Part shown: positions 1-64,000 of the stretch, one piece after another
How positions within the stretch are numbered: the stretch's first letter is position 1
Layout: every line of letters begins with the position of its first letter
NCBI GenBank assembly: GCA_036785375.1
Contig: JAWMAR010000040.1
Location: 7,626,001-7,690,000 of the forward strand
Reading direction: 5' to 3'
Source: Leucoraja ocellata
Lineage: Eukaryota
Length of the DNA: 64,000 bases
Notes under the pieces: model-generated
Told to the model about the DNA's origin: nothing
Databases searched by the model: none
What the model saw: only the letters and a program-made list of their open reading frames with translations
Made by a program: the position numbers and the translations under genes

Positions 1-129
1 GCTCAGTTATAAACTGAATGCTTTACACCCATCTTCATCGAATAATGAGATTATTGAAGGTTTCATAAAGAAAGGTTTTGTTGAGATTCTGATTAAGATG
101 AAAATTGATTTTTTTAAAAAGGATAGCCA

Positions 130-470
130 TAATAAAATGGATGAATTATCTGGTCTGGATGGGAAGCATCCAAGGTTGCTGAGAGAGACAAAAGAGGAAA
201 TTGCAGAAATCCCAGCCTTATTCTTCCAAATATCTGAAGATTCAGGAAGAGGTGTTTGAAGACAGGAGAACTGCAAATATTCCACTCTTGTTTAAAAATG
301 GATAGAAAGATCAACCCAGTAACCCTAGACCCTTCAATTTAACCTCAGTATTGAGGAACACTTTAAAAATTATCATGGACAGAATGAGCAGTCATTTGAA
401 CAAGTTTGATTGATCAGATAAAGCCAGCATTGATTTGTTAAATTAAATCATGTCCAAATGGAAACATAGA
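130..470 (+). mobile_element. Decayed CR1 LINE reverse-transcriptase fragment
   Basis: Broken reading resembling CR1 ORF2 (GLDGKHPRLLRE..EEIAE; PLFK; QH-FV..SC), with frameshifts and stops. Confidence 0.7.
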
Positions 471-2544
471 ATGCTATAAGCAAGAGTAAACTAATTAATC
501 CTCAGTCCAATCGTAGCTAACCATCTATCGTAATACCATGTTGCTGCCTCGCTCCATACTTCTTGATGTATTTTGTGTCTAGAAATCTCTCTTGCTCCTT
601 CTTCAGTATGGTAAATCACTTGACCGCCTCAGCTTTCTGTGATAAAGAATGACACACCGTAGGTTCAAGTGAAGGATCTGATGCCAAGAGATTGGACTAG
701 GGAATGCAGAGCCAGAATATCTTCCTTGGGTTGGGGGGGAGCATGCTGGTTGGAGGGTAGTTCAAGTTGGAGATCTCTAGCACACCCTGTTCCCTGTTAC
801 TCAACAAAAACCTAATCCAGTTTCATGTTTTACTCTGGCGAATCTCAGTATATCCTTCTTAAGATGCATGTCAATGACTGCTCACAATACAACTGGCATG
901 GACTAACTATTGTTTTGCATAGGTGTAGCAATAAACCACAACCCAGTTGGATTCAAATCACAGAATGGTTCCAGTACAGAAGAAGACCATTGTGTCCATG
1001 CCATCTCCACATTGGAGCAAGTCAATTCATGGTTGCTGGTAAGGCCATATCATCTTGGGGCTTTCTGTCATATTCTTAGAATTGAAGAGATTAGTCCGAC
1101 AACACATTCTTTGGTTTGCTAAGTTAATATTGTGTTGATAATTCCATGTTACCTTCTGATAATTGCATGCATAATTTGACATTGAATTTATGAATGCAGA
1201 CACCACGTCAACCATTTTCTAACCTGGTTGTACCTCTCCAACTTCACATATCATGGCTGCCAATGTCCAACACATTTCCTCATCAGTCCCTGACAGAAAT
1301 CATTCTATAAATGATTACCATGTATACTGTTAACTCTACGCAAGCAAGACATTTCATTGGCTGTGGTATAAATGACAGTAAACTAATCTGAACCTGAATC
1401 TAAAAAGTGACTAGCACGAGACTTTTTGTTTTAGGGTTCTTTTGTCTTTCAAGCATTTTGACCTCACTTACTGAAGTATTTATTTTCTTTAGTACACCAT
1501 ATCTTATTATGTATTAATAAGTTTGGGCAGAATAAGATAAATTCCTTTCAGAAGCTCTAACCTATCCAGATAGTTCAGGTTAGACAGGAGCATTATTGCA
1601 GAAATGTGTAAGTCGAGAAAGTCAATCCAGCAGCTGAATTTCTATGATGAAGCACTGTTTCAGCCCTGTACATGTCAACAATGACACAGACTATCAGGGG
1701 AATGCACTGAGGTTGAGGGCAAGCCAAAGTGCATTTTGCACACTTCACACTGTACCTAAAAAATATTTTTGTTATTACTTTACACTGCTAACTATTTCAA
1801 TTTTTAAGTTTGGATTTAATGCAAGTGATAAAAAGGTAATATTTCCCAAATGGATGCTCTCTTTCTTAGAAGCGTGCAAATATGGTTTTGGCATGTTAGT
1901 CTGGAATGTGGAGTATGGATGAAACTAACAGATTGCTCCCAGAAGAGTGGAGTCAGGAAAATACAGAATAACACATTCATTATGTACTGTTTCGATTAAT
2001 TCCTAATTTAGTAGCAATAAACGCATGGCAGATAAATCGGAAAGCTCTATTTGCACAGGTTGCAAATGTCATGGAGGTATTGAGGCATTCAGTTACAAAG
2101 GAATTTTATTGCTGTAATTCATTCAACTATATTGAAAATAAATCTCTTTTTTCTGACCTGAACCTGAGCAACTTTATAAGATTTTGGGCTTGTTCTTCGA
2201 TTACATTTCACATATACTTTCTTGAAATAATTTCTTCCTCTGAATTTTCTTTAAATAACAGTCAATTTTGTTTAGTATCGAGCAATTGAAGTCTCAGACG
2301 TGTCATTATTGAGAGATTTTGCAGAGGAATGTTCAGAAACCTGTGTGCTATTTTGGGAAAGTGTTTAACTATCTTGTAACTGGAAAGCCTAAAGTTACAA
2401 GTATTTTAAAATTGAAATATTCCAAAGAGCCTGCAATCGATATCAATGTTTGACACTGTTATTTAAGTAATAGTCACATCTAGTTTAATCTAAAGAGTAT
2501 TAAAATGCATTATAACATTATATTATGAATTTTGTTTTTTGTCT

Positions 2545-3250
2545 CCACCCCTTTCTGATTTCCGCAGAGACCGTTCCCTCCGAAACTCTCTGGCCAACTT
2601 GTCCCTTTCCACCCAAACCACCCCCTCCCCACGTACCTTCCCCTGCAACCGCAGGAGATGCAATACCTATCCCTTTACCTCCCCCCTCGACTCCATCCAA
2701 GGACCCAAACAGTCTTTCCAGGTGAGGCAGAGGTTTACTTGCACCTCCTCCAACCTCATCTACTGTATCCGCTGTTCCAGGTGTCAACTTCTCTACATTG
2801 GTGAGACTAAGCGCAGGCTTGGCGATCGTTTCACTGAACATCTCGGCTCAGTCCGTCCAAAACCTACCTGATATCCCGGTGGCTCAGCACTTCAACTCCC
2901 CTCCCATTCCCAATCTTTCCTTTCTTTCCTGGGCCTCCTCCATTGTCAGAGTGAGGCCCAGTGCAAATTGGAGGAACAGCACCTCATATTTTCCTTGTGT
3001 AGTTTACACCCCAGCAGAATGAACACTGACTTCTCTAACTTCAGATAGCCCTTGCTTTCTCTCTCCATCCCCTTCCCCTTCCCAGTTCTCCCACTAGTCT
3101 TACTGTCTCCGACTATATTCTATCGTTGCCACGCCCCCTCCCCTGTAATCAGTCTGAAGAAGGGTCTCGACCCAAAGCATCACCCATTCATTCTCTCCAG
3201 AGATGCTGCCTCACCCGCTGAGTTACTCCAGCATTTTGTGTCTGCCTTCA
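2545..3250 (+). mobile_element. Penelope-like element 3' fragment (GIY-YIG endonuclease plus 3' pLTR with degenerate hammerhead motif)
   Basis: ORF 2539-2871 contains NLIYCIRCSRCQLLYIGETKRRLGDRFTEHL, then VAQHFNS. Downstream gtctgaagaagggtctcgacccaaagcatcacc at about 3152 has the GAAA core mutated. Confidence 0.88.
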
Positions 3251-3984
3251 AATATTGCAAATGTTGTCTTCAAAATCTAATCCACCCATCCTGGACATGC
3301 ATTCCATGTTTCCCTGATCCTCTAAACTTTGTGCTGCACAATTTATCATGTGATCCCTTGTTTTGTTCGACCTATATCAAATTTCTCTATGTTGAAATCC
3401 CCCTGGCATTTTCTGTTCCAGCCTAATCACTCCTTTGATATCTCTCTTTAGCTGAGAATTATTTCCCTCACTATCAACCATTCAGTCAAAATGTTATTGT
3501 AATAAATCTGTTAATTCTGTTGCCTATTTTGTCTGAACCAATTATAACAGACCAATAACAGCAACAGACCCAGTAATGACCTGCAGACCTACTATATTCT
3601 GGCCTTTGATTACAAATCAATTCCAGTGATTATTATATTTTTGCTTTCTGTCACTGAACCAATTTCTAATCCAGTTATTCCTTTTAATTTTTTCATTATT
3701 CTTCAATGTAAGACTTTTTCTTCAGATGCTTTGCTAAAATGCTTGTACACTACATGCACTACAGTCTTCAGCAATTCTCAATACACTCTTGAAAAATTCA
3801 AAGTAATCAGACCTGACCTCTCCCTAATTACTCTATGCTGACTATCATTGTTTAGCACATGGTCCTCTAAATGCCATCTATCGGAAGGTTTTTTACCAGT
3901 AATTTCTCACTATTGACTGCTTTGTGTTTATCAATTTTATTCCTTTTTGAGCAATGAAACCATGGAAGGAATCTGCCTGTTTGT

Positions 3985-4265
3985 TTAGATTGGAGATACA
4001 GCATGGAAACATTCCCTTCATCCCACCAAGTCCATGCCGACCAATGATCACCCACACATTAGTTCTATCCTATGCACTAGGGACAATTTACACAAGCTAA
4101 TCTGCCAACAAACCTGCACGTCTTTGGAATGTGGGAGGGAACCCAGAGAAAACCCACAAGGTCACGGGGAGAATGTACAAACTACATACGGACAGCATCC
4201 TCGGTCAGGATTGAACCCGGTTCTCCAGCGTTGTAAGGCAACATCTCTACCACTCTACCATGGCT
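3985..4265 (-). mobile_element. tRNA-derived V-SINE (HE1-like)
   Basis: Reverse strand has a box B-like gggttcaatcctgac, a V-domain (tcccacattccaaagacgtgcagg) and a CR1-type 3' tail. Confidence 0.8.
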
Positions 4266-5199
4266 TTGAAACGTCACCATAGCCAAAGAGCATGGGTAAA
4301 GGATGGTTAGAATTAGAATAATTTCTTTCCTTGCTTCATTTAGGAATCCGGGATACATTTTATCCACTTTTAAATATTAAGAGTCCCATAATCTATGCAC
4401 TTACTCTATGTTTATCACATCCAATACTTCTGTATTTTACTTCCTAAATATCAATGCTCATACACCACCACCATCACCACCCCACCTCCACCTCTCAGTG
4501 AAGGCATGCCAAATGTTCACTCAATATTCTACATGAGCCTTCTGCCTGCGCACACAGATCTTCATTTTGGTCTCTAACAGGTCTTAATTTGTAGAGTATT
4601 TTTGGATCTTCAATGATTTTTACCTCCTAATATTTCTCATGCATTTTCTTTTCCTCTTAATTTCCATTTGTAATTTCTCTCTGCACATTCTGTACTCATT
4701 TAATTTATTTTTTATCTTCCATACATGAACCATGTGGTTTGCATTCGTGATGTGAATTTTGTGTAGTTAAAACCTACATAGGTCATTAATAAGAGCTTCC
4801 AATGTGTTTTACGCAGAATTTCCCAGCAATATAAATCCTTTTCCATTCATCGTACAAATCCTTGGCAGTCCACCCTTTGTTGAGGCTGCAGCACTTCAAC
4901 ATATTGAAAGTATTTGTCTTCATGTCAAAGACAAGCATAATCCTTCATGTCAAATAATGAATGAAAAACACTGGAATAAATTTATCCACTTTCTTGCAGT
5001 ACTTGAAATTCAATAATCTCTACTATTTTTAAGAGTTCAATCCTTATTATATATGACGAGTTAAGTGTGGTTGATATTATTTAGCTGGATTGTACTACCA
5101 GCTGTCACATCTGTTTAGTTAAATTTGACTATGAAACAAAAAAATGATTTTATAAATGGTAACATTTCTAAAATCCTGTCGGATGTCTTTATTTCCAGA

Positions 5200-6095
5200 G
5201 TCAAAGCCATGGAGTGATACAACATGGAAATAGGCCCTTTGTCTCAACTGTTGGATGATCAGCCATGATCATATTGAATGGCGGTGCAGGCTCGAAGGGC
5301 CGAATGGCCTACTCCTGCACCTATTTTCTATGTTTTCTATGTTTCTATGTCCCATGCCGACCAAATTGTTCCAGCTAAGCTAGTCCCATTTTCTTGTTTA
5401 AGAAGGAACTGCAGACGCTGGAAAATCGAAGGTGGTCAAAAATGCTGGAGAAACTTAGTGGGTGAGGCAGCATCTATGGAGCGAAGGAAATAGGCAACGG
5501 TTCGAGTCGAAACCCTTCATCAGAACCCATTTTCTTGTGCTTAACTCGTATCCCTCTAAACCTTTCCTATCCATGTATGTCCAAATGTCTTTAATATGTT
5601 GTTAATTGTACCTGCCTCAATCACTTCCTCTGGCAACTTGTTTCATGTACCCACCATCCTTTGTGTGGAAAAGCTGTCTGTCATGTTGTTATTAAATCTT
5701 TCTTCTCTCACCTTAAACCAATGTCACCTCGTTCTTCATTCCTGCACCCTGTGCATTCACCCTTTCTATTCCCTTTGTGATTTTATTCACCTCTATAACA
5801 TCACACCTCAGCCTCCTGCACTCCAAGGAATAAAGTCTCAGCCTACCCAACCTCTCCCTATAGTTCAGGCTCTTGAGTCCTGGCAACATCCTTGTCAATT
5901 TTCTCTGCACTTCTTCCAGATTGATGGCATCGTTCCAATAGCAGGGTGATGAAAATTGAGCACAATACTTCAAGTGAGACATCAATGACGTCTTGTACAA
6001 CTCTAACATAATGTTAAACTTCTATATTCTATTCCCTAACTGATGGAGGCCAGTGAGCCGAAAGCCTTCTGCACCACCCTATCTCCCTGCGACAC
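5200..6095 (-). mobile_element. CR1 LINE 3' fragment with nested insertions
   Basis: ORF 5713-6009(-) reads LKYCAQFSSP...EEVQRKLTRMLPGL...LYSLECRRLR. It contains a nested + strand CR1/HE1 tail at 5250-5350 ending (ttctatgt)n. Confidence 0.82.
5398..5525 (-). mobile_element. Penelope-derived hammerhead mini-element with 13-bp TSD
   Basis: Flanked by exact cccattttcttgt at 5385-5397 and 5526-5538. Reverse strand starts ctgatgaagggtttcgactcgaaccgttgcc. Confidence 0.8.
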
Positions 6096-7819
6096 CAGTA
6101 AATCTTGACAATTTTCTTTCTCGGAAGTTTCATTGCCTTCAATAGATACAGTATAGTGCTTGTCCTGTACACGTGAAAATTACAGTATAAACAATTTTAA
6201 AGTGGGTTGTATATTTCATGGGCATGACAATCTTATATTCCTAAAATACTTCATTTTTCATAGATTTTGAATCAAAGTGTATGAACAATTTTAAGATAAA
6301 AAGTTAGTTCAGTGAGAATATTGCCTCTTTGGTTGGAAGTTCACCTCTCAGTTAATAGGTGTTTTGTTGAATGGAAGTCCCACTCCAGTACCTTTGATAT
6401 AGTATCTAGTGCTCTTGTGCTTTCCTGAATGTAGAGCTGAGGATCTCTTTATTTGTGGAGCGTATCCTCATAAGGTGCAGGAACATTCTTCCTGATTGCC
6501 TGACCAATATTTATTATCTAACCTGCTCACCAGAACACTTCACCTCCTCATTATCACAGTGTTGTTTCTGACATTTCATTGCAAACAAATTGATGCAGCA
6601 TTTTCAGTTAGAGTGACAACAGTTCTAACAATGCTTCTTTACATGTTTATTGCCTTTGTATTTGCTGAGGACTTGAAAAACAATGTATCAAAGTTCAATT
6701 TTCTCTAGATGCTGTCAGCCATGTCTCTCATAGACTTTAAGGCAAATTCATTTCACGGACCTTTATACACATAGGAGTCCAGCTCCAGTCTTGCACATTG
6801 TTTTGAAGAGAGCCATTCCTTTCTTCCTGAAGACAGTTAATTGCTGCTTGCCAACAATTAGACTATACCACTGTGCAGCATCTGGAGAATGAGGTCAAGG
6901 TTTCTGTTGTAGCACAGACAAAGGCAACCTTAAGTATGAGTGCAGTCAAGCACTCTCAAATTACTGTTTTGGGATCTGTCCTATGGCAGATAATAAGACA
7001 AAATGATATGCTGGAAATGGTAGTAACTCCATGGAGTTGTCTCAAAATTCCCCTCCTTCCCTCCACTGTCTCCCCGTCTGTTCATAATCCCTACCTCATC
7101 TGGTTGTACCTGTCACCTACCAGCCTCTGTCTCTTTCCACTTTCTCACCTCTTTATGTTGGCTATCTTCCCTTTACACCTTCAGTCATGATGCAAGGTCT
7201 TGATCTAAAATGTTGACCAGTTCTTTCCTCCACAGATGTTGCTTGATCTGCTGTGTTCCTCCAATAGCTTATTTTTTCCCCTCTATGCTATCACTATGGT
7301 TACACCAAAACATTTCTACAAAGAGCTTTGGCTTGACATCAGGGAGGTCCATATGATTTCATCCATTAAGCATTGTTGACAGGAAGTATGGTCTATCACC
7401 TCATACTGTGGCTGTTATCACTTCACACTGAATAAGGAGTTTGACATCACAAGAGAATGAACCATTAGCTTCCTGAACAGAAACAATATTTACTAAGAAG
7501 TGCGCAGTGTAAATGTGAATTAAAAAATCCTGGGTAATCCCAAATATTACTGCTCTTGCAGTCTTAAACAAACCAATCATCCAAGGGACAGTAAATTCAA
7601 ACCTTGCACTGATTTAATGAAAAATACAACTGTAGTGGCCATTTGGCATGTTTTGCATGTCATTGAGAATGGCATGTGCCTTTAAATTTTAGACTGCCCG
7701 TTATATTGTGGGTGGGATTTATGACATGTTTTTGGGCGTGTTTGGAGCTTAGCTGCTTGCGCAGAAGTTTAGTTTTTAGATTAGTTTGGAGAGCCATGGG
7801 GAAGATTAACCCTTCTACT

Positions 7820-7872
7820 ATGTAAGAGCCACATGTAAGAACATGTAAGAGCCACATGTAAGAACATGTAAG
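7820..7872. repeat. Tandem repeat of a 23-bp unit (atgtaagagccacatgtaagaac x2.3)
   Basis: Seen directly in sequence. It lies in an LTR-like segment (about 7698-8156) with AATAAA at about 8044. Confidence 0.85.
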
Positions 7873-8499
7873 CATGTGGGGTCCACGGGAGATCTAAAGG
7901 AGATCATGCGGGATCATGTGGATCTTGCCAGTGTTACGGAGACACGAGGAGTATATTAATGTCTAAAGTAATAAGCTGGAGCGAAGAAGATTGCAGTAAC
8001 GAGTCGGGAGAAACTTGGATGTATTTCACTGTTTTCTATCAACAATAAAGCATTTATTCATCAAAAGACTGTGTTTTGAAGTCATATCTGAGAAGAAGCT
8101 CTGAAGGTCTCTGTGAGTGAGCTTGCATGCGTTTAGAAGACACCCCCTTCAACCATGCTCATCCAAATAGTGGCTAGGGTGCTAATTACCTGAAAGATAT
8201 GAAAATCTGCTGCTACGACAACTATTTGGCAATTATTCATCAAACATTTGCATTTACCTATATTTTTTCTTCAATTGTTTTTTAGGCCATATTGCAAAAG
8301 CAGCTTAATTTTATTAATGCTTAATTTATTGAAAGCTGAATTGTAACAGTAGCTGGTTTAACATAAAACAGGACAGCACATGAACAGGTCTCTGTCAGAC
8401 ATAATGTCAAGACCAACTCTTATCTGCTTTCACATAATTGATATTTCTCCATTCCCAGCATATCCCTTAACACGTGCATCTCCAAAAGTCTCTTCAAGA

Positions 8500-8920
8500 T
8501 GCAATAGAGGTGAAAGCAAGGCAAAAGAGGGAAACTATAGGCCGGTTAGCCTGACTTCAGTGGTTTTAGAATCCATTATTAACAATGAGTTTTCCGAGTA
8601 CTTAGAAGCACATGAGAAAATAGTCTCTTGTCTAGAGTAGGGGAATCTAGGACAAGAGGACATAGGTTTAAAGTGAAGGGGAAAAGATTTATTTGGAATC
8701 TGAGGGGTGACTTTTTCACACAAAGGGTGGTGAATGAGCTGCCAGAGGAGATAGTTGAGGCAGGGACTATCCCAACATTTAAGAAATAGTTAGACAGGTA
8801 CATGGATAGGACAGGTTTGGAGGGATATGTACCAATCGCAGGCAGGTGGGACTAGTGTAGCTTGGACATGTGGGCTGAGTTGGGTCGAAGAACCTGTTTC
8901 CACGCTCTATCACTCTATGA
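8500..8920 (+). mobile_element. CR1 fragments (RT start joined to 3' end)
   Basis: KEGNYRPVSLTSVV motif followed by a CR1 3' end (RGHRFKV.G..F; FFTQRVV) and 3' UTR. Confidence 0.8.
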
Positions 8921-11004
8921 CTAATAAAAGACAGTTGCTTGCCCTTCTCGAATAGGCCCCACTCTATGGGGCCTTTATTGGTTAAATAGTTGCAATTCAG
9001 ATTTTGCTGCTCAGCAGATTTGAATACAGTGGTGAGGGACAAATGTGGCAGTACCACCAAATAATGCCTGGTATTTCCTCCTGATGGCACGCTACAATTG
9101 GTTTTTCTACAGTTAATTAATCAGCTTATTTCTGGCATTGTAAAGAGATCTGGTATTTGGCAGTGTCACATTTTACAATGGATACATTAATATATTGTGG
9201 AATACTTGACATAGGATGGCAGAATTGCAGAAATCTAATGAAGTAGAATTTTTGAGGACTAGTTGAAGAGTGTTTTATTAATATAGCACATTCCTGACTC
9301 AGAGCTGCAAGAAACCTGAACTGATGATCTAACATTTATACCACAAAGCAATTATTTTCTTTGTACACCATCCATTCTGAGAGATAAATTTAATTATGCT
9401 TAGAAATAGGATACAAAACATAAATCATAACCTATTAGTGGAATTAAATATTTTTTTGGTGACAAGTGAGGCAACAACTCTTGGTTTTGGACATATTTGT
9501 TTGAGAAAATTACAATCGTTTACTTATTTTTGCTACATTTTTTCTGCACTTTATTAAAAATTGATATACAGAAAAACTAAAACACGTAAAAGAGTATAAT
9601 GTTACATTTAATCAAAATTTTAATTATTGTTCCAATTCAAGGTGGTAAGCAAGTTCTAAGATGTGACCCATTTGCTTGTGGGGTCCATTTCTTCCTCCTG
9701 GCATCTTTTCCTTCTTTCCTTCCGGATCTGCACATTATTTTGTAACTTTCTTTCTGTACTGTTAAACAAACCTGGGTTGGGAGATGGAAAGGGAAATGAA
9801 GATAAACATACATTACATGGTGGGTTAAATTATGTCCAAATTAAGTCCAAAATAACCTGGAGACACAGGAAACTGTAGATACTGGAATCTTGAGCAAAAA
9901 TGTAAATGCTGGAGGTTCCAACCTGAAACATCATCTGTCTATTCCCTCCATAGATACTGCCTGAATCGATGAGTTCTTCCAGCACATTACACTTTGTCCA
10001 ACATAGCATAGTGTACTGTCAACCCCAATAACTGCGGTTCTCAAGTTATTAAGTTTTTATCTCTTCACTGCATCAGTTTGCAGTATTTTAACCTCTGACT
10101 GATCTTGACATGAACCTCTTTGTTTGTAGGTAGTCTAGACTCACCATGTTAATATTCTCTGCGTTGTTCCTTGATTTACATTAAAGCATGATTTGAAGAA
10201 AATTCAGGAGAGTAAGAATGTGCAGATAATTAATAATTGCAACAACATAAGGAGTATAAAGTTAATTCTATGTTGTAATCAACCACAGTAATTGAGAACT
10301 ATTCTTTGAAAGTCCAGTTAGAGTTCTGAGGTTGGCAAGGGACAACAAGTTAAGCCATGCCAACAACTAACTCTGTCAACAATTAAAGAATTAGAGATTT
10401 TATCAGCTCATCTGATATTGATCAATAAAGAATTTAATTCACCAAACTTTCAACTTCATCCAAGGTATTGCACATTTCATCAACACAATTAACCATAATT
10501 ATTTTTGGTGCTTTCCTAATTTTGAGATAGATTAGTAACACGTATTCTGGACATCACTTGTTCTCCTCAACCAATGGATTATTAAAAATATATATTCTTT
10601 AATTTTTTGCACAATTTTTTTTTACGGGAAAAGCTAAATAGAAAAATATACTTCACATTGTTAAAGTTCTTAAAATTGAAAGTTATCATAAGTAGCAGTG
10701 CACTCGGCCCAATTTTCCATTCTATTGATGTCAATGAAAACAATAATCAGAGGATGTTTTGATAGGTGGCAGGTTTGCTGCCTAACCTTTCCTGCTTCCA
10801 CTGAATTTGCAGTTTTTCTCCCCTCATCTACCAGGTATCATTGATGGAGAATAAGAAGTAATAATGGTTACAAAGAAATCTAAAAAACAAATTGCCTCAA
10901 GCGTGCTTAAGAATGTGGAATGTGAAGAGCTGATGGTGGCAGATTCTCAAGCACATTTAGGTATGTGGACAAACACTTGTATAGAACAGATGCTGGTAAA
11001 TGGA

Positions 11005-11250
11005 ATTTGTACAGATGCTGGAGGCACACAGGCAGCATCTGTGGAGGGAAATGGATGGACAATGGTTACGGTCAGGATCATTCTTCAGACTGATGGAGTG
11101 GAGGGGAGAAAACTGGGAGAGAGAGGTGGGGGGGGAAGGGGTAGGGCAAGAACTGGCAAGTGATAGGTGGATTCAGGTGCGGAAGCAACAGTTGGCAGAT
11201 GAGTCAGGTGGGATAGTGATGGGTAGAGATAGTAACCAAGGCTGGAGGTA
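11005..11250 (-). mobile_element. Decayed Penelope-like 3' pLTR segment
   Basis: ggcagcatctgtggagggaaat...atcattcttcagactg followed by a purine-rich region, matching the reverse complement of PLE 3' ends elsewhere in the window. Confidence 0.65.
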
Positions 11251-11366
11251 AAGTAAAGAAGACAAAAGGATAAACCTTACCAAGTAGTACTACAAACATC
11301 CATTCTCGTGTTACTAAGAAAGGAATGAAGAATGTAGAAAAAGGCACCAGGTATTGTGAAAAACAA

Positions 11367-11467
11367 AGGTACACAAAAAAGCTGGAGAAACTCAGCGGGT
11401 GCAGCAGCATCTATGGAGCGAAGGAAATAGGCAACGTTTCGGGCCGAAACCCTTCTTCAGACGTTTC
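11367..11467 (-). mobile_element. Penelope-derived hammerhead mini-element with 14-bp TSD
   Basis: TSD attgtgaaaaacaa at 11353-11366 and 11468-11481. Intact motif at 11430-11462. Confidence 0.88.
11430..11462 (-). ncRNA. Minimal type I hammerhead ribozyme motif
   Basis: Reverse complement reads GU-CUGAAGA-A-GGGU(UUCG)GCCC-GAAACGUU-GCC. Confidence 0.7.
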
Positions 11468-11852
11468 ATTGTGAAAAACAAGATTCATTGTGGATTAAAG
11501 AAGTTGAATTACATTTTTAACCTTCTTTAAGCAAAAGAAAGATTTACATAGTTAAAATCTTATCTCAGAAATTCCTCAAAATTTCTCACTGAAAAATTAA
11601 TTAGTTTTTGAAATGTACTATAATGAATTCCCAGTTGGCAAATATTGTAATTATGTTGCAACTGGAAGATACCACCAACAGAAATGAAAGGAATATATTT
11701 GCTCTTGGTATTTGATATGAAAAAATGGCCTGATGTAAACAAAAAACCCTTGCTGTTCTCCAAATAGGGAGTGAATCTTTAAACTATACTATACAAATCC
11801 GACAGCTTTTTGGTTAAATATCTCTCCAAAGAAGGTGCTTCTGACTATGCAA

Positions 11853-13120
11853 TGCCCCTGTCCCACTTTCATGACCTAATTCACGACCTCTGCCGAGTTT
11901 GCCCTTGACTCATACTCCCAGCATGGTCGCCACGAGGTCGTACGAGGTCGAACGAGGTCGTGGGTAGGCCGTAGCAGGTTGTGATGCTAGTCGTAGGTAC
12001 TCGTAGCATCAAGTAGGTAGCGGCGTTTTTTCTAGCCTGATAAAAAATGTCAACCAGTAAAAAAAAGGTTGGCATGGAAAAAATCGATACTGTTTACTCG
12101 TAGGTAGGTCGTAGTAGGTCATGATGCTAGCCGTAGGTAGTCGTAGGTGGTCAGAGGCAGTCGAAAGTAATAGCTCCGGGGTGAAAAAAAGGTCAGTAGA
12201 AAGAAAAAGGTCATTTAAACAGCAGAACGTCACCTCTGTCACTCCAAGGCATGTTCATTCATAGTTGGAGAGTTTTTTTGGAGAGGAGACTTGTGTTTTA
12301 GAGATGGCACCAAAAAGGCAGCAGAGCAGGGGGAGGGCACAACACTAAAAAAAGACCTGCCATGCAGGTGTTGCCCACCCAAGAGGAGGAGTGGCAGGAG
12401 GTGATCCCACAGGCGGTGAAAGTGAAGAAGAAGGTAGCCCTGCATGGGAGACCCCTGGAGGAGGAGACCAGGGTGGTAGTATATGTCCCCACCATCACCC
12501 CATCCTTCACTGCCTCATTTGAAGGCAGCAAAGCAGCCCTTTCTCCTGTGTCTGACAGCATCAGAGGCAGATGCCCCATTGGTGGTGAGGGAGGGCTGGA
12601 GGAAGGTTATGCCCTACACCTTCACCTGGCAGCAGGAGGGGAACCTTGAGGAATGGTTCCAGCAGAATGCCATCCTGTACGAAAAGGAAAATGAGGGGGA
12701 CAGGGACAAGAATGGCATGCTTGCAATCCACTGCCCCACATGTGTGTGCTTAAAGTTCCATCTTTTGTCAAAGCCCACCGCCACTCTCTTCCAGTCATCT
12801 GGTGTACTGGGACAGTCCATCACATCACCTCCATTCACCCATTGGGACCTCTTCTTGTGCTTCCTCTTCACTCTTGCTCTTCCCCTTCTGCCTTTTTTAA
12901 AAGGCTGTTGAAGCAAAAGGGCCACTGCAAACAGCAGTAAAACGTGTATAGTCTTCAACATAGTCGAAGGTCGAAGGAGGTCTTCTTCATAGTCGTGGGA
13001 GGTCTGCAACATAGTCGTGGAAGGTCATAGGAGGTCGTAGGTTACAGCGACCTTGATTTTTTAAGGTTGTTTAAGGTCGTCAGAGGTCGCAAATTAGGTC
13101 GTGAAAGTGGGACATGCCCC
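11853..13120. mobile_element. Internally deleted PIF/Harbinger DNA transposon
   Basis: TIRs tgcccctgtcccactttcatgacctaatt / aattaggtcgtgaaagtgggacatgcccc, CAA/TAA flanks and aggtcgt subterminal repeats. Minus strand has a transposase remnant (CPSTPDDWKRVAVGFDKRWNF). Plus strand has a Myb/MADF-like remnant (YTFTWQQEGNLEEWFQQNAILYEK). Confidence 0.85.
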
Positions 13121-13414
13121 TAAGTCTCCCACTTCACTACATTGGACTTGGAAGCAAGTTTGCATATGAATTTGTCTATTGCAAATTGAAATCACCTCCT
13201 CTATTTGACTAGTATTACATGCTCTGTGCTAAGAATGAATTTGAATTTGTATTTGTACTTTCAATTATTACCTCCTCAAATGTTGGTTTGACCCATTCTT
13301 CCATTCTAACCTCCTTCAGTTTTCATGGGAAATTCCAAAACCGACTATCTTAACCAACATTTTGATCAGCTGCCTTGCTGTAACGTCCTTTGGGTCTACA
13401 GCAGTTTTGGAGAA

Positions 13415-13860
13415 TTTAGCTTGGAAATGCAATGTGAAAACAGGCCTTTCGGTCCACCAAGTCCACGCCGACCAACAACCTATACACTAGTTCTATCCTA
13501 CACACTCGGGACAATTTACAGAAACCAATGAACCCTACAAACCTGCATGTCATTGGAGTTGATTATGCTCTCATAAAACCTTTTAGAATGTTTTAGTTTA
13601 GTTTAATTTAGAGATAGGCCCTTCTGCCTACTGAGTCCAGGCCGACCATCTATCACCGATTCACATTACACTCCCTGCACACTTTGGGCAATTTACAGAG
13701 GGCCAGTTAATCTACAAAGCCATGTGCCTTTGCGATGTAGGAGCAAACCAGAGCACCTGGAGGAAAGCATGCAAACTCCACACAAACAGCACCCGAGTCA
13801 GGATTGAACCTGTGTCTTTGGCGCTGTGGGGCGGCAGCTTTACCAGTTGTGTCACTGTCT
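13415..13860 (-). mobile_element. Two adjacent V-SINE (HE1-like) copies
   Basis: Two reverse-strand tails (ggccttcggtccaccaagtcc-like). tRNA head near 13790-13860 (ggttcaatcctgactcgggtgctg on the minus strand). Confidence 0.75.
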
Positions 13861-15674
13861 CTTTCCCCTCCAGACCCTTCTCTGTTCCCTCCTGGTGTTT
13901 TATTACATTAAAGCTACATATAAACATTAAAATATTTATCTCACATCATTTCAAAGTGCATCCTTAACTACAGGAAATATCTGTGATCTGATCATGCAGT
14001 CACTAATTGCTCAATTACGTAACATTAGCAGGAACATTTTGTTATTTGTAACATCATTCATTTAATCTTCTTGCAAAATATATAATATTTCGAGTTTGAT
14101 TAATCAAAATAAATGTTTTCTTTGGAAGTATCTGACACAGTGGTTCTCTCAATTTAACAGAGAATCTGGGGTAAAATCATAAGGCTGCAAAATAGAGCAT
14201 ATACTGCTGATATTTGGGTTATCAGAGCCATGGCAGAGTGTTTTTATTTTACGTCAGGCACTGCTGTTCCTGACAATGTGGAGCTAAGTATGTAAATTGC
14301 ATACCAGAGGTTGATAACATTTCAATTTCCCATCAAAGAAATTCACCAAAATTATAAACTAACTTGAATTCATTGGGTTAAGTAAAGAATTTTGTTAAGA
14401 TAAAATGAGTTTTTAGTAAGCATTCCTTGCTGGAGGCTGAAGTCTCACTATGGGTTCAACGCCTAGATTAATCACATGGTTTTCATAAATTTGAAATAAA
14501 ACAAATTCATTTTAGGGTCAATAATACCATAGCTCCATGGAAACTACACATGATTATTTTAGATTTGACCAGCCAAGGGTGACTAATTCTTCTGGTGTTA
14601 GGTTCCCGCATTTATTGTAGTTTTAAGAAGAAGGCAGAAGTTTTAATAATATTTGTTCTGCTGACAGAATTGTTCTTAACATTATTCATTAATCTAATAT
14701 TACCTGTCATAACCTGAGATCGAAAAACAATACATAAGTACTTGGAGTGGGTTCACTGGTCATTTCAGAAACTGGCAAATGAGCAAACTCTTTGAAGGAT
14801 GTACTCACAGATTTGACAATCCTGCAGTTACAGATTCCTTGCTCAGTAATAATTGCCCCTGAAATCCACCATATGATGAATGTTATGATTTGTCAGTTTT
14901 GAACATAGATTGCCAAAAACACGATGCTTTTGTTCCAAAGTGCTGGGCGTGACAGAGGCAATAGAAGCTCAGGAAACGATGAGAGATAGAAAAATTAGCT
15001 AGAAAATGGATTGAGGACAGTGAATCGTTGGCAGCAGATAATTTTGCATTCGACGAGTTGAAGATTTTCAGTTGTCTGAAAACAGCAGTTTAAAGCCTGC
15101 ATGGTTTATTCCACCACTAAATCTTAAAGGTGGGTTATAAACCTTGCTGTTAGAACAAATGAATTGACAGATTTTGTTACTCGGATATCATAATTCAGTA
15201 TTGGTATTGGTTTATTATTGTCATGTGTACTACGATACAGAGAAAAAAATGTATTTGCATGCTATCCAGTCAAATCATAGTATATATGAGTAGAATCTAA
15301 CCATGCAACTAGTAGTGCAAAGAAAAATCATATCAGAGTGGAGAATGTAGTGTTTTAGTGAGTTTTAAGGTAAGAGGGGAAAGATGTACAGAATAGGAAA
15401 CTGAGGGGCAACTATTACACTGAAACGGTGGTGGGTAATTGGAATAAGGTGCTAGTTGGTCCATAACACAGTGTCTTCACATTAAACAGAGACATTTATA
15501 ATGGTATGGAGGAGGGATTGTCAAAGATGGACAGGTCATGATGGTAAACAAGTGAAGAGACAGGTTGGTGGATGAACAGTGGCAGATATTCAATTAGCTT
15601 TTCTATTAATGCTCACAAGAGCTCATCCCAACCTAAAAGAGTAATTTGACACAAAAGAGGCACAGTTTGTGGTT

Positions 15675-16295
15675 AGATTCAGATTCAGATTCAGATTCAA
15701 CTTTAATTGTCATTGTAAGTGTACAGTACAGAGACAACGAAATGCAGTTAGCATCTCCCTGGAAGAGCGACATAAAATATGATTTCAATAAATAAATCTA
15801 TTTACATGCATACAGTCATAGTGTTTTTCCTGTGGGAGGAGTGTCCGGGGGAGGGGGGGGGGGGGTGATTGGCAGTCACCAAGGTACATTGTTGAGTAGT
15901 GTAACAGCCGCAGGGAAGAAGCTGTTCCTGGACCTGCTGGTTCGGCAACGGAGAGACCTGTAGCGCCTCCCAGATGGTAGGAGGGTAAACTGTCCATGGT
16001 TGGGGTGAGAGCAGTCCTTGGCGATGCTGAGCGCCCTTCGCAGACAACTCTTGCTTTGGACAGACTCAATGGAGGGGAGCGAGGAACCGGTCATGCGTTG
16101 GGCAATTTTCACCACCCTCTGCAGTGCTTTCCGGTCGGAGACAGAGCAGTTGCCATACCATACTGTGATACAGTTGGTAAGGATGCTCTCGATGGTGCAG
16201 CGGTAGAAGTTCACCAGAATCTGAGGAGACAGATGGACCTTCTTCAGTCTCCTCAGGAAGAAGAGACGCTGGTGAGCCTTCTTGACCAGAGTTGA
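15675..16295 (-). mobile_element. Young Rex1/Babar LINE 3' fragment
   Basis: ORF 15876-16304(-) reads LVKKAHQRLFFLRRLKK...FYRCTIESILTNCITVWYG...LPSGRRYRS. 3' tail is gacaattaaa+(gaatct)n, with ggtta repeated at both junctions. Confidence 0.9.
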
Positions 16296-17164
16296 GGTTA
16301 TCAAAGGATGTAATGTTAAATTGAAAAACAGGTATACAAAATGGCAAGAGGACTAATAAGATTTTAATAATCCAGCAGCAGAAGACTAAAATGTTCAAAA
16401 GAAGGGAGAAAATACATTTTGAGGGAAGCTTGCATGGACTATAAAAGCAAACAATAAAAGCTTATTTAGGTACATATATAAAGGAAGTGGGCAGCTAAGA
16501 TAAATGTCGGGTATCTAGAGAATGCAGCTGGTGAATTAATGGCAACAAACAAAGAAATTGCAGATATGTTCAATAAACCTTTTACATCAGTCTTTACCAG
16601 ACACATGCCTCTAAGATACAAATAACATGGTAGTTTTGTTCAAAGAATAAAAATTCCAATTGCATTGGATACAGTATTAGAACAACTCAGGAGGATAAAG
16701 GTGGACAAGTTACCAGGACTCAAGGTCACTCGAGATTTAAAGGAAGTGGCTGCAGAGAATGTGGACCCTTTCGTTGAAACTTTTCAAGCCTCACTAAACT
16801 CTGGGAGGTTTACCAGAAGATTGGAAAACAGCCAATGTGATTCACTTGTTCAAAAAAGGAGAAAGGCAGAAGGCAAGGAACTACAGACCAGTTAGTTTTA
16901 CAGCTATTATTGGCAAGATGCTCAAGTCAATGAACAAAGAGGAAATAACTAATCATTTAAGAAAGCTGGATCCCATTAAACTTAGTCAACATTTTTTTTT
17001 GAAAGGTAATCATGTTTCACAAATGTGCCTGAATTCTTTGAGGTTGTAACAGGGAAAGTTGATAGTGGGGAACGTATAGATGTAGTATATTTAGATTTCC
17101 CAAAGACATTTGGTGCGGTGTCACATAGGAGGCTGCTACACAAATGAAAAGCCACGAGAAAAGC

Positions 17165-17545
17165 CACCCTTGTAATGGACTGTTCGAACTACTTCCCTCC
17201 GGCAGGCGTTACAAGGCCTTCTACACCCGAACCTCCAGACTCAGGAACAGCTTCATTCCCAGAGCTATAGTGGCTCTGAACCGGCCCTGCTGAGTGCCCC
17301 CCCCACACCCCCTGGACTGTCTCCCTCGGATGGTCACGTCGCACAGACACATCTGCACTTTAGTCTGTTTGAACTGTTGACTATTTTACTGTTCTTTTAT
17401 AAACCATGTTCTCGGGGTATCTAAATCTAAATTGTATTACTTATTTATGTTATGACATCGGATGGAAGCTGCATACCAAATCTCGTTGCACTTATATGCA
17501 ATGACAATAAAAGATATTAATATTATTATTATTATTATTATTATT
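17165..17545 (+). mobile_element. Rex1/Babar 3' end
   Basis: HP.NGLFELLPSGRRYKAF..RTSRLRNSFIP, then a 3' UTR ending gacaataaa+(att)n. Confidence 0.85.
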
Positions 17546-17727
17546 GAAAGTGTGACAACATGGATTAAAAACTGACTGTCTCATAGAAAACAGTTGTAAT
17601 AAATCTGTCCTTTACAAACTAGAAGGAGGTAACCAGTGGAATAATGTCAGATCAGACCTTAGCTGTCAATTGTTCACTATTTGCATTGCTAACATGGAGG
17701 ATGGAGCAGTATATAAGGTTCATGACC

Positions 17728-18004
17728 GATGGTGGTGTCCTTGGTTTTGCTCCGGTGGTGGCAATTTTCTTGTAATTTATACTATGTTAACACGTTAATA
17801 ATAACATTAATATTAACGTGTCAACATAGAAAACGTCATTGTAATCACGGTACAACTAGAGAAAATAGCACAACCTTTTGGCAAAACGGCAAAAAAGGCC
17901 GATTTAGGCTCTTGATCGTGAAAAAGGCATTATCTTAGTGAAATCATCAAAAAAGGCATGAAAAGGCACATGGTATTTATGGCAAAATCCTGACTCTACT
18001 CATC
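17728..18004. mobile_element. Possible MITE with imperfect terminal inverted repeats
   Basis: Start gatggtggtgtccttggttttgc resembles the reverse complement of the end (gatgagtagagtcaggattttgc). Internal aaaaggc/ggcaaaa repeats. Confidence 0.35.
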
Positions 18005-18126
18005 ATTTGTCCAGTTTCCTTTTTCAATTCTATTTTAAAGATTGATGTAATTTCAAAACGTTTTTTGAACACCCTTGTAAACTGGTTTTATCATATTCAA
18101 AATTTGTGCATATACCTTTAATGTAC

Positions 18127-18159
18127 GTCTGAAGAAGGGTTTCGGCCCGAAACGTTGCC
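18127..18159 (+). ncRNA. Minimal type I hammerhead ribozyme motif
   Basis: CUGAAGA core, stem II GGGU/GCCC capped by UUCG, GAAA, palindromic ACGU helix III, GUU triplet. Confidence 0.7.
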
Positions 18160-18222
18160 TATTTCCTTCGCTCCATAGATGCTGCTGCACCCGCTGAGTT
18201 TCTCCAGCTTTCTTGTGTAACC
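18127..18222 (+). mobile_element. Penelope-derived hammerhead mini-element (96 bp) with 14-bp TSD
   Basis: TSD tacctttaatgtac at 18113-18126 and 18223-18236. The element starts exactly at gtctgaagaagggtttcggcccgaaacgttgcc. Confidence 0.9.
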
Positions 18223-18379
18223 TACCTTTAATGTACCATGTGTTCCTACATTGTCGAGAAATAGTTTAATCTAGAAAGTGTATCCATTTCACTAGGCTGT
18301 TAAAGCCCTGCGCTGTCCTCCTTACTCCTTCAACTTTCTTGAGTGTTATGTCATCTACAAACTTTGAAATTAAGCTTGA

Positions 18380-18530
18380 TAATGGCACAATGGTGCAGAA
18401 AATGATGCTGTTACCTCAAAGCTCCAGGGACCCAGGTTTAATCTTTAAATCAAGTGCTGTCAGTGTGAAGTTTGCACTGTGATTGTTTGGTTTACCCCAG
18501 GACCTTCAGTTTTCTCCACACCCCAAAAAA
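18380..18530 (+). mobile_element. Decayed V-SINE 5' part
   Basis: ggcacaatggtgcag...gctccagggacccaggtttaatc tRNA-like head and V-domain remnant. Confidence 0.65.
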
Positions 18531-19599
18531 CAAACTGATGAATTTGCTGCACAAGAGACTACAGAGGCTGGAATCTGGGGCAACAAAAGAACTGGTGGAG
18601 GAACTCAGCGGGTGAGATAATTATATTCAGTGCAAAAGAGTTACGAGATTTTAATAGTTAGACGAATCTTGGCACTGGCTTTCCAATGTTTTTATGTATC
18701 TCTGAAAGAAAACACTTTAATTATGTCTGAACATTTCATTCTGATATGTCTATGTAGTTGTTTTAATGGCAATCAAATCAGTGAGGATGGCCCAGGTCAG
18801 CACAACACATGTACCCAGAAGACAGGGGATTTCAATGGAGCTGACAAAATAAATATTATACAATAAACACATTGTTCTCTATTTTTATGTTGCAAACATG
18901 TCATTGACTCCACACAACAACCCTTGTGTTATAGATGCAGAAACTGCCTTGGCAGAATTCACAAATCACTGCCCAAAAATGTGCGATATGGAATAAAATT
19001 TGCTGTCACAGAATTTATGTGAAAAAAAACATTTTTTTTAAACTCGTGTTTTAAACATGAGCTTATGCTTAGCTTCATTCACAGTGAATGACAAAACATA
19101 CTCAAGGTGCAAAACAAATATCCCCGTTTCTGTTGTCCATGGACCACTGTGCCTAATTTTAGTTGCACTCATCCACTATCCAAACATTTTTCTTGTATAC
19201 CTCTCATAGCGATAAAAGACCTTCATCCATCTTGTGGACCATGAACAAACTAAGACATATTAAGGTCATAAAGAATAGGAGTAGAATTAGGCCATTTGGT
19301 CCATCACATCTACTCCACCATTCAATCATTGATCTCTCCCTCCTAATCCCATTCTCCTGCCTTCTCCCCATAACCTCTGGCACCTGTGCTAATCAAAATT
19401 ACTGCTATTATTTGTATGGGTAACCCCTGGCATCCCCTCCTAACTGGAAACATGTGAGAAGGTGAACTCAGTGATGTTTGTTTTTACGATTGTGAAGCGA
19501 CCTGATTAATTCGAGCAAAGCTGTGGGTGAGTTGGTACCATCATTTCACCTCACCCATAATATTAAACACCTGTGGAGGCAGCGTTCTTATATTGCACT

Positions 19600-20760
19600 T
19601 ATTGCAAACTGGCTGAGGGCAGCTGTAAGTAATGCAAACAATCAGCTGCTGATTCTACAACACCTGTAGGTGTCTAAAGTGCACTATTGGTTACACGTAT
19701 CTTCAGCATAGTGATGTGTTCTGAGTTATCACGTCGTCAATGTTAACTGTTCAGTAAAGTTGGAGAGGAACAGTGGATTTGTAAGAGAAATTTCATTTAC
19801 TGCGGTAGAGATAGAATGGACTCTCTTTATTCGCCACCCCACACACACCCCCATTGCCTGAAGCGTCGCGGTGTAAAGCAATGCTTGTCGGAATTACGAG
19901 GTGATGAACGGCTTTTAAAAAAAAAAAATAACATAACTGGGGGCCAGCTCATTCGAGTGATATAAAATGGTAATTTTGAGTGAAGTTGGCGGCTTTGACA
20001 AATATTGCTACTAAACTATATGGTCTACGTCGTGTTTTCGTAGCGGTCAAAGACTATAATGTCGAATGTTTACTTTCTAGGTTTTAATGATATTTCCTGG
20101 ATTCTCCCATCCGTGACCTTTTAGGGGGGAAGTGACCACTTAACGTGTCTGGGAATTTCAAGGTAAGTGACGCTCGTTTATTGATCTGTTAATGATCTGT
20201 TCACAACGATTCGCACTCGTTGCACGCGTATTAAACTAGGCTTATCATATGTTTCCGAGGCTGTAACTTGCATAAGCCATTCTTTAAAAAAAAAATAAAC
20301 CAACGATTTAGCTGGTGAAGGCCAACCAACACTGATGAATCGTATTTACTTTGTCCCCTGGAAGGTTGTCAAATCTTTTTAAACATGTGTCATGCGTTAA
20401 GATGAATGAAATGTTCTTCTGTGGTGTCATATTTGGAACCCAATCCCGACCGTCTGCGGTAACATCGGTGGCTTTATATTCACCCATTTAATTCTGTTCA
20501 CGTCTTCCAGAGATGGATGCGTCATTCCAACACTTTGTTTTATGAAAATATATAAACTAGTACCTCTGGTTCCTGTCTCTAGTTTTATTTCATGCCTTAC
20601 TGAAATTAAGGAATGTAAGATTATATGTTTGTCGAAGATATGAGTGAAAGTGCGGATTCAAGCGCGGTTGTCTAGTGAGTGCCTCTTCCAGTATCTGTAG
20701 TGACTTAAACGCTGAAGACTGGAATACGAGCAGATCGGTTTACGATAGTACTAATAATAA
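19600..20760 (+). promoter_or_regulatory. CpG-enriched unique region, candidate promoter/5' end of a + strand transcript
   Basis: Visibly more CpG than the flanks and repeat-free. Contains reverse CCAAT (attgg about 19686), E-boxes, a donor-like tt|gtaaga at 19781 and a clean exon at 20081-20162. Confidence 0.5.
20081..20162 (+). other. Candidate 82-nt non-coding (5'UTR/lncRNA) exon
   Basis: Acceptor tgtttactttctag| and consensus donor aag|gtaagt. Contains a short uORF (MIFPGFSHP*). Confidence 0.55.
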
Positions 20761-20844
20761 CTAGACTGTGTGGCTAGCCATAAGTTCATTCGCACCAGCC
20801 AGGATTTTGGCGGGGAAGCACTTTAAGCTAGCTTCCCAGTTCAT

Positions 20845-21030
20845 TACATAGAAACACTGAAAAATTGGTGCAGGAGTAGGCCATTCGGCCCTACGAGCCA
20901 GCACCGCCATTCAATATGATCATGGCTGCTTTTTCCCCATATCCCTTGATTCCTTTAACCCTAAGAGCTAAACCTAACACTCTCTTGAAAACATCCAGTG
21001 AATTGGCTTCCAGTGCCTTCTGTGGCAGAA
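20845..21030 (-). mobile_element. CR1/HE1 3' tail fragment
   Basis: catagaaac...ggtgcaggagtaggccattcggccc is the reverse complement of the CR1 3' UTR at 58765-58860. Confidence 0.8.
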
Positions 21031-22669
21031 ATGGGGCGCTCTTACTGCCCACCAATAAATGAGTAGGGACTGTTTACCTGTACCATCAAGTCTTGGTATC
21101 CCCATGTTTTATCAAAGATCTGTGCAAAGATGCTCAGAATAATTCCATGTGCCTGACTTCAGTGTTATGTCAGAACATCACAAAAATATCCTGGTGCTGC
21201 TGTGGGGTAAACTGGCAGCAGGCGGGTAAATGCAATCCAAGAGAAATCTTTATAAAAAAAAAAAAAAAAAAGATTCAAGCTGACATGCTTATGAACAGAT
21301 TTCCGTTTTGCATCTTCCATCTCTCTACCACCTGCCACGTTGCCTTGAATAGCCTTAAAGCATTGAACAAAATATAAAGAGACTCAGTGAGCATAGGAGA
21401 TGTTCTCCATCTGCTGATCCTGTCTTTCTCTTATCTCTTGCTCTTTTCAGTACCTTTGCTATCAAGGCAAGATCGTTGTGCAAAGTGCTAATGAGACTGC
21501 CAGAGACCTAAGCATGTTTGCTTTACTGAGTTTGTTTTCTTTTAAATCTACACAATTTCACCAGGCTGTGGGGCAAACCAGATTTTTGGAACAGTAAAAC
21601 TTGACATAACTCCAAAAAGACTATGCAACATCTGCAGGGAAAGGGAAAAGAGTGCTAATCATCCAGGGTTGTTAATCTTCGTAAGAGCCCAGAGGACTGC
21701 AATATTCCCAGATGGAAAATGATGGACCAAAATTTCCTTTCAGGTGAAGCAAAATTAATTTGCACATTGGTGATTGATTTCTGTGTTCATGATACAGATT
21801 CCAAGGTGACTCTAAACTACAGATACTCATCACTTCTCCATCTACTCCCACTGGTCTCTAGCTTCCTAAATCACTTCCATGATATGAAATTCAAACTCTG
21901 CACAGAGCCCCTCCTTCCATCTGGGCAAGTTGCACCCTTCATACATGGGGAAATGGGCCTTTTGGGTCAATTCCTCCATGCTGACCAAGATACTCCATCT
22001 AAACTAATACCATATCCCTCCATCTTTCCTATCCATGTACCTGCCCAAATATCTTTTAAATGATGTTATACCTGCCCAATTGCTTCCTCTGACAGCCTGT
22101 TCCATATACCCATCTGTGTGAAATGTTTGCTCCTTGGATTCCTATTAAATATTTCCCCCCACATTAAACCAATACTCTCTAGATCTTGATTTTCCCCTAA
22201 ACCGAGGGGTGAGAAAGGATGAATGCACATAGTCGATCTATTCCCCTCATGATTTTGTACACTTCTAAGTTCACTGCTCCATCTCCAGTGCTCCAATGAA
22301 GAATCTCACCCTTTGGCTCGGGACCTCTAGTCTTGGCAACACCCTTGTAAATCTTCTTCACACGCTTTCCAGCTTAATGGTATCTTTTCTATGGCCAGGT
22401 GACCAAAACTGAACCCAATACTCTCAAGTGTGGACTTGCCAGCACCTTGTATAATTGTAACTTGTTAGCTGCTGTGACTGTCCTACCTGCCATTTCAGGG
22501 AACAATGCACTTTACTAGTAGATCCTTCTGTTTTACAACACTCCCCAGGGCCCTGCTGTTCACTGTGACAATCCTATTCGATGTCCCAAAATGCAACGGT
22601 TCTCAAGTATCTGAATTAATCTCCATTAGCCATTCCTCACCCCATGTCCTACTGATCAAGATACCACTG

Positions 22670-23395
22670 TTTCTAGATCTCACCGTCTCCATCACAGGAG
22701 ACAAACTATTGACCAACATCTATTACAAACCCACTGACTCCCATAGCTATCCAGACTACACTTCTTCCACCCTGCTTCCTGTAAAGGCTCTATCCCCTAC
22801 TCCCAATTCCTCTGTCTACCCCGCATCCCACTACTGGCCACATCTTCCCATCTCCACCCCTTTCTGCTTTCCACAGAGACTGTTCCCTCTGAAACTCCCT
22901 GGTCAACTCGTCCCTTCCCGTCCAAACCACTCCCTCCTCAGGTTCTTTCCCCTACAACTGCAGAAGATGCAACACCAGTCCCTTTACCTCCCCCCCCCCC
23001 CCCCCCCCCCTCCCCCCCCCCTCCCCCTCCCCCTCGACTCCATCCAAGGACCCCAACAGTCTTTTCAGGAGAGGCATAGGTTCACTTGCACCTCCTCCAA
23101 CCTCATCTACTGTATCTGCTGTTCCAGATGTCAACTCCTGTACATTGGCGAGACCAAGAGCAGGCTCGTCGATCGTTTCGCTGAACACCTCCGCTCAGTC
23201 TGCATTAACCTACCTGATCTCCCGGTTGCTCAGCACTTTAACTCCCCCTCCCATTCCCAATCTGATCTTTCTGTCCCGGGCTGCCTCCATTGTCAGAGTG
23301 AGGCCCAGCGCAAATTGGAGGAACAGTAACTCGTATTTCGCTTGGGTAGCTTACATCCCAGCAGTGTGAACATTGAGTTCTCTAACTTCAAATAG
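22670..23395 (+). mobile_element. Penelope-like element fragment (RT thumb plus GIY-YIG)
   Basis: FLDLTVSITGDKLLTNIYYKPTDSHSY and NLIYCICCSRCQLLYIGETKSRLVDRFAEHL..VAQHFNS in ORF 22505-23329. Confidence 0.88.
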
Positions 23396-24350
23396 CTCTT
23401 GCTATTTTTTATAATTATCTTCATTGCTTACAATGTCAGCAACTTGGTGACACCTGTAAACTTGCAAATCATGTCTTGTATATTCTCAGTTAAATTGTAG
23501 ATTATAGATGAAATGCAGTAATGAGCCCAGCACTCATCCCTGAGGCACGCCACTTGTCATAGCCCTCCAGTCAAAACATCTTCCACCACCACTTCATACC
23601 ATGAAACCAATTCTCTATCCAGTTAGCTAGCTCTCCTTGGATCATGCACGATGCAACCTTCCAAAGCAGCCTGGAATGCAGAACCTACCAGAGATCTTGC
23701 TAAAGTCCTTATCGACTATCTACAGCTGTGCTCTCCTCAACCACCTTGGTTTTTCAATGAGCTCAATCAAGCTTGAGACATGATCTCCCCCGCACAAAGC
23801 AATGCCGACTGCGCCTAATTCCTGACCCATGTCTCTTTTTTTTCTGATAAAAGCCTCCATTTCTCATCATTCGAGTTTCCTTACACCTACCTGCCTTGCC
23901 TTTCACTCTAACAGGAGCATACATACTTTGCACTCTCATTATTACATTTTCAATGCATCCCACTTTCCGACACCCTGTTCCAATCAACTTTCACGAGCTC
24001 CTGTCTAATACAATCAAAGTTGGCCTTCCCGCAATTCAGAACTTGTGGGCCAGGCCTATTCTTATCCACAACTATTTTAAGGTGAATAGAATTGTGGTTA
24101 CTTGTCCCGAAAGGCTTGCTCACTGACCCTTCAGTCACTTGCCCTGCCCAATTCCCAAAGAGACAGTCGCGTTTGGCCCTCTCCAAAAATTGCCTGCAAA
24201 GGTTTCCGTGACACATTCCACCTCATCTGAGCCCTTGGCACCATGGCAGTCCCAGTCTGTATTTGCAAAGTTAAAACCTGATCCTTTTAGTTTTTCAGCT
24301 GCCTGCAATCCTCTGGCATATTTGTTCCTCTAATTCCTGTCGAGTATTAA

Positions 24351-24764
24351 AGGGCCTGTCCCATGAGCATGAGACTCCATGCAGCAAGCGCGACCTAACG
24401 TGGTCGCTTGAGCCGTACGGCTCGCGGGGCCGGTCCCACTTCGATCGCCGGAGCCGTATGGAGTTGTGCGGAGCTGGTCCCGACATCGCGTGGGGCTCCG
24501 AAAAACTGACCGTGTTCAAAAATTCTGCACGGCAACGTCTTGCCGGCCCGCAGCCGCCTCAACGCCGTACGCACAGCCTCGACGCCGTACGTCATGCGCG
24601 AACTTCCCGCGGACTTCGCTCGAACTTCATGTCACTCACTCGACCTCCGCTCGGCCCCCGCTTCTGGTTTGGTCGTGCTTGCCGCATGCAGTCGCATGCT
24701 CGTGGTACAGGCCCTTTTAGGTCGCGATTTCCGCATGGATTCGCATGCTCGTGGGACACTCCCT
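24351..24764. mobile_element. PIF/Harbinger MITE with duplicated right end
   Basis: Left TIR agggcctgtcccatgagcatg. Right ends catgctcgtggtacaggccct (about 24715) and catgctcgtgggacactccct (24764). TAA/TTA flanks, GC-rich interior. Confidence 0.85.
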
Positions 24765-25014
24765 TTAGAGCCTATCGTAGAATCCTAACAAGGTGGCCAT
24801 CCCCATTTATTACTTGGCTCCACCTATATAACCTTATTGGATGATCTTTCACCAACTTCATCCTGGACTGCTGCTGTGATTTTCTTCTTAATCAGAGGAT
24901 GCAGGATGCTCATCATAAGAAAGTCAGAATAAGCATGCTGATGTGGACCTGAAGTGAATAGTATATAGGCACAGTTAAGGCAGATGGTGTGTGGGTTATG
25001 CTCTTGTTCGAGAT

Positions 25015-25480
25015 TTGTTCAATTGTACTTTATTGTCATGTATCAAGGTGCAGTGAAGTTCATTTTTGCATGTGGTTCAGTAAAGCTATTACTAAACAAT
25101 AATAGTATAAGGGCAATCATAGTTAAGTACAAGTGTATAGGAATAGTACACTGAGACAGTTTACAAGAGTTGCCATGTTTTGGCACCCTGTTTTCAAGAA
25201 TCAAGTCGAAAGTTGTTATAAATATAGAGTTCTTAAGTTGACCATAAATTAAGCTGCTGCAGGGCCTCTAGTGGCCCACTCCACCGATGCCTCGATCCAG
25301 GCACATTGACCTGCGAACCTCCGTTCCTTACCTCACCTGGCTACCATTCAGATTCCGTAGCCCGGGGGCATCTCCGGCAGCCAATCTTGTAGCACGCAAA
25401 GCATTTTTGAGGCTGCAGGAAGGTGAGACCCCAATCCGCTTACTGGCTCCATTGTATCTCTGTCTGCTGCCATCTTGAAT
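25015..25480 (-). mobile_element. Short non-autonomous retroposon with LINE-like 5' head and Rex1-type 3' tail
   Basis: Minus strand starts caagatggcagc (same as the Rex1 5' end at 53054) and ends catgacaataaagtacaattg. Confidence 0.55.
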
Positions 25481-25499
25481 TGTGAAGCAGAGCATAAAT

Positions 25500-27800
25500 G
25501 CTAGAATAAGCTGATTGGGTTGAATGTTCTGAAACACATCCTATGCAGTATGGAGGGATGTATTGAGCAAAGACAAATGCACAGGTTTCAAGCTGACAAG
25601 TGAAGATATCCTTGAGGATGAGTGATAATGGAATTGAACGGAATGTGGTCATTTATCAAACTTTTTTGGGGGCTGTGCTCACTTACAACACTCCACTCCT
25701 CAGAGTCCTGGATCAAGTAGATGAGTCTGCTGCTTACTCCAAGTGGGGAAAAAAGCAAGTGTGTATGTGGTAGAAAACAAGATGACGAGATTAATTTAAT
25801 GGACAAGATTAAACAATTGAGCAGATCCAGAATTGTACAGGCACCAATAATGGGGAAGAGCGAGAGTAACTAGACAGTTTAAAGTGCATCTGTAAGGAGC
25901 TAGGAGACCAATTTTCATTTTGAAAAATGGGTGATGATGATGGAAGCTGTTGGGATGAACAAGTTTTCATTCTATAATTAACTCGCAACAAAACACCAGA
26001 GCAAAAACAAATATGCACTCACCTTGGCAAGCAAATATCCTCCGATGCCTCCATTAAGATACCTCTTAACTCATCTCACCAAACCTGCTCCCAAACATGG
26101 AATGCATTAAAGAAAGCAATCCTCTGGTACAAAGCGTGCCAATCACTCATCGCAGCTAAACCAGGAATTTGTTGAATGCTAGGTGGGAGCCAGTTTTCAG
26201 CATGGAGAGACACAGAACGACTGAGGAATAATAGAAGCCAAATATTTATATTCTATCTGTAATTTGTTTCCCTTCATAAGAACAAAATGTCGCCCATGCA
26301 TAATTACAGGACCGTGTTACAATGGACGGGCAGGCATGCTATGGATGAAATAGACAATTCCCTGAAAGTGTTTGTACCAGATTATAAAGCTCATAAAAAT
26401 AATTTATAAAATTAGAAATGAGAGCCATTGATGAAATCGTGGCAGGTCAACAGTATTCTAAAATGCATTCACTGTAGATGGTCCATCAAAATGAAAACCA
26501 TGGACAAGGAGAGGCTTGAGACTCTAGGAGCATTCAGACTGGAGCAGAAAAACATCAGTATAATTCAAAGGTTTTGTTAAAATGCTTAAATGCGTTGATT
26601 AACTAAACAGGAAAACCTATTGTCATTTTAGGAATCTTTTTTAGTTTGCTGCGGGGAAGTGTTAATGGACAAGGCGTTAGCTTAAGATTGTACTTTTGGG
26701 TACAAAAGTAGGAAAGAAAGTAGACAGGCCATTGGCACAGTAGATACAATATATGGGAACATTTGAGGCTGTCAAATTATTGTGGATTTCTAAGAGAAAC
26801 CCAACAGGGACATGGATGAATGGCTTCTTCTTTGCTAAAAACGTGGCTCATTATAATGTGGTGTCAAGTCGAGAAGAATATCAAGCCAAGTCTCTTTGGA
26901 AATTTGCAGCTACAGGAAATTGTTCTTCCCACAGGATCAAATCTGTTAACAGATTGTTCCAGTGAAGGGCATTATCACTTTAGATGACAATTCGCTACAA
27001 TATTGTTAACGAAGTTGACAAAAAAACTAAATTTTGCTGGTGGTGCCACAATTTTTTAAAGACCCCCGAGTATGCACCACAACTTAGAAGTCATATGAAA
27101 TGTGAAAAGTAATGTTTGATGGTGTTTTAGGTGATACTAAGCCGGGCGGCTGCTGTGTGCAGAGGTTCTTAGTGGTGCAATAGATGAATCACTGGTATTA
27201 ACTGGACATTGATAATTGTAGATCAGCACAGGGTAAAGTGTTTACTTTGGAAAATTGGCTTTGGGATATTTCAAATTTGGGTTCCAGGATTACAGATGAG
27301 ATTGTCAGTCTGTCTTGACCTCCATGCCAATCCTGATAATACACAAGTAATTGGCAAAAGCAATATTTTAATCATGAGCCTGTCATGCAAAATACTGACT
27401 AATATTTTACTATTCACTATTTCCTTTTCTGGACAATGAGATCAAGCCAAGAAGGTGAAGGTCATCGTGGAAACAACTTTATGGCGCAAGGTTTGGCCTG
27501 AATGTCTGTAATTTGAGGAGGATGTAATTAAAGATTACAAGGACATTGATAGCTGCATCTCGCCTTTCCCTCCAAGAAAACATTCCAACTTTGGAGCCCA
27601 GCAGACTATCATTTTTTATTTCTTCAAATAGTGCAAATAGATTTTGAGTTTGTGCATCGTCCAAGTTTGCGAATAGCACCATAGGCCCGCATATTCACTC
27701 TTTCTTGAACTGGGGGATTCTTCTGAGTTGTAACTGTGCTTCGGATGCAATTGTATAGAATCTTTTACTCGTTGGAGAACCCTTAACTCTTGGTCCAGCT
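25500..27800 (+). pseudogene. Highly decayed LTR-retroelement/endogenous retrovirus gag-pro-pol fossil
   Basis: Ordered motif remnants: CYN-GRA(G)H knuckle 26315; TGAE 26538 and PIVILGI 26616 (protease); NGFF 26819, VLPTG 26922, LDD 26980, VQRFL 27157 (RT); KVK/GH.GNN..A..LA 27452-27498 (RNase H); VQIDF 27631, IGP 27681, SFTRW 27761 (integrase). Confidence 0.55.
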
Positions 27801-27809
27801 CAAATCTAA

Positions 27810-28060
27810 ATTGGGTGGTGCTGCAGTAGAGTTGCTGCCTTGCAGCGTCGGAAACCCAGGTTCGATCCTGACTAAGGCTGCTCTTTGTACAGAGTTTGTA
27901 CATTTTCCCTGTGAACGTGCAGGTTTTTTCTGGGTGCTCTGGTTTCCTCCCACACTCCAAAAATGCACAGGTTTGTAGATTAAGTGCCTTTTGTAAATTG
28001 TCCCCAGTATGTCGGATAGAACTAGTGTACCAGGTGATTTCTGGTCGGTGTGGATTCGGT
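27810..28060 (+). mobile_element. V-SINE (HE1-like)
   Basis: gtagagttgctgccttgcagcgtcggaaacccaggttcgatcctgac head followed by V-domain. Confidence 0.85.
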
Positions 28061-28272
28061 GTGCAGAAGATCACATTTTTTTTTTTTAAAAGGCTGAAAC
28101 CATGAAAATTAACAGTTGATATCTCCCACTGGCAGAAGCCCCCACACCCTGCAATTCAGACACTAACCACCCTGCTGTATCTTGCATTAGTCTTGCTTAT
28201 TATACTTTAATTCAATAATACATGATTGCTAATTAAAAGTTTTTGTAAAAGTATAATCTAATGGTTTGAGTT

Positions 28273-28590
28273 TGTTACCTGCCCCCAGTTAAAGGAACAG
28301 TTATTCTAGCCAATTGCCTTCCTGCTCTCTTGTGACATTTTGTAGACCTCCCTCCCACACTGAACTAACCAGGAACCTTGATTTAAAAAAAATCAATTCA
28401 CCAATGATGGCAAGTCTCTGCTTAAATGTGCAAAGTATAAAGCTGCAGCATTCAAATTTGTATTTGGCAATAAATATCCTGCTTTTGCCTCTCCTTGAGG
28501 TCTTATCTAGTGGTCACCCTTGTCTAATCGGCTTATTATTGAAGACTTGCTTGTTCTAGCTACGTTCCAGCTAAGCTGTTCCCAAACAGC
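28273..28590 (+). mobile_element. Candidate LTR downstream of the gag-pol fossil
   Basis: Begins TGTTAC, with CCAAT at 28401, TATAAA at 28436 and AATAAA at 28469 in LTR order. No PPT or matching 5' LTR recognised. Confidence 0.3.
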
Positions 28591-28619
28591 TGCAATACTG
28601 GTGTCAAATAGAATTTGGC

Positions 28620-29050
28620 TTGGGAATGTTCTGTCCTTTAAGAAGGGAAGTAAAGTGAAACGAACCTAGGGAATTATTGGCAGCGAGCCCCGCATCAGTG
28701 GTAGAGAAGCTATTTGCTCCCATTTGGAGGAGAATAGTTTAATTGGGAACAAGTCAGAATGGCTTTGTACACGACAGGTCATGTTTTACTAACTTGATTG
28801 AGATTAGAGCATGTGACCCTGGTCATTTATGAAGGTAGGGCGGTGGATGTTGTCTACATGGATTTTAGGAAGGCATTTGGTGCCCCGCATGGTAGGCTTA
28901 TCCCGAAGATTGGAGTACATGGTATTAACAATACCTTGGTTGTATGGATTTGGAACTGGCTTACTGACAGATTTGTGGTGGAAGGACAATATGCTGGTGG
29001 TTGGTGACCAGTGGAGTACAACAGGGATCTCTGCTGGGACCTCTGCTGTT
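28620..29050 (+). mobile_element. Decayed CR1 RT fragment
   Basis: EGRAVDVVYMDFRKAF..PHGRLI.KI and VTSGVQQGSLLGP remnants. Confidence 0.8.
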
Positions 29051-29069
29051 ATAATAATATATTATATAA

Positions 29070-29510
29070 TATATAGCATCTGTGGAGGCAAAGGGGTGAG
29101 TTATATCTCCCCCACCCGCATCAACTATACTGTGCTGCCTTGGAAAAGCAGGTAACATAATCAAGGACCACTTACACAGTGGCCATTCCCTCTTCCCTCA
29201 TCCATTATGCTGAAGATACAATAGCTTGGAAGCATGTACCACCACATTCAGAAACTGCTTCTTCCCCAGTGTAATCAGGCTACTGTTTGACTTCTTGTAA
29301 GCAAAGAGTGTGATTCTGATCGCCCAGCCTACCTCGTTGCCTTTTTACTTGCATTTTCTCTGTAGCTGTAACATTGTAACTGTAACACGTTTTCTCTGCA
29401 CTGCCTGTTGTACATATGTATGGCTTGATAGCACTTGAGCTAGTCAATTCATTCTGTACGCAAAGGAAAAGAAAATCGCCGTTTCTCAGTACATGTGACA
29501 ATAATATGTC
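29070..29510 (+). mobile_element. Decayed Rex1/Babar 3' end
   Basis: CLGKAGNIIKDH...TTTFRNCFFP, with tail gtgacaataa. Confidence 0.7.
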
Positions 29511-29639
29511 AACACCATGTTTTGGGTCAGAATCTGTTTTGGGAGATAGGGTAGAAATGTGCACCACTAGAGGGCATTGGTATAATGTGAGAGGGAAAAG
29601 TTTAAGATATGTGGGGCAATTTTGTCTTTAACGCCCAAG

Positions 29640-31987
29640 TGGGGATCTGGAATGCATTGCAAGCGGAGTCTGTAGACTGGGCAATGTTCAGGGACTTGGC
29701 AACGGACCTGAATGAATACGCCACAGTCGTTACGGCCACATAAAGAACTGTGTGGAGGACTGCGTCCCAGCAAAAACATTCCGAGTGTTTCCTAACCAGA
29801 AGCCTTGGATGAACCATGAGATCCGCACTCTTCTGAAGTCCAGATCCTGGGCATTCAGGTCTGGAAATGCAGAGGTCTACAAGAAGTCTAGATGCGACCT
29901 TGGTAAGGCCATCAAAAAGCCAAAGAGACTTCTGCTCCAAGCTGGAGGATGAGACGAATGTTCGGCAACTGTGGCAGGGCTTGAATGCCATCACCTCCTA
30001 CAATACGAAATCAGGAGGCAGCTCAATTGTCAGCGAAGCATCACTAACGAGCTCAATGTGTTTTACCCACTCTTTGATAGGGAGAACACAAATGTGCCTT
30101 CCCGAGCCCCCAATCACCGTGATGGTATTTCAGTCACAGAGGCCGACGTCAGAAGATCCTTCAGGGTGGGTGAACCCACGGAAAGCACCTGGACCTGATG
30201 GTATACCCGGCTGTGTTCTAAAAAACCTGTGTGGACCAACTGGCAGGAGTTTTTACGGACATTTTCAACCTCTCACTTCTGCGATCTGAGGTTCCCACCT
30301 GCTTTTAAAGGGCATCAATAATACCGGTGCCCAAGAAGAGGAAGGTGTCGTGCCTCAATGACTATCGACCAGTGGCACTAACATCTGTGGTGACGAAGTG
30401 CTTTGAGAGGTTGATTATGGCACAATCAACTACTACCTCGACAAGAACCTTGACCCATTGCAGTTTGCTTACTGCCAACAGATCAATGGTGGATGTGATC
30501 TCACTGGCTCTCCACTACGCTCTAGACCACTTGGACAATAAAAACTTGCATGTCAGGCTATTATTCATTGACTACAGCTTGGTGTTTAACACCATCATCC
30601 CTCCAAGCTGGTTACCAAGCTCTCAGATCTGGGTCTCTGCACATCCCTCTGCAATTGGATCCTCGACTTTCTCATCCACAGACCTGCAGTAAAGTAAAGT
30701 AAGTAAGTAAGTTTATTGGCCAAATATTCACATACAAGGAATTTGCCTTGGTGCTCCGCCCACAAGTAACAACATGACATACATTGACAGTTACGAATGA
30801 CTCCGAAAACACTAAACATTAATAATAATAAAGCATTAATGATAAGACACCATTGCTCAAGCATGTGAACCAACAAATACCAGATCTAAGGGAGGCTACA
30901 GATTTTTGGCTGTTGAGTACAGCAACTACTCGTGGATAAAACTGTTTTTATGTCTGGCTGTGGCAACTTTGACAGTCCGGAGTCGCCTTCCAGAGGAAGT
31001 GATTCAAAAGAGTTTGTGGCTAGGGTGAGAGGCGTCAGAGATGATCTTGCATGCTCGCTTCCTGGCCCTTGCAGTGTACAGTTCATCAATGGAGGGAAGG
31101 TTGCAGCCAATAATCTTCTCTGCCGATCGGACGATTGTGGTGGAAATGTGTCATCCTCGATAACAATCAGCACTGGAGCACCTCAAAGCGGCGTGCTCAG
31201 CCCCCTGCTGTACTCGCTCTATACTCATGAATGTGTAGCTGGACATTGTACGAACTCCATCATCAAGTTTGCCGACAACACCACTGTTGTGGGACGAATC
31301 ACTGATGGTGACGAGTCAGAGTATAGAAGTGAGATCAACCGATTGACCAAATGGTGCCAGCACAATAACCTGGCTCTCAACACCAGCAAAACCAGGGAAC
31401 TGATTGTGGACTTTGGAAGGGGTAGGATAGGGACCCACAATCCTGTTTATATCAACGGGACGATGGTGGAAAGGGTCAAGAGCTTCAAATTCCGGGGCGT
31501 GCATATTTCTGAAGATCTTTCCTGGTCCCTACACAGTGATGAAATTATATTATATTAAAAAAATAAAAAATAAAAAAAGCACATTACCACCTCTCCTTCC
31601 TGAGAAGATTACGGAGAGTCAATATGTCAAAGAGGACTCTCTCAAACTTCTACAGGTGCACAGTAGAGAGCATGCTGACTGGTTGCATCGTGGCTTGGTT
31701 TGGCAACTTGAGTGTCCTGGAGCGGAAAAGAATGCAGAAAGTTGTGACCACTGCCCAGTCCATCATCAGCTCTGACCTCCCCACCATCGAAGGGATCTAT
31801 CGCAGTCGCTGCCAACATCATCAAGGACCCACAACATCCTGGTCACACACTCATCTCTCCTTTGCCATCTAGGGTAGAAGGTACAGAAGCCTGAAATCTG
31901 GTACATCCAGTTCAGGAACAGCTTCTCCCCACAGCCATCAGGCTTTTAAACTTGCCATCAAACAAACTCTGAACTATAACAGCCTAT
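29640..31987 (+). mobile_element. Frameshifted Rex1/Babar ORF fragment
   Basis: RVFPNQKPWM, KAPGPDGIPG, LNDYRPVALTSVV, LFIDYS..FNTI, TGAPQ.GVLSPLLYSLYT, IIKFADN and FYRCTVES in successive frames, running into the assembly gap. Confidence 0.9.
30688..31135 (-). mobile_element. Rex1/Babar 3' fragment nested antisense in the older Rex1
   Basis: Minus strand FESLPLEGDSGLSKLPQPDIK region plus tail gccaataaa(cttac)n, interrupting the host RT. Confidence 0.75.
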
Positions 31988-32345
31988 NNNNNNNNNNNNN
32001 NNNNNNNNNNNNNNNNNNNNNNNNNNNNNNNNNNNNNNNNNNNNNNNNNNNNNNNNNNNNNNNNNNNNNNNNNNNNNNNNNNNNNNNNNNNNNNNNNNNN
32101 NNNNNNNNNNNNNNNNNNNNNNNNNNNNNNNNNNNNNNNNNNNNNNNNNNNNNNNNNNNNNNNNNNNNNNNNNNNNNNNNNNNNNNNNNNNNNNNNNNNN
32201 NNNNNNNNNNNNNNNNNNNNNNNNNNNNNNNNNNNNNNNNNNNNNNNNNNNNNNNNNNNNNNNNNNNNNNNNNNNNNNNNNNNNNNNNNNNNNNNNNNNN
32301 NNNNNNNNNNNNNNNNNNNNNNNNNNNNNNNNNNNNNNNNNNNNN
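31988..32345. other. Assembly gap (N run)
   Basis: Run of N bases. Confidence 1.
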
Positions 32346-32459
32346 GACACACTGAAATGTTCTGTATTTATGCCTACAATATTCTGTTGTGCTGCAGCAA
32401 GCAAGAATTTTATTGCCCTGTCTGAGACACATGACAATAAACTCTCTTGACTTGAGTTG

Positions 32460-33030
32460 ACAGATGAGTATAGCACAGGAATGGACCCTTTGACGCATAA
32501 TGTTTACGCCGAACATGATGCCAGGTTAAACTGATCTCATCTGCCTGTACGTGATCCATATCCATTTGTTCCTTGTGCTTCCATGTGCCTGTCTAAAGCA
32601 TCTTAAATGCCACAATCATATCTACCTCAACCTGGCAATGCGTTCCAAATTTCACCGTTTTATTTAAAAAAAACTTGCCCCGCACATCCCAATTAAACCT
32701 TCCCTCTTTCTCCTTATGCCATCCAGTGTGAGACAATTATAAAGAAAGCGCATCAGCGCCTCTACTTCCTGAGATTTTCCACCCTGGGGTGGAAAATGTT
32801 CTGACATTCTACCCTATATATGCCTCTCATTTTTATATATTTCTATCAAGTCTCCATTCGACCCCTGACATTCCAGAGAGTGTTGTTTAGAGGCTTTTAG
32901 ATAGGCCAATGGAAGTGCAAGGAATAGAGGGATATGGCCCGTGTACAGGCAGATGAGATCAGTTCAACTTGGCATCATATTTGTCACAAACTTTGTGGGC
33001 TAGAGTTTATGCTGTACTTTTCCATGTTCT
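32460..33030. mobile_element. CR1 3' fragments in opposite orientations
   Basis: Minus-strand CR1 3' end at 32460-32880 followed by a plus-strand 3' tail at 32885-33030. Confidence 0.65.
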
Positions 33031-33299
33031 ATATTCCAGATCCCAGCAGTTGCAGTTTATTGTCTTCAATCCCATTGGTGTACTTCATCATCAAAGCAAA
33101 GACTTTGTTGATGGTGCTCTTGAATGTTACATCAATAACAACAACACCAATGATCAATTTAGTTTCCAGCAATATTACTTTTCTCCAAACTTCAACATTT
33201 TATTTGGAAAGGATAGAATTTTATTTGGAAAGGAGAAGAATACCAGAGGTGTGATATCAGATTGATTGTGGCCTCAAACATCCCTGGCAATATTCTCAA

Positions 33300-33745
33300 A
33301 TCAAGTCATTTACAGTGCATAGATGATACACGACAAGGGAATAATGTTTAGTGTAAGGTAAAGAAGGCAAAGTTCATTCAAGGATAGCCAGAGGGTCATC
33401 AATGTGGAAGATAGTGGTTCAGGGCAGCTCTCTGTATGTGGTAGGATGATTTGGTTGCCTGACAACAGCTGGGAAGAAATTGCCCCTGAATATGGTGATG
33501 TGTGTTTTAACACTTCTATGCCTTTTGCTTGATGGGGGAGGGGAGAAGAGGGAGTGGCCAGGGTGTGACTCACCCTTGATTATGCTGCTGGCCTTGCCGA
33601 GGCAGCATGAGGTATAAATGGAGTCAATGAATGGAGGTTGGTTTGTGGATGATCTGGGGTGCTTCCACAATTCACTGCGATTTATTGCAGTCTTGGATGG
33701 AGCTGTTCCCAAACCAAGCTGTGATGCATTCTAATAAAATGCTTC
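33300..33745 (-). mobile_element. Rex1/Babar 3' fragment
   Basis: ORF 33419-33712(-) reads IDSIYTSCCLGKASSIIKGESHPGHSLFSPPPS.KR..S. Confidence 0.85.
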
Positions 33746-33965
33746 ATATAAAATGCTTTCTATTTCTGCAGATGTCTGGTGCTAATAAATGGCAAAAAAA
33801 TATTTGAGTTAAAGAGAAACGTCTCGACACAAAATGTTACCCATCCATGTTCTGCAATGATACTGCCTGACCTGAGTTATTTGGGCTGGCTTACCATAAA
33901 TTGAAGGCAGTGGAATGATGGATTATCTGCTTAAAATATAGATAGTTTCAGGATTTTGTGACTTA

Positions 33966-34331
33966 AGGGCCTGTCCCACTGTACGAGGTAATTCAAGAGT
34001 TCTCCCAAGATTTCTCCTGATTGAACTCGGAGAATGTCCGTAGTGGGTCCATAGGAGTTTGTGGATGTCCAGTAGCGGCTCGTACGAGTAACGGTAGGTA
34101 CTCGGGAAATCAGGTAAATTCGTGATGTTTTTTCAACACTGCAAAATGTCCACAAGTTAAAAAATAAATTAAAAAAAATACTCGTGATGAAAATTGTTTT
34201 TACCTTTTACTCGTACAAGCCGCTACAAGACATTCACGAACTCCTACGGACATTCTCCGGAGTTTGAATCGGGGGGGGGGGGGGGGACACGGGAGAACTC
34301 TTGAATTACCTCGTACAGTGGGACAGGCCCT
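33966..34331. mobile_element. PIF/Harbinger MITE
   Basis: Long perfect TIR agggcctgtcccactgtacgaggtaattcaagagttctccc, with TTA/TAA flanks. Confidence 0.92.
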
Positions 34332-35554
34332 TAAATGAGCTCTTTACATAACATTTCACCAAAGTGAAGAAGCAATTTGTTCAAGCATAGCAATACTTAA
34401 AATTCCTTTAGCTGTAAATCATGCATATTGGACAGGATAATGTGATAGCCAAATGGAAAGATAATAAGTTCAGACATAGCATATGTCACCAGACAAGATT
34501 TCCAAATCTTGCCTTTGGTGGAACTATGCACAGCTAATGAGTCCAGAATAAATTCCAAAATGTATAAGCATATGAACAAGATGGATGCCTTCTTTTATAC
34601 TGGCATTACCAGCATCTATAATCTCTCCTGCCTGGATGCCTGCTGTGCTTTATTTAGGCTTATAATCAAGATTACTAGAGCAGTTCCTCCAGTGCCTTTA
34701 ATAGGGGAGGATGCATTTAACTGAAGGCCCAGTTAGAAAAATTGGGGCAATCAGCAGATGGTATTTAAAGATGAGCAGATGCAGTGCAAACCAATCTCCA
34801 TTCTCTGATCTTCAGGTTGTATGTCAGTGGATTGTGTCTACTTTCTTTAGTGTTGTGCAACTATCTAGATTGAGTAAAGTGGTACTAAAGCTTTCTCTTA
34901 AGTTCGTTTATTCTGCAATGTGGTGATGTCCTCTGCTGAGTATTACGAAATAAAGTGCAGCACTCAACCAAAGTTCTTGCTGAGATGATTATCATAATGT
35001 TTGCTGCCAAGTTAAAATCTGGAAATCCATATTTTAAAAACGTTATCACCCCAACCCATCTTCATCGAGGACATTTGTGGACCTCAATGGTACCTCCTTT
35101 ATTCAAGATAGAAGGGAGATGGCAAGTCCATCACTATAAGGTAGCTAGGCTAACATCTGTCATCACAAAATGGGTTGAGGTATTTTTAAGGAATTAGTAA
35201 CAGGATACTGGATCATCGTACAAAGGCACTAAAAGAGCTTTTAAATGGGGATTTCCAGAATGTGTTTTTCCAACAACTGCTTTTGAGAGCAAAGCCTTCA
35301 TTGCATGGATTGAATGGGACACTAGATGTGCTTGGCCCATCCTTCACACCACTGAAGCTCATAAATTATCACTCCGATCCCAAAGTCCTGCATAAAATTA
35401 TCAATGCCTTCCTTTGCTAAAGAACTATTATTTTCCTTCATGACCTTGATCCTTCTGCCATTTTTAGCATGAATGCATACTGAAAGTTGTGGCTGCAGAG
35501 CCAGGAGTGGTGTTGATTGTAATCTTCTGACACCTCAGCAGATTGGAGAGCTTG

Positions 35555-35825
35555 TAGGTAGCACAGTGGTGCAGCAATAGATTTGCTGCCTTACAAAGCC
35601 AGGAACCTGTGTTGGATCCTGATTACAGGTGCTGTCTGTACAAAGTTTGTATGATTTTTGCTGTGTGCTCTGGTTTCCTCCCACATTCCAAAGATTTGTA
35701 AGTTAATTGTGTTTTTTTTTTTAAAGGTAAATTGTCCTTTGTATAGGATAGTGCTCGTGTGCTGGGTGATCGCTAGTTGGTGGGGCGAAGGGCCTGTTTC
35801 CGTGCTGTATCTCAAGTTTAAGCTT
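35555..35825 (+). mobile_element. V-SINE (HE1-like)
   Basis: ggtagcacagtggtgcagc head, V-domain and gaagggcctgtttccgtgctgtatctc tail. Confidence 0.85.
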
Positions 35826-35941
35826 CAAATGCAACTCCATATTTCAAAGAAGGGAAAGAAAATGCCAAGGCTGCTTGTGCTAAGATCTATCATCAAAAAA
35901 CTGCTGTGCCCATTATTAAGGAGATGGTAACTGTCATATTT

Positions 35942-36479
35942 TAGAAACATAGAAACATAGAAAATGGGTGCAGGAGGAGGCCATTCAGCCCTTCGAGCCA
36001 GCACCGCCATTCATTGTGATCATGGCTGATCGTCCCCAATCAATAACCCATGCCTGCCTTCTCCCCATATCCCTTGACTCCACTAGCCCCTAGAGCTCTA
36101 CCTAACTCTCTCTTAAATCCATCCAGTGACTTGGCCTCCACTGCCCTCTGTGGCAGGGAATTCCACAAATTCTCACCTCAATCTTAAATGACCTCCCCTT
36201 TATTCTAAGACTGTGGCCCCTGTGTCTGGACACGCCCAACATTGGGAACATTTTTCCTGCATCTAGCTTGTCCAGTCCTTTTATGATTTTATATGTTTCT
36301 ATAAGATCCCCCTCATCCTTCTAAACTCCAGTGAATACAAGCCTAGTCTTTTCAATCTTTCCCCATATGACAGTCCTGCCATCCCAGGGATCAATCTCGT
36401 GAACCTACGCTGCACTGCCTCAATCACAAGGATGTCCTTCCTCAACTTAGGAGACCAAAACTGTACACAATACTCCAGA
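35942..36479 (-). mobile_element. Young CR1 3' fragment
   Basis: [33 protein letters not shown]...[11 protein letters not shown], with (catagaaa)n tail. Confidence 0.9.
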
Positions 36480-36655
36480 GCGAAGGAAATAGGCAATGTT
36501 TCGAGACAAAATCCTTCTTCAGAGTCTGAAGAGGGTTTCAGCCCGAAACGTTGCCTATTTCCTTCGCTCCATAGATGCTGCTGCACCCGTTGAGTTTCTC
36601 CAGCTTTTTTGTGTACCTTTGATTTTCCAGCATCTGCAGTTCCTTCTTGAACACA
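36478..36655. mobile_element. Head-to-head Penelope-derived hammerhead element
   Basis: Inverted partial copy 36478-36523 joined to gtctgaagagggtttcagcccgaaacgttgcc (36524-36555), which has the canonical core without the extra A. Confidence 0.85.
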
Positions 36656-36929
36656 AACTTGGCTTGATAAAATTATTTCTTATTTGAGGAGAATTTAACT
36701 AATGGGATGAATAAAGGGGAAAGGAATGAAGTTGTGCTAGTTGATCAGGTGCCAGATCCTTCTGCACAAATATAGAATCATGGTATTGAAGGTAGTATAT
36801 TAGCATAGGCTATGGATTGATTAGAATGAGTGGGGAAAGATATAACGTGGCAAAATGAGATCTATTTTGGCAGAGAGCAGAAGAGGGTCAGGTCAGGGGG
36901 AGTCGTTCCCCCCCCCCCCCCCCCCCCCC

Positions 36930-37310
36930 CCGCCACGAGTACCATGTAATCCCGTGCTACCTGCTCCATGGTCGGATAGTCGGCGACTAAACAGTCTCCC
37001 CCACCTGGTTTGCCAGGTGAGGAAGGGGTTGTGGACCCCCAGCAGGACCAAAAACAAGACCTGTCAAAGGGCGGTGAGCTTCTAACGAGCCAAAGGCCAC
37101 CCATACTTCAGTAGAAGATGTGATCACTGTCATACATAGCATTGTAAGGAATGATGATAAAGCACACACACTAAAATCCTATACATCCAGCGGCGGAAGT
37201 CCACAGTAACTGGAGGACAGAGATGTGTGGTACGTCCGTCACTGTTCCCGTTGGAAACCAGCACCACTGCGTCGCTAATGTTTTCAATGATGGTGAATGA
37301 ATGAAAAAGA
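36930..37310 (+). mobile_element. Probable RTE-derived bipartite non-autonomous element
   Basis: GC-rich RTE-like 5'UTR (actaaacagtctcccccacctggtttgccagg), LEDRDVW-like C-terminal remnant and tgaa-repeat tail, sitting between CR1 pieces. Confidence 0.45.
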
Positions 37311-37489
37311 ATGTAATGCTTGTAAGAAAAGGAAATTCAACTCCTCGTGCCTGCCATCCTAGCAAGGGTTGATATTTTACCTTTGTGCCACTTTCCTGTA
37401 TTGACTTCATATCCGTTGACTGAATGACCTCTGTTCTTGCATAACAAAAAAACCCGGTTAACATACAAATATTGGCATACAAATGATTA

Positions 37490-38010
37490 AGCAAATGGAA
37501 TTTTGGCATTTATTGCAAGAGAAATGGAATACATAAGTAATGAACTCTTGTAGTTTTGGCCTCTTTATTTAAGGAATACACTTGTATTGGAAGCATTACA
37601 GCAAAACTACTGGATGGACTCTTGGGATAAAGGAGTTGCCATGAAACAGCAAGTAAGCCTTAACTAGCTTGGCCTTGGGGAAAATGAGGCAACATCTCTA
37701 AAATGTAAAGCTTTGACAAAATTAATGTCATTGAATTGCAGCCAAAATTATGGGGTACAAATTCAGCATGAAAAGATGCCCATTTAAGATGGGCAAATAC
37801 ATTTCTTTTGAGGATTGAGAATCTTTGGAATTTTCTCTGAGTTATAAAGTAAACTTGAGGCTGAGAAAAGATTTTGGAAAATTGGGGAATCCAGAGTTAT
37901 GGAACAGAAAGGAATGTGTAGTGCATGCCAGCCCTCGGATCAGCATGATCTTATTAAATGTGGCACTAACGCAAGAGGCCCTATACTCTACTCCTGATGC
38001 TATTGTATTC
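37490..38010 (+). mobile_element. Very decayed CR1 3' fragment
   Basis: GILAFIAR..EY.S remnant and gatcagcatgatcttattaaatg 3' UTR. Confidence 0.6.
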
Positions 38011-38234
38011 TTGCGATTTTAAATACTCTCCTGACAATTGTATCCTTCCTCCCAAATTTGCTTTGTATAGATTTAGTATGACTATATCCTGCCATTACTG
38101 AAAATCTTGGAGAATCAGTTGAAAAGCTATGTACTGTTTTCCACAGGGTTTTTCCAAATTTACAGCAGTATGAATTGGTAGTAACAATACATTAAAACTG
38201 CACAGTTTTAGTTGTGTATATTCAAAGGTTTAAT

Positions 38235-38595
38235 GAAGTTTAGTTTAGAGAAACAGCATGGAAACTGGCCCTTCGACCTACCAAGTCCACGCCAACAAGC
38301 AATTCCCTGCAAGCTAACACTATCCTACACAAACTAGGCCCAATTTACAGTTTTACTAAGCCAATTAAACTACAAACCTGTACGTCTTTGGAATGTGAGT
38401 TTTACCAAGCCAATTAAACCACAAACCTGTACGTCTTTGGAATGTGGGAGGAAACCGGAGCTCCCGGACAAAAACCCACGCAGGTCACTGGGAGAACAAA
38501 CAAACTCCATACAGACAGTACCTGTAGTCAGTAGAGAACCTGGGTGTCAGGCACTGTAAGACAGCAACTCTACTGCTGCGCCACTGTGCTGCCCG
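38235..38595 (-). mobile_element. V-SINE with internal ~50-bp tandem duplication
   Basis: ttttac(t/c)aagccaattaaac(t/c)acaaacctgtacgtctttggaatgtg is repeated at about 38350 and 38400. tRNA head at 38530-38595. Confidence 0.85.
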
Positions 38596-39049
38596 TCTGC
38601 AGTCATCCTTATTTCTCTTTGCTTCTTGGAACTTCCAAACAATGGATGACCAGAGATGTTCAGATTTCGTCAAAGATAAAAGAAGCATAGGAAGAAATAA
38701 AAATGAGGCAGAGCCTTTGAGAAATATGAAGCAAGAAAGAAAGCTAAGCAAGACAGATCCTGGTGGTCAGGATCAAACCCGGGTGTCTGGTGCTGTAAGG
38801 CAGCAACTCTACTGCTGTTCCAGCGTTCTAGCTTTTAATTGCAAAATTACTGAAGCAATCTGGCCATACACAATATCCCGCACCTTCCTTGACCACCTTC
38901 AAGCATTTGATGCTATCAAATAGACTTCCATCTCCTCCATTATCCTACCCTACTGTTGCCCGTTTTCATTGCAACTTCCCTCTGTGAGCATACTTATCCC
39001 ATATTTTTCTGAACCCTCCATTGACCTACAGTTCATTGTCCTAATTTAC

Positions 39050-40535
39050 CTGGTGCTCAGATGCCCAACAAAATGTAGACGAGGGAAGGTGGGGATTTGG
39101 GGAGGGTGGGAGAGCGAGGTGAAAATCAGCAGTACTGTATCCATCTGGAGGGATAGCGAAAGCAGAACTTCGGGACACCGAAGCGATGTGGGTGAGGGAT
39201 CCATCTATGACAGCAGGTGGAATTAATCTTGGAATTCCCCGATGTCCTAGAATGGAATACCTCATCTTGGAAGTGAATGCAGCAGAGTTGGGGAAATTGA
39301 GAGCAATATCAAGAAAGGGGAGAGCAGTGTCAGAAATAGTCAAGTGAATTTGAGGGCAGGTGGTAAAGTTAGCGAAATCCACAAATTCTGCACGGGTGCA
39401 GTTGTTGGTGTAGTGGAGAAAGAATTGGGGGATGGTGCCTGCGTATGTTTAAAACGAGGACTGTTCAATGTAACTGCCAAAGAGGCATGCATCACTTGGG
39501 CCCATGTGCATGTTCACAGTTACAACTTCAACCTTTAACAAATTCTGCCAAACGGAGGAGAGTGGTAGAGTGAAATGGATGGGGCATCTGTTCATCTGAC
39601 CTTGAGATCTTCCTAGTGGGGGATGTCTGTGTAAAGGGACTGGATGTCCTTGGGGCCAAGAAATTGCAAGTTGTTAAAGGGCATATGAGATGTGTCTGAT
39701 GTAGGTTGAAAGGGACTGTAGGACAGTAGCGTGGAACTGGGGTATTTGGAGATTTACCTCCATGGTTATGTTCCTATATATCCTCTCGCCTCCATCCAGG
39801 GACACCAGCAGTCCTTCCAGCCGAGACAAAGTTTCACATGCACCTAATCTAACATCTACTGCATCTGGTTTTTCCCAATGTGCCCTCCTATATATTGGTG
39901 AGACAAAGTGTAGACTCGGCAACCATTTAACAATATTTGTGCTAGGTCTGCCAGGGACGGTAGGACCTCCGGTTGCTAGCCTCTTAACTCCACTTCCCAT
40001 TTCCATACTGACCTTTCTGTCCTGGGCTGCCTCCATTGCCACACGCAAACTAGAGGAACAACACCTCGTATTCCACTTCAACTCAACAGTAATGCAGCTC
40101 TCTTCCTCTCCTTTCTTTCCCCCATATGGATAGCAGGCACCAAAAGCGTTTAAATGTACCTCGGTATAGTGACGATAAATTGAACTAAACTAAATTTATT
40201 CCTCCCCACACTCTCCCCTGTGGACACGCATCTGTTTCTCCCCTTCCTCTTCCCTTTCCTCCTACATTCCTTCCTCTACCTTCACAATTCACAATGCTTC
40301 AATACTTTTGTCACGCCTTCTGTTTTTTCACCTCTGGCTTTTGTCCAGCCATCTCCCTATCATGTAACCCTTCCTCTTTTCCAGCTTCCCCCCCCCCCCC
40401 CCCCCCACCTTACAATCGGCCTGAAGAAGTCCCAACCCATAACTTTGCTTATCCATGATCTTCTCAGATGCTGCCCGCCTTGCTGGATTACTCCAGCACG
40501 GTCTGTTGCTAACCAGTATCGACAATTCTTTGTTT
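39050..40535. mobile_element. Penelope-like element fragments (inverted RT piece, GIY-YIG and 3' pLTR)
   Basis: Minus strand ISDTALPFLDI. Plus strand ALLYIGETKCRLGNHL...RKLEEQHLVF. Degenerate ctgaagaagtcccaaccc at 40421. Confidence 0.75.
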
Positions 40536-41055
40536 CTACCTCTCACTGTCCAATTTCTATTCTGAATGCGCAGCTTCTGATGTGCCAATGGCAGCTTGTA
40601 TATTTGTTTAAAGCTGTGGTATTGCCAGGTTCAACTATTTAAGTATGTTATTTAACCAAGAAAATGTAATAAATTGAAACCTGATCGACTTGAAACGTGA
40701 CCCCTGCCTTGTTCTTGGTTGGATCAACTTAGAATTCTTATTACTTACTCTGTTTTCATCTCGAGTCAAAACGTGGAAAGCTGCAATGTTTCTGCAGATT
40801 AATTCCTCCCCAGGGTACATTTCATGCACTATTATTCAAACGAGAGAGTTCAATTATCTGTTGAATAACCAGATATTTTAGTTTTAAAGTTTGTTTAAGG
40901 GAATTAATGTCCCAGAGAACTCCTTTATATCACTTACCATGCTTTGTGCTACCCTCACTTCTTTATCAACTTTCTTCTCCCTCCCACAATCTGTCTGAAA
41001 AAGGGCCCTGACTCAAAATGTAGCCTGCCCATGTCTTCCAGGTATGTTACCTGAC

Positions 41056-41151
41056 TGAAGAAGGGTTTCGGCCCGAAACGTTGCCTATTTTCTTCGCTCC
41101 ATAGATGCTGCTGCACCCGCTGAGTTTCTCCAGCAATTTTGTGCACCTTCC
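41056..41151 (+). mobile_element. Young hammerhead mini-element nested in an older copy of the same family
   Basis: Intact motif at 41053-41085, overlapping the TSD edge. Near-perfect TSD atg(t/c)tacctgac at 41044-41055 and 41152-41163. Host copy at about 40990-41180. Confidence 0.85.
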
Positions 41152-42724
41152 ATGCTACCTGACCTGTTGAGTTACTCCACTATTTCTTTCTTGTTTCTGC
41201 ATCTTATTAAACTATCTCTGTTGGGTAGGTTATTTTCAAACCAAGTCACATTTTATCTTCAGCCAGTATGACTTTTTTAGTGAGGCAAACTATTCAATTT
41301 CAGTGGTTGATTATAACACATTAATCAATCTCCCCTATGCAAGCAATAGACCAACTGATCAAGCAGCATATTGGAGAAGCCGTAGTTGATGGAGAATCTA
41401 GATCTGAAATGTTGACCATTCCTCTGTCACCACAGGAAATGTCTGACCCGCTGAGTTCTTCCAGCAATTTAAAAAAAAAAATCCAGATTCCAGCATCTAC
41501 AGACTTGTAATTGGACCTGAGACTTCTTTAGTCAGTATATAGGAATTGCGTACTTTGTAATGAATGTACCTTCACTTGCCTTGGTCACCGACCAAGCATT
41601 TCTTCCAAAAGAGCAATTTGCAGAAATTATGATGTGGTTATCTGTGAAAATAAGTGGCTTTACTGTGCAGCTGATGGGGATTTGGCAGCACATTAGGTTT
41701 TCATCATGGAGTCCAGAGCAGCTGAAGAAATATCACATATTTTCAACCTGACAGCTCGTTCTTATCTGCAATTCAGTTTAAACAAAAAAATATTCCTTTT
41801 CTTGGACTGGCTGTTAAATGGAGTATGAATAGTCTTCAGCTTTCTTTTGGAAATTGGAAGCATTCAAATTTGCATTTAATCTTGCCGTGTTTGTTGGGAA
41901 TATTAACCATCTCTGAAGTTGATAAATATGTAAATAGATGTTTTTAAAAAATCTCGTGAAAATATTAGATTTGTTATCCCTGCTTTTCCATATCTATTAT
42001 TAACAAGATCACAATGTGACGGACCAGAGGCGGAAAGAATACCAGGCAATACGTTTAATTATTGGTATTCTGATGACCTCTGTCAAACTCTCTATCTTGT
42101 AAGTTGTTATTTTTACTTTGGTTAAATGGATTGAATTAAAACCGTTTTGGGAGAAAGGTTACACTATAATTAATAAAAGGCAGGGTGACTCCATGTTCAG
42201 CATGTTTCAAGACATTCCACACTGGCATTTGTTTTTATTTTATTGCTTCTATCCCTGCCCCCATCTGTTCCTGCATTTTTTAACATTTAATTTTTTTTCT
42301 GTGTGGAATATGTCATTCACAAAATATGCCTGAGTGGGTGGATCTCGCTGGCGTGGAGATTAAGTCGATTGCTGTTTATCTTTAAGTGGACAAAAAATTG
42401 GGAAGAGAGGGGGAAAAGACGTATCACTCTTGAGGACTGGAGGACACTGCTAAACATACAGGAAATTAAAAGTGTCAAATTCCAAAAATATCTTGTGATC
42501 CGATTGCAAAACCTTTCACAAAAAATGTGGCTTACCCGCTTGGGTCACTAAAGGGACATGCTCAGTGCTGTTTAGCCAATAACGATTGGAATCTAGGGGG
42601 TGGAAGGTCAAAGAGAGTGCAGTGGCTACCAAATTTGTTCATCCATTCAGTGACTTGTATCTGTCATCCAGGTCACTATGAAAAATGTATAAAATCATAT
42701 TTCCCAGTAAGCTGTTCTTGCAGA

Positions 42725-42800
42725 ACATACACAATGCTGGAGTAACTCAGCGGGACAGGCAACATCTCTGGAAAGAAGGAATGAGTGACATTTTGGGAGC
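42725..42800 (-). mobile_element. Penelope pLTR mini-element remnant
   Basis: atgctggagtaactcagcgggacaggcaacatctctgg matches the family body; hammerhead end degraded. Confidence 0.7.
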
Positions 42801-43670
42801 CAGTTATTAAAAATAAATTAAAAGAAATCAAATCTGAAATAAAACTAAATGCTGTAAACACTTGACAAGTTAAGCAGCATCTGTGGAGAGAGTAATGCAA
42901 TGTTTTGGTCAACAGCTGAAAGTGAAGTTGGTTTTGAGTTGTAGTAAGAGTGAGGTGGAGAGGATATAGGAAATATCTTTGACTTGGTGATGCCAATGTC
43001 ACTGGGATGTTTACAGAGCTGCATGGGTGATGGTTTGGTGGATGTTGGAAAGGGAAAGCAAATGAGAATGCTACAAATGCTCAACACAACACCAATGCAT
43101 TTCTCTCTGTGGAGAAAGAAATGAAAACAAATTGAGTTTCTATTGATGATGAATAACGTTGCAGCAGAACGGACCAGTTCACAACCACAGTACACTGAAA
43201 TGGCTAAATGTCTTTCTCTCCATCCTGGCTACTGTTTGGAGGCTGTTTTACCCTTGCAGTATTTTTAAACTCTACCCACAAGGATTCTACATCTTCTGCT
43301 CCTCTGTCATTTCTTGCTAATGGTTTGAATTTTATTCTTTACCAGCAGGGCCATCCTGCCTGTCTTTTTTTAGTCTCAGTAGCTAATCGTATTCTTTAGT
43401 TTTAAGGATGGTATTGTTCCAAGAGAGACGCCAATGACTCCTCTTCCCTGCTCAACCTCTTCTTTGCGAAGCTCCTCTTCCTCATTTCCCATCTCCCATT
43501 CCCTTTATTCTCCTTCTCAAAGAAAATTTACTTCCCTTTGATCAATAATTCAAGAAGCAAAATAAAACTGCTGATATAAAAGATGTTTGAGGCCAAATTT
43601 GGACTGAAGATAGGCATAAAAAGCTGGAGTAACTTGGCGTGACAGGCAGTATCTCTGGATAGAATGAATT

Positions 43671-43704
43671 GGTGACGTTTCGAGTCGAGACCCTTCTTCA
43701 GACT
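43671..43704 (-). ncRNA. Minimal hammerhead motif, GUC-triplet variant
   Basis: Reverse complement reads AGU-CUGAAGA-A-GGGU(CUCG)ACUC-GAAACGUC-ACC. Confidence 0.6.
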
Positions 43705-43972
43705 ATTGTGTTTAAGAAGGAACTGCAGATGCTGGAAAATCGAAGGTACACAAAAATGCTGGAGAAACTCAGCAGGTGCAGCAGCATCTATGGAGCGAAG
43801 GAAATGGGCAACGTTTCGGGCTGTCTGAAGAAGGGTTTCGGCCCAAAACGTTGCCTATTTCCTTCGCTCCATAAATGCTGCTGCACCCGCTGAGTTTCTC
43901 CAGCATTTTTGTGTACCCTTCTCCAGACTAGTTAGGGATAAAGGAAATGAGCGATATAGACGATGATATAGA

Positions 43973-44199
43973 CAAGGGTTCCCAACCTGGGGTAGATTTA
44001 CCCCCAGGGGGTACATTTCACCTACCCAGGGGTAAATTAGTTGATTCTGGATTTGTGCATTTTTTTCTCATTGACTGACTGTTTGGTTCTGGTATACCGG
44101 TATCTGTTCATCATTAGTTCATAAATAAGTGAAATAACATTGTTATGTGGTATTAAAGTTACCAGGGTTAAATGGGACGAAAAAGGTTGGGAACCTCTG
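43973..44199. mobile_element. hAT (Charlie-like) MITE
   Basis: TIRs caagggttcccaacct / aggttgggaacctctg, with flanks resembling NTNTAGAN target duplications. Confidence 0.8.
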
Positions 44200-44409
44200 A
44201 TGTAGAATATATCTCTCTACATCATCATCTATATCTCGTTTCTCTTATCCCGAACCTGTCTGCAGAAGGTTCTCGACCCAAAATGTCACCCATGCCTTCT
44301 CTCCAGATGCTGCCTGTCCTGCTGAGTTAATCCAGCTTTTTTGTGTCTATCTTCAGTTTAAACCAGCATCTGCAGTTTTTTTTTCCTCCACATTTGAACT
44401 ATTGTGTTA

Positions 44410-44935
44410 ATTTTTGTCACCTTGCTATAGGAAAGCTGTTTTTAAGCTGGAAAAAAGTACAGAGATGATTTACGAGGCTGCTGCTAGGTCTTGAGCATCT
44501 GAGCTATCAGAAGAAGCTGGGCAAGTCGAGATTTTATTTCTTGAAGCACAGGAGGCCGAGGGATGATCTTAAGGAGATGTATAAAGTCATGATGGGAGTT
44601 GATCGGGTGAATGCAGTCTTTTACCCAGAGTGGGAGAATCAAAAACCTGAGGACATGGGTTTAAGATGAGGTGAAAGATTTAATAGGAACCTGAGGGCCA
44701 ACGTTTTCCACACAGGAGGTGGTGGGTATATGGAATGAGCTGCCAGAAGGGCTAATTGAGGCAGATACTTTGTTAAAGTTACAAATTTTAGAGCTTAAAA
44801 GATGGGTCCATGTATAGGAAAGCTTTAAAGGGATGTGGACCAAATGCAAGGAGGTGGGAGTCATGCAGAAGGGGTATTTCGGTTGGCATAGGCAAGTTGG
44901 GCCAAAGGGCCTGTTTCCATGCTCTGTGACTGACT
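44410..44935 (+). mobile_element. CR1 3' fragment
   Basis: PCYRKAVFKLEK..FTRLL.GL..LSY, RGHGF and 3' UTR gggcctgtttccatgctctgtgac. Confidence 0.8.
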
Positions 44936-45089
44936 TGATGCTGGAAATCTGATATTAAAAATAAAATGCTAGGAATATATTAGGCATCATCTGTGGGGAG
45001 AAAGCATATTAAGATCAATAGCCCTTTTGTTTCATGTTCCAATATTATTAAAAATATTCATTCAAGGGAGGTGAAATTTGATTCCTAAT

Positions 45090-45490
45090 TGCTTTGAGAG
45101 AAGGTGGTGGTGGTCTACTGCCTGAACCACTGCAGGTGTGGGTATATCCATAAATTTGTTCCAGATTTGTTCTGGAACAAATTCTGAGTTCCAGAATTTG
45201 ACCCAGCAAGGAATGGCGATATATTTTCAAGTTAGGGTGGTGTGTGGCTTGGAGGGCAATTTCCAGGTGGTGCTGGTGTGCCCATACTTTTGCTACCCTT
45301 GCCTTCTACCTGCTAGACGTCAAGGGTTTGGAGGATTTTGTCCAAGGGATCTTGGCACGTTGCTGTAGTGCATTCTGTAGGTGGTACAAACTGCAGCTAC
45401 TGCGCTTTGCTGGTGGAGTGAGTGAATATTTGTGGCTCGGGTGCCCATCAAGTGAACTGCTATGTCCCATATGGTGTTGTGCTTTTTGAC
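45090..45490 (-). mobile_element. Decayed L2/CR1-group LINE 3' fragment
   Basis: Reverse strand resembles chondrichthyan L2-like 3' ends (gctgggtcaaattctggaactc...gcagtggttcaggcagtagaccaccacc). Family assignment is from memory only. Confidence 0.5.
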
Positions 45491-47334
45491 AGCCCTTAAT
45501 AATGAATTTCCCTAAATGTTAACATTAATAATAGAAGGAAGGCAACCTGTGAAAATAGATGTTTTAGTATGAGTAACCTTTTTATTGTACTCCACAACAC
45601 AATTCCAACCATTGGGATGACTGTATTCCTTGAATTCTTTGCCTCTTCTGTTTTGACCTTAAACTCCAACGCTGGAGCAAACAACTTCAGTGGTAGCCGG
45701 AAAAACATCATCTTTCAATTAGGCATTTTATAGGTTTCCGGACTCTAGTTTGAATCCAACAATGTTGGATCAGAATCTCTGCTTTTATAGGGATAGCATT
45801 TTCAAGTATTGTCATTTTCAGTTCCTTTCAGACCTAAAATCTGCTGTTTTTATTTTTGTATTTCGTAAAGTGATTTCTAGAGCAGCATGTGAGTTAATCT
45901 GCATTTTGATTATTCTTTCCACCTTGATAAAATCATAAGGAGAACAGGTGTTGAACGTTTCTCTTTCCATCTCCCCCCCCCCCCCCCCCCCCCCCCCCCA
46001 AACCTTCTCCACCATTTGATAAGAGCATAGATAATCCAACTTCCTTGTCCACCTTCACACGTTATCTCCATAATCCCAATTCCCTTCCAATTTAAACATC
46101 CATCTCTTGTAGCATTGAATATATTCAAGGATTTGGTTTCAAACTCACTGGGGCAATGAATTCCAAAATCTTGCCACTGTTTGAGAGATTAAATTCTTCC
46201 TCACCAGTTGTGAATGGATGCTGCTGCCTTCTGAAACTATGCTGCCTTCAGGTCCTCCATTCTTCTGGTGTTCACCCTGCCAAGACCAAACTCCAACCAG
46301 TGCAGATCCAATTTATTCAACATTCCAACTTCCATACCAGGTCATTCTCATGAATCTTCTTTGAACTGAGATAATGTGCCTCTTATTAAATTACAGATAC
46401 TGAGAACTGTTAATCAAGCAGCCGAGAAATCTTAACTTTTCAGGGCAAAGACCTCTCATTTGAACTGAGAAAGAAAACAATTTAGTCTAGAGACAAGACA
46501 AGAGACAAGAGACATTTATTGTCACATGTACCAATTACAGTGAAATTTGTGGCAGAGAAGGCATTGGAGGGTAATAGGAGCAGCCAAAGGAAAGTCTGTG
46601 ATAGGGTAAAATGATGTCATCATTGAGTAGAGTTAAGCTTCCTTGTGTAATGTTATTTTGAAGAGCCCCTATCCTGCACCAATTACCACCCCTCCGTTTC
46701 CAATTACCTACTATTCTAATTCACCACCCCATTCCCTCTGACCTTTACACGTATGGCTTTTGCACTTACAACCTGGCCCACAGTAACCTCACTATGTTCT
46801 GGGGCGTGTTACATCCTGCAAGACCCAACATTGAATTATTTTACTAACTTATTCTGTTTGTATCAGAACCAGCTGCTTGTACTTGCCTTTCCCCTCTGCC
46901 TCCATTTATATATTCTGGACTGCTCGGCATGTCCCAGTAGACCACATGATACAACATTAGTAATCATTACTTGGACAAAGTTACTTAATTATCCATTCAG
47001 TGGTTATATAATTTCACCCTATTACACACTTTCTCCTCTCTCTCCTGCCCAGTTAATTAGACCAGATTGCTTTCTCTTTTCAGTTCTGATGAAGGGTCCT
47101 CAACCTGACATGCTAACGAGTTACTCTTTCCACAGATGTTGCTTGTCTGTCTGATTTCTTCCAGCATTTTGTTTTAGTTGGCCTAGAAATAAAAAAAAAC
47201 AGGTTTGGGCTTCCTGATCGTTTGCTGTGTGTTCTATGTATCTTTGTTTTATGTGCAAGATTCTCCAAATCCCTTTGTGCTGTAACTAGCTACAGCTTTT
47301 ATCCATTTAAATAATTTGTTTCCATGATAAATAA

Positions 47335-47560
47335 TGCCCCTGTCCCACTTAGGAAACCTGAATGGAAACCTCTGGAGACTTTGCGCCCCACCCAAGGTTT
47401 CCGTGAGGTTCCCAGAGGTGTTTGTCAGTCTCCCTGCCTACTTCCACTACCTGCAACCTCCGACAACCACCTGCAACCTCCGGGAACCGCATGGAAACCT
47501 TGAGTGGGGCGCAAAGTCTCCAGAGGTTTCCGTTCAGGTTTCCTAAGTGGGACAGGGGCA
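47335..47560. mobile_element. PIF/Harbinger MITE
   Basis: Nearly perfect long TIRs tgcccctgtcccacttaggaaacctgaa, with TAA TSD at 47332-47334 and 47561-47563. Confidence 0.93.
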
Positions 47561-47834
47561 TAACTTTACATTTTCCCATGTTATACCCCATTTACCTTTT
47601 TTTTAATTGTGTTTTTTTTGCACATTCATTTAACCTATAAACCTCTCTGTGAACTATGTCTTGCACAGCTTGCTTTTCCTCTACTTTTCTATCATCTACA
47701 AATTTAGCTTCACATTTATTTTCTGCCTCTAAATCATGAACATGTTGTGTGCAACTGCAGACTTAGATTCAATCCCTGCAACACTTCAATGGTTGCAGAT
47801 TGCCAATGTGAAAATAAGCTCCTTATATGTACTA

Positions 47835-48170
47835 AAGATAAACACGAGAAGCTAGAGTAACTCAGCAGGTTAGGCAGCATCTCTGGAAAAAAGGAATAGG
47901 TAATGTTTCAGGTCGAGACCCATTCTTCAGACTGAGAGTCAAGGGAAAGGGAAATGAGAGATATAGACAGTGATGTAGAGAGATGTAGAACAAATTAATG
48001 AAAGATGTGCAAAAATGAACAATTATCAAGGAAAGGTGGAGCCCACAAATGATCTATTGTTGGTTGTGGTCTAAGTGATAATGAGTTATTCAGACAGTGA
48101 AACTCAACAGAACGACAGTGAAACTAGTATGATGACTAAGGTAGGGGAGGGACGGAGAGAGAGGGGGACA
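47835..48170 (-). mobile_element. Penelope-like 3' pLTR fragment with degenerate hammerhead
   Basis: gcagcatctctgg...tgtttcaggtcgagacccattcttcagact followed by the PLE 3' UTR; reverse complement of the 52700-53005 type. Confidence 0.75.
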
Positions 48171-49264
48171 CATGCGCCTCCTTATCCCTACTGTTACCTA
48201 TGTTAATATTGTAGCCAACATCATGAACTTTTCACTTGCAAAGTTATTTTTCATAATTCAAATACTCTATCCACTTTGATAGATGTTTCCTCCAAATAAA
48301 TTTATCAGACATTATTTTCCTTCAAGAAGCAGTGTTAACTATGGTTGCTTAAATTGACTTTCCTGATGAACTGCTTGTGTCACCTTAAGTGATTTTAACC
48401 ACACTCCCGTAATGGATATTAAGCTAATCAGTTTTTGCCTCCATTTATGAATAAGGTCATCGTGTTAGCAGTTTTCCTAACCATTGGTACCAATTTGAAA
48501 GATTCCACCCTGTGCATCTGATACCTCTGTAGCTGCTTCTTTTGGGAACCTAAGATTCAAGCCATCAGATCTAGGGAACTTGGGTGACTTATCAGTCATT
48601 GGCACTATTAGTTTGTCCTATACTATTTCTCTAGTGATCATAATAGCATTTCATTCCTCTCCCACCTTTTTTAAGTATTAATGGGATTTATGTTGTACCT
48701 CCTACCATGAAGACTGATGCAAATGTCTCTCTAATTCCTCTGCCAATTGTTTAATATTTATACCATTTCCTCTTCAGAAATGGCTTCAGATCAGCCACGA
48801 TCACATTGAATGGCGGTGCTGGCTTGAAGGGCCGTATGGCCTGATCCTGCACCTATTGTCTATTAAAACAGTCTTCCTCCCACTCAAACTTTCTCATCAA
48901 CCCTCTCCTTTTCCCTCTATCTTTAAGCCAACTGCGCTTAAAACTATTGCCAACTTATTTTGCAAACACTGGAAATCTGACATAAGAACAGGCATGAAAT
49001 AATCATCAGTCTATGTGGCATTGTGCGCGATAGAAACAGATGATGTTTCCGATGTTAACATTGTATTGGAACTCTAAAGGTGCTGCCTAACCTCCTGAAT
49101 AATTCCACCATTTCTTCCTTTTTGTTTCCTTTTTGCTCCAATGTGTTATATCTCTGTCTGTGGCAATCTTTCCCTCGGCTCATTATGGAACACATTAAAT
49201 CTAGTTTACCATCACAGTTTGGTTTGGTTTAACTCCATTTATTTCTCACACTGCCTTGGTAAAG

Positions 49265-50010
49265 GTAAGTCGCACCCTGACCACTTCCTCTTCTCCCCTC
49301 TCTGGTGAAAACTCGCACCTCCCGATTCAGGGACAGTTTCTTCCCAGCTGTTATCAGGCAACTGAATCATCCTACCACAACCAGAGAGTAGTCCTGAACT
49401 ACTCCACCTCATTCGTGACCCTCAGACTATCTTTGATCGGACTTTACTGCCTTTATCTTGCACTAAACATTATTACCTTAATCGTTTATCTATACACTGC
49501 AAATTGTTCGACTGTAATCATGCATTGTCTTTCTGCTGACTGGTTGGCATGCAATAAAAGCTTTTTGTGTGACAAACTAAACTGAACAGCTCTGCCGAAG
49601 CCCTGTCCATCACATGGACCAGACTTCCCATTATTGACCCAATCTATTTTTCACACTGCCTCGGAAATGCAGCCAACATAATCAAAGACTTGTCCCACCT
49701 TGGTAATTTCTTCTCCCTGCTCCTGTCTGGTAGAAAGTACGAAAGCTTGAAAGTGCGCCCCCTCAGACTCTGAAACAGCTTCTTCCCCTCTGTTAGTAGG
49801 CTACCCTTTGCTATCGGGCTTCCTTCCATAGGTTAGGGTATTGTTCCATTCACCCCTACCCCAAGAAGAACATTGCACTTTGCTCTATCTATTGGACTTG
49901 AATTTGAACTGCTTGTATCTGTGCATGATATATTAATCTGTTTTGATAGCTTGCAAAAAAAGCTTTTTGTTGTACCTCGGTGTATGTGACAATAATAAAT
50001 CTAAACCTTA
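49265..50010 (+). mobile_element. Two decayed Rex1/Babar 3' ends in tandem
   Basis: Two SFFP/NSFFP-like ends, followed by tails gtgacaaactaaactgaa and gtgacaataataaa. Confidence 0.7.
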
Positions 50011-50475
50011 ACACTTACAGCCTTGTTTTCAAATACTTCTACTGTCTCACTACTGCTACTTGCATAAACTCCCCAATAGCTGAAATTCTCCAATTCTCGT
50101 CTTTTGTGTTGTCTAATTGTTTCTCCAGTGGTGCCAGTATTTTCCAATTGCTTAAGTTAAGTCCCAAACTTTGGTTTTCTCTCCCTATGTTTCTCCATCC
50201 CTCAGTTATTTTAATATATCACTTAATGTATCAATTGGACAAAGCTTTTGGCTATCATTTTGAGGTTTGGTGTTACATTTTGCTTGATGTTCTGTTGAGG
50301 CACTTTATGGTGATGAACCATTTAAAAAAAGTGATAAATGAGTTGTTGATTCTTATTCACACTGTATTCAATTGCTGTGGAGAAGTGAATGCAGCTGGGT
50401 TTATTTCTCAAAAGGCAAATCTTGCACCCAATAAGTTGAGGCATTCTATTTTTTCTTATTAATCAACACATGCCT

Positions 50476-50537
50476 AGAAGTAGAGTGGCTGTTTGACAAT
50501 TGATGCTGCACAATTGTTCAACAGCCACACTATTTCT
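50476..50537. ncRNA. Pre-miRNA-like hairpin (unassigned)
   Basis: 27-nt arms with 25 of 27 positions pairing (including 2 G-U) and an 8-nt loop, in unique sequence. Confidence 0.3.
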
Positions 50538-50849
50538 GTTCACTTCCAGCATTTCAATGCAGCATTCAGAGGGCTGTGCTGAGGCCACAACTACTTGTGG
50601 TATTTATAAGCAACAATAATGGCTTGGAAAACTATGCATCCAAGACACAAAGGCTGCCAGCACCGAAAACCTGTAAAATATGGAAGTGTTGAAATGAAAT
50701 CTGGCATAAAGAAATGAAGCAAGTGGACATAACATTGGTAAAGTGATTTAAAGGTTCAATAAGGTGAATTTCTTAATGGTGTAAAGGTAGCTGCATTGTC
50801 CGTGTTTATGAATCATTAAAATATAGACGGCCTCAGGAAAAGCCTAGGG

Positions 50850-50978
50850 AAAGAACTGCAGATGCTGGTTTAAATCGAAGATAGACACAAAATGCTGGAG
50901 TAACTCAGTGGGACAGGCAGCATCTCTGGAGAGAAGCAATGGGTGATGTTTCAGGGTTGGGACCTTTCTTCAGACTGA
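50850..50978 (-). mobile_element. Penelope pLTR mini-element, degenerate hammerhead
   Basis: aagaactgcagatgctggtttaaatcgaag...gggtgatgtttcagggttgggacctttcttcagact. Confidence 0.8.
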
Positions 50979-51389
50979 TGAAAAGTTTGGTTTTAGAAGA
51001 CTAGCTCAAAATTGGAGGAAGCTTATTGATTTTTCCAGCCATACAATGCTCTATCTGTGCATGGACGTGTGTTCAATTATGGGGCCACGCCCTAAGAAAT
51101 GTTTGTTTATCTTCTAGAGAATGCAACGTGATTATACTGGAATGCTAATTGGAAAACTGAAAATACAGTTTTTTCTCTCTTTACACGTGTTGCCTGGCCT
51201 CTATAGCATTTTCTGATTTTAAACCTGGATATTACATAGATTCCAAAGATTAAATTATGAGAACACAAAAGTGTTGCTTTTGTTTAATTTAAAAGGTGAT
51301 TAGAAATGGTCACCAATAGGAAAGAGATTCAAAGTACTGTTGGTTGAGGAATCTAGATACATGGACCACAGTTTAAAAATAACCGGCCC

Positions 51390-52160
51390 GGGAACAGCAG
51401 GGAAGAAAATGTCCTTGAATCTGGAGGTATGCAACGTCTGTACCTCTCGCCTATTTGGAGAGGGGGGGAAGAAGGAGAGACTAGGATGAAATTGGTCTTT
51501 GATTATGCTGATGGCCTTGTCAAGGCAGCATAAAGTGTAGATTCTGTCAATGGAAGGGGGGTTAGTTTGTGGGATGGAATGGGCTGCATCCACAACTCTC
51601 TGCAGTTTCTTGCAGTCTTGGATGGAGTTGTTCCCAAACCATGATGTGATGCTTCCTGATAATGCTTCCTGTGGAAGTTGGGGACATGCTGAACTTCCTA
51701 AGTCTTCTACAGAAGTAGAGGCCTTGTGCTTTCTTGGCTATTCCTTCATCATGGCTGGTTCAGAGCAATTTACTGGTGATATTTATTTCTCAGAACTTGA
51801 AGCTATTAACTATCTCTACTGCGGTGCCACCATGTACACTATGGGATGTGTACTGCTTTGCTTCCTGAAGTCTATCACAATCACCTTTTGATTTGCTGAC
51901 ATAGAGAGAGAGGTGATTGTCTTGGCACCAGGCTATAAGGTTCTCAATCTTCGTCATTATTTGATATCTGGCTCAATACAATAGTGTTGTGTGCAATTTG
52001 TAAATTGAGTTGGATTGGTATTTGGCTGTATTTCAGGGGTATAGAAGGAGGATCGGAATGCATCTCTGCGGGCACCATTGTTGAGGATTATCTTCGAGGA
52101 TGATTTACCATCTATCCTCGCTGAGATGGTCAGGAAGCCAAGGATCCTGTTAGCTAGGGG
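51390..52160 (-). mobile_element. Decayed Rex1/Babar RT-3' fragment
   Basis: IDRIYTLCCLDKAISIIKD..HP and IILNNGA remnants on the minus strand. Confidence 0.75.
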
Positions 52161-52224
52161 AAGACGACAATAAGGCACACAAAGTAAAATTTACAGTCGA
52201 ACTAGTCAGAAATCTTGCATAGGG

Positions 52225-53005
52225 CAGTGATGGAGAGAAATCAAGGGTTACTTGAAGTTCGAGAAATCAATATTCATACCACTGGGTTGTCAGCTGCCAA
52301 AGCAAAATGAAGTGCTGTTCCTCCAGTTTGCATTGGTCCGCACCCTGACAGTGGAGGAGGCCTAGGAGACAAAGTTCCCTGACTGTTCTTTCAGGTGAGG
52401 CAGAGGTTTAGTTGTACCTCATCTGCTGTTCTACGTGTGAACTCCTATATCTCGACAAAACCAAGTGCAGGCTCAGCAATAGTTTTGCTGAACACATCTG
52501 TTCAGTCTGCTTGGACCTACAAGATCCCCTGGTTGCTAAACACTTTAACTCTCCCTCCCATTCACACACTGACCTCTCTGCCTTGGGTCTCCTCCACTGC
52601 CAGTGAGGCCCAGCACAAATTGGAGGAACAGCACCTTGTATTTCGCTTGGGCAGCTTACAACCCAGTAGTTTGAATATTGACTTATCTAACTTCAGGTAA
52701 CCCTTGCTTTCCCTCTCTTGCCATCCCTCCCTCATTCTAGTTCTCCAACTAGTTTGGCTGTCCTCCTGATGAAATTTTACTTTGTATACCCCATTGTCAC
52801 CTTCCCCTAGCTAACAATGATCTATTCTACATTCTCCTTCATCTTCGTCCCCTTTGATCTCTCTTTTTCACTCCTTACCCATCCATATCTTGTTTCCCTC
52901 ATCCCTGACTCTGTCTAAAAAAGGGTCTTGACCCAAAATGTCACCAATTCCTTCTACCCGGAGATGCTGCCTGTCCCACTGAGGTACTCCAACATTTTGT
53001 TTATC
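52225..53005. mobile_element. Penelope-like element, inverted 5' piece plus GIY-YIG and 3' pLTR
   Basis: Minus piece 52225-52370 mirrors plus piece 52590-52700. YLDKTKCRLSNSFAEHI..VAKHFNS. Degenerate hammerhead at about 52913. Confidence 0.8.
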
Positions 53006-53049
53006 TTCGAGATCTACTCTTTGCCTGGATCAACTGGGGATGATCCATC

Positions 53050-56000
53050 GGTCCAAGATGGCAGCGCGCACGGTCGCAGCGGCTCACGGCTCCCGGACTC
53101 GGTGCTCTTTTTTGTTGTTTGTGTACGTTGTGTGTTCCGTGTACGTCTTTGCAGTCGGTTCTGCGAACACCCGCTACACCCGCTACTCCCGACAGAACCT
53201 CGTGGATATCGCGGATATCGGTGACCAGCACCAGACTGCGGTTTCGGGTGTCTTCCATCGCAAGTATAACATCCCGGGCGACATAGCGAGACCACCGGGG
53301 TCCCCGTGGATTGTTGTCGGGTCTAGGAGGCGGCGCAGACGGAGGAGGGAGAGGAAGCAGAAGCGAGGCCGCAGGTCCGGTGCTTTGCTAAGGCTAAGGA
53401 ATCGACCACACAAGCCACCTCTACCGAGCCTGTATCTCTCCAACGCCAGATCCCTGGTTCACAAAATGGATGACCTGGAAGTACAACTCGCCGGAAATCG
53501 ATATGTCTGTGACTGCTGTGTTATGATCATCACCGAAACCTGGCTTCACCCAGGTATACCTGATGCTAGCATGCAGCTAGCAGGTCGCTTTCTGCTCCGC
53601 GGGGACAGGACTATAGACTCCGGTAAGAGCAGGGGAGGGGGTCTCTGTATATACGTGCATGAGAATTGGTGCAACAACGGGACAATCATAGCCAACCATT
53701 GTTCCCCTGACCTCGAGTACATGTCTGTAAGATGCTGGCCTTTTTTTCTACCGAGAGAACTAACAGTCGTGATTGTCACGGCTGTGTATATTCCACCTGA
53801 CGCCAATGTAAACACGGCGCTCTCTCTCCTGCTGAACACCATTAACGAACAGCAGCAGGATCACCCCGAAGGTGTTCACATAATCGCAGGGGACTTTAAT
53901 AAGGCCAACTTGAAGACTGTACTGCCGAAATTCTACCAACATGTCAAGTGTTCTACTAGAGGGGTGAACACGCTGGATCATGTCTACACCAATATCAAGC
54001 ACGCGTATAGAGCCAACCCCCTCCCCCAACTCGGCCAGTCAGATCATCTCTCCCTCCTGCTCTCTCCAGCCTACACCCCCCTCAGACGCAGTGCCAGGCC
54101 CACCATAAGATCTGTTACAACCTGGCCTGAAAATGCACTCTCCAATCTACAGGACTGCTTTACACAGACAAACTGGGACATATTCGAACACCAGGATCTG
54201 GAAACTCTCACAGAATCGGTGCTGGACTATATCAAGTTCTGCATCGGAAATGTGACTGTAGACAAAAACATACGGGTTTTCCCAAACCAGAAACCCTGGA
54301 TGTCCAGCCAGGTCCGCACACTCCTCAGAGCCCGCGATGCTGCCTTCAGGTCAGGTGACAGAGCTCTGTACGGGGCTGCTCGAGCCGATCTGAAAAGTGG
54401 TATTAAAAAAGCCAAGGCGGACCATAAGAGGAGCATAGAGTCCCACTTGTCCAGCAATAATACACAGGAGGTATGGCGGGGCATACAAGACATTACCAAC
54501 TACAGAGGCTGTGCCACAAAGTCAGAAGACCTGAGTGCGCCGCTGGCAGAAAAGCTAAATTGCTTCTTCTCCCGCTTTGAAACATCACAACAGCAGCACT
54601 CACCTGCTACAGCCCTGTTCCCACCCTCACCTAGCTCCTGTACTACTCCACTCACTGTAACGGAGCACGATGTCAGACGGGTGCTCCTGGCAGTGAACCC
54701 CAAGAAGGCTACCGGCCCAGATGGAGTACCTGGTAAGGTGCTCAAAGCGTGCGCCCACCAGCTCACTGCCATCTTCACCAGAATTTTCAACCTCTCCCTG
54801 GCCCAGGCAGTTATTCCGTCCTGCCTAAAATCAGCCACAATCGTCCCTGTGCCGAAGAAGTCTACCATCACCAGCCTTAATGACTACCGTCCTGTGCCCC
54901 TCACTCCGGTAATCACGAAGTGCTTCGAGAGGTTGGTCCTCCAGCACATCAAGGACTATCTACCACCAGACCTCGACCCCCACCAATTCGCCTATCGCCA
55001 AAACAGATCCACAGAAGACGTCATCACCGTAGCTCTCCACTCTGTGCTGAGCCATCTGGAGCAGGGGCAGAGCTACGTCCGGATGCTCTTTGTGGATTTT
55101 AGTTCAGCCTTTAATACAATCATTCCGGACATTCTCATAGGTAAACTGGTCACTCTCGGCCTCCCCACTGTCACATGTGCCTGGATAAAGGATTTCCTCA
55201 CCAACCGGCCCCAGACTGTGAGACTCGGCCCCCACCTCTCCTCCACTCGCAGGTTGAGTACCGGTTCCCCACAGGGCTGTGTGCTAAGCCCCCTCTTATA
55301 CTGTCTCTACACCTACGACTGTAGTCCGGCACACAACAACAACCGCATCGTCAAATTTACTGACGACACTACTGTAGTCGGACTTATTTCGAAGGGAGAC
55401 GAGGCAGCCTACAGAGAGGAAGTCCTGAAGTTGACAACCTGGTGCTCAGAAAACAATCTGGCTCTGAACACCAGGAAAACAAAAGAGCTCATTGTCGACT
55501 TCAGGAGGCACAGCACCGACTTAGCCCCCCTACACATCAACGGCGAGTGTGTGGAGAGGGTCAACACCTTCCGGTTTCTCGGTGTCCATATCGCTGCTGA
55601 CATCTCCTGGACGGACAACACGACAGCGGTCATCAAGAAGGCTCAGCAGCGGCTGCACTTCCTGAGGGTCCTCAGGAAGCACAACCTGGACTCTAACCTG
55701 CTGCTGACCTTCTACCGCTCGTCCATCGAGAGCCTGCTGACATACTGCATTACAGCATGGTATGGCAGCTGCACCATGGCAGACAGGGAGAGGCTTCAGA
55801 GGGTAACCAGGACAGCGCAGAGGATCATTGGCTGCCCTCTCCCCTCCCTGATGGACATCTACACCTCCCGCTGCCTTAGCAGGGCAAAGAAGATCATCAA
55901 AGACAGCTCCCATCCTGCGTTTGGACTGTTCGACCTGCTGCCCTCTGGAAGGCGCTATAGGTGCATCAAATCCAGGACAAACAGACTCAGGAATAGTTGC

Positions 56001-56272
56001 TTTCCGAGAATTATATCTACTATAAATTCAAATTCACACATGCACTGACTACACCGCCCAACACGGACTTCCATCTGTATATATGTATATATGAATGTAG
56101 CGCCGCAGAATTTGTGTACCTATTCCCCCCCCCCCCCCCCATCTCCCTTCTGTTTTTTGTTTTTCTGTCTCTTGTTTTTTGTGCTAACTTGTATGTATGC
56201 ACTGAGTACGAGCAGCTTTCAGTTTCACTGTACATGTATAGTGACAATAAATGGCATATCTATATCTATATC
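53050..56272 (+). mobile_element. Apparently full-length Rex1/Babar non-LTR retrotransposon
   Basis: Starts ggtccaagatggc (YY1-like), has a single uninterrupted ORF, and the 3' UTR ends gacaataaa...(ctatat)n. Confidence 0.92.
53058..56048 (+). CDS. Rex1/Babar polyprotein: APE endonuclease, reverse transcriptase and C-terminal domain (996 aa from the second ATG)
   Basis: ITETWL, GGGLCIYV, AVYIPP, AGDFN, LDHVY, SDH (APE); DYRPV, LFVDFSSAFNTI, GSPQGCVLSP, KFTDDTT (RT); AQQRLHFLR...LPSGRRYR C-terminus. Confidence 0.93.
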   Translation: MAARTVAAAHGSRTRCSFLLFVYVVCSVYVFAVGSANTRYTRYSRQNLVDIADIGDQHQTAVSGVFHRKYNIPGDIARPPGSPWIVVGSRRRRRRRRERKQKRGRRSGALLRLRNRPHKPPLPSLYLSNARSLVHKMDDLEVQLAGNRYVCDCCVMIITETWLHPGIPDASMQLAGRFLLRGDRTIDSGKSRGGGLCIYVHENWCNNGTIIANHCSPDLEYMSVRCWPFFLPRELTVVIVTAVYIPPDANVNTALSLLLNTINEQQQDHPEGVHIIAGDFNKANLKTVLPKFYQHVKCSTRGVNTLDHVYTNIKHAYRANPLPQLGQSDHLSLLLSPAYTPLRRSARPTIRSVTTWPENALSNLQDCFTQTNWDIFEHQDLETLTESVLDYIKFCIGNVTVDKNIRVFPNQKPWMSSQVRTLLRARDAAFRSGDRALYGAARADLKSGIKKAKADHKRSIESHLSSNNTQEVWRGIQDITNYRGCATKSEDLSAPLAEKLNCFFSRFETSQQQHSPATALFPPSPSSCTTPLTVTEHDVRRVLLAVNPKKATGPDGVPGKVLKACAHQLTAIFTRIFNLSLAQAVIPSCLKSATIVPVPKKSTITSLNDYRPVPLTPVITKCFERLVLQHIKDYLPPDLDPHQFAYRQNRSTEDVITVALHSVLSHLEQGQSYVRMLFVDFSSAFNTIIPDILIGKLVTLGLPTVTCAWIKDFLTNRPQTVRLGPHLSSTRRLSTGSPQGCVLSPLLYCLYTYDCSPAHNNNRIVKFTDDTTVVGLISKGDEAAYREEVLKLTTWCSENNLALNTRKTKELIVDFRRHSTDLAPLHINGECVERVNTFRFLGVHIAADISWTDNTTAVIKKAQQRLHFLRVLRKHNLDSNLLLTFYRSSIESLLTYCITAWYGSCTMADRERLQRVTRTAQRIIGCPLPSLMDIYTSRCLSRAKKIIKDSSHPAFGLFDLLPSGRRYRCIKSRTNRLRNSCFPRIISTINSNSHMH

Positions 56273-56441
56273 ACTGGCTCTCCAATAAAAATGCATGTCG
56301 GGTTGTTGATCAATGGCATTCAACCCCATCTCTCCAAATTTCTTTCAAGCTCAGGCAACTATGTCTCTGCTCTTCCCTATGCAACTGGATCCTTGACTTC
56401 CTCATCAACAGACTGCAATCAATACCAATTGGTAAGAACAC

Positions 56442-58861
56442 GGGATAGTTATCTAAATCAACATGTAGAGGAACCAACGAGAGAGCAGGCTATTTTAGAC
56501 TGGGTATTGAGTAATGAGGAAGGGTTAGTTAGCAATCTTGTTGTACGTGCCCCCTTGGGCAAGAGTGACCATAATATGGTTGAGTTCTTCATTAGGATGG
56601 AGAGTGACATTGTTAATTCAGAAACAATGGTTCTGAACTTAAAGAAAGGTAACTTTGAGGGTATGAGACGTGAATTGGCCAAGATTGACTGGCAATTAAT
56701 TCTAAAAGGGTTGACGGTGGATATGCAATGGAAGACATTTAAAGACTGCATGGATGAACTACAAAAATTGTTCATCCCAGTTTGGCAAAAGAATAAATCA
56801 GGGAAGGTAGTACATCCATGGATAACAAGGGAAATCAGGGATAGTATCAAAGCGAAGGATGATGCGTACAAATTAGCCAGAAAAAGCAGCATACCGGAGG
56901 ACTGGGAGAAATTCAAAGACCAGCAGAGGAGGACAAAGGGCTTAATTAGGAAAGGGAAAATAGATTATGAAAGAAAACTGGCAGGGAACATAAAAACTGA
57001 CTGCAAAAGTTTTTATAGATATGTGAAAAGAAAGAGATTAGTTAAAACAAATGTAGGCCCCTTGCAGTCAGAAACAGGTGAGTTGATCATGGGGAACAAG
57101 GATATGGCGGACCAATTGAATAACTACTTTGGTTCTGTCTTCACTAAGGAAGACATAAATAATTTGCCGGAAATAGCAGGGGACCGCGGGTCAAAGGAGT
57201 TGGAGGAATTGAGTGAAATCCAGGTTAGCCGGGAAGTGGTGTTGGGTAAATTGAATGGATTAAAGGCCGATAAATCCCCAGGGCCAGATAGGCTGCATCC
57301 CAGAGTACTTAAGGAAGTAGCTCCAGAAATAGTGGATGCATTAGTAATAATCTTTCAAAACTCTTTAGATTCTGGAGTAGTTCCTGAAGATTGGCGGGTA
57401 GCAAACGTAACCCCACTTTTTAAGAAGGGAGGGAGAGAGAAAATGGGGAATTACAGACCAGTTAGTCTAACATCGGTAGTGGGGAAACTGCTAGAGTCAG
57501 TTATTAAAGATGGGATAGCAGCACATTTGGAAAGTGGTGAAATCATTGGACAAAGTCAGCATGGATTTACGAAAGGTAAATCATGTCTGACGAATCTTAT
57601 AGAATTTTTCGAGGATGTAACTAGTAGCGTGGATAGGGGAGAACCAGTGGATGTGGTGTATCTGGACTTCCAGAAGGCTTTCGACAAGGTCCCACATAAG
57701 AGATTAGTATACAAACTTAATGCACAAGGCATTGGGGGTTCAGTATTGATGTGGATAGAGAACTGGCTGGCAAACAGGAAGCAAAGAGTAGGAGTAAACG
57801 GGTCCTTTTCACAATGGCAGGCAGTGACTAGTGGGGTACCGCAAGGCTCAGTGCTGGGACCCCAGCTATTTACAATATATATTAATGATCTGGATGAGGG
57901 AATTGAAGGCAATATCTCCAAGTTTGCGGATGACACTAAGCTGGGGGGCAGTGTTAGCTGTGAGGAGGATGCTAGGAGACTGCAAGGTGACTTGGATAGG
58001 CTGGGTGAGTGGGCAAATGTTTGGCAGATGCAGTATAATGTGGATAAATGTGAGGTTATCCATTTTGGTGGCAAAAACGGGAAAGCAGACTATTATCTAA
58101 ATGGTGGCCGATTGGGAAAGGGGGAGATGCAGCGAGACCTGGGTGTCATGGTACATCAGTCATTGAAGGTAGGCATGCAGGTGCAGCAGGCAGTAAAGAA
58201 AGCGAATGGTATGTTAGCTTTCATTGCAAAAGAATTTGAGTATAGGAGCAGGGAGGTTCTACTGCAGTTGTACAGGGTCTTGGTGAGACCACCCCTGGAG
58301 TATTGCGTACAGTTTTGGTCTCCAAATCTGAGGAAGGACATTATTGCCATAGAGGGAGTGCAGAGACGGTTCACCAGACTGATTCCTGGGATGTCAGGAC
58401 TGTCTTATGAAGAAAGACTGGATAGACTTGGTTTATACTCTCTAGAATTTAGTAGATTGAGAGGGGATCTTATAGAAACTTACAAAATTCTTAAGGGGTT
58501 GGACAGGCTAGATGCAGGAAGATTGTTCCCGATGTTAGGGAAGTCCAGGACAAGGGGTCACAGCTTAAGGATAAGGGGGAAATCCTTTAAAACCGAGATG
58601 AGAAGAACTTTTTTCACACAGAGAGTGGTGAATCTCTGGAACTCTCTGCCACAGAGGGTAGTTGAGGCCAGTTCATTGGCTATATTTAAGAGGGAGTTAG
58701 ATGTGGCCCTTGTGGCTAAGGGGATCAGGGGGTATGGAGAGAAGGCAGGTACGGGATACTGAGTTGGATGATCAGCCATGATCATATTGAATGGCGGTGC
58801 AGGCTCGAAGGGCTGAATGGCCTACTCCTGCACCTAATTTCTATGTTTCTATGTTTCTATG
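56442..58861 (+). mobile_element. Young 5'-truncated CR1 (HER1-like) LINE
   Basis: Open ORF2 from the endonuclease C-terminus to the stop, 3' UTR shared with SINE and CR1 tails in the window, (ttctatgt)n end. Confidence 0.95.
56444..58762 (+). CDS. CR1 ORF2, 5'-truncated (partial APE plus complete RT)
   Basis: LNQHVEEPTR..ILDWVL, LGKSDHN, GNYRPVSLTSVVGK, VYLDFQKAFDKV, SGVPQGSVLGP, KFADDTKL; no stops. Confidence 0.9.
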   Translation, partial: DSYLNQHVEEPTREQAILDWVLSNEEGLVSNLVVRAPLGKSDHNMVEFFIRMESDIVNSETMVLNLKKGNFEGMRRELAKIDWQLILKGLTVDMQWKTFKDCMDELQKLFIPVWQKNKSGKVVHPWITREIRDSIKAKDDAYKLARKSSIPEDWEKFKDQQRRTKGLIRKGKIDYERKLAGNIKTDCKSFYRYVKRKRLVKTNVGPLQSETGELIMGNKDMADQLNNYFGSVFTKEDINNLPEIAGDRGSKELEELSEIQVSREVVLGKLNGLKADKSPGPDRLHPRVLKEVAPEIVDALVIIFQNSLDSGVVPEDWRVANVTPLFKKGGREKMGNYRPVSLTSVVGKLLESVIKDGIAAHLESGEIIGQSQHGFTKGKSCLTNLIEFFEDVTSSVDRGEPVDVVYLDFQKAFDKVPHKRLVYKLNAQGIGGSVLMWIENWLANRKQRVGVNGSFSQWQAVTSGVPQGSVLGPQLFTIYINDLDEGIEGNISKFADDTKLGGSVSCEEDARRLQGDLDRLGEWANVWQMQYNVDKCEVIHFGGKNGKADYYLNGGRLGKGEMQRDLGVMVHQSLKVGMQVQQAVKKANGMLAFIAKEFEYRSREVLLQLYRVLVRPPLEYCVQFWSPNLRKDIIAIEGVQRRFTRLIPGMSGLSYEERLDRLGLYSLEFSRLRGDLIETYKILKGLDRLDAGRLFPMLGKSRTRGHSLRIRGKSFKTEMRRTFFTQRVVNLWNSLPQRVVEASSLAIFKRELDVALVAKGIRGYGEKAGTGY

Positions 58862-59656
58862 TAACACTCCTCCCTATAACCATCAGCACAGAAGTACCAC
58901 GGGGTGCAGCACATTGATTCAATCATAAAGCCCATTAATGCCTCTACTTCCATAGAAGATTGAGCAGGTTTGTAATTTCTACTGTAGAGAGCATATTGAC
59001 TGGATGCATCACGGTCTGCTGCGGCAACTCTTAACACCCAGGAATGATGGAGATTACAAAAAGTGGTGGACACCATCCAGTCCACCCTAGGTACTGATCT
59101 CCTCATCGAAAGGACCTATAGGAGGTGCTACCTCAAAGGCAGGCAACATCAAAGAGCCACACCGTACTAGCCATGCTCTCATTTCACACCTACTTTGAGT
59201 AAGAAGGAATAAGAGTCTGTAAATTCTGACCACAAATAGCTTTTTCCCAACAAACGTCAGGCTCTTGAACACTAAAACACAAACTGAATCATGAACCATA
59301 GTTGCTATAGACTGTCTTTGCTGTTTGGGTTTTTTTTTTACATTAGTAATGTTTAAGTTTTCTTTATTAGTGTTATCTAAGCCTGTTATGTCACTGTAAA
59401 TAAGACTTTATTGTTCCATTTTCAGCAAATATGGGCCCATTCTTTGGAAAGTGAACCAAAATGTCACCCACGTTACCAAATGGCATCACATAATGTAATA
59501 CATTAAAAAATGATTAAGAGATTAATCTTATTCATTGCTATTTTCCTACCTACAGAACTATAATGAATGTCTGCTAAAGGTATGGACATTCTAGCTTTTT
59601 AAAATTCACAAGAGTTTGTAAGATAAAACTGAGTTATGAAAAAATGCTTCCATGTC

Positions 59657-59693
59657 AGGTCACACACATGACCTCATATTTGACCTCTGACCT
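59657..59693. promoter_or_regulatory. Composite nuclear-receptor response element (IR6 + DR6 + DR1)
   Basis: AGGTCA cacaca TGACCT catatt TGACCT c TGACCT: four perfect half-sites in 37 bp of unique sequence. Confidence 0.55.
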
Positions 59694-59949
59694 GAAACGA
59701 ACATTGTCAGCATAACATAAATATTTCACTTGATAAACTTTAACAACATATGAATCATACGCAGTACAAAACAATATACCTGTAAAGCTTTCAGAATTAG
59801 AGGTGTATTCCACAATTTTTCCATACTTTTGGTCACACACGTGACAAAGAATGGGCCATATGATAATTAAACATTCTTGACTCTTGCGTTCTACATTTAA
59901 TACCTTCATCCACTGGCCTTAAAGTGATTTGGCACGTTTTTGACTGCAA

Positions 59950-60180
59950 CATCAGATAGGGTTCAATCTCCGATCTAGAGTTAAATTACTAAACTAACAC
60001 TGACCAGAGTTCAGCCATGGAATTTGAATTGGGGAATTTTAAAGCAAATAATGTTGATGACCACAAAACCACCAGCCTGTCATTAAGAAAAAAACATCTC
60101 TGGGAGAGGAAAAATTGCCATTCTTATCTAGTCTGACCTACATATGACTCGGGGCTCGCTGGTGTGGTTCACTCTTAAAA
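59950..60180 (+). mobile_element. Old chondrichthyan SINE remnant
   Basis: gggttcaatctcc box B-like start and ...tctagtctgacctacatatgactc...tgtggttcactcttaa end resemble common shark SINE bodies. Confidence 0.45.
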
Positions 60181-60734
60181 GGCACGGCATGTGGTTGATT
60201 CATCCTCTCTCCAGAATGACTCGCCCCTGCTTATAACGGGAAATTGCGCCAATTTATCCAGATTGCTGTGCACCATTACACCTAGTCCATGTCTTGCCTT
60301 TCCTCTGCCATAGTGTCTCCGTGCTTGGTACTTCAGCGTTGCTGAGGTCGTCTGCGGCCTGAAAAATTAAAAGGCCACCCTACTGAGAGTGAAGATTGGA
60401 GGAAAGATTATTGATGACTGAGTTTCTGATCTAAGGCACATCCTGAGAATGGAATTTTAACTTTTGCCAATATCCTTGATTTCATTCAGGTCTTAAACTG
60501 GCCTCGTGCCAGCTGAAAATTCTGGTATAGATGGAAGTTCTGCAGAGATATTAAAACAAGCAGAGAAGTATTGCAGGAACACATCTACTGAGAGGAGTGG
60601 AGTTTAACAGGGGATCATTGTATGTTCTAGCAGCAGTTGCTGCAAGGGTCCTACTTTGCGAAGGGTGGTATGCTGTTTGTGGAATCTTACTGTGCATGAA
60701 ACTAACTGTTGCATGCCCTACTGTGCAATGGTTA

Positions 60735-61600
60735 GTTATTTTATTTCAAAAATAAACTTTTCAGAACAAAATAATATATAAAGCAAAAAATGTTTTTCTA
60801 ATCTCTTCATACATTCTGGGTGTCTATAAATGAATAGTGTCATATTCAATGGTGTTTGCATCTGTCTTTTTGGGAAATACCCTTACCATTCATGTGATCA
60901 CCCTTTCCTTGTTTGAGGAGTGCCCCAGCTCCTCAATGTCCAGAAGCAGATGGACACTAGATAGCGATCATTCCCACACAGCATTTGCACTTTTAATTTC
61001 AAGTTTCCGTGTGCCTTGTGTGTTGTGACTGTTGGCTCCAGGGATGAATTGAGTTTTATCGTATCGTACCAAGCTTCAGTGAGCCTCTCGGCATGTACTG
61101 CAGTCTGCAATGGGCTTATTATTCTGGGAGTAGAACAACATTCGAGTCGACCAAAGAGTGTTTGTTCATTTAGTTGATGTCCTGTAGTTTCAAAGGGAGT
61201 TAGGAGGGTAACATTTCAGTGATGCATGGTTGATGCCTGGCTCTTGGTTTACAAAGATACTAAATTCAGTAAAGCTGTCTGTCAGGATGAGTCAATTTGG
61301 GGGAATTGCTGATGTGTGCGCTAACAATAGTAATGAATGCTGAACAGTTTACCTTTGGGGGAAACTGTCAACTGTGCAAGGTCTCTCCATTGTGTTCATG
61401 TCCCAGTTCAGCATTTCTTGGTGATGTGCCCTCTCAATTTTGATATTGCCCTTATGAATTATTTTTGCCCTTTATATTGTGAAAATAACACAGAGGAATT
61501 AAACTGAAAGTCTGAGACATTCAACATATTGACTGCTGCCAAAGTCTACTTCAGAAAAATAGTGGCTTTGGCCCATCTACATGATGAAAAATGTCACACA
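60735..61600 (-). mobile_element. Decayed Tx1/L1-group LINE 3' fragment
   Basis: Minus strand HCRLQYMPRGSLKLG resembles the Tx1 C-terminus (RLQxYVLRDALKLG), with an A-rich end gtttatttttgaaataaaataa. Confidence 0.5.
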
Positions 61601-61861
61601 AGGTCATATCACTCTACAGGATCTTGCCAATTTGGATTGGGATAGTTTGTGGTCGGCACCTTTGTCAGAGGCCAGTGAAGGTGATGAGTGTAGACAACTC
61701 GCTACTGGTATTAAGAGTTGCCCGTAAAACTTCCTTTTGTAATTTGAGCAAATGATTCTGCTTGTTTTATTTGTGCCTCATCCAAACCAACTTTTCTTTT
61801 TCTTGTCCGGTTTCCAGTCCCTCCCGCTATATACTATTGTCACTTTATCATTCTATTCTAT

Positions 61862-62740
61862 TGGGAGGTTTCACGGCAGTTGGGTCACGACCCATGACCC
61901 GTACTGTTGCTACGCTACTCCAAATGGACTGCAGGTAGGCACGCCATTGTTTCCAATGTAGCGAGCCCGTTAAAACCCGCTGAAATTGTCAATTTTTGCG
62001 CTGCAAATAATTATGGAAATCGGGATAAGCGTGTGAGACATTTAGCCTACTTCAGAATTCCAAAAGTGAGGAGAAATGACGGTAGATAGAAGTGAGAGCT
62101 GAAGGGACAACAACAAACAGAGTGCTTGACGAACGTTGACTGTTTGCTCACTACATTTCATCAATAGGCATTATTTGTGTTTTTTCTTGATTTCTTTGGT
62201 ATCTAAAAAATTTCAGAAGTGATAAATCTGGCTGTAAATTTTTTTAAATCGCCCATGGTTCTCAATTGGGTTTTTACATACAAAATGAAAACTCATCTGA
62301 AGAAAAATTTAGTCAGATTGATCACTTCTGAGACTTTTTAGATACCAAAGGAATCAAGAAAAAACACAAATAATGCCACTGTTGATGAAATGCAGTGAGC
62401 AAATGTGATAATTCCCAATATTTTCAATTACGATATCTGCACAGCCAATGTTTACCAAGCACTTTAGCTGCTGTTGTCCCTTCAGCTCTCGCTTCTCTTT
62501 ACCTTAATTTCACTTCACGTTTGGAATTCTAAAGTTGGGTACATGTCTCTCACACTTACCCCGACTTCCACAATTTTTTTCAGCGTAAAAATTCAACATT
62601 TTGGTGGTTTTTAACAGGTAGGAAAGTACGCGTTTCTAGCATTAATGACATATACCGGAAGTGACGGATGTCCTCCAGATGGATTGAGCAGCTCCCTGCG
62701 TCAAGTCCTCTGACCCAGTGACCTTACGTGCAACCCCCCT
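61862..62740. mobile_element. Fold-back non-autonomous ISL2EU/Harbinger-group element with THAP remnants in both arms
   Basis: Ends tgggaggtttcacg / cgtgcaacccccct flanked by AT. Plus arm VNFCAANNYGNR...YFRIPKV...VCSLHF; minus arm MLNFY...CGSR...FRIPNV...ICSLHF. Confidence 0.7.
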
Positions 62741-63297
62741 ATAATAGATGTACCTTTATTCCATTACTTTTTTTCTCTCCATCTTGAAATGTGTTCACTT
62801 ATCTCTTTCTCCGGTTCTGATGACAAATCGTCATCATAAAGTATTAGCTGCACACATCTGCCTTTTTGGGCATTTCCATTTCCTTTCAGTCTGTTTTGCT
62901 TTGAACTTTGTTTTGATCTCCCTGGCAACAAAACCCAAACATACACTTGAGAAACTGCATTTAATACTTCAACTAGACACTTCTAGATTCAGCTTCTGTG
63001 GTCAACAATTTCTGATGATTATTCTGTCATTTTCTCTCGTCCCATCGTTTGCTATTTTACATTTCAAGGCCACCCTCTTTGCTTGTTTCTTTGAACCCCT
63101 TCTGCCTCAGATCTTGTGCCGGATTTGACATCTGGCTCTTCCCCATTCCCACCTTCAATACATCTAACCTCCATCGAGGGTTCATCAGTCTGAAATGCCA
63201 TGTCCACAAGAATTACCTGGATGGTCTCCTTGTGACTTTTTCTGCTTTTAATACAGATTTTCTGGATAAGCAATGTCTGACACTGCTAAGATCTGGG

Positions 63298-63369
63298 TTG
63301 TAGCTGTTTTTGACTCTAAGCTGAGGTTAGAGTCAAAATTGTAGCTGTTTTTGACTCTAAGCTGAGGTT
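63298..63369. repeat. 31-bp direct duplication with inverted spacer
   Basis: ttgtagctgtttttgactctaagctgaggtt at 63298-63328 and 63339-63369. Spacer region ttagagtcaaaa is the reverse complement of 63308-63319. Confidence 0.9.
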
Positions 63370-63654
63370 TTTATTCCCAGCATATATACAGCACGCTAGC
63401 AATACAGGCACATTGACTCTCTCAGTTAAAGACCATGGGCAGCTGGCGACAACCTGAAAGAAAACATTTAGTGTTAAATGAAAAAGATGTCAAAGGAAAA
63501 AAAAACAAATTCCAAGTTACTGTTCTCTCGCCTTTCCTAAAGCTTGCGACTGGGTGTATTCCGGCAGGTTTGGCTAATTTGCCCTCCACTGGAAGTAATT
63601 GCTTGGTATTCACCTAATACTTGTAGCACACATTGACCCGTGTTGAAATAAATA

Positions 63655-63870
63655 CAAAAAATACTGGTAACACTCTGCTGATCAGATAGGATCTATGAGG
63701 GAGCAACACAGTTAATGTTTCTGGTTGAATGCCTTCAATGGGTTAAATTTGAGTTCTGATGAAGAAAGGTATTTGACCTGAAATGTTAGCTTTGTTTTTC
63801 TCCCATACCCGAGTTGCAGAATGTTTCCAGCTTTTTCTGTTTTCAGATTTCCAACATCTACAGTTCTTGT
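63655..63870. mobile_element. Old palindromic Penelope pLTR element
   Basis: Inverted decayed arms around ttctgatgaagaaaggtatttgacctgaaatgttagc. Confidence 0.55.
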
Positions 63871-64000
63871 GATTTGTAACCGCTTGTGTTCATAAGTTTA
63901 TTGAATGGGACTTGGTGGATACCTAACATGATAATACTTCATTTAAAGTAAACTTGAACACTTTGGGAGTCGTGTAAATTATTTTGAAACGGCTGAATAA

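Follow-up and report, generated by a model that had tools for sequence, protein, structure and literature searches.

Short hammerhead-bearing repeats as probable by-products of a Penelope-like element with a fixed stop at the hammerhead edge

Many dispersed copies of one short repeat, each beginning with a hammerhead motif, raise the question of whether they constitute a non-autonomous, retrozyme-like family of their own, as the first-pass annotation proposed, or derive from another element. The analysis started from a 64-kb stretch of DNA (64,000 nucleotides, G000:C40:7626001-7690000, hereafter the window) and extended to the assembly containing it (3.44 Gb), whose repeats suggest a cartilaginous fish. 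A profile built from 11 window copies gave 26 matches in the window and 0 in the reversed sequence, which confirmed the dispersed short repeat as real, and all 18 positions listed initially had a profile match at or within ~45 bp. For the copy at 18127, sequence reading reproduced the layout first described, with the core, stem II, GAAA and the ACGU palindrome of helix III all in place. In element coordinates, position 0 is the initial C of CUGAAGA (window 18129). The features of this copy were as follows.

18113..18126, + strand: left target-site duplication (TSD), 14 bp, 14/14 identical to the right copy
18127..18222, + strand: short insertion, corresponding to the pLTR segment -2..+93 of an autonomous Penelope-like element
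18127..18159, + strand: minimal type I hammerhead motif, from sequence and from pair counts over 292 copies; cleavage predicted only
18127-18128 with 18157-18158, + strand: stem I arms, 2 bp
18129-18135, + strand: hammerhead core, followed by a bulged A at 18136
18137-18148, + strand: stem II
18149-18152, + strand: GAAA, with the palindromic ACGU at 18152-18155
between 18156 and 18157 (between +27 and +28), + strand: predicted cut
18160..18222, + strand: pLTR 3' of the hammerhead, ending at 3' site 1 (putative RT start site 1)
18223..18236, + strand: right TSD, of which the first 3 bases match the element too

The remaining matches in the window were assigned as follows.

11358..11466, - strand: young short copy, start -2, with a 14-bp TSD and 5 extra bases
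5392..5528, - strand: short copy with tail (3' site 2) and a 13-bp TSD
41050..41150, + strand: young short copy, start 0, nested in an older copy (40989-41185), TSD 11/12
43708..43919, both orientations: head-to-head inverted pair, a site-2 arm (+130..+16) joined to a site-1 arm (-2..+94)
36473..36650, no single strand: partial inverted arm and short copy with tail
2533..3254, + strand: long 5'-truncated copy of the older subfamily, with a GIY-YIG remnant (2533-3042) and then the pLTR with hammerhead (3147-3254)
52389..53015, + strand: long 5'-truncated copy, with a GIY-YIG remnant and then a decayed pLTR hammerhead (52909-53015)
43596..43706, - strand: older-subfamily short copy, start -3
44254..44366, + strand: older-subfamily copy
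47822..47935, - strand: older-subfamily copy
50865..50979, - strand: older-subfamily copy with tail
47082..47179, + strand: strongly diverged relative with a CUGAUGA core
7188-7273, 9913-9985, 33815-33881, 40415-40499, 41387-41470 and 63760-63842, + strand: further decayed matches
11013-11094, 42725-42797, 42841-42908 and 63651-63737, - strand: further decayed matches

Of the four copies for which TSDs had been named, three carried TSDs of 13-14 bp (18127, 14/14; 11367, 14 bp; 5398, 13 bp), but the copy at 41056 showed only 11/12 matching bases and lies inside an older copy. The GIY-YIG remnants noted upstream of 3152 and 52913 were present.

Penelope RT/GIY-YIG remnants also occurred at 22670-23389 and 39293-40085 of the window, the latter with an internal inversion. 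Two adjoining long open frames on the + strand, at 52983-56048 (1021 aa) and 55997-58762 (921 aa), appeared to be recent; we take them to be of non-LTR retrotransposon type, L2/Rex-like and CR1-like, respectively. A decayed SINE adjoining the focal copy (~18380-18520) presumably resembles the vertebrate V-SINE/HE1 type.

The assignment to a minimal type I hammerhead of the Penelope pLTR type was supported by the core pattern: a conserved core, a bulge after position 9, G10.1-C11.1 and a palindromic 15.2-16.2 were all found. Helix I comprised 2 bp, short of the 4-5 bp used as a criterion for hammerheads of Penelope-like elements (PLEs), and a third stem I pair forms in 12% of 230 copies. An Rfam scan of the window reported no hammerhead family even at E 5, so the hammerhead call rests on the core pattern. 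Covariation of stems I and II, claimed from the sequence, stood only in part: changes from U-G to U-A were seen at stem II (pair 11/16) and at stem I (pair -1/28), but they were one-sided, and the two main subfamilies, with 142 and 67 copies, differed by no two-sided pair change. The subfamilies had 12 differences, 0 of them in the core, and the four inside the motif all lay at tolerant positions (12, 16, 27, 28). The atgctg...cagcat hairpin said to follow the motif folded no better than shuffled sequences (z 0.32), and in the 18127 copy its 3' arm reads CAGCTT, not CAGCAT.

Once inserted, copies decay neutrally. In 150 older copies, core divergence was 7.7% (111/1447 sites) against 7.5% elsewhere (320/4256 sites; p 0.86), with G12 decaying as CpGs generally do. 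A core conserved no better than the rest of the repeat is one of the outcomes that the first-pass annotation had itself named as speaking against its reading. A working ribozyme may be retained by the source lineage; the inserted copies retain none. In folding programs, the form of lowest energy was not the active dimer. Dimer cleavage has reportedly been observed in one study on small PLE hammerheads. Lone copies are unlikely to cut within host introns, because stem I has 2 bp and a monomer comparable to a lone copy did not cleave in PMC4209133.

The source of the repeat was found in the same genome. An intact ORF of 1234 aa, encoding an RT and, at the C terminus, a GIY-YIG domain, was identified at one locus (L168) in 3985-bp tandem units, and the pLTR of each unit contains the short-repeat sequence; the 18127 copy is identical to it at 97/100 bases. 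In Pfam, RVT_1 was matched at E 1.4e-6 and GIY-YIG at E 0.013, each narrowly missing its curated threshold. The ORF contains the motifs DKGG, GVAMG and YIDD; a CX2-5CxxC linker between RT and endonuclease (residues 1101-1109), a criterion of the Neptune/Nematis group (PMC8557442); and residues 1138-1153, which agree with an EN+ Penelope-like criterion, the histidines having been read by eye. Further hallmarks of EN+ PLEs were present, namely partial tandems with a pLTR, an optional 30-40 bp tail and an inverted 5' arm. No solved structure matching the protein was found. By the criteria of PMC8557442, the sequence places the parent among Neptune/Nematis-type PLEs, and the host type points to Neptune rather than Nematis. 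The parental ATG lies at ~+164, outside the short unit. The genome holds intact recent ORFs, so that the protein can be assayed.

Genome-wide, exact matches numbered 25,986 for the 31-base hammerhead part and 87,331 for the 28-base downstream part, with 0 in reversed controls, and extrapolation gave roughly 48,000 young short copies. The claims of very high copy number and recent activity were supported. Among 126 de-duplicated young short copies, 43 had an inverted partner arm; in the other 83, a TSD of at least 10 bp (mode 14) was detected in 48, compared with 4/249 for mismatched flanks, which supports insertion of the short unit itself by Penelope machinery. The focal locus is duplicated 222 kb away, flanks included (L001/L002; G000:C40:7644126 and 7421969), and contig C1 contains many duplicate pairs. 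Such pairs reflect segmental duplication, or haplotype duplication in the assembly, and inflate raw counts (18/166 sampled copies).

The 3' ends of the copies lay at +90..+96 (site 1) and +124..+134 (site 2, with the cluster at +129..+134), ~37 nt apart, and this 37-base difference is the known PLE tail. For the anole element PAc, in vitro work attributed the tail to two internal sites at which the RT starts (PMC11167929); by analogy, sites 1 and 2 would be RT start sites here. Of 29 inverted pairs, 28 joined one site-1 arm to one site-2 arm, which fits priming from both target strands as reported for the anole protein. By length, 22 pairs were short-short, 7 long-long and 0 mixed. The site-1 arm extended further upstream than the site-2 arm in 6/7 long pairs (L037-L159), and this suggests two polymerases in file on one RNA. 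Arm concordance had been considered as proof of a template end and was dropped as non-discriminating, being equally expected from a roadblock.

The 5' junctions were mapped by BLAST in a position-unbiased sample, the first 100 listed matches to the downstream 28-mer on contig C1, from which 15 flank-sharing duplicates were removed to leave 85 copies (four over-extensions were hand-corrected, two of them in this set). Of these young copies, 47 started in -8..+12, where ~1.4 would be expected from the background, with a modal start at -2 (12 copies) and a sharp peak at -3..0 followed by a downstream shoulder to +12. The other starts lay farther upstream (29 copies, flat at 0.8-1.6 per kb to -2.9 kb) or downstream (9 copies). 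The upstream edge was sharp, with 1 event in -50..-9, and the hot zone held 32/55 starts when inverted arms were left out. The excess of short TSD-flanked copies over random 5' truncation, claimed at the outset, was therefore borne out. In a second, core-anchored sample, taken from 80 fetched regions for the first 92 of 100 listed matches (88 of the 92 being unique), 43 starts fell in -8..0, 21 of them at -2. Among the 25,986 exact cores in the genome, the match was lost at -3 in 4,425 and at -4 in 2,468, and CAGT was kept in 14,995. The older subfamily showed the same edge nearer to -3, the match falling to 70% at -3 and 43% at -4 and reaching background from -6 (61 copies without an upstream GIY-YIG remnant; 69 were found by fuzzy motif, 8 with a remnant). 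TCAGT stands just upstream in the long copies of both subfamilies. The predicted cut lies 30 nt downstream of the hot spot; the ends of the unit are thus not set by ribozyme cleavage. At the cut site itself (+28), 3 arms from 2 insertions started, with 0.19 expected, a mild excess only.

In some copies (L068, L223, L109), the first bases of the unit were repeated at the junction, as would be expected from a cDNA ending at -2 and re-priming. A small-sample hint of a cap-derived G vanished in genome-wide counts, where no excess of G preceded the junction (27/100 at -4, 32/100 at -3). A jump from -2 to +30 across stem I was rejected, as just 4 loci genome-wide showed it and a CC preceding the junction was uncommon (422). 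None of the joints listed was a GT-AG joint into -1.

The stop at the hammerhead edge acted on the first pass only. ORF loci were fetched via the N-terminal part of the ORF (60 in total: the 30 best of 40 scored and the first 30 of 355). Among independent ORF-bearing loci that run through the upstream hammerhead, 0/24 started in -8..+12, against 47/76 first passes that stopped in the hot zone (p 1e-8); five further loci stop before reaching the upstream hammerhead (loci counted by hand). No full-length copy starting at -2 was found among the ORF-bearing loci. It follows that the templates of full-length copies reach far beyond the hammerhead in the upstream direction, being multi-unit or circular RNA, as has been proposed (PMC4209133). 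Template jumps to RNA 3' ends at ~+200..+290 left the hot zone in 2/13 cases, compared with 47/85 for starts in general (p 0.015).

Tandem arrays of the pLTR with 200-300 bp units formed a separate, rare class with other, locus-specific junctions. Mini-arrays of the pLTR-ORF junction were seen at L263 (G000:C1:13749906-13752936), L273 (C9), L279 (C12) and L282 (C13). Their units were locus-specific (-50..+250, -32..+266, -47..+209 and +21..+225), each array ending at site 1 or 2, and the +21..+225 unit is without the CUGAAGA core. These arrays look like retrozyme-type arrays born in one insertion via template jumps or small circles. At L265 (G000:C1:20884639-20887669), a single fixed RNA 3' end (+226) was the target of repeated jumps that set out from different positions, and the two arms of the inverted pair at L286 shared one +231/+29 junction, adjacent to the predicted cut.

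Among the matches listed, no RNA record contained the unit. In raw reads from a related organism, the pLTR was covered deeply, and loose ends at -2/-3 with mixed flanks were present, as passively transcribed short copies would give. Starts or ends were not piled up at the hammerhead in these reads; fragmented poly(A) and single-cell libraries cannot show starts or cuts. Single-cell reads over the pLTR (L168:4100-5000, runs X21 and X22) were ~4:1 on the strand opposite the element, which could be due to internal priming or to depletion of sense copies in transcripts.

On balance, we lean slightly towards reading the short units as strong-stop by-products of internal priming, formed by run-off at an RNA 5' end 2-3 nt before the core. 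Among the readings that take the units as by-products, an RNA start is somewhat the better candidate for what ends them, a roadblock a clearly weaker one, and a trimmed or splice-related end has a slight chance. The protein would bind the pLTR-ORF junction and nick the target via its GIY-YIG domain, and the RT would prime internally at +93 or +130 and copy upstream; nicking and internal priming are modelled on the anole in vitro work (PMC11167929). On about 60% of templates, copying would stop after ~95 or ~132 bases. One class of template would be an RNA starting at the hammerhead edge (-3/-2), in which the priming sites lie near the 5' end and give short copies; its start would most likely be capped, at the initiator-like TCAGT just upstream. 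The other class, multi-unit or circular RNA, would give long copies and arrays.

The run-off reading is favoured by the retention of TCAGT in the long copies of both subfamilies, by the sharp upstream edge and by re-priming from -2, and the few jumps from the hot zone (2/13) suit a capped rather than a free end. Against it, no copied-cap G is seen, and the absence of full-length copies from -2 means that this start is not the start of complete-copy templates. The mode differs between subfamilies (-2 in young, -3 in older copies) though both have TCAGT. The mapped start of Drosophila virilis Penelope is described as ~120 nt upstream of an intron end coinciding with helix I, and not at the hammerhead (PMC2377424, PMC4209133). 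Moreover, the unbiased samples came from C1 alone, the 13 jump events are few, and arm concordance and the first-pass-only stop are equally expected from a roadblock, the site-1 arm usually extending farther than the site-2 arm.

Such a roadblock is possible, if unlikely. A protein-bound hammerhead or the C-rich tract upstream of it would halt ~60% of first-pass polymerases on a long or circular template and then be gone, which would account for the 0/24 second-pass stops if the templates are circles, for the missing cap G and, with a trailing second polymerase, for arm concordance. In the anole, the hammerhead is reported to be protein-assisted and uncut RNA to be the main template (PMC11167929). 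A structural block, however, would be expected at fold entry (+30 or +19) rather than at the exit, and the hazard at fold entry equalled the background, bar two events at +28. The region also folds no better than shuffles, and the upstream edge is very sharp. Even so, the data fit an RNA start little better than a roadblock that the first pass removes.

We consider it improbable that the -2 end is an uncapped one, produced by 5'-to-3' exonuclease trimming to the hammerhead or tied to the splice-like polypyrimidine-CAG at -1. The mini-arrays show RNA 3' ends at ~+200..+290, as a protected particle would leave, and the upstream tract resembles a splice acceptor, with the D. virilis intron described as ending at helix I (PMC4209133). 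A free end should nevertheless be a frequent point of jumping or ligation, and only 2/13 jumps leave it. A spliced upstream exon was rejected: in 26/48 copies with TSDs, the unit directly adjoins or overlaps its TSD (gap <=1 base), leaving no room for one.

It is very improbable that the repeat is an independent, non-autonomous element of retrozyme type whose own short copies serve as the source of transcription and re-mobilisation. Such an element would be in keeping with the fixed ends, the TSDs (48/83) and the extrapolated copy number, and non-autonomous Penelope derivatives have been reported (PMC8557442; bioRxiv 10.64898/2026.07.22.740005). No variant private to short copies was found, however: 79 short and 60 long copies shared all common variants except two rare ones (4:0 and 3:0, the best cases among 25 common variants), which were not significant. 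Short as well as long copies occur in every subfamily. For an inverted pair to form, the template must extend to site 2, which is absent from site-1 copies. Short copies occur singly or in inverted pairs rather than as tandem repeats with a hammerhead each, their ends lie off the cut site, and their core decays neutrally. By the definitions given in bioRxiv 10.64898/2026.07.22.740005 and PMC7229834, the 100-bp unit is not a retrozyme. Of the original proposal, TSD-flanked insertion by Penelope machinery stands, but the separate family does not, the unit being a pLTR segment of an intact element. The ~100-bp units are very probably by-products of this autonomous element; without the sequence downstream of the priming sites, they would be inactive from the moment of insertion.

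That the ends reflect ordinary random 5' truncation, or were made by hammerhead cleavage, is barely credible: although 5' truncation is described as the norm for such elements (PMC8557442) and the +28 starts exceed expectation, both are refuted for most copies by the 47 starts against 1.4 expected in -8..+12 and by the distance of the hot spot from the cut.

Returning to the run-off reading, a doubtful extension of it is that the capped RNA from the first hammerhead base is the mRNA, which would give only ~100-bp insertions, the priming sites that it can use being located at its 5' end, and that ribozyme-processed circular or multi-unit RNA alone would give full-length copies. If so, the hammerhead region would be both a promoter start and the point that decides between message and genome, with SINE-like repeats, in their hundreds of thousands in these genomes, as its waste product. 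Both the role of the hammerhead in PLEs and the identity of the RNA that is copied are described as unsettled (PMC4209133, PMC11167929). That about half of tens of thousands of insertions stop at one fixed base, and never on the second pass, provides a genomic read-out of template structure. In addition, an abundant SINE-like repeat can arise without a source gene of its own, which is a trap for repeat annotation. Should the run-off reading fail, the copies would be ordinary dead Penelope fragments.

Several of these features have counterparts in known systems. EN+ PLEs of the Neptune/Nematis type are described with the same single RT and C-terminal GIY-YIG ORF, CX2-5CxxC linker, partial pLTR tandems, 30-40 bp tail, inverted 5' arm and TSDs; the one dominant, first-pass-only stop at the hammerhead 5' edge seen here was not seen in the descriptions of truncated insertions in PMC8557442 and PMC3846280. 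Anole Poseidon PAc resembles the present element in having two internal RT starts that match genomic ends and the tail, priming of both target strands, a hammerhead upstream of the starts and a cut site that is not a common end (PMC11167929). PAc differs as a Poseidon-type element with its start codon inside the hammerhead, whereas the ATG lies at ~+164 here. The main text of PMC11167929 gives no report of the 5' ends of PAc copies, on which its supplementary Fig. S2 may bear.

Metazoan PLE hammerheads share the intact core, the bulge after position 9, G10.1-C11.1 and the palindromic 15.2-16.2; they are described as mostly single motifs attributed to truncated PLEs (PMC4209133). Helix II has 4 bp here versus 7-8 bp in Schistosoma motifs, helix I has 2 bp as in the D. 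virilis variant (PMC4209133), and H17 is U in the youngest subfamily. Non-LTR retrozymes are likewise non-coding, hammerhead-bearing, pLTR-related and inserted by PLE proteins (PMC7229834; bioRxiv 10.64898/2026.07.22.740005); unlike them, the 100-bp unit occurs dispersed and in single copies, has ends that do not coincide with the cut site and lacks a lineage of its own.

A dominant first-pass stop at the hammerhead 5' edge was not found described in the literature searched, although subscription papers, Repbase entries and supplements may hold it. Hammerheads within PLE pLTRs were already known, as were tails, inverted arms and single motifs from truncated copies; what the present data add is that the stop acts on the first pass only, that inverted pairs use one arm per site, and the tests for a lineage separate from the parent. 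The repeat is genuine: a by-product of Penelope whose fixed stop is unexplained, and not a new class of element. Its nearest likeness is the minus-strand strong-stop DNA of LTR retroelements, a short cDNA that arises from internal priming near the RNA 5' end. The likeness is one of analogy only, as the cDNA here is target-primed and integrates as such.
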